In this document: positions 1 to 60,138 of the stretch, piece by piece
How positions within the stretch are numbered: position 1 is the first letter of the stretch
Layout of the letters: every line of letters starts with the position of its first letter
DNA from: Patescibacteria group bacterium
GTDB lineage: Bacteria > Patescibacteriota > Minisyncoccia > Moranbacterales > GWC2-37-73
Assembly (NCBI GenBank): GCA_022709565.1
Contig: JAKLIO010000002.1
Coordinates: 1-60,138 of the forward strand
DNA length: 60,138 nucleotides
Direction: 5' to 3'
The notes under the pieces: model-generated
The model's database searches: none
Seen by the model: only the letters and a program-made list of their open reading frames with translations
What the model was told of the DNA's origin: nothing
Program-made: the position numbers and the translations under genes

Positions 1-743
1 AACAATATTTTCATTGAATTCCCGCCTATCTTCATGGCTGTTTCGATTGAATCGGCAATTCTTTCCGTATCCGGATTTTTTTTGTCTAGCACAATGCGAT
101 CGATGACCATTTCAATGTCTCCATCGGTTTTTTCATTTTCCAACAGCAAAGCTTCAGCTACTGTGATTATTTTTTCGTTCAAGCGAACCCGCGCGTAACC
201 CATTTGCTGGATATGTTTCAAAAGTTCCTTGCCGGTCGCGCTGTCTTTTGGTTTTGCCAAAATGGCAATTTGGGTGTGATGAGAAAAAGTCATAATCTCA
301 TCCAAAATTTCCCGGCTGGAACGTTTTTGCATTGATGCTCCGCAACTGGGACAGTGCAAAACTCCAATCTTTGCGAAAAGAATTCGCAGGTAATCATAAA
401 CTTCCGTCAGCGTTCCAACTGTGGAACGCGGGGATCTGGACACGCTTTTTTGATCAATGGAAATTGGCGGACTCAAGTTTTCAATCTTATCCACGTCGGG
501 TTTGACCGATGGATCCAAAAAATTGCGGGCATAGGAAGAAAGGCCTTCCATATATCGGCGATTACCTTCGGCATAAATCGTATCGAAAGCCAAAGAAGAT
601 TTCCCTGATCCGGAAAGGCCGGTCACAACAACAAATTTGTTGCGGGGAATATTAACGTCTATGTTTTTGAGATTATTAACTCGCGCGCCCTTAATGATGA
701 TATCGCTGTTTTTGTTTATAGGAGAAGATTTTTTAGAAGCCAT
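1..743 (-). CDS. uvrA: UvrA-family excinuclease ATPase, N-terminal part. The gene runs off the left window edge. This is a second uvrA-like gene.
   Basis: The minus-strand frame is open from the ATG at 743-741 to the window edge, so it is absent from the ORF track (no stop in window). My translation is [60 protein letters not shown]...[10 protein letters not shown]...HCPSCG. It parallels the N-terminus of the full UvrA at 4583-7591, including the Walker A motif and the CPxCG zinc module. Confidence 0.85.
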
Positions 744-907
744 ATTTATTAAAAAGTATTACATATTATGTAGCATGTATACTGTATCTGAGAAAAGTAA
801 GATATTCTGCATTCTTGTATTTATACTTGATATATTCTACATGATACCTGATACATGAAACTTGTATTTGCTAATGAAACATGGTATCAGAAAAATCGGG
901 AAATGTA

Positions 908-945
908 AACCCCCGTACCTGTGCATTGGTACGGGGTTGAAAATT
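908..945. terminator. GC hairpin CCCCGTACC/GGTACGGGG. Possible terminator for the 1016-1546 gene. Member of the GGGG-TTGA hairpin family.
   Basis: A 9-bp perfect stem at 911-919 and 928-936. T-rich flank on the minus strand (tttacattt). On the plus strand the hairpin is followed by GGGGTTGAAA. Confidence 0.35.
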
Positions 946-1015
946 CGGCTATTTTCTAGCTAAATTAGCTTTCATTTAGAAGCTTCTTTAGAGGCCTCTA
1001 TAGAAGCTTCTATTT

Positions 1016-1546
1016 TTATTGTAAAATCTGCTTTTTATTAAAGAAATAAAGATAAAAAGCATAGATAAAAATACCTACTTTGAGGATATTCAAGGGAAAC
1101 CAGACGTCGGACCGGCATTGATCAAGGAAATACCAGGCCAAAATTGCCGTGGTGGTCAAAACAAGACCTGCCCGCCACCTAAGCCTGTTTGTATTTTTAA
1201 AGCCGTAGGCCAGATTGAAAACCAAAAGGACCGCGTAGGCAATCATGAGAAATACCCAAACCCCTTTTGATAAATTAGGACAACGTTGAGAACCGCCGGG
1301 TGTCCGGCGAGAAACAGAAGCCGCTCCATCATCAATGCGCGGACCGTCAATATCTGAAATTTTAGAAATATCCGCATCAAGGACAATTGCTGAATAATCA
1401 GACTGTCCGGCCTGTTCTTGCAAATTCTTGGCAAAAGCCACCGGCGGAAAAAACAGCGTGAAAAGTAAAAACAGCACGAACAAAAAAGCAGGCTTTATTT
1501 TTCTTAAGCTTATTAATATTTTTCGGAATGATTCTTTTTTCTGCAT
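1016..1546 (-). CDS. Hypothetical membrane/secreted protein
   Basis: 176-aa ORF with an N-terminal signal-like hydrophobic segment (FLFVLFLLFTLFFPPVAFA) and C-terminal transmembrane-like segments. A TTGACA-16-GATAAT promoter lies at 1566-1593 on the minus strand. Confidence 0.6.
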   Translation of the reverse strand: MQKKESFRKILISLRKIKPAFLFVLFLLFTLFFPPVAFAKNLQEQAGQSDYSAIVLDADISKISDIDGPRIDDGAASVSRRTPGGSQRCPNLSKGVWVFLMIAYAVLLVFNLAYGFKNTNRLRWRAGLVLTTTAILAWYFLDQCRSDVWFPLNILKVGIFIYAFYLYFFNKKQILQ

Positions 1547-1672
1547 AAATATTGTGTATCTTGAGATTATCTCTTTATTTCGGCTATTGTCAAATAATTA
1601 AATTTTAAAAAAATTGTCATTTTCTTTGCCTAGATTTATACAAAATTGACTGTTCAAAATTTCTGCCAGTTT

Positions 1673-1819
1673 TTATTTTATAAAACATGCAAGTGAATAT
1701 AAAAAGAGCCCGAAGGGGATAATGTTTCCCCCTCGGACCACAAGAAAGGTCTTCTCAATTCCTTCCTCTTTCAGCAGAATATTTTTTATTTCCCCTTTTT
1801 TAAAGGGCTCCGCTGACAT
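1673..1819 (-). CDS. Small hypothetical ORF (48 aa), below the ORF-track size cutoff
   Basis: Strong SD: aaaGGAGGTGaaataATG. Translation MSAEPFKKGEIKNILLKEEGIEKTFLVVRGG.... It overlaps a terminator-like hairpin (CCGAGGGGGA/TCCCCTTCGG plus a T run), so it may not be a real gene. Confidence 0.3.
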   Translation of the reverse strand: MSAEPFKKGEIKNILLKEEGIEKTFLVVRGGNIIPFGLFLYSLACFIK

Positions 1820-1857
1820 TATTTCACCTCCTTTCAAAGAGTTTTTATTCTACATTT

Positions 1858-2085
1858 TCACTCACTGCCAGGCGCATCTTCCACCATAACAGTTATTTTT
1901 ACTTTTCTGTTTTCGGGTTTTTTATTAGTGTCAAAAAACTTCATGCGAAGCATGCCTGTCGGTTTTCCGTCATCATCTTCTTCGAAAGCCAGCAGGTTCA
2001 TCATTTTTTCGGCAAGATCTTTATTTTCGTGATGCTTACTGAAAAGAATTTTCGAAATCTCCCCCTTGCTTTCACTGTTTGCCAT
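1858..2085 (-). CDS. Hypothetical small protein (75 aa)
   Basis: ORF with a strong SD (aaAGGAGGcttgaattATG). Its start overlaps the upstream ORF by 14 nt, suggesting an operon. No recognisable motif. Confidence 0.55.
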   Translation of the reverse strand: MANSESKGEISKILFSKHHENKDLAEKMMNLLAFEEDDDGKPTGMLRMKFFDTNKKPENRKVKITVMVEDAPGSE

Positions 2086-2272
2086 AATTCAAGCCTCCTT
2101 TATTTATAACTGGCCCTACGTGTAAAAGTTTTGAATTTTTAGGAGCTTTCTCCTCGGCTATTTTCTCTGCAAAACTTGCCGGAGCATCGTCAGGAACCTC
2201 AAAAATCAATGAATTAATTTGATCTGGTGCTCCATTCTCGTCCTTGCCTATGTAAAAAGCCTGCTTTTCCAT
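2072..2272 (-). CDS. Hypothetical small protein (66 aa)
   Basis: ORF with an SD (gaaaGGGGGctctttaaaaATG), translationally coupled to 1858-2085. No recognisable motif. Confidence 0.55.
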   Translation of the reverse strand: MEKQAFYIGKDENGAPDQINSLIFEVPDDAPASFAEKIAEEKAPKNSKLLHVGPVINKGGLNYGKQ

Positions 2273-2320
2273 TTTTAAAGAGCCCCCTTTCTTATTTTTC
2301 TATTGACTACTATTTTTATA

Positions 2321-3643
2321 CTATTTTTGCCGCTTTGTCAATATGAAATCTTTTCGACCCAATTTGCGATGATAACCAATTGCAAACCGATGCGCTTCGT
2401 CCATAATCCGCTTTATTAAATTTTTATCATTGAAAACTTCCTTAACCTCATTTCTTGGATCATAAATCTTAAATCTTAAATCTAATTTATTGCGTTCCCT
2501 CCCTTTCGCCACTGCTCCAATATTAACTGCTAAACCTAATTCTTCGTGTAAAAGTTTTTCTGCCATATTTAGATGCCCTACTCCGCCGTCTAAAAGAATT
2601 AGGTCGGGCATAGTCCAATTGTTTCCAAATCTTCTAGCAAGCACTTCTCGCATCATACCAACATCATCACTGCCCGAAATAGTTTTGATTTTAAATTTAC
2701 GGTATTCTTTTTTGTTTGGCTCCCCGCCTTCGAAAACCACCATCGAACCAACCGCATTCGTACCGGAGATATTGGAAATATCATAGGCCTCAATTCTCGT
2801 ATTTTGTATCTCGTATTTTGTATTTAGTATTTTAGGTTCAAAATCTTTCGAAATCAATGCGATATCATGAATGTGATTTAGTGCAAAAACTTTATTTCTC
2901 AAATCCGCGGCTTTTTCAAATTCATGCTTTTTGGCCAACGCCTGCATTTCCTTTTCAAGTTTTTTTACTAAGCTTTTCTTTTTTCCTTCCAAAATCATTC
3001 TGATGCCGTGGATATTTTTTTGATAATCTTTCTCCGAAATCGCGCCGGCATATGGTCCGGGACAAAGCCCTATCTGAAAATCCAGACAGCCCTTTTCCGT
3101 TTCTTGCCTATTTGAATGAAAAGGAAAAATTTTACGGATTATTTTCAGCGCAATTTCCATTTGCTTTTTGGAAGTATAGGGACCAAAAACAGCTTTTAGG
3201 TTACCCGCCTCGCGTCGATGAGCGGTCATCTCCGCGAGTCGAGGCGGGTAGCTTTTAGCTTTTAGATTTTTAAAATCAAGATCTGTTGCCCGAAGGATTG
3301 TTATCCTCGGGAATTTTTCTTTCGTAACGACAAAGTATGAAAATGACTTATCGTCTTTAAGATCAATATTATATTTCGGCTGATGTTTTTTGATCAGATT
3401 GCTTTCCAATATCAAAGCTTCCAAAACCGAATCGGTCTGGAAAAATTTTATGTCTGCCACTTTGGGCATCATAGCTTCAATATGGTTTCTGGTTTCCGTG
3501 CCGCGAAAATATGAAGCTACCCGATTTCTGAGATTGGTCGCTTTGCCGATATACAATATTTTTCCGGCTTCATCCCTGAAAATATAGACTCCAGGCGCTG
3601 TTGGCAATTTATTCAGTTTTTCCTTAATTTTTGACATTTCCAT
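2321..3643 (-). CDS. uvrC: Excinuclease ABC subunit C. Short form that ends right after the DEAHRFAI motif, with no (HhH)2 tail. Carries two in-frame repeat insertions.
   Basis: N-terminal GIY-YIG motif (GVYIFRDEAGKILYIGKATNLRNRVASYF), a UVR motif (KHEFEKAADLRNKVFAL), an RNase-H-like region (IEAYDISNISGTNAVGSMVVF) and DEAHRFAIGYHRK near the C-terminus. Confidence 0.9.
   Translation of the reverse strand: MEMSKIKEKLNKLPTAPGVYIFRDEAGKILYIGKATNLRNRVASYFRGTETRNHIEAMMPKVADIKFFQTDSVLEALILESNLIKKHQPKYNIDLKDDKSFSYFVVTKEKFPRITILRATDLDFKNLKAKSYPPRLAEMTAHRREAGNLKAVFGPYTSKKQMEIALKIIRKIFPFHSNRQETEKGCLDFQIGLCPGPYAGAISEKDYQKNIHGIRMILEGKKKSLVKKLEKEMQALAKKHEFEKAADLRNKVFALNHIHDIALISKDFEPKILNTKYEIQNTRIEAYDISNISGTNAVGSMVVFEGGEPNKKEYRKFKIKTISGSDDVGMMREVLARRFGNNWTMPDLILLDGGVGHLNMAEKLLHEELGLAVNIGAVAKGRERNKLDLRFKIYDPRNEVKEVFNDKNLIKRIMDEAHRFAIGYHRKLGRKDFILTKRQK
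2797..2835. repeat. ATAC-periodic AT-rich repeat, in frame inside uvrC (peptide [12 protein letters not shown])
   Basis: The sequence tcgtattttgtatctcgtattttgtatttagtatt belongs to the same word family as 10207-10250, 11651-11700 and 53613-53650. Confidence 0.7.
3204..3248. mobile_element. 45-nt GC-rich palindromic element, copy inside uvrC (peptide PPRLAEMTAHRREAG)
   Basis: cccgcctcgcgtcgatgagcggtcatctccgcgagtcgaggcggg differs at 3 positions from the copy at 51864-51908. It is read in a different frame from the uvrA and uvrB copies. Confidence 0.85.
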
Positions 3644-3717
3644 ATAAACATGCTACATTTTTACTTTAGAAATTACAAGTTCACAAGTTATTTAAAAATA
3701 AAATTGGAGGAAGAATT

Positions 3718-4062
3718 ATGATCATCACGTTACCGCCTTTTTCGCAAAGAGGCACGAATGTAGTAATGAGGATAAAATTAATGATTGAGTTGGCAAATTT
3801 TTTTAAGGAACTAACAACTCAAATCGAATTTTCTGACAAGTTTTCCGATATTATTTTGTTCCATATTACTGGCAATGACAATGAAATAGACATCTGGAAT
3901 TTTGTTAAGAAGAAGAAAAATTTAATTGAAAAAAAATTAAACGGCCAGCCAGCGAAGGTTATTGCCGGCAAAAAAAGAATGATATTAAACCACCAGCAGG
4001 AGGAATACAATGGTAGCAGAAAGGAAAATACCAACACATCCTTATATAAGACCGTGTGTTGA
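3718..4062 (+). CDS. Hypothetical protein (114 aa)
   Basis: ORF with a strong SD (attGGAGGaagaattATG). It overlaps the start of the next ORF. No recognisable motif. Confidence 0.55.
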   Translation: MIITLPPFSQRGTNVVMRIKLMIELANFFKELTTQIEFSDKFSDIILFHITGNDNEIDIWNFVKKKKNLIEKKLNGQPAKVIAGKKRMILNHQQEEYNGSRKENTNTSLYKTVC

Positions 4063-4417
4063 GAACGGAAATGGAGAAGTTTTTGATTATTTATCCAAAG
4101 TTTTTGGTCGGCATAATTTGTATTATTGCAAATCGACTGCAAGCGAAAATTGCATGTTTATTTGCCCTAATAAAAATCTGCCATTTACAGTTACTGAGCC
4201 TCTCGAATTTTTTCTTGATTATGAAGGAGAAAAAAGAGATTTGCTGATGCCCGGAGATTATCGTATTGTTCAGCACGTAGCTGAAACAAATTTCCATTTA
4301 CTCATTCTGGAAAAATTTCAGGGTGAAAAATCATTGAGTGTTCTGGCGTGCTTGGCTGGTTGGAGAAATGGTTTTATGGTCGACTGGCGCGGAATTCAGC
4401 CAATCAAAAAATCCTAA
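4010..4417 (+). CDS. Hypothetical protein (135 aa)
   Basis: ORF with a strong SD (cAGGAGGaatacaATG), followed by a clean terminator at 4446-4483. No recognisable motif. Confidence 0.6.
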   Translation: MVAERKIPTHPYIRPCVENGNGEVFDYLSKVFGRHNLYYCKSTASENCMFICPNKNLPFTVTEPLEFFLDYEGEKRDLLMPGDYRIVQHVAETNFHLLILEKFQGEKSLSVLACLAGWRNGFMVDWRGIQPIKKS

Positions 4418-4445
4418 ACATAGGATGCATAATTTTCATGCATTT

Positions 4446-4483
4446 AGCGCAGCGTTTATCTAAACGCGCTGCGCTTTTTTTAT
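4446..4483 (+). terminator. Rho-independent terminator of the 3718-4417 pair
   Basis: Stem AGCGCAGCG / CGCTGCGCT followed by a T run. Confidence 0.7.
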
Positions 4484-4582
4484 TTTCAAATTATTCAAAA
4501 AATCCTTGGATACAATTTGAGACGACCGCATTTAAGTGTATCCACGAAGAATTAACTGCTGAATTTTTGTATATAATACATC

Positions 4583-7500
4583 CTACTTTCTGCCTAATAC
4601 ATCTTTTAGATATTTCGCTGTGTAGCTTTCTTTATGATATTTGATAATTTCTTCCGGCGGACCGGTCACAATGATGCGGCCGCCATTGTCTCCGCCTTCC
4701 GGGCCCATGTCAATGATCCAATCGGCGGTTTTAATCACATCCATATTGTGCTCAATCACGACCACCGTGTTGCCTGCGTCTACCAACCTATTCAGAACGT
4801 TCAATAATTTTTTAATATCGTCAAAATGCAGTCCAGTGGTCGGCTCGTCCAGAATATACAGCGTGTTACCGGTCGCCAATCTGGAAAGCTCGCTGGCCAG
4901 TTTTATTCTTTGCGCTTCTCCGCCGGACAGCGTGGTTGCGCTTTGTCCAAGTTCAATATAGCCCAAACCGACTTCTTCCAGCACTGCCAAAGGACCGTGA
5001 ATTTTTGGAAAAGCTTCAAAAAATTTCACGCCTTCAGAAACAGTCATTTTTAAAACATCATAAATATTTTTGCCTTTATATTTGACTTGCAAGGTTTCAC
5101 TGTTATATCTTTTTCCATTGCAAACATCGCAGGGCAGATAGACATCCGGCATAAATTGCATTTCAATTTTCAAAAATCCCTCCCCGTTGCAATTGTCGCA
5201 GCGTCCGCCAGGAATATTGAAAGAAAATCTGCCGGGACCATAGCCGCGCAGCTTGGCGTCTTTGGTCTGAGCAAACAATTCACGAATCGAAGTAAAAAAT
5301 CCTGTGTAAGTTGCCGGATTTGAGCGCGGTGTGCGCCCGATCGGCGATTGGTCAATCATAATTACCTTATCAATATTTTCAATCCCGACAATTTCTTTAT
5401 GCCGGCCTGGCGCATCCAAACTGCGGTGCAATTTGTTAGCCAGCGCTTTGTATAATGTTTCTTCAACCAGTGTTGATTTGCCGCTACCGGAAACTCCGGT
5501 CACACAGATAAAAACTTTGAGCGGAAATTCGGCCACAATATTTTTCAGATTATGTTCGCCCGCGCCGCGCACCACGATTCTTTTTTTCTTATTGGCATCG
5601 CGCCGAAACTTGGGAATTTCGATTTCCATTTCGCCGCGCAAATATTTTCCGGTTAAAGATTTTGGATTATTGATCACTTCGGTAGGCAATCCTTGCGCCA
5701 CGATTTCTCCGCCATGTTTGCCCGCTCCCGGTCCGATGTCCACCAGCCAATCCGCGCTGCGCATCATTTCTTCGTCATGTTCAATGACGATTAAGGTGTT
5801 GCCGATTTTTTGCAATTGGCGCAGCGCTTCCATAAGTTTTGAATTATCACGCGCGTGCAAGCCTATTGAAGGTTCGTCTAAAATATATAGGACGCCTACC
5901 AGCTGCGAACCGATCTGCGAAGCCAGGCGGATCCGCTGCGATTCTCCGCCGGACAATGAATAGGCAGCGCGTTGCAATGTCAAATATTCTAAGCCGACAT
6001 TATTGAGAAATTTTAAGCGCGCCACAATTTCTTTGAGAATCCGGCCGGCAATCATTTCCTCGCGCTGCGTCAATTGCAGTTTTTCAAAAAAATTCAAACA
6101 TTCGCGAACACTCAGCGTCGAAGCTTCGTAAATATTTTTCCCGCCGACCGTCACCAATAGCGCTTCTTTTTTGTATCTTGTTCCTTTGCAAGTCGAGCAC
6201 GGCTTTTGCGACATATATTTTTCAATGCCTTCGCGCACCGCATCTGATTCTGTTTTGAAATATCTTTCCTGCAAAAAACCGACCACACCCTGCCAAGTCA
6301 TATAAAATTTCCAATTGGTGCCGGTTTTGGTTTTGACGATGATGGGAATCTCCTCCCCGCCTCGCGTCGACGAGCGGTCGTTTCCGCGAGTCGAGACGGG
6401 CGCCTCATCTTCAGTTGCCATACTTTCATGCTCAGCTGTTCCATAGAGCAGCAAATCCATTTTCTTTTTTGACAAATCTCTAAGGCGCATATTGTCAGGA
6501 ATATTAAAATATCTGGCTGCAGACAAAATCACGCCGCCATAATAATTATTTTTCTTGAAATTCCAAGGCGCCAAGCCGCCTTCCGCCAGAGTCTTATTAT
6601 TGTCCGGCATGACTCTTTCAATATCTATTTCTTTTTTGAATCCCAATCCTTCACAGCCGCTGCAAGCACCAAACGGAGAATTAAAGGAAAATAAACGCGG
6701 TTCCAAATCGGGAAATTCAATATCGTGTATGGAACAAGACAATTTCTGATTAAAAATTTGAACCCCCTCTTTGCTTCTCCCCCTTTTCAAGGGGGAGATT
6801 GAGTGGGGGTCTTTCAGACTCACTATTTTCACTAGTCCCTCCGACATCTTCAGTGCTTTTTCCACGCCTTCAAAAATTCGGCTTAAATTTTCATCGCTAA
6901 TCTTTACTCTGTCGATTACCAAATCAATGCTATGTTTTTTGTAGCGTTCCAATTTAACGTCCTTAAAATCTTCCAATCTGCATAATTTACCGTCCACAAT
7001 CGCTTCGGAGAATCCGCGCTTCCACATATCATCCAAGAGCGCCAGATATTCCCCTTTTCTTTCGCGCACAATCGGTGAAAGAATTTCGATCTGAACACTG
7101 CGCGAAGCGCTTTCGTTTTTCCCTCTCTCCCCTTTAGGGAGAGAGTCGGTGAGAGGGTGATTAATTTCCAAAATCCGACTTACAATTTCATCTGTTGAAA
7201 GCTTGGAAATTTCCCGGCCGCAAACGGGACAATGCGGAATTCCGATCTTAGCATACAAAAGACGCAAATAGTCATGAATTTCCGTCACGGTTCCGACGGT
7301 TGAACGCGGATTGTGCGACGCCGCTTTTTGATCAATTGAAATTGCTGGCGAAAGTCCTTCAATATAATCAACATCCGGCTTATCCATCTGCCCTAAGAAT
7401 TGCCGCGCATAGCTCGACAAACTCTCCAAATATCTCCGTTGCCCCTCGGCAAAAATGGTATCAAAAGCCAGCGTAGATTTTCCTGATCCGGAAATTCCCG

Positions 7501-7591
7501 TAAAAACAATAAACTTATTGCGCGGCAGAATTAAATCGACATTTTTTAGGTTATGCTCCCTTGCGCCTTTTATGATAATTTCATCAGACAT
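4583..7591 (-). CDS. uvrA: Excinuclease ABC subunit A (1002 aa), carrying three in-frame palindromic insertions
   Basis: Two ABC ATPase modules (GISGSGKST and GVSGSGKST Walker A; LSGGE signature twice), zinc modules (CPVCG, CDVCNGKRY) and full-length UvrA architecture. Confidence 0.95.
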   Translation of the reverse strand: MSDEIIIKGAREHNLKNVDLILPRNKFIVFTGISGSGKSTLAFDTIFAEGQRRYLESLSSYARQFLGQMDKPDVDYIEGLSPAISIDQKAASHNPRSTVGTVTEIHDYLRLLYAKIGIPHCPVCGREISKLSTDEIVSRILEINHPLTDSLPKGERGKNESASRSVQIEILSPIVRERKGEYLALLDDMWKRGFSEAIVDGKLCRLEDFKDVKLERYKKHSIDLVIDRVKISDENLSRIFEGVEKALKMSEGLVKIVSLKDPHSISPLKRGRSKEGVQIFNQKLSCSIHDIEFPDLEPRLFSFNSPFGACSGCEGLGFKKEIDIERVMPDNNKTLAEGGLAPWNFKKNNYYGGVILSAARYFNIPDNMRLRDLSKKKMDLLLYGTAEHESMATEDEAPVSTRGNDRSSTRGGEEIPIIVKTKTGTNWKFYMTWQGVVGFLQERYFKTESDAVREGIEKYMSQKPCSTCKGTRYKKEALLVTVGGKNIYEASTLSVRECLNFFEKLQLTQREEMIAGRILKEIVARLKFLNNVGLEYLTLQRAAYSLSGGESQRIRLASQIGSQLVGVLYILDEPSIGLHARDNSKLMEALRQLQKIGNTLIVIEHDEEMMRSADWLVDIGPGAGKHGGEIVAQGLPTEVINNPKSLTGKYLRGEMEIEIPKFRRDANKKKRIVVRGAGEHNLKNIVAEFPLKVFICVTGVSGSGKSTLVEETLYKALANKLHRSLDAPGRHKEIVGIENIDKVIMIDQSPIGRTPRSNPATYTGFFTSIRELFAQTKDAKLRGYGPGRFSFNIPGGRCDNCNGEGFLKIEMQFMPDVYLPCDVCNGKRYNSETLQVKYKGKNIYDVLKMTVSEGVKFFEAFPKIHGPLAVLEEVGLGYIELGQSATTLSGGEAQRIKLASELSRLATGNTLYILDEPTTGLHFDDIKKLLNVLNRLVDAGNTVVVIEHNMDVIKTADWIIDMGPEGGDNGGRIIVTGPPEEIIKYHKESYTAKYLKDVLGRK
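6356..6400. mobile_element. 45-nt GC-rich palindromic element, copy inside uvrA (peptide [15 protein letters not shown])
   Basis: cccgcctcgcgtcgacgagcggtcgtttccgcgagtcgagacggg has 1 mismatch to the copy at 51864-51908. Confidence 0.9.
6763..6811. repeat. C/G-run hairpin element inside uvrA (peptide SISPLKRGRS)
   Basis: Inner perfect hairpin TCTCCCCC-ttttcaa-GGGGGAGA, flanked by CCCCCTC ... GAGTGGGGG. Same design as 7121-7157. Confidence 0.7.
7121..7157. repeat. C/G-run hairpin element inside uvrA (peptide SLPKGERG)
   Basis: CTCTCTCCC-cttta-GGGAGAGAG forms a perfect 9-bp stem, followed by a second GAGAGGG arm. Same design as 6763-6811. Confidence 0.7.
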
Positions 7592-7779
7592 ATTTTTTAA
7601 TTGCTTGCCCCGAAAGTATTCTTTTTATATATTTGTACATTTGTAAAAGATTTGTATTTTTGTAGGGATGCCAAAAACTTCCCCAAAAAGGGTACTTCAT
7701 ATACTACTACGTTCTATTCTTTTTTAGATTTCCCACGAAGGAAATCTAATTTATAATACAGGAAATTCTATAAAAAGCA

Positions 7780-7813
7780 ATAAAAAAAGACCTAGCACTT
7801 GCGCCAAGTCTTT
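7780..7813 (-). terminator. Terminator downstream of the 7835-8974 gene
   Basis: Minus-strand stem AAGACTTGGC / GCTAGGTCTT followed by TTTTTTTATT. Confidence 0.6.
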
Positions 7814-7834
7814 TTGTTCTAATTCTAAGAATTT

Positions 7835-8974
7835 TTAATTTCCGCAATTAGCTTCTGCTGAGGCTCCAGTTGTCGTTCCTTCCCCAAATCCCGGTGCTGG
7901 GGCAGTTGTAGAAAGAGTCTGCGAGCATTCTTTGGGCTGAGTATTAAATCCGGAGCAAACCAATTTAAGCAAGCTGGCTGAATCTCTTGCCGCGCCAACT
8001 TTTGTGCCATTGATAACCAGGCTTGGTGATCCTTGCACGCCGTATTTTAATACAGCTTCTTTGTCCACATCAAATGGTGGGTATGTTCCATTGCTCCATT
8101 TGCTTTTGTCAGCCAAGTTGGCTTTAACACTAAATTGTTTATCGGTCGCGGAAACACAGATGTTTACTTGCGCAACATTAACTCCGGCGGTTTTCATGCA
8201 AGCCGACTCGGTGCCCTCGCCTTTTTTCAGGAAACATTCCAGATAAGCATTAAGCTTGGTTGGTTGAGTTTTCTGAATGCAATAATCGCGCAAATTCTCA
8301 TTCACTTCTTTTTCTCCATGCATCGCATAATCAACAAACTTCAGATTGAATTTTATTTTGTTGCCCAAAAGTTTAACTACCGGCAAAATGCCTTTTTCAA
8401 TCTGCGTTCCGTATGGGCAGTAACTCATAACAAACAAATCAACTTCGGGGATGTCCATTTTCTGTTCCGGCTCTGTTTTTTCAGTCACGGCGGGCTGTTT
8501 TGCTTCTTCTTTTTTAGCATCCAGCTCGATAACCTGTTGGGTAAGCCTTTTACCATCGCGAGTCACATAAAAAGGAACTTTCTGCGGAGAACCCGCTCCC
8601 TCTGCGCTGATTTCCAAATTCACCTTGTAGAGAACTCCTTCTTTCGTGACCTCCTTTATTTCAGCTTTCACGCCAGCTGGAGCATTTTCTTTGATAAAAT
8701 TTTGGACTTTTTCTTTAATAACGTCTTGTCCGACATCCACTTTTTCTGTCCAATACTTTTTTAGCGCTAGTCCTCCCACAATCACAACAACTAAAATTAT
8801 TGCCGCCACAATCATCTTTTTATTCTTGCTCCAAACTGCGCAGCATTTTTCACCGCACTGACAATTCTTCCCGCACATTTTTTTCAGCGCTGCAACCGGA
8901 GAAACTTTTTCTTCAGTTTGCGCTTCTTTCACTTCCTCTGCTTTTTCTTCTATTGGTTTGTTTTCATTTTCCAT
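7835..8974 (-). CDS. Membrane-anchored thioredoxin-fold (DsbA-like) protein
   Basis: 379 aa. The N-terminus has a Cys-rich segment followed by a transmembrane helix (IVAAIILVVVIVGGLAL). The C-terminal domain carries FVMSYCPYG plus further conserved Cys residues, typical of secreted thiol-oxidoreductase folds. The family assignment is tentative. Confidence 0.55.
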   Translation of the reverse strand: MENENKPIEEKAEEVKEAQTEEKVSPVAALKKMCGKNCQCGEKCCAVWSKNKKMIVAAIILVVVIVGGLALKKYWTEKVDVGQDVIKEKVQNFIKENAPAGVKAEIKEVTKEGVLYKVNLEISAEGAGSPQKVPFYVTRDGKRLTQQVIELDAKKEEAKQPAVTEKTEPEQKMDIPEVDLFVMSYCPYGTQIEKGILPVVKLLGNKIKFNLKFVDYAMHGEKEVNENLRDYCIQKTQPTKLNAYLECFLKKGEGTESACMKTAGVNVAQVNICVSATDKQFSVKANLADKSKWSNGTYPPFDVDKEAVLKYGVQGSPSLVINGTKVGAARDSASLLKLVCSGFNTQPKECSQTLSTTAPAPGFGEGTTTGASAEANCGN

Positions 8975-9172
8975 AAAATTAATTTTTCCCTTATTTTCTT
9001 CTCCTGACCAAGGAGAAGGTGGTCTGTAATCAGACCGGATGAGGTTAATAAAAAATTACAAATTAAAAAGCTTTTTCAGCCTTTGTCTATTATATTATAT
9101 ACTCCAAAAACACGCAAGGAAGCTTGTACTTTTGCTTTTTCAGTAAAATTAATTTCCACTTTCTTCTTCTGC

Positions 9173-9278
9173 AAAATTCAAAATTATGTTTTGAGGTGGC
9201 TAGCGAGTGCGACGGCACGAGCTCGGAGCATTTTTTCAGTAGAAAAAATGCGTGCACCGAAAAACATAATTTTGAATT
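9173..9278. repeat. 106-nt compound palindrome: an 18-bp outer stem enclosing two GC hairpins
   Basis: aattcaaaattatgtttt (9175-9192) pairs perfectly with aaaacataattttgaatt (9261-9278). The inner hairpins are GTGC-gacg-GCAC and GCATTTTTT-cagtag-AAAAAATGC. Confidence 0.6.
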
Positions 9279-9348
9279 ATTTTTTAAAAAAAGAAAAACA
9301 CAAAATTTATAGTGTGCCGGAGAATGCAAAATACTAGATACTAAAATA

Positions 9349-11547
9349 CTACTTTATCTGCAATTTCCTAAGCTGCGAAATTTCATCGCGAATAATTGCG
9401 GCGCGTTCAAATTGAAGCGCGCGCGAAGCGTCTTTCATCTCCCTTTCCTTTTGTTTGATGTATCCGGCAATATCCTCTAGCGACTCCAATCTAGTGAAGT
9501 CCGGTGCCGGCATCGGATTAATTTCATGATCCACAATGGATTTAATATTTTTCTTGATGGTTGTCGGTGTTATGCGATGTTTTTGATTATACTGCGCCTG
9601 TATTTTCCGCCTCCTGTTTGTTTCATCGATTGCGCGCCGCATCGAACCGGTTATGCTGTCGGCATACAAAATCACGCGCCCGCTTACATTTCTGGCCGCC
9701 CGTCCGATTGTTTGAATAAGTGAAGTTTCGCTGCGGAGAAATCCTTCTTTGTCTGCGTCCAAAACAGCCACCAAGGAAACTTCCGGCAGGTCCAAACCTT
9801 CGCGCAAAAGATTGACGCCCACCAAAACATCGAACTGCCCGCGCCGAAGTCCTTCCAAAATGCGGATGCGATCCAAAGTTTCCACGTCCGAATGCACATA
9901 TTCGCATTTTATTTTGTGCTCTTTCAAAAAATCCGACAGGTCTTCCGCCATTTTTTTTGTCAGTGTCGTGATCAAAACCCTCCCGCCTGCAACGCTATGC
10001 TGCATTTCATTAGTACTTTCTTTTGTTTGTTTCTTAGAGCCAACAACTTCATTATTTTTATTCAGAAGCGTAGCATTGCGGGCAGGTTCCTTTCTTTCAA
10101 TAACTTTTTCTATTTCACTTAAAACATCTTTTACTTGCCCCTTGGCTGACTTAACAACCAGCTCCGGATCCAGCAATCCCGTTGGACGAATGATTTGCTC
10201 CACGATATTGTATTTCGTATCTCGTATTTTGTATTTCGTATTTTTTGGTTTATTTATAATTTGCGATTTATAATTTGTTTGTTGTTTGTTGTTTGTATCT
10301 TGTGATTTGTCGTATTCATACGGTCCTGGCGTCGCCGAAGTAAAAATCAGCTGCTGAATGTGCTTTTCAAATTCCGCAAATTTGAGCGGGCGATTGTCAA
10401 ACGCGCTCGGCAATCTGAATCCATTCTCTACCAATGATTCTTTACGCGCTCGGTCACCATTGTACATCGCATTTAATTGCGGCACAGTCACGTGAGACTC
10501 ATCAATCACCAACAAAAAATCTCTTCCCCCGCTTCGCGTCGAGGAGCGGTCGTTTCCGCGAGTCGAGGCGAGAAAATAATCCATGAGAGTATAGGGCATT
10601 TCGCCGCTTTTCCGTTCGGTCAAATAGCGGGAATAGTTTTCAATCCCGTTGCAATAGCCGATTTCGCGCATCATTTCCAGATCCTGCTTCGTCCGACGCC
10701 CTAACCTTTCCGCTTCCAGCAATTTATTTTTCTTTTTTAACTCGGCGACCCTTTCTCGCAGCTCTTTCTCTATCTTATCCAACGCTTCTTGCATGACCGG
10801 CTCCGGCACCACGAAATGCTTGGCCGGATAGATCAAAGTTTTTTCGAGATTGCCCAGATTTTCACCTGTCAAAAAATCATATTCCTGAATGCGATCTACC
10901 TTTCCATTTTTCATTTCGATGCGCGTCACCACTTCCCGCCCGGTCGGCATTATTTCAAAAGTGTCACCAGTCACCCGGAATTTCCCCCGACTCAACAGAT
11001 CGCTTCTTTGAAATTGCAATTCAAGAAGTTCTTTCATTTTTTCTTCTCGTTTGAATTCATCGCCCAATGCAATTTCAAAACTGATATCGCGGTAATATTC
11101 CGGCGAACCCAAACCGTAGATACAGGAAACTGACGCTACAATAATAACATCGCTGCGCGAAAGCAAGGCTGAAGTGGCCGCATGGCGTAGCCGATCAATT
11201 TCATCATTAATTTGTGCTTCCTTCTCTATATATGTATCCGATGCGGCCAAGTAGGCTTCCGGCTGATAGTAATCGTAATAGGAAACAAAATATTCCACGG
11301 CATTCTTGGGAAAAAAGGTTCTCAGTTCCTGAACCAATTGCGCTGCTAAAGTTTTGTTGGGTGCGATAACGAGCGTGGGTTTTTGCACTTTTTGAATTAC
11401 GTTGGCAATCGTGAATGTTTTGCCGGATCCGGTCACACCCAAAAGCGTCTGAAATTTTTGCCCCCTTTTTATGCCTTCAACCAACTTCTCAATCGCCTGT
11501 GGTTGATCCCCTGCCGGTTTGAATTTACTGCTTAATTTAAATTTCAT
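9349..11547 (-). CDS. uvrB: Excinuclease ABC subunit B (732 aa), carrying three in-frame insertions
   Basis: Helicase motif I (GVTGSGKTF), DESH box ([11 protein letters not shown]), motifs V and VI ([27 protein letters not shown]...QTIGRAARN) and a C-terminal UVR motif ([16 protein letters not shown]). Confidence 0.95.
9982..10086. repeat. 105-nt insertion with imperfect terminal inverted repeats, inside uvrB
   Basis: The arms CCCGCCTGCAACGCTATGC (9982-10000) and GCGTAGCATTGCGGGCAGG (10068-10086) are complementary at 15 of 19 positions. They encode an extra segment just before the conserved [13 protein letters not shown]. Confidence 0.5.
10207..10315. repeat. ATAC-periodic, low-complexity AT-rich repeat in frame inside uvrB (peptide [12 protein letters not shown] plus a Q/N/K-rich tract)
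   Basis: attgtatttcgtatctcgtattttgtatttcgta followed by ttgtttgttgtttgttgtttg. Same word family as 2797-2835 and 53613-53650. Confidence 0.65.
10528..10572. mobile_element. 45-nt GC-rich palindromic element, copy inside uvrB (peptide [15 protein letters not shown])
   Basis: cccgcttcgcgtcgaggagcggtcgtttccgcgagtcgaggcgag has 3 mismatches to the copy at 51864-51908. Same orientation and frame as the uvrA copy. Confidence 0.9.
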
Positions 11548-11572
11548 TGCTATACTTTATAGAATTAGGTTG

Positions 11573-11610
11573 GCTTGCCCCGCACCGAGCTTAGCTCTGG
11601 TGCTGGGGTC
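11573..11610. repeat. Hairpin of the GCTTGCCCCGCACC family, immediately upstream of the uvrB start
   Basis: CCCCGCACC (11578-11586) pairs with GGTGCTGGGG (11599-11608). The motif gcttgccccg also occurs at 7606 (upstream of uvrA) and at 12036. Confidence 0.55.
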
Positions 11611-11650
11611 GCCACTTGGCTTAAATTTTGAGTTTAGTTCAAATTTCATA

Positions 11651-11700
11651 ATTCGTATTTTGTATTTAGTATTCATACGAGATACCAAAGACTAGATACT
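11651..11700. repeat. Intergenic copy of the ATAC-periodic repeat family
   Basis: attcgtattttgtatttagtattcatacgagataccaaagactagatact uses the same words that are found in frame in uvrB, uvrC and tsaD. Confidence 0.6.
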
Positions 11701-11757
11701 ATATGTTACAATTCTATCTTAAATTTGTCCATTAATACAACTAAAAACTAATACCTA

Positions 11758-11786
11758 TTGACATAATTTATAAAGTTTTATATACT
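11758..11786 (+). promoter_or_regulatory. Sigma-70-like promoter with no downstream ORF; drives the candidate ncRNA
   Basis: TTGACA (11758-11763), a 17-nt spacer, then TATACT (11781-11786). Confidence 0.55.
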
Positions 11787-11792
11787 GCTCTC

Positions 11793-12030
11793 AACGCTTA
11801 GCCTCTAATGAGGCACAAAAATGTGGGCACCACAATGCTCACGGCTGGCGGCAGTCATCAGATTTTGAGGCTATAGAAAAGAGTAGCGGACAATAATCCA
11901 ATACTATTTTTCCAAACATGAGCTCAAAGAGAAGGACGGCCACGACAACCCTTGGTATGGCAGTGACAATGTTTAGGCATTGTTCACTGCCATAACCTCT
12001 CCTCTTGCAACGCTCAAGAGGTTTTTTATT
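11793..12030 (+). ncRNA. Candidate structured non-coding RNA of about 240 nt, family unknown
   Basis: Bounded by the promoter at 11758-11786 and the terminator CCTCTTG-caacgct-CAAGAGG plus a T run (12001-12027). Internal hairpins are GCCTC-taat-GAGGC and GGCAGTGACAATG...CATTGTTCACTGCC. The longest sense ORF is about 20 aa. Confidence 0.35.
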
Positions 12031-12035
12031 TTTAA

Positions 12036-12171
12036 GCTTGCCCCGCACCAATTTGGCACTTTTTATTATTTTCAGCCAATTTAATAAATTTATTTTATGT
12101 TTAAAATAATTTGATATAAAAATTCAATATTTCTTTTTGCGCCTATGGCGTAGTGTCAATTTGGTGCGGGG
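12036..12171. repeat. Long-range inverted repeat of the CCCCGCAC family, ending at the rpsF promoter
   Basis: ccccgcaccaatttg (12041-12055) and caatttggtgcgggg (12157-12171) are complementary at 14 of 15 positions. Confidence 0.55.
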
Positions 12172-12200
12172 TTGCCAAATTCCAAATTGCCTGCTATACT
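12172..12200 (+). promoter_or_regulatory. Promoter of the rpsF-ssb-rpsR operon
   Basis: GGTGCGGGG precedes TTGCCA (12172-12177), a 17-nt spacer and TATACT (12195-12200). Confidence 0.5.
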
Positions 12201-12271
12201 CTTTATACAACTTAGAAAGTCCTACTCCAACTCGCCTTTTTAGCTTAATAAAGGGATAAGTTGGTAAGCTT

Positions 12272-12314
12272 CCACTAGAAGAAGGGATTTTCTTGATTAG
12301 TGGAATTTTTTATT
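12272..12314 (+). promoter_or_regulatory. Terminator-like hairpin within the rpsF leader; possible attenuator
   Basis: CCACTAGAAGAA...TTCTTGATTAGTGG followed by AATTTTTTATT, about 80 nt upstream of the rpsF ATG. Confidence 0.35.
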
Positions 12315-12395
12315 GTTCAACTAATGAGTTCACGAGTTCACGAGTTTGAAAAAACGCGTTAGCCCGTTAACCCATTAATAAATAATAATACGTAT

Positions 12396-12917
12396 ATGCA
12401 ATACGAACTGTTCTATCTCGTAGGTGAACGCCAGGAAGCCAATCTGGAAGCGATCAAGGAAAATGTGAAATCTATTCTGGTTTCGCACCAGGCCAAATTG
12501 CTTGAACCGGAACTTTCTGAAAAAAGAAAGCTTTCCTATGAAATCAAGCACCAGAAAAAAGGAGTCTATGTGACTCGCCGTTTTGAATTGCCGGAAGTCG
12601 ATGAAGTTGCCGACAAAAAAGAATCCTTTTTTGAGGAAATGACCAAAAAATTAAACTTAACCAATGAAGTTCTCCGATTTATGATTGTTAAGACTGATGA
12701 TTTGCCCGAATTGGATTCGAAGGAAAAAAGAAAAGCGCGTGAAATGGCAGCTCAAAACCAATCTTCGCAAAGAACACAGCGCTCAGCTGAAAAACAACCA
12801 GCCTATCGCCAGCCAAAAAGACAGGAACCGCCAAAACAAAAACAAGATAACCAGCCGATAACAAAAGAGGAAACAAAAGATATCGATAAGCAACTTGATA
12901 AATTGTTAGATATATAA
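12396..12917 (+). CDS. rpsF: 30S ribosomal protein S6 with a long basic/acidic C-terminal extension
   Basis: The N-terminus MQYELFYLV...KLSYEIKHQKKGVYV matches the S6 pattern. The rpsF-ssb-rpsR order is conserved. Confidence 0.85.
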   Translation: MQYELFYLVGERQEANLEAIKENVKSILVSHQAKLLEPELSEKRKLSYEIKHQKKGVYVTRRFELPEVDEVADKKESFFEEMTKKLNLTNEVLRFMIVKTDDLPELDSKEKRKAREMAAQNQSSQRTQRSAEKQPAYRQPKRQEPPKQKQDNQPITKEETKDIDKQLDKLLDI

Positions 12918-12990
12918 ACTTGCAAATATTCGCGAATAAGACATTCGAATTAATTCGTTTGCATATTCGCAACTATTCGCACAAAATCTT

Positions 12991-13485
12991 ATGAATCTAA
13001 ACAAAGTTCAACTCATTGGCCGCTTGACCCGCGACCCCGAAGTCAGAACAACTCCTTCCGGCCAGACTGTGGCTACTGTCAGCTTGGCCACCAACCGAAC
13101 TTGGAATGACAAAAGCGGTCAAAAGCAGGAAAAATCTGAATTCCACAACATCGTTGCCTGGGGACGCCTGGCTGAAATCATCGGACAGTATATGTCCAAA
13201 GGACAAGAAGCTTATTTCGAAGGCCGAATGGAAACGCGTTCATATACCGGCAAGGATGGCATTGAAAGAAGAACAACGGAAGTGGTCGCTGAAAATATGC
13301 AGATGGGTTCCCGTCCGCAAGGATCCGGAAATTACAATCGCCCTGCCGCATCCGCCGCCACCGGAGCTGTAGCCGGCGGAGCAGCCGTAACCGCCAATCA
13401 AAATGCTCCAATTGCCGAAGAAATTCCAACCATCAATCTTGATGATGAAAAAGAGGAAGTAAAAATTGAGGATGTGCCGTTTTAA
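12991..13485 (+). CDS. ssb: Single-stranded DNA-binding protein
   Basis: OB-fold N-terminus (MNLNKVQLIGRLTRDPEVRTTPSGQTVATVSLATNR...FHNIVAWGRLAE), a Gly/Ala-rich linker and an acidic tail ending in DVPF. Confidence 0.92.
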   Translation: MNLNKVQLIGRLTRDPEVRTTPSGQTVATVSLATNRTWNDKSGQKQEKSEFHNIVAWGRLAEIIGQYMSKGQEAYFEGRMETRSYTGKDGIERRTTEVVAENMQMGSRPQGSGNYNRPAASAATGAVAGGAAVTANQNAPIAEEIPTINLDDEKEEVKIEDVPF

Positions 13486-13607
13486 AAATTATTTAAAATA
13501 ATTTTTAAAACAAGTTCATAAAGTAAAAAGTGGAAAGTTCATAAAAAGAATGCCACTCCGAACTTTATAAACTTTATAACTTTATAAACTTTATAACTAA
13601 TATAACT

Positions 13608-13814
13608 ATGGAAAGAAAGCAATGTTATTTTTGTGAACAGAAAATGGATAAAATAGACTATAAAGATGCCTATCTTATTCGCCGTTTCATGAACTCGCAA
13701 GGAAAAATCTATCCGCCAAAACGCCATGGCATCTGCACCAAACACCAGCGGACTCTGGCTCAGGCAATCAAACGCGCTCGCGTGATGGCACTTGCACCGT
13801 TTGTAGTTAAATAA
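13608..13814 (+). CDS. rpsR: 30S ribosomal protein S18
   Basis: CYFCEQKMDKIDYKDAYLIRRFMNSQGKIYPPKRHGICTKHQRTLAQAIKRAR is the classic S18 pattern. Confidence 0.92.
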   Translation: MERKQCYFCEQKMDKIDYKDAYLIRRFMNSQGKIYPPKRHGICTKHQRTLAQAIKRARVMALAPFVVK

Positions 13815-13905
13815 TAAGCGCGATACGAACTATACAAATTACATGCGAATAATACGAATTTCGTAGCATTCGTATAAATTCGTAGATTAGTATCGATTTT
13901 AAATC

Positions 13906-14463
13906 ATGTTAGGAATAACAGAAATTAAATGTGGAAAAAATATTCTTTGGGAAAATGCTCCCTATGTCGTTTTAAATGCGGAACATTCCAAAACCGGCCG
14001 TGCTGGAGCAGTGCTCAGAACCAAACTTAAAAATCTTCTAACCGGAAATGTTTTGGAAAAAACATTCAACGGATCAGACAAGGTTGATGAAGCTGACATG
14101 TCGAAAACCAAAGCGCAGTATCTCTATCCCGAACATGACGGTTTCGTTTTTATGGACACGAATTCTTATGACCAGTTTTCCCTGTCAAAAGATGTCATTG
14201 GAGAAGCCAACCTTTTCTTGCTGGAAGGCACCGAAGTCACTGTTTTGAACTTCAACGACACGCCTGTCAACATTGAACTGCCGATCAAAGTTACTTTGAC
14301 TGTAGTGGAAGCTCCGCCAGGAATTAAAGGCGACACGGCCGGCACAGGCGGCAAGGTTGTGATTATGGAAACCGGTCTTAAAGTCTCTGCTCCTCTCTTC
14401 ATCAATGAGGGAGACAAACTTATCATCAATACCGAAAAAGGAGAATACGTATCCCGCGCCTAA
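13906..14463 (+). CDS. efp: Elongation factor P
   Basis: 185 aa with the EF-P pattern (VVLNAEHSKTGRAGAVLRTKLKNLLTGNVLEKTF...VEAPPGIKGDTA). Confidence 0.9.
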   Translation: MLGITEIKCGKNILWENAPYVVLNAEHSKTGRAGAVLRTKLKNLLTGNVLEKTFNGSDKVDEADMSKTKAQYLYPEHDGFVFMDTNSYDQFSLSKDVIGEANLFLLEGTEVTVLNFNDTPVNIELPIKVTLTVVEAPPGIKGDTAGTGGKVVIMETGLKVSAPLFINEGDKLIINTEKGEYVSRA

Positions 14464-14491
14464 GCTAGCTTTTAGTTAATGATAATTTTTA

Positions 14492-14514
14492 AAACCGCCA
14501 AAAGGCGGTTTTAA
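14492..14514 (+). terminator. efp terminator
   Basis: ACCGCC-aaaa-GGCGGT followed by TTTT. Confidence 0.65.
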
Positions 14515-14573
14515 AAATATAAAAAAGTTTTTTATACTAACAGCTATCAGCTAAAAGCTACTAGTAAAACTAT

Positions 14574-14717
14574 TTAGAATAGTCCCAGTTGCCCGAAAAA
14601 TGTGAAGACCATTAAGGGAACCAGCGCCAATAGTATGGCAAGATTAAATTCCTCAACTTTCTCATCTTCCTGCGCTCTTTTGGCGCAATGGGCACATTTT
14701 TTTTGTTTTGTTTCCAT
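14574..14717 (-). CDS. Possible small membrane protein (47 aa), below the ORF-track size cutoff
   Basis: My translation METKQKKCAHCAKRAQEDEKVEEFNLAILLALVPLMVFTFFGQLGLF has one hydrophobic helix. There is no SD, as for most native genes in this window. Confidence 0.3.
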   Translation of the reverse strand: METKQKKCAHCAKRAQEDEKVEEFNLAILLALVPLMVFTFFGQLGLF

Positions 14718-14752
14718 GGTTTTTTATTTAATAAATTTATTAATAAAATAAA

Positions 14753-14785
14753 TAAAAACGGGGCTTTCGACACCCGTTTTTACCT
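14753..14785. terminator. Bidirectional hairpin; recA terminator
   Basis: ACGGGG-ctttcgaca-CCCGT flanked by an A run and a T run. Confidence 0.6.
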
Positions 14786-14837
14786 TATAGATTCATTATA
14801 CACCATTCGAAGGCAAAAGTCAAATGCCGGGATATTA

Positions 14838-15878
14838 TTAGACTGTTTGAATTTTAGCTTTCGCTGAAATTTCCTTGAAAATTTTATCCGCCACTTTCGG
14901 ATTTTCCTTGAGAAAAGCTTTGGCGGCTTCTCTGCCGGCTCCCAACTTCTCTTCTCCAAATGAAAGTGCATTACCTGATTTTTTGACAACTTCATATTTA
15001 ACACCCGTATCCAGAAGATCGCCAGGAAGAGAAATGCCTTCATTATACATAATATCAAATTCGGCTGTTTTGAACGGAGCCGCTACTTTGTTTTTAACAA
15101 TTTTTACTTTTGTCCTGTTGCCCACTATTTCTTCGCCCTTTTTAATCTGCGCGCTTCTTCTGACTTCTATGCGCACTGAGGAATAAAATTTCAAAGCCTG
15201 CCCTCCGGTTGTCGTTTCCGGATTGCCGAACATCACCCCGATTTTCATGCGGATCTGATTAATGAAAATGACAGTCGCATTAGACCGCGCAATGATAGCC
15301 GTTAGTTTCCGAAGAGCCTGCGACATGAGCCGAGCTTGACGGCCCACATGCTGATCGCCCATCTCGCCTTCTATTTCCGCTCTAGGCACCAAAGCAGCCA
15401 CTGAATCCACGACAATCATATCCACTACTCCGCTACGCACCAGCGTTTCCACAATATCCAAAGCCTGCTCGCCGGTATCCGGTTGCGACACTAAAAGATC
15501 TTTAATATTCACGCCGATCTTTTTGGCATATTCCGGATCAAGCGCATGCTCCGCATCCACAAAAGCCGCAGTGCCGCCCAATTTTTGCGAATTAGCAATG
15601 ATATGCAAAGTCAGGGTTGTCTTGCCTGAAGATTCCGGTCCATAAACCTCAATAATTCTGCCTCTTGGCACGCCGCCATTGCCAATGGCAATGTCCAGAG
15701 AAATAGAACCGGTCGGAATTGATTCTACATCCACGTGCCGCACGTCGCCCAGCTTCATTATCATGCCCTCGCCAAATTTTTCCTGAATATCTTCAACCAG
15801 CTTGTCGACTTCTTTTTTTTCTGCGTTCCTTACTTTTTCAACCAGCTCCTTGGGAGCTTTCTTAGTCTTATTAATCAT
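14838..15878 (-). CDS. recA: Recombinase RecA
   Basis: Walker A ([10 protein letters not shown]), Walker B (IVVDSVAAL) and full-length RecA similarity. Confidence 0.97.
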
Positions 15879-15934
15879 ATTTTTTTATTTACTTTTTTTA
15901 TTTTTTATATTAATTACTCTTTGCTAGTTACTAG

Positions 15935-16951
15935 TTACTGATTACTGGTTACTTTCCCATTCGCATTATATTGCACATCTCTCACTACTCCCGGATCACT
16001 GCTGACTAATCCCATATCTTTGCCATTTATTTTCACAAACGTTTCATTGCCTTTGCCGGAAGTTATGCTTATGACTTCTTTGGCTTCAAAATTTTGGACC
16101 GATTGTGGCAGGAGCACTCCGCTGTATACTAAATTATCATCTGCTTTAACTGATAGCCAAGTCGGATTAGGATTGACATAAACTTGAGCAGATATTGCCG
16201 TGGCATTTTCAGTCTTGTCTGCAACTGTTGCCTGATCTGGGATATTCATATCCCCGCCTGTTTGTTCAGAAGCATCTTGGAAATTAGCATTGACTGTTAT
16301 GGACTGCGTCGTTTCCTTGTCGAATTTGCTTTTGACCCTGACTGTTATTGTGTTTGACCCCTGTTTCAAGCCAACATCTTCGCCGAATTCTCCATTTTCA
16401 CTGACCATCACCGGCTGATCATTAATGAAAACAAGCGCGTCTTTTTCGGCAATGCCGACCACATGGGAAGAGTTGCCTTCAATTGTTTCTCCTGCCATTG
16501 GCTTCATTATTGACAAACGTGGTTTGGAAATAAAATTATTGACTTCAATATAGAGATATAAGAAGCTGCCCAGAATCAGAATTGCCAAACCGCTGGCAAT
16601 AATCACCTTTGGAGTAACTACGAAACTGGAAAATTTTATGGGCGTTCCGGGATTGTCAGTATCAACAATTTTTTTAATGTTTTTTTGAATGCCTTTTTCT
16701 CTTTCATATTGTTTAATCAGCATTTTTTCGTTTAGCCCCATGAACACAGCGTAGCTGCGAAGAAAACCCCTGACATAAACATCCGCCGGCAGTTTCATGT
16801 ATTCCCCTTGCTCGATATATTCGAGATACTTGGCCTGGATTTTGGTGCTTTTGGAAATTTCCGCCAAACTCAACCGGCGTTCATCGCGGATTTTTTTCAT
16901 CCGTTCGCCCAAAGTCAGTGAATCAATTTTTTTGGTAGTGAATCGAACCAT
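15935..16951 (-). CDS. RodZ-like cytoskeleton/HTH membrane protein
   Basis: N-terminal XRE-type HTH (LTLGERMKKIRDERRLSLAEISKSTKIQAKYLEYIEQGEY), a central transmembrane helix and a C-terminal beta-rich domain, matching the RodZ layout. Confidence 0.7.
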   Translation of the reverse strand: MVRFTTKKIDSLTLGERMKKIRDERRLSLAEISKSTKIQAKYLEYIEQGEYMKLPADVYVRGFLRSYAVFMGLNEKMLIKQYEREKGIQKNIKKIVDTDNPGTPIKFSSFVVTPKVIIASGLAILILGSFLYLYIEVNNFISKPRLSIMKPMAGETIEGNSSHVVGIAEKDALVFINDQPVMVSENGEFGEDVGLKQGSNTITVRVKSKFDKETTQSITVNANFQDASEQTGGDMNIPDQATVADKTENATAISAQVYVNPNPTWLSVKADDNLVYSGVLLPQSVQNFEAKEVISITSGKGNETFVKINGKDMGLVSSDPGVVRDVQYNANGKVTSNQ

Positions 16952-17077
16952 ACAGAAGTTACAAGTTTATAAAGTAAAAAGTTACAAAGTAAAATTTGTG
17001 TTTTTGTTTTTATGTTTTAAGCCCAACTTTATGAACCTTAAAAACTTGATAAACTTTTGACTTGCGCTTCTGGCGCA

Positions 17078-19441
17078 TTACATCTGCCATTTATCACGGA
17101 CAACCTGATCTTCTATCGGACTTTCATAGGCTGGATCATTTTCTCCGGCAATCAGGACTTCACGCGGCTTGGCGCCATCCGATGGGCCAATCACTCCGCG
17201 ATCCTCTAGAATATCTATTAATCTGGCTGCTCGTGAATATCCAATCCGCATGCGTCTTTGAAGCAGTGAAGAAGAAGCTTTGCCGGCTTGCAATATTATT
17301 TCCTTGGCTTCTTCATAACGCTCGTCTTCCATATCATTATTGTTTTCCGGAATTGAAGCAAAATCAATTTTTCCGCCGGGCGTATAGGTTGTGGTGACTT
17401 CTCCGTTTTTATGTCCCAGAGATTTTTTGTCTTCCGCGACAATATCATCACTTAAATCATCTTCTATTTTTTCAAATTTTTGATCCTTAATGAATTTGAC
17501 GACGCGCTTTATTTCTTCTTCGGAAACAAAAGCTCCCTGCACGCGTTTGAGGTCAACAGCTTCAGCCGCTGAATAGAGCATGTCGCCATTACCCAGCAAT
17601 TTTTCAGCTCCGCTGGCATCCAAGATCGTGCGCGAATCCATCAGCGCCGGAACCCGGAAAGCAATGCGAGTCGGAATGTTGGATTTGATAAGTCCCGTTA
17701 TAACGGTCACTGTCGGTTTCTGCGTGCTGAGTATCAGATGAATGCCAACTGCGCGGGACATTTGCGCTAAGCGAATGACAGCGCCTTCAACTTCTTTGCC
17801 ATGCGAAGCCATGAGATCGGCCAATTCGTCAACCACAATAACAATATATGGAATTTTTTGCACTGTTTCTTCTATAATTTCCCCGGAATTTTCATTCAAA
17901 CGCTGGAATGTTTCACCGCTCTTAGCTTTCGCATTAAAAGAAGCGATATCTTTAGACCCAACTTCCTGAAGCAATTTGTATCGGCGTTCCATTTCACCGA
18001 TTGCCCATTTCAGAGCGCTCAGCACTTTTCCGTTGTCCACTACCACGTCAGCCAAAAGATGCGGAATACCGTTGTACGGAGTCAGTTCAACCCTCTTAGG
18101 ATCAACCAAGATGAGCTTCAAATCCTCCGGAGAATTCTGATAAAGCATAGAAAGTAGAATTGTGTTTATGCAAACGCTCTTTCCACTGCCAGTCGATCCG
18201 GCAATCAAGAGGTGCGGCATTTTTTTGAGATCGCTACAAATATAATTTCCATTTACATCTTTTCCTAATGCTAACAAAAGATTTGATTTGCGATTTTCAA
18301 ATTCCAAAGAGCGCAAAAGTTCCGGCAACCTGATTATGGCAGTTTTCTTGTTTGGAACTTCTATGCCAACCAAAGATTTGCCTGGAATCGGAGCTTCGAT
18401 TCTTACTTGTCTGGCTGCGAGCCGAAGAGCCAAGTCGCTGCTAAGGTTCGTTATTCGACTAAGCTTCACACCAACCGCTGGACGAAAACTATACTGGGTA
18501 ACTGTCGGTCCGGTCACTATTTCTCCGAGTTCTACTTCAATGCCGAAATTGCGCAAAGTATCCTGAATAATTTTGGCGTTCTTGTCGACATCTCCAGCTT
18601 GAGCCTTTTCAACAGTATCGTCCAGCAAATCAACCGGCGGCAATTCCCAAGCGACATGTTGCCCGGGCGCATCGTCTTCCTTTTTGTTTTTTGGCGTCCA
18701 AGCGGCTGCTTTTTTGAGAATAGATTTCATGCGGCTTTCCTTTTCATCTTCTTCGCCTTCATTAGGATCTTGCACAAATTCTGTTTTCGGATCTTCTTTG
18801 TCTTCCCCCTCTTCCTCTTGCTCCTTATTTTTCATTTCTTCATCAGTTGCTCCTTCTTCACTTTCAGATTCATCTTCATTTTCATCGATTTTTTTGCGGA
18901 TGAATTTTTCAATTAACATTGCTAATGAAAAATTAAAAGCAAAGATAATTCCAATCAGGAACAAAGCCACAAAAATGATTGCGCCGCCTACTGTACCGGC
19001 GAGTTTCAGAAAAAGATACGCAAAAGCATAGCCCAAAAATCCTCCGCCCCCGCCAATTTTAGCCACAGCTAACATTTCGTTGGGCTCGTAGGAAAGAATA
19101 TGAATGAAACTTAAAACGCTGATAAAAGCTATTGTTATCCCCAAAATTTTAGAGATATAGAAAAGCGTCTCTTTGCGGAAAAGCAAAATTATACCGGCAA
19201 TAACTAAGATTAGAGGAGAAGCATATTTGCCAACGCCAAACAGCATGCCGGCAGTTGAATTCAAAAAATCTCCCAAAATTCCGGCTTCAACAATTTTAGC
19301 TTCAGACAAAAAACCAAGCACAAAAAGAATCGCTAAAGCGAAAAGGAAAATGGCCGCTGCGCTGCGCTTTGCGTCACCGTGGATGATCGGCTTTGACTCA
19401 GATTCTTCAGCTTTCTCTTGATTCTTTTTTCTTCTTCCCAT
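17078..19441 (-). CDS. ftsK: DNA translocase FtsK/SpoIIIE
   Basis: N-terminal transmembrane segments, an acidic linker, the motor domain (Walker A GSTGSGKS; VVDELADLM) and a C-terminal gamma wHTH (LLQRRMRIGYSRAARLIDILE). The first ATG is at 19441; the track start at 19447 is TTG. Confidence 0.93.
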   Translation of the reverse strand: MGRRKKNQEKAEESESKPIIHGDAKRSAAAIFLFALAILFVLGFLSEAKIVEAGILGDFLNSTAGMLFGVGKYASPLILVIAGIILLFRKETLFYISKILGITIAFISVLSFIHILSYEPNEMLAVAKIGGGGGFLGYAFAYLFLKLAGTVGGAIIFVALFLIGIIFAFNFSLAMLIEKFIRKKIDENEDESESEEGATDEEMKNKEQEEEGEDKEDPKTEFVQDPNEGEEDEKESRMKSILKKAAAWTPKNKKEDDAPGQHVAWELPPVDLLDDTVEKAQAGDVDKNAKIIQDTLRNFGIEVELGEIVTGPTVTQYSFRPAVGVKLSRITNLSSDLALRLAARQVRIEAPIPGKSLVGIEVPNKKTAIIRLPELLRSLEFENRKSNLLLALGKDVNGNYICSDLKKMPHLLIAGSTGSGKSVCINTILLSMLYQNSPEDLKLILVDPKRVELTPYNGIPHLLADVVVDNGKVLSALKWAIGEMERRYKLLQEVGSKDIASFNAKAKSGETFQRLNENSGEIIEETVQKIPYIVIVVDELADLMASHGKEVEGAVIRLAQMSRAVGIHLILSTQKPTVTVITGLIKSNIPTRIAFRVPALMDSRTILDASGAEKLLGNGDMLYSAAEAVDLKRVQGAFVSEEEIKRVVKFIKDQKFEKIEDDLSDDIVAEDKKSLGHKNGEVTTTYTPGGKIDFASIPENNNDMEDERYEEAKEIILQAGKASSSLLQRRMRIGYSRAARLIDILEDRGVIGPSDGAKPREVLIAGENDPAYESPIEDQVVRDKWQM

Positions 19442-19519
19442 AGCCAAATTTTAGAAAATGGTTAATAGTTCTGTTTAACTTATTTTAACACATATTTTCT
19501 CTACTCCAAAGCCCTTGCA

Positions 19520-19846
19520 TTAGGCAGTAAAAATCGCCGTCCGACTCTGGTTAAGAGAGTTATTTTTTAAGGAACATTTTTTCATTCTTAATATATTTTC
19601 GAGAATCAATTTCTGCGTCTCTTCAATATCCAGAATTTTACGGCGATAGTCTTCCTTAATCCTGTAGCTCTTGATGTGCATAACCGCTTCGCTTATCCGC
19701 GGATTTTCCAGCGCTTTTATTTCTTTGCTCATCATTTTATAGAGTTCATTCATGCGCCATTCGCAGATCCAAACGGAAGCCACGCCCACACAAAAAGCGG
19801 CAACTATCAATAATGCAATGTAAATAAAAGTGGTTATGATTATCAT
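19520..19846 (-). CDS. Hypothetical small membrane protein
   Basis: 108 aa with an N-terminal transmembrane helix (IIITTFIYIALLIVAAFCVGVASVWI). No recognisable motif. Confidence 0.5.
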   Translation of the reverse strand: MIIITTFIYIALLIVAAFCVGVASVWICEWRMNELYKMMSKEIKALENPRISEAVMHIKSYRIKEDYRRKILDIEETQKLILENILRMKKCSLKNNSLNQSRTAIFTA

Positions 19847-19863
19847 AAATTATTTTTTTATTT

Positions 19864-20532
19864 TTAGAGGCTTATAAATTTCACCGGCAGGACGCGACGA
19901 AAAATTCCCGCGATAAAAATAACATCGGCTTCCGACAAATAGATCGGGTGATGCGCGTCATTGGTAGAATGCGGGAAAAGTCCAATCACGCCTTTGCCCA
20001 TATTTTTATAACGCTTGATAGTGGCCATACCATTAATAACCGCCACCACAACTTTTCCCTCCAAATCAGCTTGCCCTTCAACTTTTTCAAAAATCGCATA
20101 ATCTCCGTCATTGATTCCGTCTTTATTCATCGAGTCTCCGAGCGCTTTGACCGCAAACATTTTTTCCGGTTGCGTTTTGCCAAACAGACTTTTGGAAAGT
20201 TGGAGAAAGTCATCCGCCGGATTGTCTTCGGCATACGCCAGCGCTTCTCCGCAAGAAGCCAGACCGTAGAGCGGAATGGAAAAAACATTTTGCGCGTCGC
20301 CGTAATTTTCATTTTCTACCAGGTATATTTTTTTATTCTCATCACGCGTGATTAGATCTTTCTTTTCCAGCGCTTCGATCACTTGCATGACTGATTTCAT
20401 GCTGTCGCTGCCACCCTTGGAAACCAAGTATTTATGCAAGCGATAGCTGGTTGGCTTCTCGCCGTTTTGCATTGTGATTTCCCGAATGTATTCGAGAATG
20501 TTTTTTTGTTTAGCAGTTAGTTTTTGTTCCAT
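19864..20532 (-). CDS. lexA: LexA-family repressor (S24 peptidase)
   Basis: N-terminal wHTH (LTAKQKNILEYIRE...) and a C-terminal S24 domain with GDSM and a downstream Lys (VVVAVINGMATIKRY). Confidence 0.85.
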   Translation of the reverse strand: MEQKLTAKQKNILEYIREITMQNGEKPTSYRLHKYLVSKGGSDSMKSVMQVIEALEKKDLITRDENKKIYLVENENYGDAQNVFSIPLYGLASCGEALAYAEDNPADDFLQLSKSLFGKTQPEKMFAVKALGDSMNKDGINDGDYAIFEKVEGQADLEGKVVVAVINGMATIKRYKNMGKGVIGLFPHSTNDAHHPIYLSEADVIFIAGIFRRVLPVKFISL

Positions 20533-20550
20533 ATTTTTTTATTTTAAATT

Positions 20551-20579
20551 ATTATAGTGTTATTTTATCACTACTTCAA
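20551..20579 (-). promoter_or_regulatory. lexA promoter with an embedded palindrome (candidate operator)
   Basis: Minus strand reads TTGAAG, a 17-nt spacer, then TATAAT. The spacer contains TAGTG-N9-CACTA (20555-20573). Confidence 0.45.
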
Positions 20580-20673
20580 TATCACTGCAATACCACCCTG
20601 TGGATAACTTTATGTTTCAGCTCTCCAAAAAACCGACAAATCTGAAAGACTCAAAAAATGGCTTTCTAGAGAC

Positions 20674-20709
20674 AAAAAAATGCCGGATTCCAAGTTGAAG
20701 GAAACCGGC
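20674..20709 (-). terminator. Terminator of the 20729-21070 gene
   Basis: Minus-strand CCGGTTTCC...GGAATCCGG followed by CATTTTTTTG. Confidence 0.55.
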
Positions 20710-20728
20710 TATAACTTTTTTCCATAAA

Positions 20729-21070
20729 CTAGTGTTTAAATGAAAAAAATGCAAGGCTCTCATCTACTATACTGCTACTTTCTTGCACGAAAATCTCAAG
20801 CATTCTTTGAGCATGTCTGCCCATAAGATACTTGTATGCGTTGAAATTACTTCTTTCGTCTAATTTTAATCCCCTTTGTAGAATTTTTCCGCCCTGTTTG
20901 TAGATCTCCCAAACCTGCAAATCATCGACTGCAATGATTCGGCTTTCTACATCTTCCGACTCTTGTTTGTAAGAAAATTTACTAATTGTGACATTGGGAA
21001 CTCCCATTTCTTCTAGAAAATCAGTCTCTTTTTTGCTGACCCTGTCCAGCGTCTTAAAAAATGCAAACAT
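20729..21070 (-). CDS. Hypothetical protein (113 aa)
   Basis: Strong SD (ggaaAGGAGGctccgcATG). The palindrome GAGTCAA-t-TTGACTC lies just upstream of the SD. No recognisable motif. Confidence 0.6.
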   Translation of the reverse strand: MFAFFKTLDRVSKKETDFLEEMGVPNVTISKFSYKQESEDVESRIIAVDDLQVWEIYKQGGKILQRGLKLDERSNFNAYKYLMGRHAQRMLEIFVQESSSIVDESLAFFSFKH

Positions 21071-21239
21071 GCGGAGCCTCCTTTCCGAGTCAAATTGACT
21101 CTGATTATGAATATTTGAATGTTAAAAAAACTATTGCTATCTACTTAATTATTACCGCTGAAATCGCCGGCTATTTCAAAATAAAAAAAGCGATTATTTT
21201 TAAAAACCGCTCTTTTATGCAAGATCTGGAAATGAATTA

Positions 21240-21280
21240 AAAAAACTAAAGGCCAGTCTGCTCTTTGAGCGACCGGCCTT
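21240..21280 (-). terminator. Terminator after the small ORF at 21292-21429
   Basis: Minus-strand AAGGCCGGTC...GACTGGCCTT followed by a T-rich tail. Confidence 0.55.
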
Positions 21281-21291
21281 GCGTGCGATTT

Positions 21292-21429
21292 TCACTTAAT
21301 TTTGTTTTTTTTCGAACTACGCTGATGTCTCCTGTGAGCCCTTTCTTTGAATTCAAGTTTTTTTAAACTTTCAGAAAAAGCCGACGACCTTTTAAGGTCA
21401 AAAAAATCCATTATCCTTTCCACAAACAT
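21292..21429 (-). CDS. Small basic hypothetical protein (45 aa), below the ORF-track size cutoff
   Basis: Strong SD (GGAAGGGGAGGGGctgaagtATG). My translation is MFVERIMDFFDLKRSSAFSESLKKLEFKERAHRRHQRSSKKNKIK. It has its own terminator. Confidence 0.4.
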   Translation of the reverse strand: MFVERIMDFFDLKRSSAFSESLKKLEFKERAHRRHQRSSKKNKIK

Positions 21430-21559
21430 ACTTCAGCCCCTCCCCTTCCTCTTTGTTTAATTTAATGAAAAATTGATATTAAGATCTATATTACACCTAA
21501 ACCAAAAATATGCAAGCACGGGTGATTATTCACTTTTCCGAAAGGCTGTTTTGTAGGTC

Positions 21560-21597
21560 TTGACATTTTTGGTTCTTTCAATTATCATTGATAATTG
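21560..21597 (+). promoter_or_regulatory. Promoter of the L,D-transpeptidase gene, overlapped by a perfect 19-bp palindrome
   Basis: TTGACA (21560-21565), a 17-nt spacer, then TATCAT (21583-21588). The palindrome CAATTATCA-T-TGATAATTG spans 21579-21597. Confidence 0.5.
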
Positions 21598-21640
21598 CAT
21601 GAATAGCTGTTTAAAAACTACAAGGAGAGGGAGGATTATT

Positions 21641-22270
21641 ATGAAGATTAGAAGTCTTGTTTTTTTTGTTTGCATTATTTGTTCTTTTTTAGTGGGAACA
21701 GCTTTTGCCCAAGATGTTCCGGAAGGTTTTGTCACGTACAAAGTCAAGCGGGGAGATTCTTTGGGTAAAATCGCTCCAGATGATCATCATGAATTAATAA
21801 TGAAGATCAACAAATTTGACAGGCGACATCTACCGATCGGGAAAGAAATATTAATTCCAGTAGATTTCGAAAAGGCTAGTGAATTCACGCCGGTTCCGAC
21901 ATATTGCGAAGAAACAAGCGATAGTGAACGATCCGTGCATGTTTTTCTGGGCACCCAATACTTTGGTGCCTATGAAAAAGGCCAACTGGTTTTCTGGGGA
22001 CCGATTTCATCTGGCAAAGGAAGAAAAGGAACTCGCCCCGGAAACTTTAAAGCAGCAAAGAAAGAACCCTTGCATCTGTCTAAACTCTATGGGAGAGCTC
22101 CGATGCCGTTTTCGGTAAATTTGTCCAGAACTCATTATTTCCTCCACCAGGGGGATTTGCCGGGCTATCCTGCTTCTCATGGTTGCACCCGCCTGCTGCG
22201 CGAGGATGCTAAAAAAATATATGACTGGATCAAAATAAATGATCCGGTCATAATCAGTCGCAATAACTAG
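21641..22270 (+). CDS. LysM-domain L,D-transpeptidase (YkuD family), secreted
   Basis: SD aAGGAGAGGGAGGattattATG. Signal peptide MKIRSLVFFVCIICSFLVGTAFA, LysM segment (YKVKRGDSLGKIAP) and catalytic SHGCTRL. The track start at 21560 is probably a 5' over-extension. Confidence 0.8.
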   Translation: MKIRSLVFFVCIICSFLVGTAFAQDVPEGFVTYKVKRGDSLGKIAPDDHHELIMKINKFDRRHLPIGKEILIPVDFEKASEFTPVPTYCEETSDSERSVHVFLGTQYFGAYEKGQLVFWGPISSGKGRKGTRPGNFKAAKKEPLHLSKLYGRAPMPFSVNLSRTHYFLHQGDLPGYPASHGCTRLLREDAKKIYDWIKINDPVIISRNN

Positions 22271-22277
22271 ATAGAAT

Positions 22278-22320
22278 GACGCCGCATGAGCTCAACAAGC
22301 TCGTGCGGCGTTTTCTTTTT
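22278..22320 (+). terminator. Terminator of the L,D-transpeptidase gene
   Basis: GACGCCGCATGAGC...GCTCGTGCGGCGT followed by TTTTCTTTTTT. Confidence 0.7.
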
Positions 22321-22348
22321 TCTGTAAAAACAGCCTCTTCTTTATTTT

Positions 22349-22379
22349 CTCGCCACGGATTTGGGGAAATAAAAAAACC
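22349..22379 (-). repeat. Island junction module 1, copy F
   Basis: Minus strand reads GGTTTTTTTATTTCCCCAAATCCGTGGCGAGA, directly after a terminator stem (CCACCC...GGGTGG). Confidence 0.7.
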
Positions 22380-22435
22380 ACCCCGATACTATTCTATCTG
22401 CTGGGTGGTTATTAACTAATAGGGCGAACAATTTT

Positions 22436-22696
22436 CTACCAACGCATCGCGAGGACTTGTTCGATGACAATCTTATATTGTATTCTGTCTTCATAGTTTA
22501 ATATTTTTTTCTCTCTTGAATAAATAAACTCTTCTTCTTGTCTTAGCATCCAACTGATCAAAGGTGCTTTGTTCGACAAGAAATATGTTTCATTTAAGAA
22601 AGATAAAAAAACATCAATCTCTTCATTTAAAAAATTTTCTTCCCGTAACACCTTTATCCAGCCCCCCATATCGTCGTCGGGAATTTTAATTACCAT
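22436..22696 (-). CDS. Hypothetical protein (86 aa)
   Basis: SD taGGGGGAGaattataATG at the internal Met of the track ORF. No recognisable motif. Confidence 0.5.
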   Translation of the reverse strand: MVIKIPDDDMGGWIKVLREENFLNEEIDVFLSFLNETYFLSNKAPLISWMLRQEEEFIYSREKKILNYEDRIQYKIVIEQVLAMRW

Positions 22697-22777
22697 TATA
22701 ATTCTCCCCCTAGAATCGAATTTTGTTGTTATTATTAAGGTAAACCAAAAAAATAACAATAAACTATTATTGACAAT

Positions 22778-23182
22778 TTAAATCCGAAAAACATCTTGCT
22801 TGTTTACTCTGAACCCCAGAAAATTGTATTTTTCTGCTACCGATTCTAAGGCATCAAGCGCTGCAGCACACTCTGGAAATTTTTCCCTGGCTTCCTCGCA
22901 AAGATACAATTTGCACGATAGAGATTTTGTTGCGCATCCAGTTTTCAGTAGATGACAACAACCGCCGCAACAATCCCACTGCATTCCCGTAAAACACTTT
23001 CCCTTTTTGAAAACGCAAGGTTTATATTTAGAAAGCACCCTGCGAGCTGCGCTGTAGAGCACGTCGTACAATTTAGATTTTATATTAAATTCCGTCTTCG
23101 ACATTTTCTTCTCTCTCATTTGTGCGCCTGTTTTAAATTCAGATAATGCCTTTGAAAGATTGACATTTTTACCATGTGGCAT
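22778..23182 (-). CDS. Cys-rich hypothetical protein (134 aa), possibly metal/Fe-S binding
   Basis: SD aaaGGGGGAAAGaatcATG. Cys cluster KPCVFKKGKCFTGMQWDCCGGCCHLLKTGCATKSLSCKLYLCEE, which loosely resembles the CxxCxxCC zinc/iron-chelating family. Confidence 0.5.
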   Translation of the reverse strand: MPHGKNVNLSKALSEFKTGAQMREKKMSKTEFNIKSKLYDVLYSAARRVLSKYKPCVFKKGKCFTGMQWDCCGGCCHLLKTGCATKSLSCKLYLCEEAREKFPECAAALDALESVAEKYNFLGFRVNKQDVFRI

Positions 23183-23263
23183 GATTCTTTCCCCCTTTAT
23201 ATATGAATTTGTAAAATAACCGATTTTAAATATTACTTCATTGTTGATCAAAAGTCAAGTCAG

Positions 23264-23299
23264 CCAAATCCCGCCGCGGATTTGGGGAATAAAAAAACC
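23264..23299 (-). repeat. Island junction module 1, copy E
   Basis: Minus strand reads GGTTTTTTTATTCCCCAAATCCGCGGCGGGATTTGG, with a CCAAATCC/GGATTTGG hairpin. Confidence 0.75.
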
Positions 23300-23325
23300 G
23301 CTGAGACCATGTTGAGTCTCAGCGG
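23291..23325 (-). terminator. Helicase gene terminator
   Basis: Minus-strand CCGCTGAGAC-tcaacatg-GTCTCAGCGG followed by TTTTTTT. Confidence 0.8.
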
Positions 23326-23333
23326 CGCTAATT

Positions 23334-25211
23334 CTACTTGTCTGTTTTTCTATTTTTAAAAAATTCATTGAGTCTTTCAAAGAAACTATATTCGTCGCAA
23401 TCATAAAATGAGTTTGGAAAAGGTGGCAACATCGGATCAACCTTCCTAGCAACACAGTAATAGCTCTTCCAGCTGTATGCATTGGCTTTTAAGGCTGCCT
23501 CTAAACATTCTTGTTCCGTAGCGTAATATTTTTTTCTCCTTTCTGCTGCTTTGTTCTTTCTAATTTCTTTTGTTTTTTCTTCCGCTTTACAGATACATTC
23601 TGGACAAATAACTTTTTCATCTAGTATTGTAAAAAGATATTCTTCATAATCCCTCTTACATTTAGAACAATTCCATAAGAATTTATCCAGAAAATTTTTT
23701 GTTACTGTAACTTCTTTTAATGGTATTGGGTTGCTAGCAGAGTATTTTGCAGCCAGTGTAGTATTTGCATTTACCAAATATTCTGAAGGTTTTGGTACCT
23801 TGCCAGCGCAAGCAGGACATCCTGTTTTTTGAATCAGGCGACTTTGACCTTGTGCCCACCATTCATGGGAACATTTTGAACATTTCCAAAGATACTTCCT
23901 ATGTGATCCTGCAGCTGCCTGCTCTGGTGGTAAAATATTTTCATTAGAATATTCCGCCAGAAGATTAGGAAAATCAGCCACAAAACGACACTCAATTCTT
24001 TTTATAATTTCTAGTATATCAATTTGATCGTCGCTAAAACAAAAGTCGAACGCTGAACCACTAACATGAAGCGATTCTTTGTTTAGAATAAAATTATTTC
24101 CGGCAAATTCTTTCACTCGATGAGCCATTTCTTTAACCATAGCTAATCTTTCACAATTAGCCACGAAATCAAGAACAATAACTTTTTCTTTGCCGAAAAT
24201 TTTTCGGAGACCCCTACCTAGTTGCTGAAAGAAAATCGTTTTGGAATCAGTACACCGCAAGAATACAATCAATTCTGCATCTGGAACATCAATGCCTTCA
24301 TTAAATTTATTAACTGCCAGAATATATTGCAGTGATCCTTCGCGAAAAGCATCCAGCCTTTTCCGATTTTCTTTTCTTCCACCTTTCACTTTGGAGTGAT
24401 AAGTTAGCGAACCCGGAAGATGTGACTGGAAGTTTTCTGCATGTTCAATTTTTTCACAGAATATAATCGCTTTTTTGCTTGAACTGGCATACTCCTGAAT
24501 CGTTCGAGCAATTTCTTCGTCACGTTTCTCGATGAAGATGCTTTCATTAATCTGCTTTACTGAAACACACTGGCCTTCTTCCAGTATACCCCTAATAATT
24601 TTCTTAAGCTTCCAGTGGTTCAAATTATCATTGAGAATACGATATTCAACCTGTGTCAGCCAACCCTTAGCAATCGCCTCTTCCAATGGATAATTTACAA
24701 CTTCTTTTCCGAATATTTCTCTAATGTCTTTCATATCCTCCCGATTAGGGGTGGCCGTGATACCGAGAAGTTTTTTTGGTTTGAAATACTGAATCACTTC
24801 TTTGAAAGTTGGAGCTTGACCGTGGTGCGATTCATCGACAATGATAAAATCAAATTCATCTTCGAAAAAAGCATTCTTCCAATTAGCATAGGTTTGGAAT
24901 GAAGCAAAGACTATATCTGATTTATCGGCGTCAAAATCTTTATCATTTCCAAAAAAGGAACACAATTTAGCCTTATCGCCCATGACCTTTCTAAACTCTT
25001 CCGTGGCTTGTTCCAGAATGCCATTATCATGGCAGAGAAACAATCCTTTACGTTTTTTCTTAAGTTCACTCTTCGCCCAAAATGCAGCTACGATGGTTTT
25101 GCCAAGGCCAGTGGCCATAACAACTAATGCTTTATTCTTTGTTTCGAAAGCTTTCATTATTAAATTGAGAGCTTCCCCTTGATAACCAAATAAATCAGAT
25201 GCTGTGATCAT
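23334..25211 (-). CDS. SF2 (ResIII/DEAH-type) helicase with C-terminal tandem zinc ribbons
   Basis: Motif I VMATGLGKT, motif II IIVDESHH, motif III ITATPNR, motif VI QQLGRGLR. The C-terminus has WKCSKCSHEWW...GCPACAGK and WNCSKCKRDY...CPECICK. SD ttGGAGGatataaaATG. Confidence 0.8.
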   Translation of the reverse strand: MITASDLFGYQGEALNLIMKAFETKNKALVVMATGLGKTIVAAFWAKSELKKKRKGLFLCHDNGILEQATEEFRKVMGDKAKLCSFFGNDKDFDADKSDIVFASFQTYANWKNAFFEDEFDFIIVDESHHGQAPTFKEVIQYFKPKKLLGITATPNREDMKDIREIFGKEVVNYPLEEAIAKGWLTQVEYRILNDNLNHWKLKKIIRGILEEGQCVSVKQINESIFIEKRDEEIARTIQEYASSSKKAIIFCEKIEHAENFQSHLPGSLTYHSKVKGGRKENRKRLDAFREGSLQYILAVNKFNEGIDVPDAELIVFLRCTDSKTIFFQQLGRGLRKIFGKEKVIVLDFVANCERLAMVKEMAHRVKEFAGNNFILNKESLHVSGSAFDFCFSDDQIDILEIIKRIECRFVADFPNLLAEYSNENILPPEQAAAGSHRKYLWKCSKCSHEWWAQGQSRLIQKTGCPACAGKVPKPSEYLVNANTTLAAKYSASNPIPLKEVTVTKNFLDKFLWNCSKCKRDYEEYLFTILDEKVICPECICKAEEKTKEIRKNKAAERRKKYYATEQECLEAALKANAYSWKSYYCVARKVDPMLPPFPNSFYDCDEYSFFERLNEFFKNRKTDK

Positions 25212-25269
25212 TTTATATCCTCCAATTCATATTTTATTGTTAAAATTGCTATCCAAAATCTGACAGATG

Positions 25270-25298
25270 ATAATAGCACAAAGATAGCATAGCGTCAA
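25270..25298 (-). promoter_or_regulatory. Helicase gene promoter
   Basis: Minus strand reads TTGACG, a 17-nt spacer, then TATTAT preceded by TGc (extended -10 type). Confidence 0.55.
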
Positions 25299-25329
25299 TG
25301 CCTAATATCGGCTCGAAATAAAGAACTTT

Positions 25330-25370
25330 CACCCAATCTCCAGCCGTGGATTTATGGGAATAAAAAAACC
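25330..25370 (-). repeat. Island junction module 1, copy D
   Basis: Minus strand reads GGTTTTTTTATTCCCATAAATCCACGGCTGGAGATTGGGTG. Confidence 0.7.
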
Positions 25371-25399
25371 ATCCTTTTGGAAGCTGCTTTTGTAGCGCG

Positions 25400-26569
25400 C
25401 TATTTTCTTGGTTCTATAAAAATTTCTTTTTCAACTACTGCCGGCAAAAACTTTTCCATCGATTTCCTGATTTCTTTCATTCTCTTTGCATAATCTTCTC
25501 CCGGATTCATCAGATTGATTCCTTTATCTTTCATTTCACATAGTAATGAGACAAGATATTGGACTTCATCTGTTTCAAAATTATCCCTCAAATAGGAAGC
25601 TTCCTTGATAAAAGATACTATTTCCTCTTTGGACATCTGCTCAAATTTTTCTCCAAATATTTTTCTTTCCTCATTAAAGGCTAGCATTTTTTCTCTGTCT
25701 TCATCTTTCATTTTCTTTAGCTTTATTTTCCCTCTCATTTCATTCGGCAAGTGTTTTTTTAGAAATTCTTCAACTGGGATAATTCCCAAGGCTACCTGAA
25801 AATGGAGCTTTCCCTCTTCCCTAAATCTTTTCATCTGTTCTTTGCCAATCTGTCCATCCTTGTCCATTAGTTGCCACCAAGTCGAAAAATGATCAAGCGA
25901 ATCAGTTTTTTCCACAATTTTAAATCCAATCCTATCGGCAATTTTTTGGTGATCCAAAATCCATGATCGCCCAATAACAAATTGGGTTTCCGGATATTTT
26001 TCTACAATATCTTGAGCCAACTTTTCAAAAGATTCTCTCAGTTTCATATGACCGACTCCGCCTTCTTGACGATAAGCTTCACCAAAATGAATTTCAATAT
26101 ATGGTTCCATAATTCCTATCCCAAATTTTTCAAAATCCTGATTACCCTTATCCAGATTGTATTTTATCATCCCCGCCCTGTTGGATTTTTCAGATGAATG
26201 ATCCATATTGATCGGACCAAGTGCATCAACTTTCTTCGCTGTCAAATTTGAAATTTCTTCTTCCCAATTGTCCGCTTTTTGTTCATGAATATTTTTTATT
26301 TCTTCAGAAAGCAAAGCCCAGAATTCTTCAAGATCTTTTTTCTTATCAGGATATCGTGCTTCATATTCTCTTTTAACATTATCCTTCCCGATGGGAGTGT
26401 ATTTTTCAAGAATATCTAAAAAATCGCACTCGCCATTTTTTTCTTTCTCTTCCAAAAATTTGCTGTCCGCAAAAGAAAGCTGAATGATTTGCAGTCTTTT
26501 TCTTAATTCTTTCGCATGCTGATCAATGCTTTCAGCCTCAATTGGCCTCGCGTGTTCCGGATTAAACAT
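25400..26569 (-). CDS. Hypothetical protein (389 aa from the ATG at 26569)
   Basis: Long ORF with no motif I can name. The track start at 26617 lies inside the promoter module, so MFNPEHARP is the more likely start. No SD. Confidence 0.6.
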   Translation of the reverse strand: MFNPEHARPIEAESIDQHAKELRKRLQIIQLSFADSKFLEEKEKNGECDFLDILEKYTPIGKDNVKREYEARYPDKKKDLEEFWALLSEEIKNIHEQKADNWEEEISNLTAKKVDALGPINMDHSSEKSNRAGMIKYNLDKGNQDFEKFGIGIMEPYIEIHFGEAYRQEGGVGHMKLRESFEKLAQDIVEKYPETQFVIGRSWILDHQKIADRIGFKIVEKTDSLDHFSTWWQLMDKDGQIGKEQMKRFREEGKLHFQVALGIIPVEEFLKKHLPNEMRGKIKLKKMKDEDREKMLAFNEERKIFGEKFEQMSKEEIVSFIKEASYLRDNFETDEVQYLVSLLCEMKDKGINLMNPGEDYAKRMKEIRKSMEKFLPAVVEKEIFIEPRK

Positions 26570-26596
26570 AAAAAATAATATATTAGATATATCTTT

Positions 26597-26644
26597 AGTA
26601 TAACACAATTCCCGCACACAAAAACCAGCCCCGGAAAGAGCTGG
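26597..26644 (-). repeat. Island junction module 2, copy C (terminator hairpin plus promoter)
   Basis: Minus strand reads CCAGCTCTTTCCGGGGCTGG-TTTTTGTGTGCGGGAATTGTGTTATACT. Confidence 0.65.
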
Positions 26645-26655
26645 TAAAACAATTT

Positions 26656-27324
26656 TTATTGCAAACTTTCAATTTCTCTTTTTATATTATTTCGTGCCTT
26701 AACTTCAGATTTTTTAAACATTTCTTCAGTAAAATATATTCTATCCTTTTTGAGAAAATTTTCCATAACCTCTTTTCTTCTTTCCTTATAAACATCATCT
26801 GGAACCCAAGCGTATTCTCGACGTATGGCTTTAGTATATGAATCATATTTATCATTGTCTTCAGACAAAATGGCCAAATCACCATCAAGAAAAATTGAGC
26901 AATCATTGTCACCGTCAATATTTTCGTGCTTCCATGTTGCCCTTATTAACTTTTCAACTTTTACAATAATATCTTTTTGAATTCCTAATTCTTCAAGTTT
27001 TTTTCTAGCAAAAATTGCGCTTTGCTCTTCATTATCTTTAGCCTGCGTATCATATATAACATCGTGAAACCAAGTTGCTAAACATACCGCATCAAAATTC
27101 TCGATTTCATCTTTTTTTCCTTCAATAAATTTTAAAAGTTTTTCAACATGTTTTCTGTTGTGATAAAATCTTTTTTCAGAATCATACATCCTGACGATTT
27201 TATTGAATATTTCTTCGCCTTTCTTTGGATCTACGCCAAAATTTTCAATCGCAGATTTCCATTCTTTCTCTGCTTCAAATTCTTTCTCTATTCTCATTAA
27301 TGTTGATTCTTTTATTTCTGCCAT
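26656..27324 (-). CDS. HD-domain metal-dependent phosphohydrolase
   Basis: YHNRKHVEKL ... ATWFHDVIYD ... FLDGDLAIL ... IRREYAWVP form an HD-superfamily His/Asp pattern. Confidence 0.75.
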   Translation of the reverse strand: MAEIKESTLMRIEKEFEAEKEWKSAIENFGVDPKKGEEIFNKIVRMYDSEKRFYHNRKHVEKLLKFIEGKKDEIENFDAVCLATWFHDVIYDTQAKDNEEQSAIFARKKLEELGIQKDIIVKVEKLIRATWKHENIDGDNDCSIFLDGDLAILSEDNDKYDSYTKAIRREYAWVPDDVYKERRKEVMENFLKKDRIYFTEEMFKKSEVKARNNIKREIESLQ

Positions 27325-27349
27325 AAAGATGTTTTTTTAATTTATTCTA

Positions 27350-27408
27350 CCCCCATTATACCAACCCCCGCACACAAAAACCAGCCGCAGATTTGGGAAA
27401 TAAAAATA
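27350..27408 (-). repeat. Island junction modules 1 and 2, copy B
   Basis: Minus strand reads TTTTTATTTCCCAAATCTGCGGCTGG-TTTTTGTGTGCGGGGGTTGGTATAATGGGGG. Confidence 0.7.
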
Positions 27409-27429
27409 TAAGACAACAAGGCTTGCATT

Positions 27430-27939
27430 TTACTTGCCAAGAAGAATGTCGCTGTAGGAATTTTTTATTTTTGTATATTTCTCAAGTTCTAACATCTTAT
27501 AAACTTCCGCATATTCAGTTTGAAACTTTTCAAGCTTTCCCTTTACAACAGTTTCCAATTCTAAAAAAGATCCGGCTTTTTTAACTTTATCTAAATGAAT
27601 CCGCGTATTTTTCAAAATCCATATTTCCCTTTCTTTTTCCACGATCACTTTTTCTCCGAAAGCTTGGCTCAAAAAAAGTTTTGTTTCTTTTAATTTCTTT
27701 TTATCAATCTTCAAAACATTATACTCTGACACCTTGTTTTCTTCGTGGTTTGGTCGAATATAAAATATAATCTCGGATTTATTCTCATTTATCTCGCGTA
27801 ATTTTAGCCGTCCGTTCTTGCAATTATAATATGTGTCTACTTGATGAAATATTCCCCCGCGCTTAGCACCGTTGGATTTCAAAATGGAAACAATTTTCTT
27901 AAAATTTCCAATTTTCACCTTAACTTCAATGTTTTTCAT
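27430..27939 (-). CDS. CYTH-domain protein (class IV adenylate cyclase / CyaB-like triphosphate tunnel enzyme)
   Basis: 169 aa with an N-terminal IEVKVKI (ExExK-like) motif, QVDTYYN, RLKLREIN, IHLDKVKKAGSFLELE, and a size typical of CyaB/CYTH proteins. Confidence 0.7.
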   Translation of the reverse strand: MKNIEVKVKIGNFKKIVSILKSNGAKRGGIFHQVDTYYNCKNGRLKLREINENKSEIIFYIRPNHEENKVSEYNVLKIDKKKLKETKLFLSQAFGEKVIVEKEREIWILKNTRIHLDKVKKAGSFLELETVVKGKLEKFQTEYAEVYKMLELEKYTKIKNSYSDILLGK

Positions 27940-27963
27940 ATATTTTTATTTATACCTTGTCTA

Positions 27964-28036
27964 CATTATACCAACCCCTCCCCACAAAAACCAGCTTCTC
28001 GCCCAATCTCCCGCTGCGGATTTGGGGAAAAACAAC
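27964..28036 (-). repeat. Island junction modules 1 and 2, copy A
   Basis: Minus strand reads GGTTGTTTTTCCCCAAATCCGCAGCGGGAGATTGGGCGAGAAGCTGG-TTTTTGTGGGGAGGGGTTGGTATAATG. Confidence 0.75.
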
Positions 28037-28075
28037 CATACTTTCCCCAATAATTTAAAAAAGGCTTATATAAAA

Positions 28076-28152
28076 GCAAAAAACACCCTGCCTGGGTGCT
28101 TTTTGCCTTCCATACCCTGTACCAAATCCTCTTTTAGCGGATTGGTACAGGG
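28076..28152 (-). terminator. rpoC terminator region (two hairpins)
   Basis: Minus-strand CCCTGTACCAATCC...GGATTTGGTACAGGG, then GCACCC-aggca-GGGTG followed by TTTTTTGC. Confidence 0.7.
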
Positions 28153-28216
28153 CAAGCCGCTCAAGTATTAGTATATTTGTATTTCCTAAGAAGCTAATAA
28201 GCTAAAGCCTGATAAG

Positions 28217-31200
28217 CTACTTCTTGAACTCTCGGTATCCTGTTCCAGCTGGGATCAGGCGGCCGATGATCACGTTTTCTTTAAGGCCTCTGAGACGATC
28301 ATCTTTTCCGGTCACGGCGGCGTTAATCAAAACGCGGGCTGTTTCCTGGAAGGATGCGGCTGACAGGAACGATTCAGTTGAAAGAGCAACCTTGGTAATT
28401 CCCATAATCAGCTGCTCGCCAGTGGCTGGATCTTTCTTAGCTTTATGCGCGTCATCATTTTCTTCACGGAATTGATCCTTTTCAACAATGTCGCCCGGCA
28501 GAAGATCTGTGTCGCCGGCTTCCAAAACTTTGATGCGGCTCAGCATTTGGCGAATGATAACTTCAACATGTTTGTCATTGATGCCTTCGCCCTGCGCTGC
28601 GTAAATTTCCTGAATCTCGTTGATGATATATCTTTGGATTGCTTCTTGTCCCATGGTGGCATAAAGCTTCTTAAGATCAATATGTCCTTCGTTCAGCTGG
28701 GTGCCTTTGCCAATAAGCTGTCCTTTAGCAACAACAATGGTTGATTCGCTTGGAACTTGATATTCCACCATGTCTTTACCAGTGGTTTCAACTTTGATTG
28801 TAGTTGTTTTTTTATTCTCATTGACGATTTCCATAACCTTTCCGTCAACTTCAGAAATGACTGCTTCGCCTTTCGGTGGGCGAGCTTCAAAAATTTCTTC
28901 CACACGCGGCAGACCTTGGGTGATGTCTGTTCCCGCGACACCTCCAGTATGGAAGGTACGCATCGTCAGCTGTGTTCCCGGTTCACCGATAGCTTGCGCA
29001 GCCACAATTCCGACTGCTTGACCAATATTGACCAAGTTGCTGCGACCAAGGTCAGCGCCATAACAAGCGCGACAGATTCCTCTTTGGCTTTTGCAAGTGA
29101 TGACATTTCTGATTTTAACTTGTTTTACGCCCGCTTTGTCGACAGCTTGTCCGTCTTCCTTGGAAGCTAATGTGCCTTTTTTAACAATGACTTTTTTGGT
29201 CTTCGGATCAACAACATCTTCAACCAGGACGCGGCCTTCAACTCTGGCTGCAAAACTTAGTCCGATTCTTTCTGAATCTTCTTTGTAGATAAATCCCCCT
29301 TCAGTATCGCCGCAATCTTCTTCGCGAACAATAATGTCTTGAGCCACGTCAACGAGGCGGCGAGTCAGATATCCGGCAGTCGCGGTTCGAAGAGCGGTGT
29401 CAGCCATACCTTTTCTGGCTCCGTGAGTTGAAATGAAATATTCCAAAACATTGAAACCCTCTTTGAATGAGCTTTTTACTGGCAGTTCAATCGTTTCTCC
29501 AGTTGGTCCGGCCACGAGTCCTTTCATACCTTCCATCTGCACCACCACTGATTCTGAACCTCTGGCTTTGGAGTGCACCATAGTATAAACGCTGCCTTCA
29601 TGATCCAAGGAACTTTTCACGGCATCCGCAATAATGTTTTTTGTGCGATTCCAAATATCAATCACGCGGTTCTTTCTTTCTTCTTCAGTCAGGAGACCCA
29701 TCAGATATTGCTGGTTGATAGTCGCAACTTCTTCTCCGGCTTTTTTCATAGCTGGTGCTTTTTCCGGCGGAACTTGCAGATCATCCATACCCCAACTGAT
29801 TCCGCTGCAGCCAGCCATTTTGAATCCGAGCTGCTTGATGCGGTCGATGAACTGCGCAGTTTCTTCCTGTCCTTTTGTCATCAGAATGCGCGCTACCAGA
29901 TGTTTGATTTCTTTCTGAGTAAATTCTTCATTTATAAATCTGAATTCAGGCAGCAAGATATTATTAAGCATGATGCGCCCTACCGATGTTTCCAAAATTT
30001 CTTTTCCGATCTGAACTCTTATTTTTGCGTTCACAGCCACGTAATCCAATTGATGGGCCAAAATAGCTTCTTCAGGAGTCGCGAAAATTTTCCCTTCACC
30101 TTTAACTCCGTCTTTGATGTGAGTGATATAATAAATTCCCAACACAATATCTTTTGATGGAACAACGATCGGTTCTCCGGAAGCCGGTTTCAAAAGATTT
30201 TTGGAAGAAAGCATGATGTTGGCGCTTTCTTCGCGAGCTTGATCAGTCAGCGGCACATGCACAGCCATCTGGTCTCCATCGAAGTCAGCGTTGAAGGCAG
30301 TACAAACCATAGGATGAACCTGAATAGCTTTTCCTTCGATCAGCACCGGTTGGAAAGCCTGAATAGACAAGCGGTGCAGGGTCGGAGCGCGGTTCAAAAG
30401 AACATAGTGATGTTCGATGATTTCATCCAAAATTTCATAAGCTTCTTCGGCTTCCGCGTCCACCATTCGGCCGGCAGTTCTCACATTGTGCGCGAATTCT
30501 TTTTCAATAATTTTATTAATGATAAACGGTTTGAAAAGTTCGAGCGCCATTTTCTTCGGCAGTCCCGCTTGATGCAATTTCAGCTGCGGACCAACCACGA
30601 TCACGGAACGTCCGGAATAGTCAACGCGTTTTCCCAAAAGGTTTTGTCTGAATCTCCCCTGTTTGCCTTTGAGCGCGTCTGCGAGTGAGCGCAGCGGTCG
30701 TCTTTGTCCAGTGGAAGCGGCCACGGATGACTGACCTTTGCGGGCGCTGTTGTCAAACAAAGCGTCCACGGCTTCTTGCAGCATTCTTTTTTCATTTCTT
30801 GTAATAACTTCCGGCGCGCCTAAATCAATCAGTTTTTTCAAACGATTATTTCTGTTGATAATTCTGCGATACAAGTCATTGAGATCAGAAGTCGCAAAAC
30901 GTCCTCCGTCCAAAGCTACCATAGGACGCAGATCCGGCGGGATAACTGGAATCGCAGTCGGTAGCATCCATTCAAGTTGCAATCCGGCTTTTTTGAAACC
31001 CTGAAAAAGTTTCATGCGTTTGAAAAGTTTTTTCTTGTCGGATGTTTCCTCGTCTTCCAATTCTTTCTTAATCTTCTTGATCATCTTATCGATATTCATT
31101 TCGGAAAGCACATCGCGCACAGCTTCAGCACCAATACCGGCTGAAAATACTTGTCCGAAACGGGAAGACAGATTGAAATATTCCAATTCTGAAAGAACCT

Positions 31201-31801
31201 GCATCGGTTTCAGACTTTTGATTTCATCTCTGACTGCTTTGTATTGATCGTGCAATTCTCCGAGCATTGTGTCAGCGCCACGTTCATTTTCAGTACTGCC
31301 GGATTTGATTTCTTTCTGCTTGGCTTTGTATTCCTGTTCCAATTGATTTACAACACGGTCTCTCACTTCTTCATTGACGCTTTTAATAATGTAAGCGGAA
31401 AAATAGATAACTTTTTCCAAGTCCTGCACGCCAATGCCCAAAGCTAAACCGATTTTTGACGGCACACCGCGCAGAAACCAGATATGTGAAACCGGCACAG
31501 CCAATTTGATGTGTCCCATTCTTTCGCGACGCACGATTGAACGAGTCACTTCGACTCCGCATTTGTCGCAAACGATGCCTTTATATCTGATACGTTTATA
31601 TTTTCCGCAGTAACATTCCCAGTCTTTGGAAGGCCCAAAGATTTTCTCGCAGAAGAGTCCGTCTTTTTCGTACCGCTGGGTGCGATAGTTGATTGTTTCC
31701 GGTTTGGTGATTTCGCCGTGAGACCAATTCATTATGCTTTCCGGGCTGGCTAGCCTGAGTCGGACGCTATTGAAATCGCTCACTTTAGTAATATTTTCCA
31801 T
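28217..31801 (-). CDS. rpoC: DNA-directed RNA polymerase subunit beta'
   Basis: 1194 aa with the NADFDGDQM catalytic motif, a zinc-binding CxCGK..C..C segment near the N-terminus and full-length similarity. Confidence 0.98.
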   Translation of the reverse strand: MENITKVSDFNSVRLRLASPESIMNWSHGEITKPETINYRTQRYEKDGLFCEKIFGPSKDWECYCGKYKRIRYKGIVCDKCGVEVTRSIVRRERMGHIKLAVPVSHIWFLRGVPSKIGLALGIGVQDLEKVIYFSAYIIKSVNEEVRDRVVNQLEQEYKAKQKEIKSGSTENERGADTMLGELHDQYKAVRDEIKSLKPMQVLSELEYFNLSSRFGQVFSAGIGAEAVRDVLSEMNIDKMIKKIKKELEDEETSDKKKLFKRMKLFQGFKKAGLQLEWMLPTAIPVIPPDLRPMVALDGGRFATSDLNDLYRRIINRNNRLKKLIDLGAPEVITRNEKRMLQEAVDALFDNSARKGQSSVAASTGQRRPLRSLADALKGKQGRFRQNLLGKRVDYSGRSVIVVGPQLKLHQAGLPKKMALELFKPFIINKIIEKEFAHNVRTAGRMVDAEAEEAYEILDEIIEHHYVLLNRAPTLHRLSIQAFQPVLIEGKAIQVHPMVCTAFNADFDGDQMAVHVPLTDQAREESANIMLSSKNLLKPASGEPIVVPSKDIVLGIYYITHIKDGVKGEGKIFATPEEAILAHQLDYVAVNAKIRVQIGKEILETSVGRIMLNNILLPEFRFINEEFTQKEIKHLVARILMTKGQEETAQFIDRIKQLGFKMAGCSGISWGMDDLQVPPEKAPAMKKAGEEVATINQQYLMGLLTEEERKNRVIDIWNRTKNIIADAVKSSLDHEGSVYTMVHSKARGSESVVVQMEGMKGLVAGPTGETIELPVKSSFKEGFNVLEYFISTHGARKGMADTALRTATAGYLTRRLVDVAQDIIVREEDCGDTEGGFIYKEDSERIGLSFAARVEGRVLVEDVVDPKTKKVIVKKGTLASKEDGQAVDKAGVKQVKIRNVITCKSQRGICRACYGADLGRSNLVNIGQAVGIVAAQAIGEPGTQLTMRTFHTGGVAGTDITQGLPRVEEIFEARPPKGEAVISEVDGKVMEIVNENKKTTTIKVETTGKDMVEYQVPSESTIVVAKGQLIGKGTQLNEGHIDLKKLYATMGQEAIQRYIINEIQEIYAAQGEGINDKHVEVIIRQMLSRIKVLEAGDTDLLPGDIVEKDQFREENDDAHKAKKDPATGEQLIMGITKVALSTESFLSAASFQETARVLINAAVTGKDDRLRGLKENVIIGRLIPAGTGYREFKK

Positions 31802-31838
31802 AAGATTTTTTATATAAGAAGTTTATTACGAAAGTTAA

Positions 31839-34800
31839 TTAAATTTGATCAACGTCTTCCCCAGTCTTTTCGTAGGCGGGTTCATCTTCCAGACCATCGT
31901 CTTCGTTGAGTTTCGAATCAATGAGTTCGACATCTAAACATAGACCCTTGAGTTCGTTCACTAACACATGGAACGAAGCCGGGATGTTTGGACTCTTGAT
32001 TTTTTCGCCCTTGATTATTGATTCATAAGCTTTAGATCGGCCGAGCACATCGTCGGATTTGATCGTCAGCATTTCTTGCAATGTATAAGCTGATCCATAT
32101 CCTTCCAAAGCCCACACTTCCATTTCTCCGAATCTCTGTCCGCCGAATTGCGCTTTGCCTCCCAATGGTTGCTGAGTGATTAATGAATATGGTCCGATGG
32201 AACGCATGTGCAGTTTGTCTTCCACTAAGTGGTTCAGCTTCATGACATACATCACACCGACAGTTGTTTCATTGTCAAAATATTCGCCGGTTTTTCCATC
32301 GATAAGTCTTATCTTTCCATTTTCCGGAAGCCCAGCTTTTCTCAGTTCGCCTTTGATGTCTTCTTCCGTGATTCCATCAAGTGCCGGCGTCGCGGCTTTG
32401 TATCCAAGTTTAAGAGCAGCCCAGCCAAGATGAGTTTCCAAAATCTGTCCGATGTTCATACGGGAAACAACGCCCAATGGATTAAGAATCACATCGATCG
32501 GAGTTCCGTCCGGCAAATATGGCATATCTTCCACCGGCGCAATGCGGGAAATGACACCTTTGTTTCCATGGCGTCCGGCCAATTTGTCGCCGACTGAAAC
32601 TTTGCGAAGCTGCGCGACGGAAACCTGAATTTGTTTGATGACTCCGGTTGAAAGTTTGTCGCCTTGTTCTCGAGAAAGAATTTTAATGTCAACCACTTTT
32701 CCGTGTTCACCGTGCGGCAAATAGAGTGAAGAATCTTTCACATCTTTTGATTTCTCGCCGAAGATCGCACGTAAGAGTCTTTCTTCCGGTGTCAGATCGC
32801 CTTCGCCTTTCGGTGTGATTTTTCCAATCAGAATATCACCGGAAGAAACTTCAGCACCGATGCGGATTATGCCGGTTTCGTCCAAATTCTTTAATCTTTC
32901 TTCACCAATGTTTGGAATGTCCCTAGTCACAACTTCCGGTCCAAGCTTAGTGTCGCGCACATCGATTGAAAAATCTTCAATATGAATTGAGCTGTACCAA
33001 TCATCTCTCAGCAATCTTTCGGAAAGAATAATAGCGTCTTCAAAGTTGTAGCCGTCCCAAGGAATGAAAGCCACCAATGGATTTTGTCCCAGTGCCAGTT
33101 CTCCATTTTCCGTAGCAGCGCCATCAGCCAAAAGTTGCCCCTTTTTCACCACTTGTCCTTTTTCGACGCGCGGCAATTGACTCATGCTGGTGAAAGCGTT
33201 GGATTTTTGGAAGGATTGCAATCTGTATTCGCGTTTGAAATTGTCTTTTTTGGCTCCAACCGGTGCGGCTTCTTTAATAACAATGTGCGCGGCATCAACT
33301 TCAACCACTTCTCCGTCATTGACGGCGTTAACAACTTGTCCCGAATCAGAAGCGGCCTTGTCTTCAATGCCGGTTCCCACAAACGGAGCTTGCGGCACGA
33401 TGCAGGGCACAGCTTGACGTTGCATGTTTGAACCCATGAGGGCGCGGTTAGCATCATCATGTTCCAAAAATGGAATAAGCGATGTCGCAATCGAGATGCA
33501 TTGCTTCGCGGAAACATCGATATAATCAAGTTTGTCGGATTCAATCATTTCCGGATTGCCTTTCACACGGGCTTCCACGATGTCTTCCACAATATTGCGA
33601 TTATCATCAGTCTCCACGCGCGCGTGCGTGATGATGCAACGATCTTCAACGGTCGCGTTCAAATATTCAATGTCATCGGAAATATATGGTTTGATTTTGA
33701 TAGTCTTTTTTCCGGATTTGGCGATTTTCTTAGCCATTTCCTCGGTAATTTTTTCTCCAGATTTTCCAACACCGCTGATGTTTTCATTTAAAACACGATT
33801 TACCAGATTTTCAGACTTAACATCCATCTCTTTATACAGTTTGATATAGGGAGTTTCCAAAAATCCGAAATCATTGATTCTGGCATAAGAAGCCATGTGG
33901 CCTACCAAGCCGATGTTTGGACCTTCCGGAGTTTCAATCGGACAGATGCGGCCGTAGTGAGAATGATGCACATCGCGAACTTCGAATCCGGCGCGCTCGC
34001 GGGTAAGTCCTCCCGGGCCCATCGCTGACAAACGTCTTTTGTGTTCCAGCTCGGCTAATGGATTTACTTGATCCATGAATTGTGAAAGCTGGGAACTTGA
34101 GAAAAATTCTTTAATAGCGGCAGCTACCGGACGGGAATTGATAAGTTGTCCCGGCACGACAGTTTCAATATCGCAGGTACTCATTCTGTCTTTGATGTTT
34201 CTCGCCATGCGAGCCATACCGATGCGCAATTTATTTTGCACCAATTCGCCCACGCCTCTCACACGTCTGTTGCCAAGATGATCGATATCATCGGCAATCG
34301 CGTGCGGATCATTATTAAGGCGAATGATTTCTTTGATAATCAAAAGCAGATCTTCCATCAGCAAAATTCTGTTTTCTTCGTTGTCTGGTCTTTCCACGCT
34401 AAGTCTCTGGTTCAGACGATAACGGCCAACGCTGCCAAAATCATATTTATCAAAATTGAAGAACATCGAATTCACCAATTGTTTGGCATTTTCCGCTGTT
34501 GCCAAATCTCCCGGCCTGATTCTTTTATATATTTCTTTGTATCCTTCAGCCTGACTCTTGGTTATGTCTTTAGCTAAAGTTTCCGCAATAAATTTCGTTT
34601 CACCTTTATCAGAGTCTTTGAATGTCTTGAGGATTTCTTCATCCTTTTCCATGCCGAAAGCTTTGAGCAGCGAAGTTACCGGAATTTTGCGTTTGCGATC
34701 AATGCGGACATTCAAAACGCCGTCGAGTCCGGTTTCAATTTCGAGCCAGGCGCCGCGGTTAGGAATAAGTTTAGCTCCAAAAAGCTTCTTGCCTTTCTGA

Positions 34801-35276
34801 TATTCCATAGTAAAAAACACACCACTTGATCTGATGAGTTGGCTGACAACCACGCGCTCTACTCCGTTAATAATGAAGGTTCCGCGATCAGTCATGACCG
34901 GAAAATCACCCAGATAGATTTCCTGTTCTTTGATTTCCCCGTTTTTCTTAATAACTAAACGCGCCTTAGCTCTAAGAGGCGCTTCATAGGAAATATTTTT
35001 ATTCTTAGCGGTGAGCTCGTCAGTTTTGGGCTCATCCAAATAATAGTCAGTGAGCGAGAGTTCAAGATCCTTGCCGGTGAAATCATTGATCGGATTGATT
35101 TCATCGAATAATTCGCGAAGTCCTTTTTCCAAAAACCATTGATAGGCATCTTTCTGCGCTTCGATTAGGTTCGGAAGCGATACGACCAATTGTTTGTGGA
35201 AAAACTTTCTCCTGGAAAGTGAAGAAGCTGCTCCGTAAAATTCCTTCACTTTTAACACTTTGTTTTCTTTGACCAT
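31839..35276 (-). CDS. rpoB: DNA-directed RNA polymerase subunit beta
   Basis: About 1145 aa with conserved beta-subunit segments (GRHGNKGVIS, FGEMEVWALE). The first ATG is at 35276; the track start at 35291 is an alternative codon. Confidence 0.98.
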   Translation of the reverse strand: MVKENKVLKVKEFYGAASSLSRRKFFHKQLVVSLPNLIEAQKDAYQWFLEKGLRELFDEINPINDFTGKDLELSLTDYYLDEPKTDELTAKNKNISYEAPLRAKARLVIKKNGEIKEQEIYLGDFPVMTDRGTFIINGVERVVVSQLIRSSGVFFTMEYQKGKKLFGAKLIPNRGAWLEIETGLDGVLNVRIDRKRKIPVTSLLKAFGMEKDEEILKTFKDSDKGETKFIAETLAKDITKSQAEGYKEIYKRIRPGDLATAENAKQLVNSMFFNFDKYDFGSVGRYRLNQRLSVERPDNEENRILLMEDLLLIIKEIIRLNNDPHAIADDIDHLGNRRVRGVGELVQNKLRIGMARMARNIKDRMSTCDIETVVPGQLINSRPVAAAIKEFFSSSQLSQFMDQVNPLAELEHKRRLSAMGPGGLTRERAGFEVRDVHHSHYGRICPIETPEGPNIGLVGHMASYARINDFGFLETPYIKLYKEMDVKSENLVNRVLNENISGVGKSGEKITEEMAKKIAKSGKKTIKIKPYISDDIEYLNATVEDRCIITHARVETDDNRNIVEDIVEARVKGNPEMIESDKLDYIDVSAKQCISIATSLIPFLEHDDANRALMGSNMQRQAVPCIVPQAPFVGTGIEDKAASDSGQVVNAVNDGEVVEVDAAHIVIKEAAPVGAKKDNFKREYRLQSFQKSNAFTSMSQLPRVEKGQVVKKGQLLADGAATENGELALGQNPLVAFIPWDGYNFEDAIILSERLLRDDWYSSIHIEDFSIDVRDTKLGPEVVTRDIPNIGEERLKNLDETGIIRIGAEVSSGDILIGKITPKGEGDLTPEERLLRAIFGEKSKDVKDSSLYLPHGEHGKVVDIKILSREQGDKLSTGVIKQIQVSVAQLRKVSVGDKLAGRHGNKGVISRIAPVEDMPYLPDGTPIDVILNPLGVVSRMNIGQILETHLGWAALKLGYKAATPALDGITEEDIKGELRKAGLPENGKIRLIDGKTGEYFDNETTVGVMYVMKLNHLVEDKLHMRSIGPYSLITQQPLGGKAQFGGQRFGEMEVWALEGYGSAYTLQEMLTIKSDDVLGRSKAYESIIKGEKIKSPNIPASFHVLVNELKGLCLDVELIDSKLNEDDGLEDEPAYEKTGEDVDQI

Positions 35277-35519
35277 AAAAACAACTCTCACCAGTTCTCT
35301 TGGGCTTCGATAAGTATCTAAGAAGCTAAGAGCTCAGTAGCGAGTTTTAAGTTAAGGCTATTAAATTATTCGATTGTGTTTGTCATTCTCATTCCCCTAT
35401 TGAGAATAGTGTCAAATAAGCTTTTTTATGGCTGACTTGACAAAAAGATTGTGCACTGTTTTCACCCAAAAACAATGCAAAAAGTAGAAGTTCTTTCCTA
35501 AATCATGTGTGTACTAATT

Positions 35520-35556
35520 AAATTATCACATATGCGAAAAGTTGTCAACCCCGCCC
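35520..35556 (-). promoter_or_regulatory. rpoBC promoter
   Basis: Minus strand reads GGGCGGGG-TTGACA-acttttcgcatatgt-GATAAT, about 230 nt upstream of rpoB. Confidence 0.5.
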
Positions 35557-35630
35557 TTTTGGATATGAAAAAATACTATTTCTTTGCCAAAAGAGCGAGA
35601 TCAATCCCCTCCATTCTTGATACAAGAATA

Positions 35631-35653
35631 GCAAAAACCGCTCTTGCGAGCGG
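35631..35653 (-). terminator. Terminator of the 35687-36265 pair
   Basis: Minus-strand CCGCTC-gcaa-GAGCGG followed by TTTTTGC. Confidence 0.6.
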
Positions 35654-35686
35654 CCTCTGATAAAAAATCGTAGAAAAATTTTTCTA

Positions 35687-35941
35687 TTATTTCTTTTTCT
35701 TGGAAACGGCAACTATAACACCGGTAACTGCGGCACCAATGGCAGCGCCAATAGCGGCTGAAATGACAGCGGCTTTTTCAGGATTCTTTTTGACATAACT
35801 TTCAACTTTTTTAGCGGCAATGTCCATTTCCTTTTTGATCTTGACATACTCTTTGACGGCAATTTTTTTGAAATCAGCACCTTTTTCTCCGGCAATCTTA
35901 ACGTTTTTCTTAATTGCTCTTTTGATTTGTTTTTTGTCCAT
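35687..35941 (-). CDS. Tail-anchored membrane protein (ElaB/YqjD, DUF883-like)
   Basis: 84 aa with a Lys-rich helical N-terminus and a C-terminal transmembrane helix (AAVISAAIGAAIGAAVTGVIVAV). It is paired with a YqjE-like neighbour. Confidence 0.55.
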   Translation of the reverse strand: MDKKQIKRAIKKNVKIAGEKGADFKKIAVKEYVKIKKEMDIAAKKVESYVKKNPEKAAVISAAIGAAIGAAVTGVIVAVSKKKK

Positions 35942-35965
35942 TTTATTTATATTAAATTGATTAAC

Positions 35966-36265
35966 TTACTCTTGAGACTTATTATTGCCCACTAAATATC
36001 CAATAAGCACCGCCAGGACTCCGACCGTAATATATCCCAGTCCCGGAACAAATTTTCCCAAAACCGAATTCAGATAGACGGATGCTCCGATCAAAAGATA
36101 GAAAAGGCCGAAAATCATCAAAAGTGCGCCGATTGTCTTGCGCTTGAGCATTTTTACCCAAGCTTGCACTTTTTGGGAAACATTGTCGCCAATACGCTCA
36201 ACCATGTTGGCTACAAATCCCTGCACTAGACTTTTCCAATCATTTTTGTTTTGTGTTTTTTCCAT
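35966..36265 (-). CDS. Small two-TM membrane protein (YqjE / holin-X-like)
   Basis: 99 aa with two transmembrane helices (IGALLMIFGLFYLLIGASVYL and GLGYITVGVLAVLIGYLV). Confidence 0.5.
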   Translation of the reverse strand: MEKTQNKNDWKSLVQGFVANMVERIGDNVSQKVQAWVKMLKRKTIGALLMIFGLFYLLIGASVYLNSVLGKFVPGLGYITVGVLAVLIGYLVGNNKSQE

Positions 36266-36447
36266 ACAATTAATACATTGTTTTTAAATTTTTATTCGCT
36301 ATTTTCCCTTAAAATAAGAAAAAGACGGGCAAATCACCCATCTCTTATTCGCATATATCAATTATAGCACTTTTTGAGATAAAAATCAATAGCTACTGTT
36401 TCTTTGCATTTTGTATTTCCTAAAAGCTAGAAGCTAGCAGCTATAAG

Positions 36448-36705
36448 CTACCCCATGTTCCATGCTTTGGCGACAGTTTGGACAATGCGGGAAGATGTCA
36501 CTCCGGAAGTTTGGCTTATTTCAGGAGTCACTTTTTTAATTTCACTTTTATCTATATTATTTTTTCTCAGCAGTTCATTGATTTTAGGCAGCAGCTGCTC
36601 ACTCAAAGAATACTCGCCAAGCCACTCCGAACTATCAACGACTTTATTGCCGTTTTTTAAAGTTAATCTTATATCGTTACCATTTAAAAATATTTGTAGA
36701 ATCAT
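36448..36705 (-). CDS. Small protein with weak resemblance to the TsaB N-terminal region
   Basis: 85 aa from the internal Met. LSEQLLPKINELLRKNNIDKSEIKKV...TSGVTSSRIVQTVAKAW loosely parallels the TsaB pattern (LLP.i..LL....l....dl..iav..GPGSFTGLRIG...AKGL). Confidence 0.35.
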   Translation of the reverse strand: MILQIFLNGNDIRLTLKNGNKVVDSSEWLGEYSLSEQLLPKINELLRKNNIDKSEIKKVTPEISQTSGVTSSRIVQTVAKAWNMG

Positions 36706-36816
36706 AATGTAAATTTCTAATTTATAATTTTTAATTTCTAAACAATTTCCAATGAACAAATTTCAAAATTCAAAAATTTAAGCATTGTTTGAAAATTAGA
36801 AATTGAAAATTGAAAA

Positions 36817-37611
36817 TTATTTTTGGACGTTAGTCCAATTAATATTCCACGGATCTGTTTTTCTGCCTGGCGCAATGTCTTTGTGTCCTAAAATATATTT
36901 TATAGAATATCTGTTTTTAAGCGTGACGATCAAACTATTAAGTGCGCTATATTGCTCGCTGGTAAACTTTCCATCTTCAGTATTCATCATTTCAATGCCG
37001 ATGGAAAACGCGTTCACACCGGTTCTGCCATCCGGAACTTTGCTCTCTCCCGCATGATAGGCGATATTTTTGTCCGCGACCAGCTGATATATTTTTCCTT
37101 CCCGATCAATCAGATAGTGCGTCGCTACTCCGTATTGTTTGTACTCATTAAGCAATCCGCTGACACTGAATGGCTCACTGCCCAAGGCATCATAAGAAGA
37201 ATGCACAATAATCGTATCAATTTTTCGGCCGGAAGATTTTTCAAATCCCCAAGACACAAATCTTTCGATAATTTTCGCAGTGTTTTTTATTTCCGACTGC
37301 TCGTCGTTTGTCTCCGTATCTTCTTTTTCCTGATCACTATTCACTGCATCTTGTTCGCTGTCTGCTGCTTGTTGTTCCTTGTCTGCTGGATTTTGTATGC
37401 TGTCTACTTTCTGTTGACTGCTGTATTCTGCCTGCTGGCTGTTGTCTACTGTTTCTTGTTCATTGTTCACTGATCCCTGTTCGCTGTTAACAATACTAAC
37501 GGTTTTTTTCTCAGAAAAAAAAGCACAGCCGGAAAAAACCGCCACAAACAAAACAATAAAACTAATAATAATTATTTTCTTCTTATCCATGATGTAACTA
37601 TTGTAACTCAC
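36817..37611 (-). CDS. N-acetylmuramoyl-L-alanine amidase (Amidase_2/PGRP fold), lipoprotein
   Basis: Lipobox FSGC, a low-complexity Q/E/D linker, then IDTIIVHSSYD...THYLIDREGKIYQLV...AYHAG...FSIGIEMMN...LGHKDIAPGRKTDPW. Confidence 0.8.
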   Translation of the reverse strand: MSYNSYIMDKKKIIIISFIVLFVAVFSGCAFFSEKKTVSIVNSEQGSVNNEQETVDNSQQAEYSSQQKVDSIQNPADKEQQAADSEQDAVNSDQEKEDTETNDEQSEIKNTAKIIERFVSWGFEKSSGRKIDTIIVHSSYDALGSEPFSVSGLLNEYKQYGVATHYLIDREGKIYQLVADKNIAYHAGESKVPDGRTGVNAFSIGIEMMNTEDGKFTSEQYSALNSLIVTLKNRYSIKYILGHKDIAPGRKTDPWNINWTNVQK

Positions 37612-37669
37612 AACTTAAAATAAAGTAAATAAAAATTGAGCTTGTTTAGAAACTAAACAAGCTCGATAA

Positions 37670-38059
37670 TTAATATTTTACCCCGTGCCTAATGTCCCAT
37701 TCGGTAACATAGGGCGTAAAAGTTTTTCCCATGACTGATTTTGGCCCCAAACCCACATGCTTAGCATATATTTCAGGTAAAGGACAATCTTTTTTACATC
37801 CTACTCTTTCACTTTTAACCATTGTTACTCCCGGCATTCCACATATTAAATTCGTGCAAGGAGAACAATTTTTGGCAAAAATCTTTTTAAGGTGTTTGAA
37901 CATTTTTTCGCATTTTCTGCCACATAAATTAAGGTTCGTCCCCTTAAGATATTCGCCACAATCTTTACAGGGAGCTGTATTTTGATTAATCTTCCATGGT
38001 GGCATCCCTTTTTCTGGCTTTTCCAATTTCCAGTTCTCCTTTCCGCAGCATTGCTGCAA
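37670..38059 (-). CDS. Cys-rich hypothetical protein. Start uncertain: the track start is TTG.
   Basis: 129-aa ORF with many CxxC-type pairs (PCKDCGEY, CGRKCEK, CSPCTNLICG, GCKKDCP). No recognisable family. Confidence 0.45.
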   Translation of the reverse strand: MQQCCGKENWKLEKPEKGMPPWKINQNTAPCKDCGEYLKGTNLNLCGRKCEKMFKHLKKIFAKNCSPCTNLICGMPGVTMVKSERVGCKKDCPLPEIYAKHVGLGPKSVMGKTFTPYVTEWDIRHGVKY

Positions 38060-38147
38060 AATTTATTTGTTTTTATAGCTTATAGCAACCTTATTATTTT
38101 GTCCAATAAAAATGGATTAGGCATTATCAAATCATTTTATAAAAATT

Positions 38148-40337
38148 TTAATTCTCGAGTTTTTGATTGTCAGGATTATTGAGCTGTCCTGCCCATTGCT
38201 TATACAACGGATCATTGGCGTTAGGCATGGCAATGCTCATAGCTCCAGCCACCTGCCCTTTGCTGGTTTCGGGAGCAGGAACATATTCCACCCGCTTTTC
38301 CACTTTTTTCGGATCAGCCTTGCTGGCTTTTTCTTCGGATATTTTTTTGCCATTTCTGTAATAAGTTACTTTGGCGATCATATTTGTCGAAGCGCCGGCT
38401 AGCTGAACATCTTTTTTATCATCTCCTTTATAAGTATCATAGGCTATGAATGTTTCGTTCGGCTTGCTGGCCAGCACTTGTTGCATAAAATCATTCCAGA
38501 TCGGCGCCGCCACAAACACACCGTCCGCGCCGGCTTTCATCGGATGATTGTCGCTGTTGCCCGCCCAGACACCCACTGCGATTGAAGGAGTGTAACCGAC
38601 CGTCCACGCGTCGCGAAATTCGGAAGTAGTTCCGGTTTTAGCTGCCACTGTTTTGCCCACACTTTCCAAAGTCAAAGGACTCCGCGCTCCGAAAATCGGC
38701 GTGCGCGCTTTGTTGTCGGAAAGAATTGAATTTATTTTCCGCGCTACCTGCACATCCAAAACTCTTTCGGGAGAAATATTTTCCTGAAACAAAACATTGC
38801 CCCGGGAATCAACCATTTTTATGATTGGCTGATATGGAACCCGCAAACCTTCATTGGCGAAAACCGAAAAAGCGCTCGCCATATCCAAGAGTTTAACTTC
38901 GCCGCCGCCAAGCACCAATGACAAGCCGTAGCGTTTGCGATCATTAAGCGTGGTTATTCCCATTTTGTGCGCCAGATCAATTGCGCTGTCTATGCCAACT
39001 AAATAAAGAGTTTTGACGGCCGGCACATTGAGCGACATTGCCAAAGTGCTGCGCATCGGCAGAAGGCCGTGAAACTTTCCGTCATAATTTCTTGGAATAT
39101 ACGGACGGCCTGATCCATCCGGACCGAAATTAGTGCGCGCGTCCAAAATTTTTGTTTCCGGCTGGTATCCTTTAATAAAAGCGGTAGCATAGACAAAAGG
39201 TTTGAAGGCCGAACCCGGCTGGCGCGGACTCACTGTCACGTTGACTTGCCCGTCGATCGATTCATCATAAAAATCCTTGCTGCCGACCATCGCCAAAATA
39301 TTTCCATCTTTAGGATTCACCGCAACCAACGCGGCATTGGTGGCTCCGCGGGCAATATTTTTTTGCGCTCCGCGAGTAACAACATCTTCCGCGATTTTCT
39401 GCATATCATAATTGAGTGAAGTGTAAATTTTGAGTCCCTCCGTTTCAATAAATTCTTTTCCATATTCCTGTTCCAATTTTCCGAGCACAAAAAACACAAA
39501 ATGCGGAGCTTCAATCGGCTGATTAAGCGGTTTAACTTTGGCAAAAGTTTTTTCATTCAAAGCCATCTGCACTTCAGTTTCGGAAGCTAGTTTCAATTCT
39601 GCAATTCTTTTCAAAATAGCTTGCTGTCTCTGGACCAGCGCCTTGGAGTTTCCTCCGTACGGCGAATAATAGGAAGGCGCCTTTGGCAACGCCGCCAAAA
39701 AAGCCGCTTCATCCAATGTCAGATCGACGGCCTTTTTTCCAAAATAAGTTTCACTGGCAGTTTCCACGCCATAAGCATTGGCGCCATAAGGAACTTCATT
39801 GAGATATTGATCCAAGATTTCATCTTTCGTGTAGTGCCGTTCGATTTTCAGAGCAAAAACGGCTTCCAAAATTTTACGATGCATGGTTCTTTCCCTGGTC
39901 AGAAAAGCGTTGCGCGCCAATTGCTGAGTTATAGTCGAACCGCCTTGCATGATTTTATTGTTTTCCAAATTCACCTTGAGCGCCCGAACGATTGCGAGCG
40001 GATCTATGCCGATATGCTGGTAAAAATTTCCGTCCTCGGCAGCAATAGTTGCGACCCTGATGGAATCAGCAATTTCTTTGTGAGAAATAATCTTTCGATT
40101 TTCTTCTCCGTGCAGTTCATAAAGAACATGCTCTCCACTGCTGTCATAAACCGTGGACGTCTCCGCAATTTTGCGGTTAGCAATCTGGCTGGCCGCCGGC
40201 GTGGCGCTGTAATATAGCCAAAGCCCGGCGCAGACTGTCAAAAAACAGATGAGTAGTCCCGCGTCGAAAAGACCCAAAAAAATTTGTTTACCATAGAAAA
40301 AAGCATTTTTAGTTTTTTTTCGGCTTCTTTTCTCCAT
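38148..40337 (-). CDS. Class A penicillin-binding protein (glycosyltransferase plus transpeptidase)
   Basis: GT51 motifs (IAAEDGNFYQHIGID, GGSTITQQLARN, RKILEA) and transpeptidase motifs (SAFKPF, KTGTT). ATG at 40337. Confidence 0.9.
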   Translation of the reverse strand: MEKRSRKKTKNAFFYGKQIFLGLFDAGLLICFLTVCAGLWLYYSATPAASQIANRKIAETSTVYDSSGEHVLYELHGEENRKIISHKEIADSIRVATIAAEDGNFYQHIGIDPLAIVRALKVNLENNKIMQGGSTITQQLARNAFLTRERTMHRKILEAVFALKIERHYTKDEILDQYLNEVPYGANAYGVETASETYFGKKAVDLTLDEAAFLAALPKAPSYYSPYGGNSKALVQRQQAILKRIAELKLASETEVQMALNEKTFAKVKPLNQPIEAPHFVFFVLGKLEQEYGKEFIETEGLKIYTSLNYDMQKIAEDVVTRGAQKNIARGATNAALVAVNPKDGNILAMVGSKDFYDESIDGQVNVTVSPRQPGSAFKPFVYATAFIKGYQPETKILDARTNFGPDGSGRPYIPRNYDGKFHGLLPMRSTLAMSLNVPAVKTLYLVGIDSAIDLAHKMGITTLNDRKRYGLSLVLGGGEVKLLDMASAFSVFANEGLRVPYQPIIKMVDSRGNVLFQENISPERVLDVQVARKINSILSDNKARTPIFGARSPLTLESVGKTVAAKTGTTSEFRDAWTVGYTPSIAVGVWAGNSDNHPMKAGADGVFVAAPIWNDFMQQVLASKPNETFIAYDTYKGDDKKDVQLAGASTNMIAKVTYYRNGKKISEEKASKADPKKVEKRVEYVPAPETSKGQVAGAMSIAMPNANDPLYKQWAGQLNNPDNQKLEN

Positions 40338-40472
40338 AAAAGTTTCATAAAGCTTATGTACCAACTAATACAGCTGATTGTCCGATTTATTCGCCATTTT
40401 TGAGTCTTTTTTAAAAAAATCTTTCCTGAAATAGGAAAGATTTTTACATTCTAAACTATCTCCAAAGAGAAT

Positions 40473-41009
40473 TTATTTTATAGCCACCAGTTCCACATCA
40501 AAAATCAAAGTTGAATTGGCCGGAATTGAACCAACAGCTCTGGCGCCATATCCCATTTCAGCCGGAATAGTTAGTGTTCTTTTTTCTCCGACTTTCGCGC
40601 CTAAAAATCCCTGTTCCCAACCTTGGATAACCATGCCCTGCCCAACCGTAAATTCAAAAGGCACGCCCCGATCCACACTGGAATCAAATTTTGTGCCATC
40701 TGTCAGCTTGCCGGTATAGTGCACGCTGATTGTGTCTCCAGTTTTAACTTGTCTTTCGCCTGTTCCTTCTTGTGTTGTTTTAATTTCCAATCCCATAGTT
40801 TTATTATTGTTAGTATTATTTATTTTTTGCGCCTGGCCGGACTGGTCTGGATTTTTCTCTGAACTTTTATCAGCTACTGTTTCACTTTTTTCCGGTTGGA
40901 TGCTAATTTGATTTGTATCTACCGGAGCGCTGATGTCTTTTTGCAATAAAACAAAAACCAAGATCACGGCGGCTATTATTGCTACCAAAATAAGAATTCT
41001 TTTTTGCAT
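40473..41009 (-). CDS. FKBP-type peptidyl-prolyl cis-trans isomerase, membrane-anchored or secreted
   Basis: VHYTGKLTDGTKFDSSVDRGVPFEFTVGQGMVIQGWEQGFLGAKVGEKRTLTIPAEMGYG. Confidence 0.9.
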   Translation of the reverse strand: MQKRILILVAIIAAVILVFVLLQKDISAPVDTNQISIQPEKSETVADKSSEKNPDQSGQAQKINNTNNNKTMGLEIKTTQEGTGERQVKTGDTISVHYTGKLTDGTKFDSSVDRGVPFEFTVGQGMVIQGWEQGFLGAKVGEKRTLTIPAEMGYGARAVGSIPANSTLIFDVELVAIK

Positions 41010-41036
41010 TTGATTTTTTTTAAAAGTTACAAAAAA

Positions 41037-41477
41037 CTATTTAGCCTGCGTCGGCTGACTCGCATCTCCTTCCATTCTTATCGAATGCGCCAAGATTTTT
41101 CCTTCAGCATCTCTGAATCCCCTCGCGACAACTTTGTTGCCAACGGCAAAATTATCCAGCGTTTCGTTTTTCTTGCCGATATTGGTTTCCGGAGAAATCA
41201 AAACTTTCGTTTCGGCGCCGTCGGCATTTTTGACCACTATCTTATATTTATCTATCAGCACTATTTCTCCGGTCAAAGTTTCGGTTGTTTTATTTACCGG
41301 AACAAAACACACATCGTTGTCATTTTTTAGTATTCCAAATCTTCCCAGCTTGTTTTTTTCATACATAGCTCCGGCATAAAAAAAAGCCCCCGCGACTATC
41401 AGCATTAAAATTGTAGCAATCAAATATTTTTTATTATAACCGCAAACCAAACAATCCCCTTTTTCTTCGTTTGGCAT
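41037..41477 (-). CDS. Hypothetical membrane-anchored protein
   Basis: 146-aa ORF with one N-terminal transmembrane helix (LIATILMLIVAGAFFYAGA). Confidence 0.5.
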   Translation of the reverse strand: MPNEEKGDCLVCGYNKKYLIATILMLIVAGAFFYAGAMYEKNKLGRFGILKNDNDVCFVPVNKTTETLTGEIVLIDKYKIVVKNADGAETKVLISPETNIGKKNETLDNFAVGNKVVARGFRDAEGKILAHSIRMEGDASQPTQAK

Positions 41478-41478
41478 T

Positions 41479-41634
41479 TACCCTGTTAAATAAGATTTGA
41501 ATCTCCTTGCAAAGAGCCTCAGTCTTACTGTGAAAAAAGTTAATTTTTTATAAAATGTTTTTCCCTGTGATTTAAAAAATATCCAAATCTTAATTTCAAA
41601 TTTTTATAAAAATTTGAAATTATTTAACAGGGTG
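41479..41634. repeat. Nested intergenic palindrome
   Basis: The outer arms ACCCTGTTAAATAA and TTATTTAACAGGGT enclose the perfect palindrome AATTTCAAATTTTTATAAAAATTTGAAATT. Confidence 0.6.
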
Positions 41635-41704
41635 AATTTCATAAAAAATAATTATTAAACTCCTTAATGATTATACCCTGCTAATTTGCAAAGAGTCAAT
41701 TTTG

Positions 41705-41757
41705 AAAAATAAAAAAGGGCCGCATCTATTCATACAATAAAAATATGATATAGATGC
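41705..41757 (-). terminator. Terminator of the 41773-42087 gene
   Basis: Minus-strand GCATCTATA...TAGATGC followed by GGCCCTTTTTTATTTTT. Confidence 0.55.
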
Positions 41758-41772
41758 AACCCTCTGCGTCTT

Positions 41773-42087
41773 TTAATAAAGACTTACGTGAAGCTCCCAT
41801 ACGCCCTGAAAATCGGACGGTTTTGAGGAAGCTTCAAGTTTTTTTCCCTTAAAAATTTTTAAATCGTGGAACATCCCTTTCAAAATGACTCTTTCATTTT
41901 TCTCATCAACCAGCATTGTACTCCCCTGAGGGCTGTCGACACTGGGTCCGAACACCTTTACATCTTCGAGCGTTCCCCTGAATACATTCTCGTCTTCCGC
42001 TTTCACTTCTAATGCTACTACAGCGATAAGAAAAGAAACGAGAACAACAATTACCGATACAATAAAAATACGTTTTCCTTTATTCAT
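41773..42087 (-). CDS. Hypothetical secreted protein (104 aa)
   Basis: SD aaaGGGGGAAAatcaaaATG and an N-terminal signal/transmembrane segment (IFIVSVIVVLVSFLIAVVALEV). Confidence 0.55.
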   Translation of the reverse strand: MNKGKRIFIVSVIVVLVSFLIAVVALEVKAEDENVFRGTLEDVKVFGPSVDSPQGSTMLVDEKNERVILKGMFHDLKIFKGKKLEASSKPSDFQGVWELHVSLY

Positions 42088-42153
42088 TTTGATTTTCCCC
42101 CTTTGAATTTTATTTTGGCGTTAACCAAAAATACTACTCCTAAAATTAACTTT

Positions 42154-42226
42154 TGTCAACCCCGCACTAACTTTAGGCAAGTGCGTAGCACTAATTGCCT
42201 TCAGCAAGCCTAAAGTTAGTGCGGGG
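42154..42226 (-). promoter_or_regulatory. Perfect 19-bp inverted repeat abutting a TTGACA promoter
   Basis: CCCCGCACTAACTTTAGGC (42160-42178) pairs with GCCTAAAGTTAGTGCGGGG (42208-42226). The minus strand then reads GTGCGGGG-TTGACA, a 17-nt spacer and TAGTAT. Confidence 0.55.
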
Positions 42227-42269
42227 TCAATCCCCACCCAAAAACAGCCTTTTCTTGGGCTGTTTTAAA

Positions 42270-42324
42270 ACATGAGCGAGAAACGGGCCCGCCAAAGGCG
42301 GGTAAAAATCGAACTTGTAACCTG
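42270..42324 (-). pseudogene. Decayed tRNA 3'-half-like remnant directly downstream of tRNA-Gly(CCC)
   Basis: Minus strand reads ACAAGTTCGATTTTTACC-CGCCTTTGGCGGG-CCCGTTTCTCGCTCA. It repeats the T-loop (GTTCGATT) and acceptor-end (CTCGCT) words of the adjacent tRNA. Confidence 0.35.
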
Positions 42325-42395
42325 AGCGAGTGAGGAGAATCGAACTCCCGTCTAAACCTTGGGAAGGTCTCATTCTACCATTGAACTACACTCGC
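42325..42395 (-). tRNA. tRNA-Gly (anticodon CCC)
   Basis: Hand-folded cloverleaf: acceptor GCGAGTG/CACTCGC, anticodon stem AGACC/GGTTT with loop TTCCCAA, T arm GGGAG-TTCGATT-CTCCT. Confidence 0.85.
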
Positions 42396-42581
42396 TAAAC
42401 TGAAGGGATGGCTGCCACTATATTTATCCTGTTGCAAGCTTGCTTTGCTTCAGGGCTATTCTCGCATAAATATATTCTATCAAACAAAAAGCCACTATTC
42501 AATTACTCGCTTGCCAAATAACTTTTTTAGCGTTAATATCTCTTAACACAAAAACCAATAAATAAATACGGGAGGATTATA

Positions 42582-43670
42582 ATGAAAGATCTTAGTTTTT
42601 TAAAAAGTCAAATAGATCCATCAAAACCGGGGCCCTTGAATCATCTGGCTTTCCGGAGTGAAATGAGCAAGGGAAGAAAATGGCCAAAAGAAAAAGATGA
42701 AGATGGTTGGATGTTTGATCTTTTTGATCCTTTTGTCATAGATCGACATAAGATTGAATTTTCAAAAGCTTTGCGCAGACTGGACAACAAAACACAAGTT
42801 TTTTCTCTGCAAAACAACAACCACGTCCGCGATCGATTAACTCATACTACTGAAGTTGCCGGCTTGGCGGCTATAATTGCCAGGGCATTAGGATTGAATG
42901 TTGATCTATGCGTTGATCAGTCCGAAGGTCACGATGTCGGACATGTTCCATTTGGACATGTTGGGGAAATTTTTATCGCAGAAAAAACGCAAAAGGATTT
43001 TAAGCATGCTAAATATGGTGCAATCCTGCTGCAAGAAATGGAGCGCAAGGGCTTGGCCAATTTTTCTTTTGAAGTTTTGGAGGGCATATCTTTACACTCT
43101 TCCAAATTTATACCCGAAAATAAACCTCAGGAATACAAGGTAACTAAGCTATCTGACAAGATTGCCTTTGTGCTCCATGACATCAATGATGCCATTCGCA
43201 TGAGAATATTATCCGAAAATATCACGGAGTTAAAATTGCTGGGGCAAAATCACCGGGAAAGACTCGGGAATTGCATAACTGCCCTGTTGTCAGAGAGCAT
43301 CGGGCGCGGATTTGTTTCTTTCGAGATTTCCGACACTGCAAAATGTTTTTGGTCAATGTACGAATGGATGTATAATAATGTCTACAATAAAATTGATACA
43401 AGGCCATGGATTGCAATTTTAGAAACGACTTACGGAGTATTGACACATGAAAGCCAGAATCCAAATTCGTTTTTTTTCAAGCATGATCCCGTCATAATGC
43501 TCAGTCTAATGAACGATTTGGAATGTTCCAACCTTTATAAAAAAGTGACTACTTTTCAGGATCACCAGGATGTTCTAAAAAATCTGACAATGAATGAAAT
43601 CCTGCCCTCTCTCCAGGGCCGGGAAATAAACTGGGAAAACCCCGACTTTAGTTGGGCGGAAAAGAAGTAA
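42582..43670 (+). CDS. dGTPase-like HD-domain triphosphohydrolase
   Basis: SD acGGGAGGattataATG. FSKALRRLDNKTQVF...VRDRLTHTTEVAGLAAIIARALG...GHDVGHVPFGHVGE matches the Dgt/HD pattern. Confidence 0.75.
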   Translation: MKDLSFLKSQIDPSKPGPLNHLAFRSEMSKGRKWPKEKDEDGWMFDLFDPFVIDRHKIEFSKALRRLDNKTQVFSLQNNNHVRDRLTHTTEVAGLAAIIARALGLNVDLCVDQSEGHDVGHVPFGHVGEIFIAEKTQKDFKHAKYGAILLQEMERKGLANFSFEVLEGISLHSSKFIPENKPQEYKVTKLSDKIAFVLHDINDAIRMRILSENITELKLLGQNHRERLGNCITALLSESIGRGFVSFEISDTAKCFWSMYEWMYNNVYNKIDTRPWIAILETTYGVLTHESQNPNSFFFKHDPVIMLSLMNDLECSNLYKKVTTFQDHQDVLKNLTMNEILPSLQGREINWENPDFSWAEKK

Positions 43671-43699
43671 TAAACAAAAAACGGAGAATATCCGACAAA

Positions 43700-43735
43700 A
43701 ACCTTAAGCGAAAAGCTTAGGGTTTTTTATTTTTT
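43700..43735 (+). terminator. Terminator of the dGTPase-like gene
   Basis: CCTTAAGC-gaaaa-GCTTAGGG followed by TTTTTTATTTTTT. Confidence 0.7.
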
Positions 43736-43776
43736 ATAGAACTGCCTAGTTAATGCCATGGGAACTGGATTTATAC

Positions 43777-44042
43777 AAAAATGCTTTATTCAAGCCATAT
43801 CAAATTCTTCGACAAATGTAGCCCTGCGCTATATTAGCCAATATAAGCCATTTATTTTTCCGTCCCAAAATTTGATTTTAGTGATTTTTGTCAAAAAATT
43901 GGCCGAAAAATTTCAGAAAATCGCAAAATAAAAAAAGTCCTTCGACTTTTTCGGGTAGAAATCTCCGGACAGATGCAAAACTGGGTATGAAATACTATTT
44001 TGCTTTATTTAAGCCTTTTCAAATTCTGAGGCAAATGTAGCC
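43777..44042 (+). repeat. Non-coding repeat of about 266 bp, copy 1
   Basis: Aligns along its whole length with 50322-50587, including a 61-nt identical run (43892-43952). An internal unit of about 45 nt ending in caaatgtagcc lies at both ends, with a third partial unit at 44043-44090. Confidence 0.85.
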
Positions 44043-44248
44043 TTGCCTAGAAGGCCTTATTCAAGCCACGCTGCTCAAATGAATTTCTGGCTGGTTTTAG
44101 CAAAAAATGCTTTTCTCAATATATAAGCAGAAAAAGCTTTGACTAATGCCTGAAAGTGTGCTAATCTTGTAATGTTAAACTTATTTTAGAAAAATAGTCG
44201 AGCTTCGTAAAATATTCAATTTTACAAATCTAACAATTACAAAAAACT

Positions 44249-44446
44249 ATGAATGGTTCAATAAAAAAGAAAACTGACAAAGGTTTCGGATTTATCACTT
44301 CTCCAGAATTGGAAAAGGATTTATTCTTCCACAGCAATTCTTTGGTTGACGTCACTTTTGACGAACTCCAAGAAGGAGACGCTGTTTCCTTTGATTCGGA
44401 AAATTCTCCAAAAGGAATGAATGCGATCAATGTTAAGCGAGCTTAA
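44249..44446 (+). CDS. Cold-shock domain protein
   Basis: 65 aa: GSIKKKTDKGFGFITSPELEKDLFFHSNSL...GDAVSFDSENSPKGMNAINV, with RNP1-like KGFGFI. Confidence 0.9.
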   Translation: MNGSIKKKTDKGFGFITSPELEKDLFFHSNSLVDVTFDELQEGDAVSFDSENSPKGMNAINVKRA

Positions 44447-44463
44447 TATATTGCCTTTTAAAA

Positions 44464-44491
44464 ACTCCCCCGCTTCGGCGGGGGAGTTTTT
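44464..44491 (+). terminator. csp terminator
   Basis: ACTCCCCCGC-ttcg-GCGGGGGAGT followed by TTTT. Confidence 0.8.
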
Positions 44492-44591
44492 GTTATCTAG
44501 AAAATTGAATTGGATAGGGCTAGAATTAGATTTGTGAAGAAATGCTTTTATTTAAGGATCATGAAATGTTTATCGTTGGAATCAGTTTAAT

Positions 44592-44981
44592 CTAACAACC
44601 GGTATTAGCAAAATTAGAATAAGTACAAGGACAATGCTCCCCAGATGCACAGCTTTTTTTGCATTCTTTGTATTCATTAATTATCTTTTCCTCTGCCTTT
44701 TCATCCTTGTAATTATCGTATTTTAAATAACTAAATACGGCCACAGTAACCAAAAATGATATTAACAAGACCATATTTAATTTGCCTCTGTATATTTTTT
44801 TCTTCCTTATGCTTTTAATAATAACTACGATTAAAACTATTACTAAAACGGGAAGAAGAAGATAAAATTCAATGCTTATTAAAATAATTTCCTTGATGTC
44901 GATACAAGCTGTGGCAATATTAGGAACCATTAAAGCTACCAGTGCGCCTATTAAAATTTCGGATTTTATTTTTTTATGCAT
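44592..44981 (-). CDS. Hypothetical membrane protein with a Cys-rich C-terminus
   Basis: 129 aa with three hydrophobic helices. C-terminus is CKKSCASGEHCPCTYSNFANTGC. Confidence 0.5.
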   Translation of the reverse strand: MHKKIKSEILIGALVALMVPNIATACIDIKEIILISIEFYLLLPVLVIVLIVVIIKSIRKKKIYRGKLNMVLLISFLVTVAVFSYLKYDNYKDEKAEEKIINEYKECKKSCASGEHCPCTYSNFANTGC

Positions 44982-45022
44982 ATTTTATTTTATCAATTTA
45001 TATTTTTATTATACCACAGACA

Positions 45023-45134
45023 GGGGGAATCTCACGCGCTCGCTTTCGCTCGCTTTTCAAACCCCTCGGTTTGAATAATTCCGCCACGGGAAAACCTAGG
45101 TTTTCCCGACCCCTTTCCTCGTTCGATTTCTCCC
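45023..45134 (-). repeat. tRNA-linked conserved element, copy 1, downstream of tRNA-Gly(UCC). Its distal end repeats GATTCCCCCT from the tRNA T arm.
   Basis: Shares the core GGAAAGGGGTCGGGAAAACCTAGGTTTTCCCG..GG.GGAA.TATT.AAACCG...GGTTT.AAAAGCGA with 51357-51477 and 59718-59800. A 33-nt run is identical to copy 2. Confidence 0.8.
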
Positions 45135-45181
45135 ACCCAAAAAATAAAAACTCTCCTTCTGGGAGAGTTTTTATTTTTTTG

Positions 45182-45253
45182 AGCGGGTAGGGGGAATCGA
45201 ACCCCCATCTCAACCTTGGAAGGGTCGCATAAGAGCCATTATACTATACCCGC
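45182..45253 (-). tRNA. tRNA-Gly (anticodon UCC)
   Basis: Hand-folded cloverleaf: acceptor GCGGGTA/TACCCGC, anticodon stem CGACC/GGTTG with loop CTTCCAA, T arm GGGGG-TTCGATT-CCCCC. Confidence 0.85.
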
Positions 45254-45258
45254 TTTTA

Positions 45259-45930
45259 TTAAATTTGATCTAATGAACTTTCTATCCAACCCATAATTCT
45301 ACGATGCAATTTTACTCCAAAATTAGAATTGCCCTTGCAAACAGCAGAAATGTGAGCAGTTCCGAACGGCAATTTTTTTCTATTTTTAGTAGCTTTATTT
45401 TTTCTCAAATCTACCTGTGTCTTTCTGAAATTTTCGACTGATAATTTTGTGACTTTACGCCAATATGATTCGCACTTTTTCACATCACAATCTGGATACA
45501 CATGAATCATAACAGTTAAATTTTCATTTTTCAACCCACAGCAATCTTTAAACCATTTAATTGCCAACTTTATTATTTTCGGATCAGAGTTTATAACTCT
45601 AACAATATCATGCGTTTTGGATCCTTCGCCCATATACAATCCGAGTCCGATCATCCATAAATCTTTTTTATTTAGCACCCCTAATTCTTCTTTAGCTTCT
45701 TTTTTTATTTGAGCTATATCCTTGACTCTTTTGTTATGCTTGATTCTGCCTGATTTCAGAGGTCCAGTTTTTATTCTTTCCCAAACCTTTTCATTTGGTT
45801 CAAAAGGAACTTCCTTGAGCCACGAACTTAATGTACTTTTGCTGATTTTTATCTGCTTCAATATCAAACCATAGGAATATCCCCTTTTTCTCAAACTCAT
45901 GGCCTTATTTTTTATATGCATATCCTTCAT
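45259..45930 (-). CDS. HTH plus LAGLIDADG-like (homing-endonuclease-like) protein
   Basis: 223 aa with an N-terminal resolvase-type HTH (LRKRGYSYGLILKQIKISKSTLSSWLK) and an LWMIGLGLYMGEGSK motif resembling LAGLIDADG. Its stop codon lies 5 nt upstream of the tRNA-Gly 5' end. Confidence 0.45.
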   Translation of the reverse strand: MKDMHIKNKAMSLRKRGYSYGLILKQIKISKSTLSSWLKEVPFEPNEKVWERIKTGPLKSGRIKHNKRVKDIAQIKKEAKEELGVLNKKDLWMIGLGLYMGEGSKTHDIVRVINSDPKIIKLAIKWFKDCCGLKNENLTVMIHVYPDCDVKKCESYWRKVTKLSVENFRKTQVDLRKNKATKNRKKLPFGTAHISAVCKGNSNFGVKLHRRIMGWIESSLDQI

Positions 45931-46198
45931 ATATTCATTGTAGCATATAATATAGGTCAGTACAATTTTTCAAAAAGCTATTTTTTGACATTTTTAAACT
46001 CTCCCTATTATACCCAAAAATACTTTATTGTCCAGTCTTGAATTGCGTTTGCGCGTTTGAAAACCGTCGAAACCCAATCCCTGTTTAATCCCCGCTAAGC
46101 TATTGACAAAAATTTGATTTGGGTATATGGTACCCGGTCATGGAAAATATGACAAATCGGGTTAAAAATCCGGTTTTAATAATTTTTTAATTAACCAT

Positions 46199-46723
46199 AT
46201 GCGAAAAATCAAGTTTTTATTCCTGGCTTTGTTTCTTTTGCTGCCGTTTTCTTCTGCAGACGCCTGCAGTGTGCGCCAGCCGGCCAAATCTTATATAAAC
46301 AGAATCCATAAGATTATTGGCGGCGAAAAACCGAAGCTTGTGATTGAAAGCGGAAAGGATAAAGAAATAGCCGCTTTCTATGACGGAAAGGCTATCCATA
46401 TTTATAAGGGAGACTACAAAGGCAGCTGCGGCAATGAAACCCCCTACCTAAAATCGGTTATTGCTCATGAATACGCCCATCATGCTGAAAAAAAGTTTAA
46501 AAGTGTCGCAAAGCTTAAGGGTGAAAAATTAGCCTATGTTGCGGAGCATGCCATTGGAGATTCCATTTTCGGAGATGATATCGAATATGACAATGATAAG
46601 GATCTCAAGCATCCGAAAGCCTATGAAGCCATAACAAAAATGATATTCAAAAAGCAAAGTAAGAAAAATGACTTCGCCAAAAATAATACTTTATATTTCA
46701 AAAAACACCGAAGCAACAAATAA
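46199..46723 (+). CDS. Secreted HExxH metalloprotease-like protein
   Basis: Signal peptide (FLFLALFLLLPFSSADA) and a zinc motif (VIAHEYAHH). Confidence 0.55.
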   Translation: MRKIKFLFLALFLLLPFSSADACSVRQPAKSYINRIHKIIGGEKPKLVIESGKDKEIAAFYDGKAIHIYKGDYKGSCGNETPYLKSVIAHEYAHHAEKKFKSVAKLKGEKLAYVAEHAIGDSIFGDDIEYDNDKDLKHPKAYEAITKMIFKKQSKKNDFAKNNTLYFKKHRSNK

Positions 46724-46733
46724 TTCATAAAAG

Positions 46734-46763
46734 AACCGCCTCGATACTTGAGGCGGTTTTTTT
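46734..46763. terminator. Bidirectional terminator
   Basis: AACCGCCTC-gatactt-GAGGCGGTT followed by TTTTTT. Confidence 0.75.
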
Positions 46764-46776
46764 ATGCAAAATTTTT

Positions 46777-47310
46777 TCAATAAGATAGCGTAAACCGCCA
46801 AAGGTATTCTTTGCAATGCTTGGCATAATCAATACCGATTCGCCTGCCCACCACAATAGATTTCTTTGAAATTTTTTGGGCGGGCTTCTCGATGTATAAA
46901 TTTCCTTTTTTTGTTATGTCTTTCCCATTCAGTTTCCGATCTATTTTCAAAACTTTGCAAAGCTTCCCTGGACCATTGGTTTTTTTATAATCAATGCCTT
47001 CTATTTTTACCGCCCTGATTAATACAGCGGCCGGAAAATCTTTTTTCTCCGTCACAATATTAAGACAATGATACATGCCATAAATCATATAGATATAGGC
47101 ACGTCCCGCGACGCCAAACATAAGTTCCGTTCGCGGCGTTCTGCCTTTGGATGCATGCGAAGCTAAATCATCTTCGCCCATATAGGCTTCCGTTTCGGTG
47201 ATCATGGCTTTTATTGTTCTGCTCCCGATTTTTCTGATCAAAAAACAGCCAAGCAAATCCTTGGCAACATTCAATGTATTTCGATTGTAAAAACCGCGTT
47301 TTAAAATCAT
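46777..47310 (-). CDS. DNA-3-methyladenine glycosylase (MPG/AAG family)
   Basis: LNVAKDLLGCFLIRK...ITETEAYMGEDDLASHASKGRTPRTELMFGVAGRAYIYMIYGMYHCLNIV. Confidence 0.85.
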   Translation of the reverse strand: MILKRGFYNRNTLNVAKDLLGCFLIRKIGSRTIKAMITETEAYMGEDDLASHASKGRTPRTELMFGVAGRAYIYMIYGMYHCLNIVTEKKDFPAAVLIRAVKIEGIDYKKTNGPGKLCKVLKIDRKLNGKDITKKGNLYIEKPAQKISKKSIVVGRRIGIDYAKHCKEYLWRFTLSY

Positions 47311-48467
47311 ATTATTTGTTTTTTATGCTCTATCGCCTCCGCATAAACCGCCAGCATTTTTTCCGCTGAGGCGGAAGCAGTATATTTTTCCCGAGCAATT
47401 CTCGATGATTCAGCCGACATTTTCTGGCGCAGCGCTGCGTCATCCAAAAGTTTTTGCACAGCTTCTATAAATTTATTTTTTTCTTCCGCAGTCAAAAATC
47501 CATTCACATTTTCCTCCACTAAACTTTCAATACCGGTCGCTTTGACTGCCACAATTGGAAGACCGGAATACATAGCTTCAGTTATGATCATACCTTGCGT
47601 TTCCGATTTGGATGCATAGACAAAAATATCGCCGGCCGCATAATAATTCTTGATTTCCTCTGCTTCGACCAAACCGACGAAAATTATTTGCTGGTCTAAA
47701 TTTCTTTTTTGAGCTTCTTTTTCGAGTTCTGCCTTGAGATATCCATCGCCGACCAGCACGAATTTTGTTTTGGGATTTTTTTGCAAAACATCCGCCACCG
47801 ATTCAAAAAGAAAACTGATATTTTTTTCTTCCGTCAGGCGCGAAACCAACAGCAGCACAGTTTCATCATCTTTTATTTGATATTTTTCGCGGATTTTTTT
47901 TCGGTTTGAGCCGGAAAAACATTTTTCATCAATGCCGGTTGCCACCGGAAAAATTTTATTAACCACGCCCCAGTTTTTAAGGATTGGTTCAATTGACTGC
48001 GTCGGCACAATCACACTGTCAGCCTGATTGGCATATTTGACAGCTTTTTTAATTATCCAACCAGCTGTTAATTTGGACGGTAAAAATGGCACGAAATTGG
48101 TATATTTGTCATACAGCGTATGCCAAGTAAAGATCAAAGGGATATTTTTTTTCTTAGCCCATTTCATGGCGGCTGATCCCAGGAGATTCGGATGGTGCGA
48201 ATGAATAATGTCTAAATCAAGTTTTTCAATAATCCTATCCATTTTGCGTGAATATGGAATGCCCAACGGCAAACGGAATTTTATTTCAATATCCACTGAG
48301 AGATAACGAAAAACGTTTTTATTCGTATCTTGATAGTCGGAATAATTCGGAGCGAAAACAAAAACCGTGTGGCCACGTTTTTCAAATTCTTTGCGAAAAG
48401 TTTCCACCGACATCGGCACCCCATAGATATTCGGCAGATAATTATTGGTGAAAAAAGCAATACGCAT
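47307..48467 (-). CDS. Glycosyltransferase family 4 (GT-B)
   Basis: MRIAFFTNNYLPNIYGV start. The C-terminus has the EX7E-type region (SKSETQGMIITEAMYSGLPIVA). An alternative start lies at 48488. Confidence 0.8.
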   Translation of the reverse strand: MRIAFFTNNYLPNIYGVPMSVETFRKEFEKRGHTVFVFAPNYSDYQDTNKNVFRYLSVDIEIKFRLPLGIPYSRKMDRIIEKLDLDIIHSHHPNLLGSAAMKWAKKKNIPLIFTWHTLYDKYTNFVPFLPSKLTAGWIIKKAVKYANQADSVIVPTQSIEPILKNWGVVNKIFPVATGIDEKCFSGSNRKKIREKYQIKDDETVLLLVSRLTEEKNISFLFESVADVLQKNPKTKFVLVGDGYLKAELEKEAQKRNLDQQIIFVGLVEAEEIKNYYAAGDIFVYASKSETQGMIITEAMYSGLPIVAVKATGIESLVEENVNGFLTAEEKNKFIEAVQKLLDDAALRQKMSAESSRIAREKYTASASAEKMLAVYAEAIEHKKQII

Positions 48468-48469
48468 AC

Positions 48470-48600
48470 TAGAAATGACAAATTTCAAATTTCCAATGAC
48501 AAATCAATTTCAAAATCCAAAGTTCAAATTTTTGACATTTAGTCATTTGGATTTGATTAGAAATTCGTCATTTGTCATTTGAAATTACAAAAAATACTTA
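48470..48600. repeat. AT-rich imperfect palindrome of the CAAATGAC / TTCCAATGAC word family
   Basis: gaaatgacaaatttcaaatttccaatgacaaatcaatttcaaaatccaaag faces tttgacatttagtcatttggatttgattagaaattcgtcatttgtcatttgaaatt. Related words occur at 36745-36790 and inside tsaD (53295-53325 and 53555-53610). Confidence 0.6.
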
Positions 48601-48616
48601 AATAAAAAAACACCTG

Positions 48617-49450
48617 TTACTTAATTTCTTTCAGAAATTCTAATATGTCCGTAAAAACGTGTTCATTTTTAATATCCGAAATAAATGTATGGTAGGCTCT
48701 GTTTATATATTTCTTCTTTTTTATATCTGAGCTGATTTTTTCATATATCTTATCCATGCTTCCATGTGAAACAACATGATCCTGTTTGGATTGAATCAAA
48801 AAACAAGGCTGTTTTATTTCCGCAAATTTTTCTCTGACTGCTTTTACTAGCTTTAAGACTTCCAAAGCGCTTCTGGTGGAATATTTTTGGTAGGCAATAA
48901 CGCGGGTAATTGTGGTGGTGGCGCCAAATGTCGGCGGATAGAATTTCTTGTTATATTTTTTGAACGGCAAAATTAATTTTCCCCACATTTCCAATATGCT
49001 TTCGAGTTTGATTTTGTACGGAGTTGCCATCAGCACCAATCCTTTTGTTTGCGGTCTTTGGAGTGCCAAAAGAATTGCCAAACTGGCGCCGATCGATGTC
49101 CCGCCAATGTAAACTTCCCCGCATTCTTTCTGCAGCTCGTCATAAGCTTTCAGCAAATCAGCCAGCCAGTCCTGATAGGTCACATTCTCCAAATCTTCCG
49201 GCTGAGTACCATGGCCTCTCAGCATTGGTCCGGAAACCGTGAAGCCTTCTTCACTCAGATATTTTCCCAATCTTCTCACTTCATAAGCGGTGGATGTCCA
49301 GCCATGAACCAGCAGCACCCCTTTGCCGTTATTGCCTTGGAAATAGAAAGGTTGATTAACTAAATCTTTTTCATCTTTAAAAATCAGCTCCGGATCGGCA
49401 AAAATAATGTTCTTAGCTTTATTGATAAATTTTACAATTTTTGGAGTCAT
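48617..49450 (-). CDS. Alpha/beta hydrolase (esterase/lipase-like)
   Basis: HGWTS, the nucleophile elbow GTSIG, and D/H residues near the C-terminus (QDHVV, AYHTF). Confidence 0.75.
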   Translation of the reverse strand: MTPKIVKFINKAKNIIFADPELIFKDEKDLVNQPFYFQGNNGKGVLLVHGWTSTAYEVRRLGKYLSEEGFTVSGPMLRGHGTQPEDLENVTYQDWLADLLKAYDELQKECGEVYIGGTSIGASLAILLALQRPQTKGLVLMATPYKIKLESILEMWGKLILPFKKYNKKFYPPTFGATTTITRVIAYQKYSTRSALEVLKLVKAVREKFAEIKQPCFLIQSKQDHVVSHGSMDKIYEKISSDIKKKKYINRAYHTFISDIKNEHVFTDILEFLKEIK

Positions 49451-49554
49451 TGCTTAATAACTTTAATAACCGATATGCCTTAATCTTAGTCTTTCCCCTG
49501 TTTTTTGCAAGAAAAAAACTGCCCTAATCGCAGTCTTTAAAAATGTCTTAATTT

Positions 49555-50163
49555 TTAATTGGAATTATTATTCTCCCGCAAAAGTTGCCTGGACTGGTAT
49601 TTTTTATAAAGCGTAATGCCCATAAAAGAAGCGACAGCCACAGCAGTAATAATCCAGCCCGCCCAGCTGATATATTCTTTCATGCTTTTCCAAAGATAGC
49701 CATAGAAATAGCCCATGGCCACTAATGATCCGCTCCAAACAATTCCGCCCAAAAAAGAATATTTCAGAAATTTTTTAAAATCCATTTTCACAATTCCGGC
49801 CGCCGTGAATGTCGCCCAGCAAAGACCGACTGTTGATTTTACGGCAAAAATAGTTTTACCGCCGTGTCTTGTGAAATATTTTTCCATTCGGAGCACCAAC
49901 GATTCGGTGATGCCGATATGCTTTCCGATTTTTCTCACAAAATGCATGCCGTATTTGTAGCCTATCCAATAGAGAATAACGTCTCCAAGCATATCCCCCA
50001 GAACCGAAAGCACAAAAACCCAAGGCCAAAAAAATGCGCCCATGGAAGCCAGCATGGCTGAAATCAAAGTCACTACCGGCCCTTCGAGAGTCATCAGTGG
50101 CAGCATGGCAAAGTAGCCATAATGCCGAAGGAATTCAAAGATGTGTTGTCCAGCCTGATCCAT
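49555..50163 (-). CDS. DedA-family membrane protein
   Basis: Multi-pass membrane protein with the DedA pattern (G..A.....E.P.... and LGD.....IGYK.G). ATG at 50163. Confidence 0.7.
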   Translation of the reverse strand: MDQAGQHIFEFLRHYGYFAMLPLMTLEGPVVTLISAMLASMGAFFWPWVFVLSVLGDMLGDVILYWIGYKYGMHFVRKIGKHIGITESLVLRMEKYFTRHGGKTIFAVKSTVGLCWATFTAAGIVKMDFKKFLKYSFLGGIVWSGSLVAMGYFYGYLWKSMKEYISWAGWIITAVAVASFMGITLYKKYQSRQLLRENNNSN

Positions 50164-50321
50164 AGGCTTATTATAACGCAAAAACAACAAAAAATAAACA
50201 CTCTGACTGTGAGCTTCTTCGCTTGTTTTATTTAGCAGACTAAATGCTCACCGGATGGAACCAGCTCATGAAAAAATAAAGGGATATTTTGGCTTTGCTA
50301 CATAAAGAGGGCCAGAATAGG

Positions 50322-50587
50322 AAAAATGCTTAATATAAGCCCTTTCAAATTCTTCAACAAATGTAGCCCTATGCCATATTGCCCAATTTAAGCCATTTAT
50401 TTTTCCGTCCAAAAAGTTGATTTTGGAGATTTTTGCCAAAAAATTGGCCGAAAAATTTCAGAAAATCGCAAAATAAAAAAAGTCCTTCGACTTTTTCAGG
50501 TGAAAATCTTCGGACGAGTGCAAAACTGGCCACACAATACCGTTTTGCTTTATTTAAGCCTTTTCAAATTCTTCGACAAATGTAGCC
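50322..50587 (+). repeat. Non-coding repeat of about 266 bp, copy 2
   Basis: Collinear with 43777-44042 and in the same orientation. Confidence 0.85.
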
Positions 50588-50642
50588 TCCTCTTTTTTGC
50601 CTAATTTAAAGCTTTTCCATATCTCGGGAAAAAGCCACTCAA

Positions 50643-50906
50643 CTACTTCGTAAATAGCCCGCAATAGCATTTTCCGTCTTTCGCAATCTCTTCTTTATGG
50701 AAAGCACAGGGGCAGATTTTTTTCGCATCTTCTTCCTGATTTCCGCTTATCCGCCGGCAAGGGCAATATTTTTGGCCTGTTTTCTCCTCATTTCTCAATA
50801 ATCCGTCCAATACCCTTTCAACAGTCTTTTTGTCCGGATTTAGCTGAAATCCGTTTTCTTTGGCGTATTCCAAATATTTTTCAATCATTTCTTCTTTTTT
50901 ATCCAT
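50643..50906 (-). CDS. Ferredoxin:thioredoxin-reductase catalytic-subunit-like protein
   Basis: QKYCPCRRISGNQEEDAKKICPCAFHKEEIAKDGKCYCGLF (the CPC...CPC...CYC pattern). ATG at 50906; the track ORF is 5'-extended. Confidence 0.7.
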   Translation of the reverse strand: MDKKEEMIEKYLEYAKENGFQLNPDKKTVERVLDGLLRNEEKTGQKYCPCRRISGNQEEDAKKICPCAFHKEEIAKDGKCYCGLFTK

Positions 50907-50937
50907 ATATTTTTGTAATTGAGATTTTAATAGTTGG

Positions 50938-51255
50938 CTAAATATTTTTTTCCAGCCATTCTTTGATTTCAAGTTCAGGCTTAAATCCAGTGAAGGAATC
51001 GACCGGCTCGCCATTTTTGAAGAGCACTACCATTGGGATACGATCAACTTTAAATTTCTGGGCATTCAGCTGATTATCATCAACATTAGCTTTCAGCAAA
51101 ACAATTTTTTCTTCGAATTCCTTTTCTATTTTTTCCAAAACCGGCGCCAGCATTGAGCAGGGTTCGCACCAAGTCGCGTAAAAATCAACCAAAGACAGCT
51201 TTTCTGTTTTTTGAATTTCTTTTTCAAAATTATCGTCAGTTAAAATAATAGACAT
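50938..51255 (-). CDS. trxA: Thioredoxin
   Basis: 105 aa with active site WCEPC and the thioredoxin-fold pattern (VDFYATWCEPCSMLAPVLE...DRIPMVVLFKNG). Confidence 0.9.
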   Translation of the reverse strand: MSIILTDDNFEKEIQKTEKLSLVDFYATWCEPCSMLAPVLEKIEKEFEEKIVLLKANVDDNQLNAQKFKVDRIPMVVLFKNGEPVDSFTGFKPELEIKEWLEKNI

Positions 51256-51356
51256 ATTTTTGTTCTTTATTAATTTATATTTTTATTATACATTGTATGC
51301 CAATGTATTTCCAGAAGTATTAAAAAAAGAGTCTTATAAAAAACTCGTTTTGATGC

Positions 51357-51477
51357 TGGTACCGCTACGGGGAAATCTCACGCACTCACTGTGTTCGCTT
51401 TTGAAACCTCTCGGTTTCAATACTTCCACCCCGGGAAAACCTAGGTTTTCCCGACCCCTTTCCTTGTTCGATTTTCC
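51357..51477 (-). repeat. tRNA-linked conserved element, copy 2, downstream of tRNA-Glu. Its distal 17 nt (51357-51373) duplicate the tRNA-Glu 3' end including CCA.
   Basis: tggtaccgctacgggga at 51357-51373 is identical to 51524-51540. The core is as in copies 1 and 3. Confidence 0.85.
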
Positions 51478-51523
51478 TTAGCATAAAATTAAAAAATCCC
51501 CATGCTGAGAATTTTTAATTTTT

Positions 51524-51598
51524 TGGTACCGCTACGGGGAATCGAACCCCGGTTTACAGGATGAAAACCTGCTGTCCTAACCACTAGACGATAGCGGC
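51524..51598 (-). tRNA. tRNA-Glu (anticodon UUC), CCA encoded
   Basis: Hand-folded cloverleaf: acceptor GCCGCTA/TAGCGGT, anticodon stem GCAGG/CCTGT with loop TTTTCAT, T arm CGGGG-TTCGATT-CCCCG, 3' ACCA. Confidence 0.88.
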
Positions 51599-51606
51599 AA
51601 ATTATT

Positions 51607-51852
51607 CTATTTTAACATTTCTTTTATTTTCTTTCTTCCAGAGGAAGATTTCCAATATTTTTCAGCTTCCCTGGCAAGTTTTATGTGAATACATTTCTCA
51701 ATTATTTGCCAACTAAAATTTCCGAAGTTCTTTGTTGTTTTTACTTCTCCATGCGAATGCTCTTTTATCCTCCTTTCTAAATTATCAGAAAAACCGACGT
51801 AAGTTTTTGTTTTATTTTCATTAATCAGCAAATATACATAATAATATTGCAT
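51607..51852 (-). CDS. GIY-YIG nuclease-family small protein
   Basis: YYVYLLINENKTKTYVGFSDNLERRIKEHSHG...LAREAEKYWK matches the GIY-YIG/URI pattern. Its ATG abuts a tRNA-Glu 5' fragment and its stop lies 8 nt upstream of the intact tRNA-Glu. Confidence 0.8.
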   Translation of the reverse strand: MQYYYVYLLINENKTKTYVGFSDNLERRIKEHSHGEVKTTKNFGNFSWQIIEKCIHIKLAREAEKYWKSSSGRKKIKEMLK

Positions 51853-51931
51853 AACCTGCTGTCCCCGCCTCGCGTCGACGAGCGGTCGTTTCCGCGAGTC
51901 GAGGCGGGCTAACCACTAGACGATAGCGGCA
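51853..51931 (-). pseudogene. Duplicated 5' half of tRNA-Glu (nt 1-33), interrupted by the 45-nt palindromic element
   Basis: 51853-51863 plus 51909-51931 are identical to 51566-51599. A 45-nt insert lies between them. Confidence 0.85.
51864..51908. mobile_element. 45-nt GC-rich palindromic element, reference copy with base-exact boundaries
   Basis: cccgcctcgcgtcgacgagcggtcgtttccgcgagtcgaggcggg has terminal 9-bp inverted repeats CCCGCCTCG/CGAGGCGGG, G/C at 34 of 45 positions, and no stop codon in any of the six frames. Confidence 0.9.
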
Positions 51932-52058
51932 TTTATAAAACGCCTGAAACAATAACAGTGGAAAGCTTAACACGAAAAAAATAAATAGTCAAAGGTCTTA
52001 TAAAAAAGGCTCTGCAAGCAACAAATTAGTTCAAAAATACTCCTCGGCTGGAGTATTT

Positions 52059-52811
52059 TTAGCGATTGTTTTTAATGCCTTGCTGTTTGGCGATTTTCAG
52101 AAGTTTTTTCTTGGCCCGATTGATCAGCGTTCCAATTGTGTTGATCGGTTTTTTCAAAATATCTCCGATTTCTTCATAGGAATATTCCTGAAAATATCTG
52201 AGTTTTAAAACTTGTTTGTACTTGGGCGGAAGCTTTGCCAGCGCTTCATCGATTTCTCTGACAATTTCCATATGTTCCCATTTTTCTTCTGGAATTTCTT
52301 CGTTAGTAGCCGTGTCCAACTTGTCTTTTGTTGTCGATATATCTTCCCAGGAAACGGTATAGCGCTTGTTCCTGCGTTTTAAAAAATTTACGGATTCATT
52401 ATGCGCGATGCGATAGATCCAGGAAGAAAATTTCCGGGAAACGTCAAATTTATCCAGATTTTTATAGGTTTTGGAAAAAACATTCTGCAATATGTCTTCG
52501 GTTTCGCTCTTGTCGCCTACAAAATGAAAAATGTAAGTAAAAAGCTTTTTTGAATAACGCTCTGTGAGATTATAGTAGGCCTCTTTATTTTTCTTTTGAA
52601 TTTGAATCAAAGTAATAAGCTCCGCATCGCTGAGGTCTTTGCAACAAACGTTTTTTTTAGAAGTTAGCCGGCAAGATTGGCTAGCTGGGCATTTTGCTTC
52701 CTGATTCAACAAAATACTCTTACGCTTTGAAGGTTTTTTCTTTGTGACGCCTTTCCTCACGGAAATACGTGGGGCTAGCGCCTTAGGCTGACTTTTCTTT
52801 TTCCGTACCAT
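52059..52811 (-). CDS. ECF-type sigma-70 family factor with a basic N-terminal extension
   Basis: Region 2 (ILQNVFSKTYKNLDKFDVSRKFSSWIYRIAHNESVNFLKRR) and region 4 (LPPKYKQVLKLRYFQEYSYEEIGDILKKPINTIGTLINRAKKKL). Confidence 0.8.
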   Translation of the reverse strand: MVRKKKSQPKALAPRISVRKGVTKKKPSKRKSILLNQEAKCPASQSCRLTSKKNVCCKDLSDAELITLIQIQKKNKEAYYNLTERYSKKLFTYIFHFVGDKSETEDILQNVFSKTYKNLDKFDVSRKFSSWIYRIAHNESVNFLKRRNKRYTVSWEDISTTKDKLDTATNEEIPEEKWEHMEIVREIDEALAKLPPKYKQVLKLRYFQEYSYEEIGDILKKPINTIGTLINRAKKKLLKIAKQQGIKNNR

Positions 52812-52910
52812 ATGATATTATCGTTTAACGATTGCATATGAGAACAGGCCAGAAATATGCCTACAACGCTTCTTTCAAGGGGAACTATATATTATAATAA
52901 TATCACACTT

Positions 52911-54098
52911 ATGTCAAATATACTAATCCTCGCTGTGGAAACATCTTGCGATGAAACCGCTGTTTCTGTCTTGCAATTTCAAGGCAATGATTTAACCATT
53001 CTCGCCAATGAGGTTTCTTCACAGGTAAAGCTGCATGCCAAATGGGGCGGTGTTGTGCCAAATTTGGCCGCACGGGAACATGTGAAAAATATTGTGCCTA
53101 TTTTTAAGCTGGCTTTAAAAAATGCCGGGGTTTCAATGCAAGATATTGATTTTATTGCGGTCACGGAAGGGCCTGGGCTTATTCCCGCTCTCATGGTTGG
53201 CAACAATTTCGCCAAAACACTGGCTTACCTTTGGGGAAAACCGCTGATTGGAATTCATCATATTGAAGGACACATCTACGCGAACTTTGTTCGCGAAATG
53301 ACAAATGATAAATTTCAAATGACAAAAGCTAAGAAGCTAATGACGCTGAAAGCTAATGAAGCTATTTTTCCTGTTTTGTGTTTGGTAGTTTCCGGTGGTC
53401 ATACGCAATTAGTCTTGATGAAAGACCATTTAAAATATGAAATTATCGGCCAAACATTGGATGACGCAGTCGGCGAAGCCTTTGATAAAGTGGCCAGAAT
53501 TTTAGGAATCGGCTATCCCGGAGGACCAGTCGTTGCCCAAAGAGCAATGGAATTTCCAATGACCAATGACCAATTTCCAAACAAATCACAAAAATCAAAT
53601 TCAAAATCTAAAGAATACGAAATACAAGATACAAGATACGAGATACAATTCCCGAGGCCTATGTTAAATAAGCAGGGATTTAATTTTTCTTTTTCCGGGC
53701 TGAAAACGGCAGTTTTGTATGAAACCAAAAAACACCCTGAATTATTAAGTGATAAAAAATATATTGCCGCTGTCTGTCATGAATTTCAGCAAGCCACAAT
53801 TGATGTTTTGATTGCCAAAACCTTGAAAGCTGCGGAAAAATTCAAGCCAAAAACGATTATGCTAGCCGGTGGTGTCAGCGCCAATAAAGAATTGCGAGAA
53901 CAAATGGGCGCAGCTATCTCAAAATCCATACCAAATACTAAATACTGTATACCAGATACTAGTCTGACCGGCGACAACGCCGCCATGATAGCTGCTGCTG
54001 CCGCTTTCCGCTGGCAAAAGATGAACGAATCTCAAAAGAAAAAAGCTCTGAATGGTTGGGAAAATCTCCAGCCATATGCGAATTTGAAATTAAAGTAA
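52911..54098 (+). CDS. tsaD: tRNA N6-adenosine threonylcarbamoyltransferase TsaD (Kae1/Gcp), with two in-frame insertions made of repeat sequence
   Basis: ILAVETSCDETAVSV, HAKWGGVVPNLAAREH, IAVTEGPGLIPALMVG, GIHHIEGH, LVVSGGHTQL, DDAVGEAFDKVARILG, FSFSGLKTAV, LAGGVSANKELR, TGDNAAMIA. ATG at 52911. Confidence 0.9.
   Translation: MSNILILAVETSCDETAVSVLQFQGNDLTILANEVSSQVKLHAKWGGVVPNLAAREHVKNIVPIFKLALKNAGVSMQDIDFIAVTEGPGLIPALMVGNNFAKTLAYLWGKPLIGIHHIEGHIYANFVREMTNDKFQMTKAKKLMTLKANEAIFPVLCLVVSGGHTQLVLMKDHLKYEIIGQTLDDAVGEAFDKVARILGIGYPGGPVVAQRAMEFPMTNDQFPNKSQKSNSKSKEYEIQDTRYEIQFPRPMLNKQGFNFSFSGLKTAVLYETKKHPELLSDKKYIAAVCHEFQQATIDVLIAKTLKAAEKFKPKTIMLAGGVSANKELREQMGAAISKSIPNTKYCIPDTSLTGDNAAMIAAAAAFRWQKMNESQKKKALNGWENLQPYANLKLK
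53291..53365 (+). repeat. tsaD insertion 1 (peptide REMTNDKFQMTKAKKLMTLKANEA)
   Basis: gaaatgacaaatgataaatttcaaatgacaaaagctaagaagctaatgacgctgaaagctaatgaagc combines CAAATGAC words (as at 48470-48600) with AAGCTAA words (as in the intergenic trailers at 28181-28216 and 36419-36447). Confidence 0.6.
53555..53650 (+). repeat. tsaD insertion 2 (peptide PMTNDQFPNKSQKSNSKSKEYEIQDTRYEIQ)
   Basis: ttccaatgaccaatgaccaatttccaaacaaatcacaaaaatcaaattcaaaatctaaag resembles 48490-48530. It is followed by the ATAC-periodic unit gaatacgaaatacaagatacaagatacgagatacaa. Confidence 0.65.
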
Positions 54099-54143
54099 TT
54101 TTTTCTTGAAATAATGCCCTCAAACTGATATTATAAGGATACT

Positions 54144-56834
54144 ATGGAAAAAGAACTGCCTAAAATTTACGACCCCAAAGCAGTCGAAGATAAGATATAC
54201 AAACGCTGGGAAGAAAGCGGGTTTTTTCAGCCTGAAAATTTAAAAGATACAAAAGGAGTTTATTGTGATGTTTTGCCTCCGCCAAATTCCAATGGCGAAC
54301 TCCATGTCGGCCATGCCAGTGGTTATACTGTTATGGATATTTTTGGCCGCTATAACCGCATGAACAACAAGAAGACACTTCTCTTGCCTGGCAAGGATCA
54401 CGCCGGCATCCAAACCCAAGTTGTGTTTGAAAAAATATTAGAGAATGAACGCGGAACTTCTCGCCACGAATTAGGCCGAGAAAAATTTTACAAAGAGTCC
54501 TACGATTTTTGCATTGATCGCGCGAACTATATGCGCTCGCAGGAAAAAAAGATTGGACTAAGTGCAGATTGGTCACGCGAAAAATTCACGCTTGATCCGG
54601 ATGTTTTAAAAATAGCGTTGGAAACGTTCGTAAAAATGGAAAAGGATGGTTTGATTTACAAAGGCAAAAGAATTGTTAATTGGTGTCCTCGCTGCGCGAC
54701 TGCTTTGGCTGATGTTGAACTACTTCACAAAGAAACTCCCGGAAAACTTTTCTACATAAAATATCCGCTGGAAAACAGTCCTGAATTTGTCACAGTTGCG
54801 ACTACTCGTCCGGAAACAATGTTGGGCGACAGTGCTGTGGCCGTCAATCCAGAGGATGAAAGATACGAATCGCTAGTTGGAAAAAATATTATTTTGCCTC
54901 TGCAAAACAGGATTATACCAATCATAAAAGACAGGCGTGTTGATAAAATATTTGGCACCGGTGCTGTAAAAATTACACCAACCCATGATCCGCTCGACTG
55001 GCAGATCGGAAAAGATCATAATCTTGAAGAAATTCAAGTGATTGATGAAAAAGCAACCATTACTGATCTGGGTGGAGCTTATGCGGGACTTAGTGTCAGT
55101 GAAGCACGAGAACAAATTATTAAAGATTTGGAAAAACTGAACCTGCTTGAAAAAACGGAAGACATGACTCATTCTGTTACTATTTGTGAGCGCTGCAAAA
55201 CAGTCATAGAACCCTTAACATCTGACCAATGGTTTATTAATGTTGATGCAGAAAAATTTTCATTAAAGAAAAAAGCTATTGCAGCGATTGAAAAAGGTGA
55301 AATTGAAATTTTTCCGGAAAACTTTAAAAAAATTCTGATAAGTTGGTTTGAAAATTTGCATGACTGGTGCATTAGCCGACAAATTTGGTGGGGACCGCAA
55401 TTTCCGGTTTGGTATTGCAAAAATTGCGGCGAAGAAAAGTATATTGTTTCCTTGGAAAAACCTGCTCAATGCCCACATTGCCAAGGAACAGAACTAACCC
55501 AAGATGAAAATACTTTTGATACTTGGTTCACATCCGGACAATGGGTCCACACCACTCTAAAATCACACGGCAATGATTTTGATACATTCTACCCTTCAAC
55601 AATGATGGTTACGGGTCGCGATCTCCTGTTTTTCTGGGCTTCCCGCATGATTATGATGAGCTTATATGCTACCGGCAAAGTGCCATTTGAAAATTTATTT
55701 TTTACCGGCTTAGTTCGTGACAAAGACGGACACAAATTTTCCAAATCGAGAGGCAATGGAATTGATCCATTGCTGGCGATTAATAAATTCGGGGCTGATG
55801 CTTTGCGAATGAGCTTGATTATGGATAGCGCCCCTGGACAAGATTCGAGACTTTCGGAAGAAAAAATAGAAACATTCAGAAACTTCACCAACAAACTCTG
55901 GAATATTTCACGTTATTGTTTGTCACAAGAAAATTTTAAGTTGGAAGAAAAAATAGTCAAAAAAGATATAAAAACTATCACGGATGAATGGATAGTACAG
56001 CGCGTTGATGAAACAAACCAAGAAATTAATAATCTTTTTGAAACCAAACAAATTTCCCTTGCAGCTGATACGCTTAAAGCTTTTACTTGGAATGAATTTG
56101 CTGATTGGTATGTTGAAACGAACAAGATTGAAAAAAATCAAAAAGTTCTTGGATATGTTTTAGATAAAATTTTAAAAATGTGGCATCCATTCATGCCTTT
56201 TGTAACCGAACACATTTGGACATTAGTAAATGAAAAGAATCTGCTCATGATTTCAAAATGGCCTCAGCATGAAAAATATTCGCACATAAATTCATCTTCA
56301 AAGGGACCTGAAAAATTTAAATTAATACAAGAAATTGTAACAAACATACGTGATGCAAGCTTTGCTGGCACAAACAAACCAAAAAAGGAAGTTACTATAG
56401 ATATAGCGAATCAAAAACAATACGAGAATACTGAAATGGAAAAACTCTTGAAAGAGCAGGAGCACTTAATTAAAAACCTTCGTACTGGTGTCGAAACCTT
56501 AAAAATAGTTTCTACTGGAAAAATAATAAAAGACGCTATGCATAGAGTTGTTCGAGATATAAATATTTATGTTGCACCAGCAACAGGTGACTTTACTGGC
56601 GGAACTTTTCAGATAGCTGATGGTATTGTATCGCAAAAAGTAATAGACATAGTTAAGGCCGAAAAAGAAATCGCAAATGTAGAAAAATATTTGGCTGGGC
56701 TTAATGCGCGCCTTGAAAATAAGGAATTTATGAGTAAAGCATCCAAAGATTTCATATCTAAAATAGAGAAATCAAAAAGACATAATGATGCCAAGCTTGT
56801 AGAACTTAAAAAGCATCTCTCTTCACTTAAATAA
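54144..56834 (+). CDS. valS: Valine--tRNA ligase
   Basis: 896 aa, class I synthetase with HIGH (PNSNGELHVGHA) and KMSKS (KFSKSRGN) motifs, an editing domain and a C-terminal coiled coil. Confidence 0.95.
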   Translation: MEKELPKIYDPKAVEDKIYKRWEESGFFQPENLKDTKGVYCDVLPPPNSNGELHVGHASGYTVMDIFGRYNRMNNKKTLLLPGKDHAGIQTQVVFEKILENERGTSRHELGREKFYKESYDFCIDRANYMRSQEKKIGLSADWSREKFTLDPDVLKIALETFVKMEKDGLIYKGKRIVNWCPRCATALADVELLHKETPGKLFYIKYPLENSPEFVTVATTRPETMLGDSAVAVNPEDERYESLVGKNIILPLQNRIIPIIKDRRVDKIFGTGAVKITPTHDPLDWQIGKDHNLEEIQVIDEKATITDLGGAYAGLSVSEAREQIIKDLEKLNLLEKTEDMTHSVTICERCKTVIEPLTSDQWFINVDAEKFSLKKKAIAAIEKGEIEIFPENFKKILISWFENLHDWCISRQIWWGPQFPVWYCKNCGEEKYIVSLEKPAQCPHCQGTELTQDENTFDTWFTSGQWVHTTLKSHGNDFDTFYPSTMMVTGRDLLFFWASRMIMMSLYATGKVPFENLFFTGLVRDKDGHKFSKSRGNGIDPLLAINKFGADALRMSLIMDSAPGQDSRLSEEKIETFRNFTNKLWNISRYCLSQENFKLEEKIVKKDIKTITDEWIVQRVDETNQEINNLFETKQISLAADTLKAFTWNEFADWYVETNKIEKNQKVLGYVLDKILKMWHPFMPFVTEHIWTLVNEKNLLMISKWPQHEKYSHINSSSKGPEKFKLIQEIVTNIRDASFAGTNKPKKEVTIDIANQKQYENTEMEKLLKEQEHLIKNLRTGVETLKIVSTGKIIKDAMHRVVRDINIYVAPATGDFTGGTFQIADGIVSQKVIDIVKAEKEIANVEKYLAGLNARLENKEFMSKASKDFISKIEKSKRHNDAKLVELKKHLSSLK

Positions 56835-56836
56835 AC

Positions 56837-57415
56837 ATGAAAAACGCATTTGAATCTTTTTTATGGGGAATAATTGCGGCTTTTGGCGCCTTGATTGTAG
56901 AAATCATAGTCTTTTTAGGCATTTCTGCTTACAAAAATATTGAATTTTCTTTTGATATTTTTTTTGCGGTTCCTTTATTTTTCTTGATTTCTGCCTGCAT
57001 TGAGGAGTTTTTCAAATATATTATTATTTCCAAAAAGGTTGAATCTTTTTCTTTGGAAAAATCCTACATTGTAAATTCTATGTTGGTTGGTTTGGGATTT
57101 TTCGGGGTTGAATTGGGATTTATTTATATGTCCTCAAGCTTATTACCGGCTTGGAACTTATTAACAGAGATCGGAATCTTGCATATAGGTACTGCCGGAC
57201 TGATTGGCTATATTGTCGCCATCAGAAATCCAGGCAAGTTTTCAACTTTTTTGTCTGCTTTTTCGATTGCCGTGATCTTCCATGCCGCCTATAACCTTTT
57301 AGCTATGAACAGGGAGTTTTTGCAGAACTACCTGGTTTTTGCCCTGCTTGGACTTTTAGTTTTGATAAATATCATAAATCTTCTGCGCATCAGCAGTAAA
57401 ATAAACCAGGATTAA
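56837..57415 (+). CDS. PrsW-like intramembrane protease-family membrane protein
   Basis: Multi-pass membrane protein with EEFFK and HAAYN motifs (the E-E-x-x-K ... H-x-x-x-N pattern). Confidence 0.5.
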   Translation: MKNAFESFLWGIIAAFGALIVEIIVFLGISAYKNIEFSFDIFFAVPLFFLISACIEEFFKYIIISKKVESFSLEKSYIVNSMLVGLGFFGVELGFIYMSSSLLPAWNLLTEIGILHIGTAGLIGYIVAIRNPGKFSTFLSAFSIAVIFHAAYNLLAMNREFLQNYLVFALLGLLVLINIINLLRISSKINQD

Positions 57416-57552
57416 AGGTGACTTGCAAAAGACTAGAAATCGTCATATAATATTTATGTAAGAAAAGTATCAAATAATTCTTAACTTAGGGGAAATTAGT
57501 GGCCTTTTTGCTGCTTTTGAGCAACTTTCGGCCAGTGATCCACAATTATACT

Positions 57553-58059
57553 ATGTTAAAGACAAAAAAATCATTTTTTGAACGCGTAACAGGCGCCACT
57601 TCAGTCAACCGACCTGGCGATCGTGAAGATTCTAGGCCTGTTTTTTCCGAAGAAGAAGAAACTGAGATGATCATGAATTCCGAACCGAGAAATATTTTTG
57701 TTGAAGATGAAGGCTATGCCGGCAATGCTGAAGGCCAGCTTACGATAGACGTCTACCAGACTGACAACGAAATTGTCATTAAGTCTACGATTGCGGGAGT
57801 AAAACCTGAAGATTTAGATGTTGCTATCAACAATGACATGGTAACAATCAAGGGGGAAAGGAAAAATGAAGAGGTGGTAAACGCTGAAAATTACTATTAT
57901 CAGGAATGCTATTGGGGCGGGTTCTCGCGTTCAGTAGTTCTGCCAGTGGATATTCTTTCCGAAAAATCTGAAGCATCCCTTAAAAACGGAATTTTAACCA
58001 TTCGCCTGCCTAAAGCAGATACTACCAAAATCAAGAAGATTCAGGTTAGAGGATTCTAA
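57553..58059 (+). CDS. Hsp20/alpha-crystallin small heat-shock protein
   Basis: QLTIDVYQTDNEIVIKSTIAGVKPEDLDVAINNDMVTIKGERK...GFSRSVVLPVDILSEKSEASLKNGILTIRLPK. ATG at 57553. Confidence 0.88.
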   Translation: MLKTKKSFFERVTGATSVNRPGDREDSRPVFSEEEETEMIMNSEPRNIFVEDEGYAGNAEGQLTIDVYQTDNEIVIKSTIAGVKPEDLDVAINNDMVTIKGERKNEEVVNAENYYYQECYWGGFSRSVVLPVDILSEKSEASLKNGILTIRLPKADTTKIKKIQVRGF

Positions 58060-58096
58060 AAACAGCTTGTCAGGCTGCAGCTTTTCAGCTTATTAG

Positions 58097-58127
58097 GAAA
58101 CTTCAATCGAAAGATTGAAGTTTTTTT
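58097..58127 (+). terminator. hsp20 terminator
   Basis: GAAACTTCAATC-gaaa-GATTGAAGTTT followed by TTTT. Confidence 0.75.
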
Positions 58128-58220
58128 CTCCAAGGTTGTAAGCTGCCATCAGAGTCCAATTGAGACTACAAATCAATCGGAATCCTTGTTATTGATTAAA
58201 AAATACAGTATTCTTAAAGC

Positions 58221-59498
58221 ATGGTTAAAAACTATTTTTTATTACTTTTATTGTTGTCCGCTCTTTTGCCGTTCTCCGTATCGGCCGAAGAAGTTTTAGA
58301 CAAAAAATCTACTTCCGGAGAGAAAGCTGCTCTTGTTTTAAATATTGGTCAACATACGGAAACTGTATCAGAAAGCACTTTGGCTGGGTGGACGCAACAT
58401 TCTAATATTTTTACATTATCATCTTCCAAGCGATCAGAGTTTGAAAATATTTATTATTGTCCGGTAAATAATATTTTTTGCGCATTAACGCTAACTGAAA
58501 TGCAGAGGCATCATATTCGGCTTTTGCCTGAAAAAAATATTAACGTTGATAAGATAAGGTTGCATGTTGATGATATTGCCCGAAATGTTAACAGGGATCC
58601 CATTGACGCAAAATTCCAAATCGAAGATGGAAAAGTAACCACGTTTTCAGAACCACAAAATGGCCTCACTCTAAATACTGAAAAGAGTGTTGAACTGATC
58701 ATGTCTGCGCTTCAAACGAATCAGGAAAAATATCCTCAGACGCTCAATTTGCCTTTTGATGTAAAAGAACCGGCAATAGGTTATGAAAATGTTAATAGTC
58801 TTGGAATAAATTCGCTCATAGGAGAAGGCGTTTCCAATTTTAAAGGTTCCACCAAAAGCAGAATCCATAATGTAACTGTCGGCGCCAGCCGATTTAACGG
58901 AGTGCTTATAAAGCCCGGCGAAGAATTTTCCTTTGTGAAAAATCTTGGCGAGGTTGACGCTGAACATGGATATTTGCCGGAGCTGGTCATTAAACACGAT
59001 AAAACTGAACCGGAATTTGGTGGAGGCATTTGCCAAGTTTCCACAACAGCCTTCAGAGCAGCAATTTACTCAGGCTTAAAAATTACAGCCAGACGCAATC
59101 ATGCCTATCCTGTTTCTTATTATAATCCGCAAGGCATGGATTCAACCGTCTATATTCCCAACCCAGACTTGCGTTTTATTAATAATACTCCAGGGCACAT
59201 CCTTATCCAGACAAGCATAGAAGGCACAATTTTAAAATTTCAATTCTATGGCACGGATGACGGCCGAAAGACAACTATTGATGGCCCCAAGGTGCTTGAA
59301 AAAAATCCGGATGGTTCAATGAAGACGACTTTTACTCAGCATGTTTTTGATAAGAACGGTGATGAAATAATTAAAGATGTTTTCAACAGCTCCTACAATT
59401 CTCCAGACAAATATCCCCATCCAGGTGAAGAAATATTTACCACTAAACCCGACGATTGGTCAAAAAAACAGTGGGAGGAATATAAAAAATCTCGCTAA
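58221..59498 (+). CDS. VanW-family protein, secreted
   Basis: Signal peptide, then FSFVKNLGEVDAEHGY...GGGICQVSTTAFRAAIYSGLKITARRNH, the VanW core pattern. Confidence 0.8.
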   Translation: MVKNYFLLLLLLSALLPFSVSAEEVLDKKSTSGEKAALVLNIGQHTETVSESTLAGWTQHSNIFTLSSSKRSEFENIYYCPVNNIFCALTLTEMQRHHIRLLPEKNINVDKIRLHVDDIARNVNRDPIDAKFQIEDGKVTTFSEPQNGLTLNTEKSVELIMSALQTNQEKYPQTLNLPFDVKEPAIGYENVNSLGINSLIGEGVSNFKGSTKSRIHNVTVGASRFNGVLIKPGEEFSFVKNLGEVDAEHGYLPELVIKHDKTEPEFGGGICQVSTTAFRAAIYSGLKITARRNHAYPVSYYNPQGMDSTVYIPNPDLRFINNTPGHILIQTSIEGTILKFQFYGTDDGRKTTIDGPKVLEKNPDGSMKTTFTQHVFDKNGDEIIKDVFNSSYNSPDKYPHPGEEIFTTKPDDWSKKQWEEYKKSR

Positions 59499-59548
59499 TA
59501 AATCGTTAAAAACAAATAAAATACTGATTTATAGGCATTTATTCTCCA

Positions 59549-59577
59549 TTGACTAATTGGGTGTCTTTTGATATAAT
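59549..59577 (+). promoter_or_regulatory. Promoter of the tRNA-Lys/tRNA-Arg unit
   Basis: TTGACT (59549-59554), a 17-nt spacer, then TATAAT (59572-59577), 22 nt upstream of the tRNA-Lys 5' end. Confidence 0.6.
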
Positions 59578-59598
59578 AGTTTAGTTGTTGAAAAATTA

Positions 59599-59671
59599 GC
59601 GTCGTTAGCTCAGTTGGTAGAGCAGATCCCTCTTAAGGATATGGTCGGGGGTTCAAATCCCTCACGACGCA
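59599..59671 (+). tRNA. tRNA-Lys (anticodon CUU)
   Basis: Hand-folded cloverleaf: acceptor GCGTCGT/ACGACGC, D arm GCTC-AGTTGGTA-GAGC, anticodon loop CTCTTAA, T arm GGGGG-TTCAAAT-CCCTC. Confidence 0.85.
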
Positions 59672-59717
59672 CATTTTTATCTCATAACCACAATAAATTT
59701 CAATTGAAAATTGAAAT

Positions 59718-59800
59718 GGGAAAGGGGTCGGGAAAACGGGAGTTTTCCCGGGGTGGAAATATTAAAACCGCAAGGTTTTAAGGAGGAGCAAAGCGACGAC
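59718..59800 (+). repeat. tRNA-linked conserved element, copy 3, between tRNA-Lys and tRNA-Arg
   Basis: gggaaaggggtcgggaaaacgggagttttcccggggtggaaatattaaaaccgcaaggtttta...aaagcga matches the cores of copies 1 and 2. It is in the same orientation relative to its upstream tRNA and directly abuts the tRNA-Arg 5' end. Confidence 0.75.
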
Positions 59801-59872
59801 GCCCTCATAGTTCAATGGATAGAACACCAGCCTTCTAAGCTGGTTATGTAGGTTCGATTCCTACTGAGGGTA
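59801..59872 (+). tRNA. tRNA-Arg (anticodon UCU)
   Basis: Hand-folded cloverleaf: acceptor GCCCTCA/TGAGGGT, D arm GTTC-AATGGATA-GAAC, anticodon stem CCAGC/GCTGG with loop CTTCTAA, T arm GTAGG-TTCGATT-CCTAC. Confidence 0.85.
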
Positions 59873-59959
59873 CAAAAGTGACTTATTATTGGTTTGTGGA
59901 TGTTTTTCAGAAACCGGACTATTGACATGCTCTATTTTTTACATTATACTTATTGGCAT

Positions 59960-60138
59960 ATGCCTCAAGTAAACTGTAAAATATGCAAAAAAGAATTCTA
60001 TGCTAAGCCCAGCTGGATAAAAAATGGGCTGGGTAAATATTGTTCTAAAGGTTGCATGCAAAAAGGATTGCTAAGGGGTGAGATGAAAAGATGCTTTATT
60101 TGCAATGCAGAGGTTTATAAATCAAGAAAAGCGTTGCT
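59960..60138 (+). CDS. Zinc-ribbon protein, 3' end cut by the window edge; possibly the N-terminus of an HNH-type endonuclease-like protein
   Basis: My translation is MPQVNCKICKKEFYAKPSWIKNGLGKYCSKGCMQKGLLRGEMKRCFICNAEVYKSRKAL. The CxxC...CxxxC repeats are the only evidence for function. Confidence 0.35.
   Translation, partial: MPQVNCKICKKEFYAKPSWIKNGLGKYCSKGCMQKGLLRGEMKRCFICNAEVYKSRKAL

Follow-up and report, generated by a model that had tools for sequence, protein, structure and literature searches.

A GIY-YIG nuclease gene and a GC-rich hairpin inside a tRNA-Glu gene: a probable selfish cassette family of Patescibacteria

How can a tRNA gene take up a nuclease gene and still encode a complete tRNA, and what kind of element would settle there? 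The question is raised by a locus in a stretch of 60,138 nt from a Patescibacteria group bacterium (assembly GCA_022709565.1, contig JAKLIO010000002.1), hereafter the window. The organism occurs in digester and wastewater samples. In the tRNA-Glu(UUC) gene downstream of a sigma-70 gene, the minus strand reads tRNA-Glu nt 1-22, a 45-nt palindrome, nt 22-33, an 81-aa GIY-YIG open reading frame (ORF), 8 nt, and an intact tRNA-Glu. Sequence reading, ARAGORN, and a repeat search concur on this layout and agree with the first-pass annotation, which had described tRNA-Glu nt 1-33, an ATG, the 81-aa ORF, its stop codon, 8 nt, and a complete tRNA. The individual features are:

51524..51598, minus strand: intact tRNA-Glu(UUC) (ARAGORN; Rfam tRNA model, 65.7 bits)
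51599..51606, minus strand: 8-nt spacer from stop codon to tRNA (sequence)
51607..51852, minus strand: stand-alone GIY-YIG nuclease gene, 81 aa, stop codon included in the coordinates (Pfam PF01541, E = 1.9e-13)
51853..51863, minus strand: displaced tRNA-Glu nt 23-33, ending two bases into the anticodon loop and abutting the ATG (exact repeat D11)
51864..51908, no strand assigned: 45-nt GC-rich palindrome CCCGCCTCG...CGAGGCGGG, splitting the displaced copy in its D arm (sequence, repeats)
51909..51930, minus strand: displaced tRNA-Glu nt 1-22, i.e., the acceptor 5' strand and the D arm to the loop/stem junction (exact repeat D1; identical in loci L008, L009, and L049)
51964..51992, minus strand: promoter-like motif, TTGACT (51992..51987), 17-nt spacer, and TG-n-TAAGCT (-10, 51969..51964) (conservation)

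The insert amounts to 287 nt, with the nuclease ORF as its sole gene. The exact repeat of tRNA nt 1-22 extends to 23 nt when one upstream T is included, and nt 22-33 are repeated exactly at 51864..51853 (12 nt), with nt 22 shared with the end of the palindrome. Because the cassette carries a duplicated piece of its host tRNA, a complete tRNA remains. For the other tRNAs of the window (Gly-CCC, Gly-UCC, Lys, and Arg), no displaced 5' halves were found, and a 223-aa ORF ahead of tRNA-Gly(UCC) has no Pfam match.

Such a duplication could arise by chance or from wrongly joined repeats during metagenome assembly, and both the tRNA and the palindrome are indeed repeats that break unitigs. However, unitigs from four independent metagenome runs cover the path from the tRNA through the ORF and nt 22-33 to the palindrome, and unitigs from the same runs cover the path from the palindrome through nt 1-22 to the upstream flank, without differences in either case. 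The same architecture is present in the independent assemblies of L008, L009/L001, and L049 and is seen again in dozens of genomes. With identical joints in four runs and three related assemblies, the duplication is genuine, and the reading as an assembly artefact, to which we assign a negligible probability, is refuted.

Comparison with related genomes indicates that the nuclease gene is the newcomer. The conserved locus is filled in the window, L008, L009, L049, and L024 and empty in L051 and L052, a pattern of presence and absence that is expected of homing endonucleases. L049 was itself a candidate empty site, as no gene is called there, but its sequence is that of a full cassette. In both empty sites, the conserved promoter stands directly ahead of an intact tRNA-Glu, and L051 and L024 are 100% identical in promoter and tRNA, with the cassette as the difference. 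These sites bear out the earlier proposal that a nuclease gene was inserted in the tRNA-Glu gene and the tRNA kept whole by a duplicated 5' part, and, given the position of their promoter, the half found upstream of the ORF represents the original 5' part of the gene at its original promoter. The underlying motif, TTGAYT-N14-TGtTAARCT, occurs ahead of the cassette in L008, L009, L049, L017, and L024 and ahead of the intact tRNA in L051 and L052; in the window, about 33 nt now separate it from the displaced tRNA 5' part downstream. A consensus scanner did not pick up this motif, since the -10 hexamer matches at only 3/6 positions, and we therefore infer the promoter from its conservation.

Several familiar insertions can be set aside. 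An integrase-mediated island would feature an integrase, kb-scale length, and a repeat of the tRNA 3' end, as opposed to a 287-nt insert with the nuclease ORF alone and a repeat of the tRNA 5' part. A group I intron in the anticodon loop is rejected on the lack of an Rfam intron match and on the complete tRNA, rather than nt 34-76, that follows the insert. Known leader RNAs are likewise rejected, as Rfam returned only the tRNA and noise: with gathering and permissive thresholds (E up to 1), only the intact tRNA reaches its gathering score, and the sub-threshold matches contain no intron family.

The intact tRNA is also followed by a second insertion:

51354..51523, minus strand: further, separate insertion downstream of the tRNA, about 167 nt and non-coding, lacking in L049, L008, and L001 (alignment)

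The flanks of those three loci otherwise align with the window around the missing 167 nt. The insertion is closed by an 18-nt repeat of the tRNA 3' end (51357-51374 = 51524-51541) and contains an inverted word resembling a T arm as well as a perfect 11-bp palindrome (51432-51453; repeats D3, I7, and I20). The inverted T-arm word and the repeated tRNA 3' end also occur downstream of the tRNA in L018, L020, and L025; L042 has both words but no clear element, and L044 has the 3'-end repeat only. The insertion is recent, small, and unrelated to the nuclease cassette. The 3'-end repeat noticed in the first-pass annotation is thus real by repeat search, and the "repeated invasion" that it was taken to indicate holds in substance, with the amendment that the 3' remnant comes from this different and recent insertion.

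The encoded protein is a member of the GIY-YIG superfamily, matching PF01541 at residues 3-75 with 50.9 bits (cut-off 22.6). Y7, Y18, G20, R28, H32, and E64, which include the catalytic residues, are invariant in 35 family sequences, and an AlphaFold2 model (pLDDT 92) has the E-E-H-E-H-H order of secondary structure of the GIY-YIG fold. The top Foldseek matches are UPF0213 protein BH0048 (1zg2), the I-TevI catalytic domain (1ln0/1mk0, TM 0.58-0.66), Slx1, and the N-terminal domain of UvrC; probabilities are 0.82-1.0 in the nine best matches (1zg2, I-TevI, Slx1, and the first UvrC chain), with E-values of only 0.02-0.1. BH0048 is the best PDB match by both structure and sequence, albeit a weak one (E about 0.006-0.02, 24% identity). 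According to Pfam and the model, the catalytic domain takes up the whole 81-aa protein and a DNA-binding domain is absent. The substrate may be dsDNA, an ssDNA hairpin, branched DNA, or even RNA.

The ORF is under purifying selection, with dN/dS of 0.13 between the window and L008 and 0.04-0.13 across valid pairs. Pairs with indels or a wrong frame (window-L009, window-L049, and L008-L049) or unequal length (L010-L011 and L012-L014) were discarded, and the window and L009 were compared by codon alignment instead. Occasional pseudogenes occur (in-frame stops in L015 and L023), and in several relatives the ORF runs on into the tRNA, giving C-termini such as ...LPLSSSG. The family comprises 3,015 cluster representatives (E <= 1e-10).

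The architecture recurs well beyond the window. Among 41 homologous loci from Patescibacteria genomes, found by protein profile, a co-oriented tRNA abuts the ORF in 38 (37 by ARAGORN, plus L017, whose tRNA is masked by two Ns), and most carry a copy of the 5' part of the local tRNA on the other side of the ORF, split by a hairpin in the D arm. The first-pass annotation had pointed to tRNAs as the place to look for orthologues, and that is where they lie; it had also named beforehand, as the finding that would count against it, a YhbQ-like housekeeping gene at ordinary non-tRNA loci, an identity that these 38 loci reject. The displaced 5' pieces co-vary with the local tRNA, and the hairpin splits them after nt 10, 12, 17, or 22. 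The breakpoint after nt 33 is correct for the window locus but does not extend to a general rule, with displaced copies ending anywhere from about nt 19 to about nt 51 in relatives. Within the family, a clade of 28 rows (support 99/97) is strictly tied to tRNA-Glu over several classes of the Candidate Phyla Radiation (CPR), and a clade of four rows is found at tRNA-Arg(GCG); related nucleases occupy further tRNA genes (Arg, Gly, Met, Asn, Gln, and Leu), and members of a sister clade that carries the same palindrome are spread over four tRNA identities. The order tsaD, sigma-70, cassette, trx is kept in Moranbacteria. The hairpin is oriented either way relative to the ORF, the hairpin-bearing copy lies downstream of the ORF in L018, L021, and L022, and L083 is a relic without an ORF.

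The boundaries of the unit are most apparent where sister species carry it in different tRNA-Glu isoacceptor loci. The close similarity of L012 and L016 (UUC locus) to L013 and L015 (CUC locus) begins at displaced nt 1, stops at the tRNA 3' end, and gives way to unrelated flanks on either side, so that the unit is bounded exactly by these two points. Their ORFs differ by a dS of 0.37 and a dN of 0.02. A recent jump is not documented by these loci, because the dS of 0.37 between isoacceptor loci is no smaller than the 0.34 between species at one locus. Two further loci are composite. In L041, the outer 5' piece and the outer 3' end belong to one tRNA-Arg type and the inner intact tRNA to another, in a nested or chimeric arrangement, while in L011 the displaced piece is of the GGCCTCA type and the intact tRNA of the GCCGCCA type. 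The direction of exchange is ambiguous, as L041 suggests that the inner tRNA was imported and L011 that the displaced piece was.

Could the ORF nevertheless be an ordinary host gene, such as a repair nuclease of the Slx1/UPF0213 type, held immobile in a stable operon with tRNA-Glu, with the tRNA fragments and hairpin as by-products of local duplication or aids to expression? Strong purifying selection, the invariant catalytic residues, the conserved leader, the 28-row clade linked strictly to tRNA-Glu, and the synteny in Moranbacteria would all fit such domestication. We consider it unlikely, however, in light of the empty sites with the same promoter and tRNA, the unit at different isoacceptor loci with unrelated flanks, the chimeric and nested loci, the pseudogenised copies and the ORF-less relic, and the related nucleases at so many other tRNAs. 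A host operon would also leave unexplained the constant presence of a hairpin in the displaced tRNA piece.

As ssDNA, either strand of that hairpin is predicted to fold at about -15 kcal/mol with an outer stem of 9 bp, and in the window the hairpin ends 11 nt ahead of the ATG. Three further copies lie within the 60 kb:

3204..3248, minus strand: palindrome copy in uvrC, in frame, aa 132-147 (...PPRLAEMTAHRREAG) (palindrome family)
6356..6400, minus strand: palindrome copy in uvrA, in frame, aa 398-412 (15 residues) (palindrome family)
10528..10572, minus strand: palindrome copy in uvrB, in frame, aa 326-340 (15 residues), just ahead of the DESH helicase motif (palindrome family)

UvrB of the relatives P0283 and P0286 has identical flanking residues and lacks exactly these 15 residues, and thus provides filled and empty alleles for the palindrome itself. 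Its site in displaced tRNA copies is the D arm, often right after G18G19. The flanks of the four window copies share no word or duplication that would amount to a target-site rule. At about 34 of 40 loci, the ORF has a hairpin of the CCCGCCTCG...CGAGGCGGG type beside it. When the 260 nt upstream are screened with a strict 8-bp test, 27/40 loci pass, compared with one hairpin every 3.9 kb of flanking DNA; the CCCGCCTCG family occurs only three times in 157 kb of flanks. Since it accompanies the ORF so regularly and is almost absent from the flanking DNA, the palindrome is a constant part of the module, contrary to the suggestion in the first-pass annotation that the displaced half was hit by it later.

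In metagenomes, 41 of 82 palindrome occurrences are in frame, across many housekeeping genes, and others lie in the D loops of displaced tRNA-Asn, Gln, Leu, Ile, and Val copies. Core CPR proteins with an in-frame palindrome include GyrA, GyrB, SecA, PNPase, AtpA, TopA, and Mfd, in addition to UvrA, UvrB, and UvrC in the window. The diversity of these hosts weakens the idea that uvrABC is a special target.

Nor is there support for the displaced half as a decaying relic. The split 5' half and palindrome of the window and L009 are identical at 77 of 78 positions (33/33 in the tRNA half and 44/45 in the palindrome), whereas the third codon positions of the ORFs are 66% identical. A leader so much better conserved than synonymous sites, with a hairpin that usually ends 11-17 nt ahead of the start codon, could be an RNA-level element in which the displaced half and hairpin control how the ORF is translated or how the tRNA is processed, for instance through pairing with the tRNA 3' half or as a protective 5' hairpin. 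This is very unlikely: the hairpin occurs in both orientations, the hairpin-bearing copy can lie downstream of the ORF, the leader has no Rfam match and folds no better than shuffled sequences (z = -1.4), and the same palindrome resides inside coding regions.

A more conventional explanation is a classical homing endonuclease that cuts the uninterrupted double-stranded tRNA-Glu gene of cassette-free genomes, with break repair copying in the ORF; the palindrome would then only disrupt the site and the direct repeat in the displaced copy, conferring protection and preventing repeat-mediated loss of the ORF. Filled and empty alleles, unit boundaries that coincide with those of the tRNA gene, the clade-specific tRNA partner, and the weak resemblance to profiles of homing endonucleases (TIGR01453 at 31 bits, under its cut-off; PHROG 7168 and 314) all speak for it. 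In homing endonucleases, though, the catalytic domain is coupled to a DNA-binding domain for recognition of a long target, and the bare 81-aa domain lacks the DNA-binding part that I-TevI and Seg proteins need. Furthermore, if the nuclease cut tRNA-Glu DNA, the intact tRNA within the cassette should be a target too and would stay cleavable. A mere site-disrupting filler does not account for a palindrome family that is found far from tRNAs and in frame in many genes, nor for a sister clade with the same palindrome at four tRNA identities. We therefore regard classical homing as rather improbable.

SegB is a free-standing GIY-YIG homing endonuclease in the tRNA gene cluster of phage T4, and Seg-type genes resemble the cassette in lying among or in tRNA genes, in varying between relatives, and in a spread thought to proceed by recombination through conserved flanking genes. 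Seg proteins and I-TevI, however, are phage-encoded proteins of more than 200 aa with a DNA-binding domain; they have no companion palindrome, their target gene is not partly duplicated, and they reside in phages rather than in a bacterial chromosome. The mORFs of fungal mitochondria are mobile endonuclease ORFs that carry a copy of the end of their host gene and, as in the cassette, the duplicate of the displaced part keeps the gene working and leaves a fragment as a footprint. They differ in their protein-coding hosts, in nucleases (LAGLIDADG or GIY-YIG) with DNA-binding parts, in having no obligatory palindrome, and in duplicating the 3' rather than the 5' end. The palindrome has its own parallels: in REP/RAYT systems, the cognate palindrome flanks a nuclease-type gene present in one copy and also occurs dispersed in the genome, and Rickettsia palindromic elements are in-frame palindromes of protein genes tolerated as extra peptide loops. 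RAYTs, however, are HUH tyrosine transposases capable of strand transfer and REPs are extragenic, while the Rickettsia elements are 100-150 bp long and without a known dedicated nuclease; neither system is tied to tRNA genes.

Among minimal GIY-YIG domains, the cassette protein is most similar to the UPF0213 family (BH0048, PDB 1zg2; E. coli YhbQ). Like Slx1-like and UPF0213 domains, it lacks the C-terminal Asn of the UvrC/I-TevI lineage (PMC1564403), but neither a tRNA-embedded layout nor a cognate palindrome is described for UPF0213 proteins (PMC1564403). The Ssn nucleases (Chenal et al. 2025, Nat Commun, PMC11893778) share more. These single-domain GIY-YIG enzymes cut ssDNA site-specifically next to a hairpin, whose recognition (NTS/SRM) was shown experimentally, and have no dsDNA or RNA activity; their authors themselves remark on an insertion-sequence-like layout, and tRNA is never mentioned in the main text (PMC11893778). 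Both systems feature a single-domain GIY-YIG protein of about 80-95 aa without a DNA-binding domain (81 aa in the window, which we count as agreeing with a guide length of about 90-100 aa) and a GC-rich hairpin repeat beside the gene with dispersed further copies (three in 60 kb here), the hairpin type differing by nuclease clade. They differ in that the cassette gene lies inside a tRNA gene, with a displaced tRNA piece that bears the hairpin in its D arm, and in that its dispersed hairpins are in frame within coding genes, whereas Ssn repeats lie around genes. The published SRM motif, HGTCWYN(0-2)YYVSBRHN(0-5)WNVSBRGN(0-2)RNCYNB (PMC11893778), is absent from both strands of the entire window, its palindromes among them. 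The Ssn clade corresponds to CDD cd10448 (GIY-YIG_unchar_3; PMC11893778), which Pfam and NCBIfam do not separate. The literature searched contained no description of a tRNA-embedded nuclease/hairpin layout.

Overall, we propose that the window locus is probably one copy of a widespread family of selfish nuclease-plus-hairpin cassettes in the tRNA genes of Patescibacteria (CPR). Each unit measures 0.3-0.4 kb and combines a bare 80-90-aa GIY-YIG gene of the minimal Slx1/UPF0213-like type with a GC-rich palindrome and a copy of part of the host tRNA. On our best reading, its nearest counterparts would be the Ssn nuclease/hairpin-repeat systems and free-standing homing endonucleases. In the window, the tRNA promoter and the original nt 1-33 stay upstream, with the D arm now split by the palindrome; the ORF and tRNA would be co-transcribed from the tRNA promoter, and RNase P would presumably free the tRNA. 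The nuclease may recognise the palindrome as a DNA hairpin, as Ssn nucleases do their repeats, and a cut beside it would promote recombination through the flanking tRNA sequence. That sequence would act as a portable homology arm and let the unit spread among tRNA-Glu genes. The palindrome would also spread alone, in frame, into housekeeping genes, as in uvrA, uvrB, and uvrC of the window. In the lineage of the window, the cassette is now probably passed on mostly by vertical descent; the strict tie to tRNA-Glu across CPR classes and the synteny in Moranbacteria fit long vertical inheritance, possibly with a host function. Counting against this proposal, a hydrolytic GIY-YIG domain is incapable of strand transfer and does not explain the route by which cassette and palindrome insert.

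A bolder version, which we put forward tentatively and think somewhat doubtful, is that the protein makes up a two-part mobile system together with the 36-45-nt palindrome. This minimal, structure-directed nuclease, acting on ssDNA or cruciform hairpins, would, with the help of host repair, seed hairpins into tRNA D loops and in frame into conserved housekeeping genes, while its own gene would travel inside tRNA genes with the duplicated tRNA as a universal homology arm. If true, few known self-encoded mobile elements would be smaller, and the system would be a source of inserted peptides in essential CPR proteins.

Finally, the cassette bears on both annotation and biology. Gene callers often make such ORFs too long, running them on through the palindrome and the tRNA pieces, and hairpin-bearing pseudo-copies may appear in the output of tRNA finders. 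Should the nuclease share the hairpin specificity of the Ssn enzymes, the family and its 3,015 representatives would be a reservoir of new site-specific single-strand nucleases. The link to the palindrome suggests a specific source for some of the insertions, so far unexplained, that typify CPR proteins, and the locus as a whole points to an undescribed route of persistence, in which a tiny selfish gene would reside inside an essential tRNA gene, borrow its promoter, and leave the tRNA whole by part-duplication.

The tRNA-Glu region of the window reads on the minus strand as a promoter-like motif, a short leader, a displaced and split copy of the tRNA 5' part, a small GIY-YIG ORF, and a complete tRNA gene.

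Parts of the tRNA-Glu region and their positions in the window
51992..51964, minus strand: conserved promoter-like motif (TTGACT at 51992..51987, 17-nt spacer, TG-n-TAAGCT ending at 51964)
between motif and displaced copy, minus strand: leader of about 33 nt
51930..51909, minus strand: displaced tRNA-Glu nt 1-22
51908..51864, between the displaced pieces: 45-nt palindrome CCCGCCTCGACTCGCGGAAACGACCGCTCGTCGACGCGAGGCGGG
51864..51853, minus strand: displaced tRNA-Glu nt 22-33
51852..51607, minus strand: 81-aa ORF starting with ATG, GIY-YIG domain (PF01541, 50.9 bits)
between ORF and intact tRNA, minus strand: 8-nt spacer
51598..51524, minus strand: intact tRNA-Glu(UUC) (ARAGORN; Rfam, 65.7 bits)

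This layout, in which the first-pass annotation had recognized a GIY-YIG gene between a duplicated tRNA-Glu 5' part and the intact tRNA, is confirmed by the sequence, by ARAGORN and by a repeat finder that returned exact tRNA-Glu repeats of 23 nt and 12 nt (5' part) and 18 nt (3' end, 51357-51374). Mis-assembly, raised by that annotation as a possible source of the duplication, is ruled out. In four independent metagenome runs (anaerobic digester, activated sludge, wastewater, and soil), unitigs cover both the tRNA-ORF-half-palindrome and the palindrome-half-upstream flank joints with zero differences, and the order of parts is identical in three further assemblies (L008, L001/L009, and L049). 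A 13-nt exact direct repeat (minus strand TTTTTTATAAGAC; 51331-51343 and 51995-52007) brackets the whole region and may be due to chance, given the AT-rich DNA.

Presence or absence of the cassette, suggested earlier as a comparison among related genomes, was assessed by sampling the sigma-70 neighbourhood, chosen independently of the nuclease. L049 is filled; L051 and L052 are empty: the promoter motif stands 35-45 nt ahead of an intact tRNA-Glu(UUC), and ORF, displaced copy, and hairpin are all missing. Empty L051 and filled L024 are 100% identical in the promoter stretch and in the tRNA, and differ by about 380 nt comprising leader, displaced nt 1-22, palindrome, and ORF. Since promoter and tRNA are common to both states, the upstream half in the window is the 5' part that the gene possessed before the insertion, still located behind its native promoter. 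The view that the nuclease gene was inserted into a tRNA gene whose 5' part was duplicated is thus upheld, and we hold this architecture and its origin by insertion with high confidence. The promoter-like motif, TTGAYT-N14-TGtTAARCT (window 51964-51992; L051:3352-3380; L052:3665-3693), is strongly conserved upstream of tRNA-Glu in Moranbacteria at filled and empty sites; its -10 hexamer is poor relative to TATAAT, but an extended TG is present.

The module recurs well beyond the window. The closest proteins to the ORF product belong to Candidatus Moranbacteria, and relatives keep the neighbours tsaD, sigma-70, ORF, tRNA-Glu, thioredoxin, and an FTR-like gene. A profile search with one genome per species gave 41 loci from Moranbacteria, Buchananbacteria, Komeilibacteria, Portnoybacteria, Kaiserbacteria, Paceibacterota, and others, some of them mislabelled metagenome-assembled genomes. 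ARAGORN placed a co-oriented tRNA a few to about 60 nt from the ORF at 37 of the 41; with L017, where the tRNA is masked by two Ns, the search proposed earlier for other ORF copies next to tRNAs yields 38 of 41. On the opposite side of the ORF, most loci carry a copy of the same tRNA's 5' part that co-varies with the local tRNA sequence. A GC-rich hairpin splits these copies in the D arm, after nt 10, 12, 17, or 22, and beyond it the copy continues to nt 19-51 (commonly nt 33-38 in the Glu clade). The order varies to ORF, displaced copy, tRNA in L018 and L022, and to tRNA, ORF, displaced copy in L019 and L021. The tRNA partner is clade-specific: tRNA-Glu alone in a 28-row clade and tRNA-Arg(GCG) alone in a 4-row clade, with a further nuclease clade, detected via a palindrome scan, at tRNA-Asn, Gln, Leu, and Arg.

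Five sister species carry the cassette at different isoacceptor loci, tRNA-Glu(UUC) in L012, L014, and L016 and tRNA-Glu(CUC) in L013 and L015. In nucleotide alignment, similarity between UUC- and CUC-locus cassettes is high from exactly displaced nt 1 to the 3' end of the intact tRNA, and both flanks are unrelated. The cassettes of L012/L016 and L013/L015 are nearly identical, and that of L014 is more divergent. Synonymous divergence is no lower between isoacceptor loci (dS 0.37) than between species at one locus (0.34), so the data document no very recent jump; within the lineage of the window, the cassette appears to have been passed on vertically.

Several loci mix tRNA types. L011 pairs a displaced piece of the L010 (sister) type with an intact tRNA of another type. 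In L041 the outermost 5' piece (GGTCCCG...) and outermost 3' end (...CCGGGATCAC) match the tRNA-Arg type of L037, L042, and L044, the inner intact tRNA has a different acceptor stem (GCTCTCA...), and two extra tandem tRNA copies each hold a palindrome in the D loop. The nested array (L041:2427-3025) runs from outer tRNA-Arg 5' piece through palindrome, ORF, and intact tRNA-Arg to the tandem copies, where the palindrome follows nt 17 and the last copy is chimeric, with a 3' end of the outer type. L010 has a second full-length tRNA-Glu(CUC) without an ORF (5027-5145), 2.2 kb downstream of its cassette, with its own promoter copy, a 45-nt palindrome after nt 22, and the ending ...CTACTA rather than ...CTACCA. 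L083 (minus strand, around 1428-1700) is also ORF-less: it consists, in this order, of a displaced tRNA-Glu(CUC) bearing two hairpins, a 14-nt gap, the intact tRNA, and a partial 3' copy, and the locus is either a relic after ORF loss or a palindrome-only state.

The palindrome had been read as a later hit on the displaced half. A strict hairpin (perfect 8-bp GC-rich stem) lies within 260 nt upstream of the ORF at 27 of 40 loci, and at about seven more it is imperfect or downstream; by the same test the flanks average a single hairpin per 3.9 kb. Across 157 kb of flanks, just three members of the CCCGCCTCG...CGAGGCGGG family are present, one of them in a second tRNA-Glu copy. This enrichment makes the palindrome a constant companion of the ORF and contradicts late arrival. 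It is found in both orientations relative to the ORF, which argues for a role at the DNA rather than the RNA level.

Nor does the displaced half behave as a decaying relic. In a comparison of the window with L009, identity is 66% at third codon positions of the ORF and 11 of 17 at four-fold sites; the displaced tRNA pieces are identical at 33/33 and the palindrome at 44/45 positions. The leader is kept intact either by selection or by continual gene conversion; the latter process, acting from the intact tRNA 290 nt away, could account for the tRNA pieces, though not for the palindrome. Of the earlier interpretation, insertion with a duplicated 5' part therefore stands on the empty sites, while the late palindrome and the decaying half fall to hairpin enrichment and L009 identity.

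The 81-aa protein is a bare catalytic domain lacking a DNA-binding part. Residues Y7, Y18, G20, R28, H32, and E64 are invariant in 35 family members, and the AlphaFold2 model is confident (pLDDT 92). Structure comparison, plus a sequence search, gave as top PDB matches UPF0213 BH0048 (1zg2), the I-TevI catalytic domain (1mk0, TM 0.66), Slx1, and the UvrC N-terminal domain. Unlike the UvrC/I-TevI lineage, the protein has no C-terminal Asn, and so groups with minimal Slx1-like prokaryotic proteins, which are also without it (PMC1564403). Values of dN/dS (0.13 for window vs L008; 0.04-0.06 inside the L012 group) indicate purifying selection. L015:2501-2761 (TAA) and L023:2498-2758 (TGA) each have one in-frame stop in an otherwise conserved ORF and are probably recent pseudogenes. 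A profile search at E <= 1e-10 returned 3,015 cluster representatives. Many of these calls bear an N-terminal extension of translated tRNA/palindrome or run C-terminally into tRNA-Glu, a systematic annotation artefact; upstream-started public calls (P0133, P0137, P0138, P0140, P0143, P0178, and others) include ...RVEAG, PPRLAELVDARRG, and MAELVDALDSKS..., and others extend into tRNA-Glu (...SSSG).

Besides the one at the tRNA, the 60-kb window has three copies of the 45-nt palindrome, all in nucleotide-excision-repair genes.

Further palindrome copies in the window
3204-3248: in frame in uvrC
6356-6400: in frame in uvrA
10528-10572: in frame in uvrB

UvrB relatives with identical flanking residues lack exactly the 15 palindrome-encoded residues; a further relative has PASTRRDDRSSRRGG at the same position. 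Among 120 UvrB proteins, a peptide-pattern search found such a peptide only in the window's own P0281 and, at a different position, in P0305; alignment adds P0284 (similar insert, same site) and P0288 (shorter insert). An exact-pattern scan of metagenome contigs found at least 119 stretches, of which 80 loci with 82 occurrences were analysed. Among the matches listed, 41 of 82 lie inside long open frames, mostly reading PASTRG..SSTRGG, in genes including those for GyrA, GyrB, PNPase, AtpA, ribonucleotide reductase, SecA, Mfd, TopA, UvrA, UvrC, ArgRS, AlaRS, and MurC (assigned by eye; UvrA/UvrC by blastp). With hosts this diverse, a special link to excision repair is doubtful. Coding-region palindromes among these matches are nearly all multiples of 3 nt (2 of 41 are 38 nt); tRNA-linked ones are often 38 nt. 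A GIY-YIG match lies less than 500 nt away in 9 of the 82 listed, seven being ORF-plus-tRNA cassettes; in L062 and L098 the match is a distant 96-aa protein and the palindrome is itself inside a long ORF. About a dozen of the 82 listed sit beside other tRNAs. In displaced copies of tRNA-Asn, Gln, Leu, Ile, and Val, the palindrome occupies the D loop, often directly after G18G19, and L083, L087, and L114 retain palindrome-bearing copies without an ORF. The GyrB gene of L068 (1663-4674) encodes an in-frame palindrome peptide, PASTRGDASSTRGG, and in its Toprim region a segment, CFFGNT...VHNS, that looks like an intein; these look like two selfish inserts in one essential gene.

The tRNA 3'-end remnant reported earlier is present (18 nt, 51357-51374) and has a separate source. 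L049, L008, and L001 align from tRNA ...ACCAAA straight into the window's post-remnant sequence; the window thus holds a 167-nt insertion (about 51354-51523) ending in the repeat. This insertion, of a different small non-coding element, is separate from the cassette and recent; within it lie an inverted T-arm-like word and an 11-bp perfect palindrome (51432-51453). Downstream of the tRNA in L018, L020, and L025 there are likewise elements that combine an inverted T-arm word with a repeated tRNA 3' end, with partial signs only in L042 and L044 (the latter lacking the inverted word). Elsewhere in the window, a 223-aa ORF (45259-45930) ends just before tRNA-Gly(UCC); it has neither a Pfam match nor a displaced 5' piece of tRNA-Gly in its vicinity, and a parallel to the GIY-YIG locus was not confirmed.

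Our literature search found no description of a tRNA-embedded module of GIY-YIG ORF, palindrome, and displaced tRNA. SegB, a free-standing homing endonuclease in the T4 tRNA cluster, and fungal mitochondrial endonuclease ORFs, which carry along a duplicate of part of the host gene, are partial analogues, as are REP/RAYT pairs and Rickettsia palindromic elements; in every case a defining feature is different. Among systems with experimental characterisation, the closest is the Ssn family, GIY-YIG proteins that consist of one domain of about 94 aa and cleave single-stranded DNA beside hairpin repeats found flanking the ssn gene and scattered through the genome (PMC11893778). Layout and logic are alike; the palindrome of the cassette does not match the published SRM motif, and tRNA is not mentioned in the Ssn paper's main text (PMC11893778). 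We give the nuclease-hairpin partnership an even chance. Taken whole, a selfish tRNA-embedded nuclease-plus-hairpin cassette is the best explanation, which we favour modestly: ORF and hairpin would act together within a tRNA gene kept whole through its duplicated 5' part, and, as the UUC and CUC sister loci suggest, the cassette may be able to move between tRNA-Glu loci as a unit extending from displaced nt 1 to the tRNA 3' end.

Follow-up and report, generated by a model that had tools for sequence, protein, structure and literature searches.

A 45-nt GC-rich palindrome interrupts a displaced piece of a tRNA-Glu gene in the window analyzed here, a 60,138-nt stretch of DNA from a Patescibacteria group bacterium, and a gene for an 81-aa GIY-YIG nuclease lies 11 nt away from it. 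We are highly confident that this 45-mer is a member of a mobile palindrome family resembling REPs and RPEs. It moves at the DNA level, with exact ends, no target duplication, and only a weak target preference. The hairpin and the nuclease were also shown to co-occur and co-vary across related loci. It is probable that the hairpin is functionally tied to the cassette formed by the nuclease gene and the tRNA; that the nuclease itself mobilizes the hairpin is a proposal we lean somewhat against. The best overall explanation, for which we see the chances as evenly balanced, is a REP/RPE-like mobile palindrome whose home copy resides in a tRNA-nested GIY-YIG cassette, with the nuclease as its likely partner.

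RPEs and intragenic REPs, small palindromic repeats placed in-frame within essential genes, have been recognized for more than 20 years. To our knowledge, the movement of such in-gene repeats is only partly understood, and several families have no known enzyme. The repeat studied here is linked, both by position and by phylogeny, to a tRNA-nested gene for a tiny GIY-YIG nuclease. This gives a poorly understood class of repeats a testable candidate enzyme, the question being whether the nuclease cuts or binds the hairpin. If the link is true, the nuclease would be the first enzyme partner of REP/RPE-like palindromes other than Y1/RAYT, and it would offer a candidate answer to why CGTC REPs and RPEs have no dedicated transposase.

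A nuclease gene nested in tRNA-Glu

ARAGORN and Rfam (tRNA, 65.7 bits) both place an intact tRNA-Glu(UUC) on the minus strand of the window, at 51524-51598. A segment made up of one leader base and tRNA positions 1-33 (51566-51599) recurs at 51853-51863 and 51909-51931, with 34 of 34 bases identical in a script comparison, and this second 5' copy is split by exactly 45 nt (51864-51908) in the D-arm, between tRNA positions 22 and 23. A sequence-only reading of the same DNA had reported this exact recurrence, and its description of the insert held throughout: 34 of the 45 positions are G/C, as against 33% GC in the flanks; the ends form a perfect 9-bp terminal inverted repeat (CCCGCCTCG/CGAGGCGGG); the site has no target duplication; and none of the six frames contains a stop codon. 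The junction is ambiguous by a 1-nt shift only, because the insert begins with C and the next tRNA base is also C. We dropped stop-freeness as a sign of design, as 31.5% of composition-matched shuffles were equally stop-free. The 45-mer folds into a plain hairpin both as DNA (about -15 kcal/mol) and as RNA (about -25 kcal/mol), and Rfam searches at gathering and permissive thresholds returned no family for it. Beyond this, Rfam gave a single extra result, a "6A RNA" match below threshold at the 3' end of the GIY-YIG ORF.

Read along the minus strand, the locus begins with a promoter-like TTGACT-N17-TAAGCT (51964-51992), followed by part A of the displaced tRNA-Glu fragment (51909-51931; one leader base and tRNA positions 1-22, identical to 51577-51599), the palindrome, and part B' (51853-51863; tRNA positions 23-33). 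Part B' ends directly at the ATG of the GIY-YIG ORF (51607-51852), and the intact tRNA starts 7 nt beyond the stop codon of that ORF. The palindrome thus leaves only 22 plus 11 nt of uninterrupted tRNA identity. The CAGG of part B' may be the ribosome-binding site of the ORF, and the promoter-like sequence, which is shared with loci that have no cassette, probably serves as the promoter of the fragment-ORF-tRNA unit. A strict consensus promoter scan did not call it, and a terminator scan at the locus found none. Beyond the intact tRNA, a second tRNA-flank repeat, "X", of about 147 nt is followed by a duplicated tRNA-Glu 3' end at 51357-51376 (together 51357-51523, minus strand); both are missing at the corresponding place in two of the related loci (L011, L120). 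The displaced fragment had been taken for a free-standing duplicated tRNA half serving as an insertion target; it is instead a displaced 5' piece that forms the leader of the nuclease gene. A tRNA intron and a split tRNA were ruled out as readings of this arrangement: the ORF is followed by an intact tRNA, and the fragment stops at position 33, at the ATG.

The nuclease is of the small UPF0213/SLX1 type (Pfam PF01541, E = 1.9e-13). Its catalytic domain spans residues 3-75 of the 81, and we found no separate DNA-binding domain in the protein. The catalytic Tyr, Tyr-x-Gly, Arg, His, and Glu (Tyr7, Tyr18, Gly20, Arg28, His32, and Glu64) are invariant among its relatives. Among solved structures, it was matched best by UPF0213 proteins (PDB 1zg2, E = 1.2e-7) and SLX1. 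The latter is a structure-specific endonuclease, and by analogy the likeness would fit a hairpin or cruciform substrate. We know of no established function for bacterial UPF0213 proteins. The sequence-only reading had reported no transposase in the window and hence named no mobilizing enzyme. Indeed, no transposase or integrase domain, including Y1/HUH, was found in the 34 window ORFs, and no IS was found in the window, but "no candidate enzyme" is too strong because the nuclease gene is so close to the palindrome.

Related tRNA-Glu loci occur in two states. The cassette is present in the window and at L011, L120, L122/L028, and L123, and it is absent from L124/L125, L128, and L130, which consist of the sigma factor gene, the promoter, and tRNA-Glu, without fragment, hairpin, or ORF. 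Filled and empty loci share the promoter-like sequence that precedes the interrupted fragment, and part A of the fragment stands at its native distance from that sequence (compared with L124 and L128). It follows that the whole unit of ~330 nt was inserted and that the fragment with the hairpin was originally the 5' part of the old tRNA. Comparison of the two states shows that insertion of the nuclease gene displaced the tRNA-Glu 5' piece and supplied a replacement 5' part, hence the intact tRNA after the ORF. The "empty" and "filled" tRNA-Glu copies within the window are paralogous pieces of one cassette, not alleles. Two routes to the final structure fit: a single insertion of hairpin, tRNA positions 23-33, ORF, and tRNA positions 1-22 at D-arm position 22/23, or insertion of the ORF at position 33/34 with duplication of the 5' part, followed by a separate hairpin insertion. 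Independent assemblies contain the same interrupted arrangement (L011, L028, L044/L045, L120, L122, L123), so it is not an assembly artifact.

The palindrome in protein genes

Allowing up to three mismatches, the window holds four copies of the 45-mer, all on the plus strand, vs 0.00 expected from shuffles. Their flanks are unrelated, and similarity ends exactly at the 45-nt borders. Other spacers of the window contain none. The three additional copies all lie in-frame in minus-strand genes of DNA repair: at 3204-3248 in uvrC (2321-3643; three mismatches, read as PPRLAEMTAHRREAG), at 6356-6400 in uvrA (4583-7591; one mismatch, 15 aa), and at 10528-10572 in uvrB (9349-11547; three mismatches, 15 aa just before the DESH box). 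The sequence-only interpretation holds in part: the mobile insertion element stands; the tRNA context, the nuclease gene, and the in-frame position of these three copies had escaped it.

Using a 29-nt core pattern with 25 fixed bases, we scanned one-genome-per-species bacterial and archaeal contigs and recovered 43 further loci, nearly all in metagenome-assembled genomes of Candidatus Moranbacteria (CPR), tiny bacteria without cultured members, from about 25 species. The same core scan of viral contigs gave no match. In every case the element was 45 nt long with unrelated flanks, giving 47 copies with those of the window. The earlier claim of a dispersed insertion element with base-exact 45-nt ends is thereby supported, and its spread reaches well past the four window loci. 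A profile search added further variants, including a 42-nt deletion variant (L002, L037) and two composites, in which a related 30-nt palindrome (L026) or two related 42-nt palindromes (L008) lie within the 45-mer. Thus, family members insert into each other. Target-site duplications were absent across 35 independent sites; a 9-nt direct repeat around the uvrC copy was treated as coincidence, being unseen at other sites. Insertion occurs in both orientations, with a weak preference for a purine before the junction and G/C then A after it. One clear compensatory stem change was found (C16T with G25A, in the uvrC copy). Most other stem variants are uncompensated, and we therefore make no claim of covariation.

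Orthologous genes provide filled and empty sites, as do the tRNA-Glu loci, and the expectation that empty sites would exist was borne out for the UvrB, UvrC, and UvrA sites. In UvrB, the window carries an insert at DYF^DFLL that L013 lacks, and L013 carries one at VIK^SAKGQ that the window lacks. In UvrC, three loci (L021, L034, L037) are filled at NNW^ and the window is empty there. In UvrA, the window and L002 are filled at the identical codon boundary, with flanks only about 65% identical. Extra 42-nt copies occur in L002 and L037. Against solved UvrB structures, the window insert appears as a clean 15-residue gap before the DESH box. At shared sites the element is 93-100% identical and the 150-nt flanks 64-90%, a comparison that is biased by the search pattern. 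The 16 terminal positions, which are free of that pattern, deviate from consensus by 2.5% across the 47 copies. Something constrains the nucleotide sequence itself, with protein recognition, hairpin function, and master-copy conversion as candidates.

About two thirds of the 47 copies lie within long ORFs. Collapsing orthologues and counting 42-nt variants, we obtained about 31 independent coding insertions. A single frame of the six possible, with one orientation and codon phase, accounts for 21 of the 26 clearest coding sites, encoding PASTRG[D/N/E/G]DRSSTRGG. All coding copies are 45 or 42 nt, and 22 distinct non-coding hairpins in tRNA fragments take any length modulo 3 (8, 5, and 9 in the three residue classes). 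Such a pattern is expected if the copies are translated and selection acts on the loop they encode. The coding copies persist as 45- or 42-nt stop-free inserts, mostly in one frame; they are therefore translated as a short hydrophilic loop, and their length and frame argue against excision from the RNA. Searching a protein database with the peptide gave no match; the word index is ill-suited to a 15-aa motif.

The host genes are concentrated in DNA repair and replication: UvrA (two sites), UvrB (two), UvrC (three), RecG (two), RecJ, Pol III delta', and a NUDIX protein together host 12 of the ~31 coding insertions. Genes of this kind make up, by a rough estimate, only 1-2% of such a genome. A second set is related to tRNA (TrpRS, PheT, the CCA-adding enzyme, TsaE, and an ELP3-like radical-SAM protein with two sites), and the others are AtpA, AtpG, GlmS, thioredoxin reductase, FemAB, and rubrerythrin. 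The bias of palindromes toward repair genes thus extends to the Candidate Phyla Radiation and looks like a general property. For annotation of CPR genomes, it follows that 15-aa PASTRG...STRGG inserts in housekeeping proteins are repeat-derived.

Cassettes across metagenomes and the mover of the hairpin

Alignment of GIY-YIG proteins alone retrieved 76 metagenome loci. Across them, most of the ORFs (about 80-95 aa) adjoin a same-strand tRNA gene for Glu, Gln, Leu, Phe, Asn, Asp, or Gly, and the ATG is almost always preceded by a 5' tRNA fragment whose D-arm is interrupted by a GC-rich palindrome, 10-45 nt upstream. The arms of these hairpins are the same (CCCGCCTCG...CGAGGCGGG); their interior and length (29-65 nt) vary. 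In mirror forms (L070, L086, L055), an intact tRNA and the ORF are followed by a 3' fragment whose T-arm or anticodon arm holds the hairpin, and some loci have extra dead tRNA copies with one or two hairpins (L081, L119, L059). Cassettes of this kind thus regularly carry a hairpin in their displaced tRNA piece, and its presence there is no accident. The intact tRNA of the cassettes never carries one. As it has the same sequence as the fragment, purifying selection is needed as an extra assumption. In CPR annotation, tRNA fragments beside small "GIY-YIG family" ORFs should be read as parts of one cassette, and hairpin-bearing tRNA copies will escape tRNA gene finders.

The GIY-YIG clades (Glu, Gln, Leu, and Gly) match the identity of the tRNA. 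Hairpins of a second class, GAGCGAGGCTCGCC...GGCGGCCCGCTC, are restricted to one tRNA-Gly-linked clade, such that hairpin class (1 vs 2) tracks the GIY-YIG tree. Within the fragments, hairpins occupy many positions and both orientations relative to the ORF, and they are far denser in these ~30-nt pieces than in the rest of the intergenic DNA. The Moranbacteria 45/42-nt subfamily is the only one for which solo in-gene copies were seen; none turned up in ~165 kb surrounding other cassettes. In the open-access literature, we found no prior account of tRNA-nested GIY-YIG genes with hairpins, none of in-frame palindromes in CPR, and nothing linking UPF0213 proteins to repeats or tRNA genes. The cassette with its hairpin-bearing fragment, its apparent breadth across CPR metagenomes, and the extreme single-frame usage were not found described there.

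We propose that the hairpin is a cis-acting DNA partner, either a recognition structure or a substrate, of an SLX1/UPF0213-type and probably structure-specific nuclease. The pairing would be comparable to that of REPs with RAYT, except that the enzyme differs. By breaking or nicking DNA, the nuclease would allow new sites to receive copies of the cassette as well as of solo hairpins, the solo 45-mers being non-autonomous copies, and selection would purge all insertions except those in dead tRNA pieces and tolerated protein loops. Extended to its full scope, the proposal describes a minimal mobile system in which a ~80-aa SLX1/UPF0213-type GIY-YIG nuclease parasitizes tRNA genes by partial-duplication cassettes with a GC-rich hairpin as cis partner, and in which the hairpin escaped in Moranbacteria as a 45-nt stop-free translated insert in housekeeping, especially DNA-repair, genes. 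We regard this extended version as tentative and, on balance, unlikely. Several observations count against a link to the nuclease: the 81-aa protein has no DNA-binding domain, the orientation of the hairpin relative to the ORF is variable, one and the same 45-mer goes with clearly divergent nucleases, the intact tRNA is spared despite its matching sequence, and solo in-gene copies are limited to the Moranbacteria subfamily.

The strongest alternative, which we judge still less likely, is that the hairpins are moved by another agent, for example host recombination and repair or a Y1/RAYT-like transposase encoded at another place in the genome. The hairpins would then accumulate in dead tRNA pieces as rare neutral sites in a compact genome, and the GIY-YIG gene would be an unrelated homing-type passenger. 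In keeping with this, the identical 45-mer lies beside GIY-YIG proteins that are only 44% identical (Glu vs Leu cassettes), and hairpin position and orientation vary in the way described above. STA_10 has solo 45-mers (L013, L023, L029), yet its tRNA-Glu locus is empty. CGTC REPs, moreover, are known without a flanking dedicated transposase (PMC3733652). The alternative is weakened by the correspondence between hairpin class and GIY-YIG clade, by the hairpin density in tRNA fragments relative to other intergenic DNA, with the other window spacers free of copies, and by the absence of an HUH or transposase domain from the 34 window ORFs. For the 45-mer shared by such divergent nucleases, a genome-wide hairpin pool fits at least as well as strict co-inheritance.

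A different possibility, which we consider improbable, is that the hairpin is retained for a benefit in cis, either by interrupting the 34-nt direct tRNA repeat, which could otherwise lead to ORF deletion by recombination or slippage, or by stabilizing or insulating the 5' end of the nuclease mRNA; the copies in genes would be by-products of the same pool. The hairpin does always interrupt the repeated tRNA segment, leaving in the window only the two short blocks of identity given above, and one locus (L026) shows that the ORF can be lost. Its placement shortly upstream of the ATG and the strength of the RNA hairpins (-22 to -26 kcal/mol) would suit a role in the mRNA. A cis benefit explains neither how the hairpin came to be there nor why the in-gene copies are conserved in sequence, and it is compatible with the main explanation rather than exclusive of it.

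It is very improbable that the 45-mer is an intron-like intervening sequence removed from tRNA and mRNA, such that the host genes and one full-length tRNA-Glu(CUC) stay functional. That tRNA (L008, UBA2282) does carry the 45-mer at position 22/23, and nucleotide conservation is very strong. The length and frame of the coding copies argue otherwise, with only 45 or 42 nt, no stops, and one frame in 21 of 26 set against non-coding relatives of any length. Compared with BHB-type or self-splicing intervening sequences, the 45-mer is a plain hairpin without a bulge-helix-bulge, known ribozyme or intron fold, or Rfam match, its coding copies are 3n only, and the flanks add nothing conserved. Chance similarity or an assembly artifact is refuted by the four copies observed vs 0.00 expected and by the same architecture in independent assemblies from several studies.

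Comparison with known systems

Among the closest relatives in kind are RPEs, palindromic repeats that occur in-frame in unrelated housekeeping genes with a conserved frame, as well as outside genes, and that have no identified transposase (PMC10969869; PMC3733652). The 45-mer likewise lies in-frame in unrelated protein genes, mostly in one frame. It is set apart by size and host, as RPEs are about 100-150 bp and occur in Rickettsia, whereas the 45-mer is 45 or 42 nt and occurs in CPR. It also differs in having a home copy tied to a GIY-YIG/tRNA cassette and in its sequence, which is nearly invariant across about 25 species.

With REPs, the 45-mer shares the form of a short GC-rich imperfect palindrome in dispersed near-identical copies (47 plus variants) conserved within a lineage. 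Intragenic REPs of other phyla concentrate in genes of replication and global repair (UvrABCD, RecBCD, polymerases) and in tRNA-related enzymes (PMC3733652), and the same repair-gene bias is seen here in UvrABC, RecG, RecJ, Pol III delta', and the NUDIX protein. By the REP definition (PMC3733652), however, the 45-mer lacks a GTAG/CGTC end tag; its ends are CCCG...CGGG, and CGTC occurs only internally, at positions 10-13. Most of its copies are intragenic, whereas REPs are predominantly extragenic. As in a REPtron, the repeat directly adjoins one gene of nuclease type, but that gene encodes a GIY-YIG nuclease rather than a Y1/HUH (RAYT) transposase (34 window ORFs scanned), and the hairpin lies on one side only, within a tRNA fragment.

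Like a MITE, the 45-mer has a terminal inverted repeat, but the target duplication is lacking at the 35 sites, and an IS with matching ends, from which a MITE would derive, was not found in the window. IS200/IS605-type elements also insert without duplication; the target preference of the 45-mer is weak, in contrast to a fixed tetra- or pentanucleotide, and the window has no Y1 domain.

Free-standing GIY-YIG homing endonucleases include I-TevI and the phage T4 Seg proteins, with SegB in a tRNA gene cluster. The cassette gene resembles them in lying next to or in a conserved gene, in its conserved catalytic residues, in its presence or absence at one target gene among relatives, and in having clades specific to the target gene. 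It differs in that the protein is only ~80 aa, a catalytic domain alone without a DNA-binding domain for a long recognition site, in that its insertion duplicates part of the tRNA, and in its constant companion, the hairpin repeat. In sequence, its likeness among solved structures is greatest to UPF0213 proteins (BH0048, EF2693) and SLX1. Like tRNA-targeting integrative elements, the cassette is flanked by a partial tRNA duplicate and keeps a functional tRNA, but it has no integrase, the insert is only about 330 nt, and the duplicate is a 5' or 3' part interrupted by a hairpin.

The GC clusters and "byp" elements of yeast mitochondria are short GC-rich palindromic mobile clusters in an AT-rich genome, found also within coding sequence, and the 45-mer matches them in each of these respects. 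Both are organellar, and byps are bypassed by the ribosome, whereas the length, frame, and stop-freeness of the 45-mer indicate read-through. Across these systems, the 45-mer is best filed with the in-frame palindromes of housekeeping genes (RPEs, intragenic REPs), an already known kind with a known repair bias.

Repeat-derived inserts in repair and housekeeping proteins

The AT-rich repeat TCGTATTTTGTATTTCGTATTT has 8 matches in the window against 0.01 expected, and its window positions are 2797-2832, 10208-10243, 11653-11674, and 53613-53641. Three genes, uvrC, uvrB, and tsaD, carry it in-frame, and the peptides that it encodes include EYEIQDTRYEIQ and one of 19 residues. It is a second type of repeat-derived insert in housekeeping proteins, alongside the GC-rich 45-nt palindrome. 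Additional low-complexity inserts are present in the UvrB encoded in the window (uvrB, 9349-11547). Elsewhere, the N-terminal domain of the UvrC at the retrieved locus L034 contains another insert, PPRHLTPSPSPYKGEGGQTS, at a place where the UvrC of L037 has a 42-nt copy of the palindrome. The NER proteins of this lineage seem to contain several kinds of insertion.

Genomic setting of the tRNA-Glu cassette

The window holds recA (14838-15878), a gene for a LexA-like S24 peptidase (19864-20532), and a methylpurine DNA glycosylase gene (46777-47310). Because these share the 60 kb with uvrA, uvrB, and uvrC, DNA-repair genes are plentiful in this region, and local hopping inside it could contribute to the bias of the palindrome toward repair genes. 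The cumulative GC skew is lowest near 52 kb (about 52000-54000), and gene orientation flips near the same point, with plus-strand genes to the right and minus-strand genes to the left. Together, these two signals suggest a replication origin or terminus adjoining the cassette.

Repeats and palindromes at tRNA loci

A second repeat of the window, which we call “X” (about 155 nt), adjoins tRNA genes on their 3′ side. Copies lie directly 3′ of tRNA-Glu (51357-51523, minus strand), directly 3′ of tRNA-Gly(tcc) (45023-45181, minus strand), and between tRNA-Lys and tRNA-Arg (59706-59778, plus strand), and the hairpins cgggaaaacctaggttttcccg and gaaaccgagaggtttc are found within the repeat. The copy behind tRNA-Glu is bordered by a duplicated tRNA 3′ end (ccccgtagcggtacca). 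At two loci carrying the same tRNA-Glu cassette, L011 and L120, the corresponding place lacks “X,” which makes this a further filled/empty pair.

The tRNA-Glu locus of STA_10 (L128, 2480-2760) has no cassette; downstream of it, the 3′ end of tRNA-Glu (tggcgccaaggggaatcggac) recurs in two inverted copies, one on either side of a GC-richer segment of ~180 nt. In UBA2282, the 5′ region of tRNA-Glu(CUC) occurs twice (L008, 3380-3830 and 6117-6235), each time together with the 100 nt upstream of it. The first of these is a truncated copy with a GIY-YIG ORF behind it, and two 42-nt palindromes are nested within its 45-mer. The second is a full-length tRNA in which a plain 45-mer occupies position 22/23; ARAGORN detects this tRNA only if the insert is deleted in silico, or if the call borrows some of the insert.

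GIY-YIG ORFs and their associated elements

A distinct GIY-YIG clade lies downstream of tRNA-Gly (L088, L091, L095, L101, L102, L105, L113, and others). The GC-rich hairpin upstream of these ORFs is of another kind, GAGCGAGGCTCGCC...GGCGGCCCGCTC, and its outer arms are similar to the tRNA-Gly 3′ end. For the GIY-YIG ORF of the window, a sub-threshold match to the Rfam family “6A RNA” (51606-51653, minus strand; 28 bits versus a gathering score of 41.2) covers the conserved 3′ end of the ORF, in the AEKYWKSSSGRKKIKE region.

Follow-up and report, generated by a model that had tools for sequence, protein, structure and literature searches.

How an essential enzyme comes to carry two long in-frame insertions, and what kind of sequence these are made of, is the question raised by the tsaD gene in a 60-kb stretch of DNA (60,138 nucleotides, here called the window) from an uncultured Moranbacteria bacterium of the candidate phyla radiation (CPR). 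A sequence-only reading of the window had described a TsaD of 395 amino acids interrupted at two points, and had proposed that both interruptions are composites of repeat words found elsewhere in intergenic DNA. The open reading frame, peptides and DNA strings are as quoted in that reading, and the alignment made with HMMER to solved TsaD proteins breaks at residues ~130–151 and ~215–245. Because the orthologues start at MSNILIL, the ATG at 52911 gives the correct TsaD length. The gene and the parts of its two inserts are as follows.

52911–54098, plus strand: tsaD, encoding tRNA N6-adenosine threonylcarbamoyltransferase (395 aa), catalytic core intact.
53295–53326, plus strand: left cassette of insert 1, an AAATGAC-type heptamer array GAAATGACAAATGATAAATTTCAAATGACAAA (TRF period 7, 4.4 copies), peptide EMTNDKFQMTK.
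53327–53363, plus strand: right cassette of insert 1, an AAGCTAA-type array identified by alignment with the rpoC trailer, peptide AKKLMTLKANEA.
53553–53582, plus strand: cassette a of insert 2, an ATTTCCA/ATGACCA heptamer array (TRF period 7), peptide FPMTNDQFPN.
53583–53612, plus strand: cassette b of insert 2, a degenerate A-rich AAATCNN stretch read from the sequence, peptide KSQKSNSKSK.
53613–53648, plus strand: cassette c of insert 2, a RATACRA heptamer array (TRF period 7), peptide EYEIQDTRYEIQ.

Outside the inserts, the protein is an ordinary TsaD. It matches the TsaD/Kae1/Qri7 profile (PF00814) with an E-value of 9e-84 and 281.7 bits against a cut-off of 24.8, and its best TsaD matches in the PDB reach 1e-74. 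The metal-binding HxxxH motif and the C-terminal Asp (GDN) are kept, with H117, H121, and D355 falling in invariant columns across 120 orthologues, and the ASKHA two-lobe fold is present, the model superimposing on the TsaD of E. coli and Salmonella (3zet_B/4ydu) with a TM-score of 0.90 in Foldseek. The AF2 model, built from an alignment of 120 sequences, has a mean pLDDT of 88.5, and values below 50 occur solely at residues 131–145 and 223–238, within coil at 127–154 and 214–249. The segments that are extra with respect to the solved structures, E129–A151 (site 1) and F215–Q246 (site 2), coincide with these regions, so that the insertion points are loops, as had been expected, and both inserts are floppy surface loops in the predicted structure. 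To all appearances they are repeat DNA that the enzyme tolerates and not functional parts of it. We also considered an intein, an intron or another segment that is removed, and regard these as improbable since the corresponding motifs are absent, the segments are too short, and the inserts are open in frame in all 120+ orthologues.

At the DNA level, the inserts are chains of ~30–36-nt cassettes, each consisting of 7-nt tandem repeats of the AAATGAC, AAGCTAA, ATGACCA or RATACRA type, and TRF reports period 7 within tsaD at 53296–53326, 53556–53574 and 53622–53648. The left cassette of insert 1 begins with GAAATGACAAAT, identical to the start of an intergenic copy, and the AAGCTAA words of the right cassette are phased such that TAA is kept out of frame. 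Cassette b of insert 2, which encodes the part of TsaD with the lowest pLDDT (residues 223–238), is identical in the orthologue L037 and missing from L041 and L056, where site 2 holds the ATAC array alone. Cassette c, the ATAC array, overlaps the native K-Y-E-I strand before FPRPM; since it encodes these native residues and also occurs in "empty" alleles, the net gain at site 2 is ~20 residues. Folding of the two tsaD inserts is no better than that of shuffled sequences (z = 0.07 and 0.78).

Related arrays are found at several other places in the window, both between and within genes:

48465–48592, minus strand: long AT-rich intergenic hairpin with arms of AAATGAC/AATTTCA heptamer arrays (inverted repeat I5/I6), the paired form of the left cassette of insert 1.
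28181–28219, minus strand: AAGCTAA-type cassette abutting rpoC, placed by its sequence, the ORF end at 28217, and alignment.
36419–36450, minus strand: AAGCTAG heptamer array (TRF period 7, 4.4 copies) abutting the ORF at 36448–36759.
10207–10310, minus strand: composite in-frame insertion in uvrB, ending in an ATAC array of the type in tsaD insert 2, recognized by sequence match.
2795–2833, minus strand: ATAC heptamer array in frame in uvrC, recognized by sequence match and TRF.
11641–11675, no strand assigned: intergenic ATAC-type array upstream of uvrB, from the repeat search.

For insert 1, the proposed kinship with intergenic DNA holds. The left cassette matches 28 of 32 nt of the palindrome at 48472–48503, and a further 16 of 16 nt match at 48571–48586 on the opposite strand, while the right half, whose AAGCTAA words had been likened to intergenic trailers, aligns with the rpoC trailer at 28176–28222 and with 36412–36455. 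In both trailers the array supplies the stop codon of the adjoining gene: the TAG of rpoC is the last AAGCTA word of its cassette, and the TAG of ORF 36448–36759 comes from the AAGCTAG array. A fraction of 0.48 of the 9-mers of insert 1 also occurs in the intergenic DNA of the window, compared with a mean of 0.15 for coding windows, which places it in the top 0.4% of these; none of 1868 AT-matched windows reaches this value, and AT-rich low complexity therefore does not account for the similarity.

The case for insert 2 is mixed. Its first part had been said to resemble 48490–48530 and 36745–36790, and weak matches do exist (at 48488–48522 and 36744–36755, E 0.02–0.3), but its 9-mer sharing with the intergenic DNA of the window is equalled by 31% of AT-matched controls; moreover, BLAST E-values between tandem arrays inflate significance because the information sits in one 7-mer. 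The end of insert 2 is indeed an ATAC array with an intergenic counterpart at 11641–11675, but this is the sole intergenic copy in the window, the copies outside tsaD being mostly coding (33 of 36 nt match at 10207–10242 in uvrB, and a further match lies at 2804–2832 in uvrC), and part of the array is native to TsaD. The UvrB that carries the composite insertion is 732 aa long vs. the 653 positions of its profile. Likewise, the "words" shared with the palindrome belong to the same repeats, but the units are discrete 7-nt cassettes, present in tsaD as single, non-folding arrays. The hairpin at 48465–48592 has a minimum free energy of −31.7 kcal/mol (z = −3.8), with none of 200 shuffles equally stable, and among the repeat copies tested folding was confined to the intergenic paired ones (z = −3.8 and −3.2). 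The intergenic hairpins, at 48465–48592 and 36735–36830, are situated at gene ends.

These arrays belong to a larger population. In the window, 22 period-7 arrays were counted vs. 2.7 expected from 30 third-order Markov simulations, an approximately 8-fold excess, and other repeat periods are near expectation except for period 12 (7 vs. 1.5). Among Moranbacteria relatives, period 7 accounts for 75 of 228 arrays (27 loci, 184 kb), and in these 27 loci the lengths of period-7 arrays have a mode at 30–32 nt and drop steeply beyond 36 nt. The statistics cover the 60-kb window and 59 loci, so that copy numbers for the source genome refer to 60 kb only. The orientation/stop-codon bias of coding arrays was in the expected direction (18 vs. 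9) and non-significant, with crude ORF calls and loci biased toward tsaD, and does not enter the argument. In the reverse arms of relatives, TGT is found where a pure array would read TGA.

If the inserts were conserved parts of TsaD, they should recur in close orthologues. Instead, orthologues that are 72–90% identical have loops that are empty, otherwise filled, or altered by exchange of one cassette, and across 36 loci the number of extra residues ranges from 6 to 53 at site 1 and from 14 to 82 at site 2. At 73–80% identity, orthologues without filled loops have 4–5 residues at site 1 and merely a 12-residue ATAC stretch at site 2, and the loops of non-CPR TsaDs are short as well. The claim that an essential enzyme tolerates composite, repeat-built insertions is thereby supported. 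In L037 (90% identical protein, 91% identical DNA), the right cassette of insert 1 is retained and the left one is replaced by a different cassette; the right cassette occupies the same codon in L037, L040, and L057, and all four combinations of left and right cassettes are found. The location varies for the type of cassette a of insert 2: L037 and L013 carry it at site 1, whereas L009, L015, and L006 carry it at site 2. In the sister pairs L040/L056 and L057/L058, 5–6 native codons are replaced and a target-site duplication is absent. More generally, neither target-site duplications nor terminal inverted repeats were seen for the tsaD cassettes, nor a transposase that goes with them, so that calling them mobile refers to their distribution.

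On a tree of the TsaD core, carriers of the right cassette occupy three places, one carrier being joined with an empty-loop sister (SH-aLRT 98) and another nested within an empty-loop clade (93). In AU tests, left-cassette carriers as one clade were rejected (p = 0.003, for a group named after inspection of the tree), and right-cassette carriers as one clade were not (p = 0.14); the right cassette may thus have been ancestral and lost repeatedly. The cassettes are also more alike than the genes that host them, as judged from pairs that were picked for recognizable sharing and are hence biased toward high cassette identity. Between the window gene and L040, insert 1 is identical at 69 of 72 nt (~96%) vs. 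75.5% in the remainder (p = 1e-5), and at 23 of 24 third codon positions vs. 53%; between the window gene and L037, insert 2 is identical at 32 of 32 third positions vs. 81% (p = 0.003); and between the window gene and L001, the ATAC array is identical at 13 of 13 vs. 62%. Transfer of whole alleles by long homologous tracts is not supported for insert 1 of the window gene and L040, since identity is raised inside the cassette alone and the flanks diverge normally.

Metagenomes provide a further view of the cassettes. The strain is present in runs X1–X4, from anaerobic-digester and activated-sludge samples, and no RNA run was found to contain the stretch. An exact 20-mer of the right cassette was found in 14 metagenome contigs; a single one of them is a tsaD, and the majority are arms of intergenic hairpins or terminator trailers. 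Contig depth is 5–6-fold higher over cassette a of insert 2 (runs X1 and X3), and depth spikes together with unrelated loose ends are seen over the tsaD cassettes in four metagenomes. No indels or unit-number variants of the tsaD arrays were found in contigs of four runs (2016–2024), but contigs drop rare variants.

Taken together, we consider it likely that the tsaD inserts are chains of cassettes drawn from dispersed heptamer repeats of Moranbacteria and copied into permissive loops. In this reading, a cassette is ~30–36 nt long, holds 4–5 copies of a 7-nt unit, and is part of a dispersed population typical of Moranbacteria genomes. Between genes, the arrays form inverted pairs that give rise to long AT-rich hairpins, or trailers that abut stop codons, and within genes, single arrays would survive only at tolerant surface loops and in stop-free frames, where they would encode peptides that are disordered and hydrophilic and have a period of 7 residues. 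TsaD loops 127–154 and 214–249 would be such permissive sites, filled, refilled, and partly exchanged as cassettes are copied in, with local amplification in 21-nt steps adding to this. The anatomy of the inserts, the excess of 7-nt arrays, the position in loops, the turnover among relatives, and the dispersal of the cassettes are observed. The insert peptides are presumably translated and near-neutral for TsaD function, and the cassettes probably arrive by templated copying or a gene-conversion-like process rather than by slippage alone.

Alternatively, each loop might have grown in place by slippage on a local 7-nt seed, its likeness to other arrays being convergence under AT bias and heptamer slippage. 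Local amplification does occur, as site 1 of L001 equals the loop of L038 plus exactly 21 nt (three AAAGTCA units). Also in favour of slippage, the ATAC array, which empty alleles have as well, overlaps the native codons for K-Y-E-I, and an excess of heptamer simple-sequence repeats is reported for many bacteria, with polymerase slippage as a possible cause (PMC4692102). As the sole process slippage is unlikely, however, because lineages whose sisters have empty loops carry, at one and the same codon, composite cassettes that share identical ends, because two genes of 91% identity differ by the exchange of one cassette for another, unrelated one, and because the ~35–40-nt non-periodic AAGCTAA composite recurs outside tsaD, in 13 contigs and in the rpoC trailer. 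Array lengths, moreover, peak at 30–32 nt rather than decaying, and unit-number variants are absent from the contigs of the four samples from 2016–2024. The same near-fixed length, synonymous positions that are much better conserved in shared cassettes than in the host gene (23/24, 32/32, and 13/13 third positions), a limited heptamer vocabulary common to species with ~55–65% identical TsaDs, and the stable gene-end hairpins of intergenic copies could all point to cis-acting sites (protein-binding, uptake/recombination or RNA) under selection at the nucleotide level and tolerated by the protein. Yet close relatives have no cassettes at the same loops, the tsaD copies do not fold, and recent copy-in or gene conversion could explain the high identity equally well; we regard this reading as unlikely.

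Adaptation of the protein itself, with the loops as lineage-specific extensions that contact, e.g., partners or tRNA in a reduced t6A machinery, would fit the enlargement of both sites in most Moranbacteria orthologues and the maintenance of the reading frame. It is nevertheless very unlikely, considering that length and sequence are unconserved even at 75–90% identity, that pLDDT is below 50 in the inserts, that the same sequences appear in non-coding DNA and unrelated proteins, and that empty-loop alleles are common. Although repeats attract assembly errors and the window belongs to a metagenome-assembled genome, mis-assembly or a pseudogene copy is scarcely credible: positions 53150–53707 are identical, with zero differences, in contigs from two separate studies, an identical protein is on record (P0004), a 90% orthologue has the same insert 2, and the frame is open with catalytic residues intact.

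Beyond the copying of dispersed cassettes into permissive loops, we tentatively raise a more specific possibility, toward which we remain doubtful, namely that ~31-nt cassettes are written or copied into or beside the arrays of Moranbacteria by an active process that is sequence-specific and has a nucleotide-precise site preference. A cassette may then comprise ~4.4 repeats of a single heptamer out of a limited common set, three or more lineages may each have acquired the same composite on their own at one and the same tsaD codon, and cassette DNA may have been kept at ~96% while the host gene fell to 76%. If so, master copies may still be converting the others, or the DNA itself may be under selection, for example because it serves in binding or uptake; the cyanobacterial STRR/SDR repeats may be products of the same process.

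The closest analogues of the cassettes are the Rickettsia palindromic elements (RPEs) and the cyanobacterial heptamer repeats. RPEs (Ogata et al. 2000, 2002, as summarised in PMC10969869) are palindromes of ~100–150 bp with a conserved peptide. They resemble the cassettes in being dispersed repeats, both intergenic and in frame in unrelated housekeeping genes, with a transposase absent, and in being translated and located where the fold tolerates them, translation being presumed for the tsaD inserts (PMC10969869). The tsaD inserts differ in being chains of 30–36-nt heptamer arrays without hairpin potential rather than ~100–150 bp palindromes, in belonging to another phylum and having another composition, and in their much faster turnover (with exchange between genes of 91% identity); we therefore treat RPEs as an analogue. 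Elhai et al. 2008 (Genome Res 18:1484) reportedly described heptanucleotide repeats (STRRs) in the cyanobacteria Calothrix and Nostoc, with small dispersed repeats nested in them. Both sets of repeats comprise scattered short arrays of tandem 7-nt units with nested small palindromes, comparable to the GC-rich hairpin within the tsaD heptamer array of relatives L008 and L030, and the ATGACCA unit is presumably the reverse complement of STRR2 (TTGGTCA). STRRs are said to be mostly intergenic, whereas the Moranbacteria arrays are found within the reading frame at recurrent loops of essential enzymes, are AT-rich, and have CPR hosts.

Other systems are less similar. The intergenic forms at 48465–48592 and 36735–36830 recall REPs and terminator-like MITEs in being gene-end hairpins, but, in contrast to REP/BIME and MITE elements, neither a RAYT-type partner nor target duplications nor terminal inverted repeats were seen for them, their arms consist of heptamers in tandem, and each coding copy corresponds to one arm. 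Contingency loci with phase-variable heptamers, such as the promoter repeats of Haemophilus HMW1A, also consist of tandem 7-nt units, whereas the tsaD arrays are short, degenerate, near-fixed in length, and kept in frame, and are probably not on/off switches. In the literature on CPR/Patescibacteria, we found no description of heptamer or palindromic in-frame repeats.

To our knowledge, in-frame "selfish" repeats in essential genes are textbook material only for Rickettsia, and heptamer repeats have been an unexplained cyanobacterial curiosity. CPR genomes are ~1 Mb or less, and it is in these reduced genomes that RPE-like in-frame placement and heptamer repeats are united. Repeat-derived loops inflate or perturb protein-length statistics, alignments, structure prediction, and phylogenetic markers for CPR, and stop-free arrays produce antisense and extended ORFs. 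The cassette positions, for their part, map in nature where TsaD and other enzymes can accommodate insertions, and since public metagenomes offer many alleles of both the filled and the empty kind, the cassette mechanism is approachable by comparative genomics. The fixed length, the recurrence at one codon, and the conservation above synonymous sites point to an unknown DNA transaction in these bacteria.

The tsaD gene lies within an ORF at 52857-54098, and its ATG at 52911 (MSNILIL...), the start shared with orthologues, gives the 395 aa protein that the sequence-only reading had described. The Pfam TsaD profile covers this protein end to end (E 9e-84), and the insert peptides and DNA strings quoted in that reading are exact. 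Its claim that the conserved blocks are split twice is borne out by two breaks in the HMMER alignment to solved TsaDs (Aquifex 8iey, Salmonella 3zet and E. coli 4ydu), one after HIEGHIYANFV (query ~130-151) and the other between GGPVVAQRAME and FPRPML (~215-245). In an AlphaFold model from an alignment of 120 orthologues (mean pLDDT 88.5, pTM 0.87), both insertion points are loops, with DSSP coil at 127-154 and 214-249, and pLDDT falls below 50 at 131-145 and 223-238 only. The model superposes on TsaD structures in Foldseek (target-normalised TM 0.90), and H117 and H121 of the HxxxH metal site, together with D355, are invariant columns in the 120-orthologue alignment; the enzyme core is intact. 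Metagenome contigs of runs from two studies, X1 (anaerobic digester, 2016) and X3 (activated sludge, 2022), match 53150-53707 with 0 differences, and no indels were found in contigs over this stretch in four runs; in a related strain from run X6, insert 2 has 50 nt in place of 101 nt, which leaves it 51 nt shorter and in frame.

Tandem Repeats Finder detected period-7 arrays in both inserts:

53296-53326, AAATGAC x4.4, insert 1
53326-53364, AAGCTAA-type stretch, insert 1
53556-53574, CCAATGA x2.7, insert 2
53622-53648, ATACAAG x3.9, insert 2

Read in 7-nt register, insert 1 (E129-A151, 53295-53363) comprises two cassettes, left and right (32 + 37 nt), and insert 2 (F215-Q246, 53553-53648) comprises three (30 + 30 + 36 nt). 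Since 7 and 3 share no common factor, each heptamer passes through all three reading frames, resulting in 7-residue peptide periods, e.g., MTNDKFQ and YEIQDTR. A fourth period-7 stretch in tsaD (53928-53961, ATACTAA x4.9; IPNTKYCIPDTS), ahead of the catalytic GDN, codes for a part of TsaD that is conserved and folded with confidence in the model, with Y345 and P348 near-invariant, and there the heptamer periodicity therefore overlies native sequence. An antisense ORF of 71 aa (53513-53728, minus strand) spans insert 2 and exists only because neither strand of the heptamer arrays contains a stop; it is a likely origin of false gene calls.

Period 7 is special in the DNA of the window, which holds 22 such arrays after removal of redundant rows where 30 third-order Markov simulations predict 2.7, while other periods are near expectation except period 12 (7 vs. 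1.5). In 27 Moranbacteria-type loci (184 kb) there are 75 arrays of period 7 and 21 of period 14, and the lengths of the former peak at 30-32 nt (24/75) and drop sharply beyond 36 nt, a profile that is not the one expected of open-ended slippage.

Insert 1 had been said to reuse words of an intergenic palindrome, and it does: 28/32 positions match at 48472-48503 and 16/16 at 48571-48586 on the opposite strand, with the tsaD and palindrome copies sharing the starting GAAATGACAAAT and the flanks before it unrelated. Its right cassette likewise aligns with the AAGCTAA trailers (the rpoC trailer 28176-28222, and 36412-36455), which the version in the relative L037 fits especially closely (CTAAGAAGCTAAT(G)AAGCTAAAGCCT..AAGCTA). 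The similarity of insert 1 to intergenic repeats is above AT-matched expectation: 48% of its 9-mers also occur in the window's intergenic DNA vs. a coding-window mean of 15%, a share within the highest 0.4% among coding windows, and 0/1868 AT-matched windows reach its score. Scanning public metagenome contigs for exact copies of the right cassette (GCTAAGAAGCTAATGAMGCT) gave 14 contigs: one is tsaD, another one or two place it within other ORFs, and most are AAGCTAA-type hairpin arms or positions just past terminators. The intergenic versions are long hairpins (48465-48592, -31.7 kcal/mol, z -3.8; 36735-36830, z -3.2), whereas the tsaD inserts do not fold above expectation (z 0.07 and 0.78), so that the coding copies correspond to single arms. 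The 3' ends of both rpoC and ORF 36448-36759 also appear to be set by AAGCTAA-type cassettes: the TAG stop of each (28217-28219 and 36448-36450, respectively) is the last AAGCTA word, in minus-strand reading, of the cassette adjoining it.

For insert 2, the proposed origin from intergenic words holds in part. Its ATAC end (cassette c) matches 10207-10242 (33/36) and 2804-2832, which lie inside uvrB and uvrC with the arrays in sense orientation, and 11641-11675 alone among the matched copies is intergenic. The first part shows weak similarity to 48488-48522 and 36744-36755, and in 9-mers shared with the window's intergenic DNA it is no better than AT-matched controls, 31% of which score as well. 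Its ATTTCCA/ATGACCA cassette does recur among relatives, at site 1 (the loop of insert 1) in L037 and L013 and at site 2 (that of insert 2) in L009, L015 and L006, and over it X1 contig depth rises from ~30 to 160-175, with many unrelated flanks.

Other repeats are also present in the window. A GC-rich palindrome of ~46-48 nt occurs at 3202-3249, 6354-6401, 10526-10573 and 51862-51909; it is in frame in uvrC (PPRLAEMTAHRREAG), where it adjoins an (AAAGCTA)3 heptamer array, and in uvrA and uvrB, which share one peptide. UvrC itself (2321-3643, minus strand) has 440 aa vs. profiles of ~570-600 positions, whose C-terminal part is unmatched. The fourth copy lies just upstream of a GIY-YIG-like ORF of 81 aa (51607-51852), which adjoins the intact tRNA-Glu (51524-51598), and it interrupts a duplicate of the 5' part of that tRNA gene. 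Longer dispersed repeats (43777-44064 / 50322-50609, 85% identity; 45050-45205 / 51395-51550 / 59706-59796, 79%) include conserved elements trailing tRNA genes.

Comparison with relatives indicates that the inserted segments are not conserved parts of TsaD. Across 36 genome loci both loops are hypervariable, with 6-53 residues added at site 1 and 14-82 at site 2, and draw on a recurring peptide vocabulary (ISNFKFQ, SNDQF, IENCELKIENS, KLMxLK, YEIQDTKY), and loops are short in one Persephonella and one Myxococcales TsaD. Closer relatives, taken from a protein collection and then followed to their DNA, have site 1 filled alike, filled differently or empty:

P0005/L037, 91% DNA identity: insert 2 and right cassette of insert 1 as in the window; left cassette different, longer
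P0010/L040, 76% DNA identity: two-cassette insert 1 as in the window, same codons; site 2 a different short array
P0018/L057: left cassette of L037 type, right cassette as in the window
P0012/L059: left cassette as in the window, right part another
P0009, P0042, P0015, P0019, P0020, P0023, P0027: empty site 1, 4-5 residues (GVKSKVI, GIDTKIK)

The ATAC array is present at site 2 also in the 'empty' alleles L041 and L056 (KYDIRDTKYKIQ, AYEIRDTKYEIR); it encodes the strand ahead of FPRPM (K-L-E-I-K in other CPR), and the net gain in the window is thus ~20 residues. In sister pairs, the composite takes the place of 5-6 native codons, with no target duplication at filled vs. empty sites in the pairs compared, and every carrier has an identical right junction (…AATGAAGCT|ATTTTTCCT). 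Local amplification also occurs at these loops, the site-1 loop of L001 being that of L038 plus an AAAGTCA expansion of exactly 21 nt. Palindromes are found in tsaD as well: at site 1 of L004, L009, L013, L017 and L024 complete pairs of arrays forming palindromes lie in frame (ISNF..., ...IENCELKIENS), the reverse arm having TGT where pure (TTGAAAA)n would yield in-frame TGA, and at site 1 of L008 and L030 a GC-rich hairpin (gcccaaggc-ggacca-gccttgggc, peptide LRPRRTSLGLAIS) lies within a heptamer array. A third insertion site, after VLYE.KK in L013, L014 and L017 and shared by L015 and L029, holds perfect in-frame 35-nt palindromes (gggagctcaactccc-acaaa-gggagttgagctccc; ggaggttcaacctcc-attaa-ggaggttgaacctcc) or an (AGTTACG)n array. 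In L038, an rve-family integrase (IS) gene (2755-3723) lies between tsaD and valS, which are adjacent in the window.

In a TsaD core tree built without the insert columns, the window pairs with P0005, P0010 is sister to the empty P0042 (SH-aLRT 98), and P0018 is nested in an empty-loop clade (SH-aLRT 93). A single clade of the three left-cassette carriers, a group named after the tree was seen, was rejected by the AU test (p 0.003); a single clade of the four right-cassette carriers was not rejected (p 0.14). Shared cassettes are more conserved than the gene around them, although they were recognized through their similarity and the comparison carries that selection bias: between the window and L040, insert 1 is identical at 69/72 nt vs. 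75.5% elsewhere in the gene (Fisher p 1e-5) and at 23/24 third codon positions vs. 53% (p 2e-5), while third positions agree at 32/32 vs. 81% for insert 2 with L037 (p 0.003) and at 13/13 vs. 62% for the ATAC array with L001 (p 0.003). The raised identity is limited to the cassette, and neighboring codons diverge normally. The pattern speaks against a neutral loop that drifts freely. It points to recent copy-in, to ongoing gene conversion by copies elsewhere, or to constraint at the DNA level.

The best-supported reading is that tsaD holds copies of a dispersed heptamer-cassette population, tolerated in two permissive loops. The cassettes would be translated there and may be near-neutral for TsaD, and they would turn over through the copying-in or replacement of cassettes together with amplification in 21-nt steps. 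Elhai (2008) reportedly described cyanobacterial heptamer repeats with small dispersed palindromes nested inside. The L008/L030 site-1 hairpin inside a heptamer array has the layout described for cyanobacterial small dispersed repeats, and the tsaD cassettes resemble the cyanobacterial heptamer arrays that contain such palindromes (PMC4692102). They also behave like the Rickettsia palindromic elements, our other comparison system (PMC10969869), although those are palindromes and the tsaD copies are not. Judged by features, the likeness is one of analogy, and the tsaD cassettes are not considered members of either family. Our literature search turned up no paper describing repeats of this kind in CPR. 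What the tsaD case adds is the recurrent use of one pair of loops, the exchange of cassettes in different combinations, and a cassette conservation higher than that of synonymous sites.
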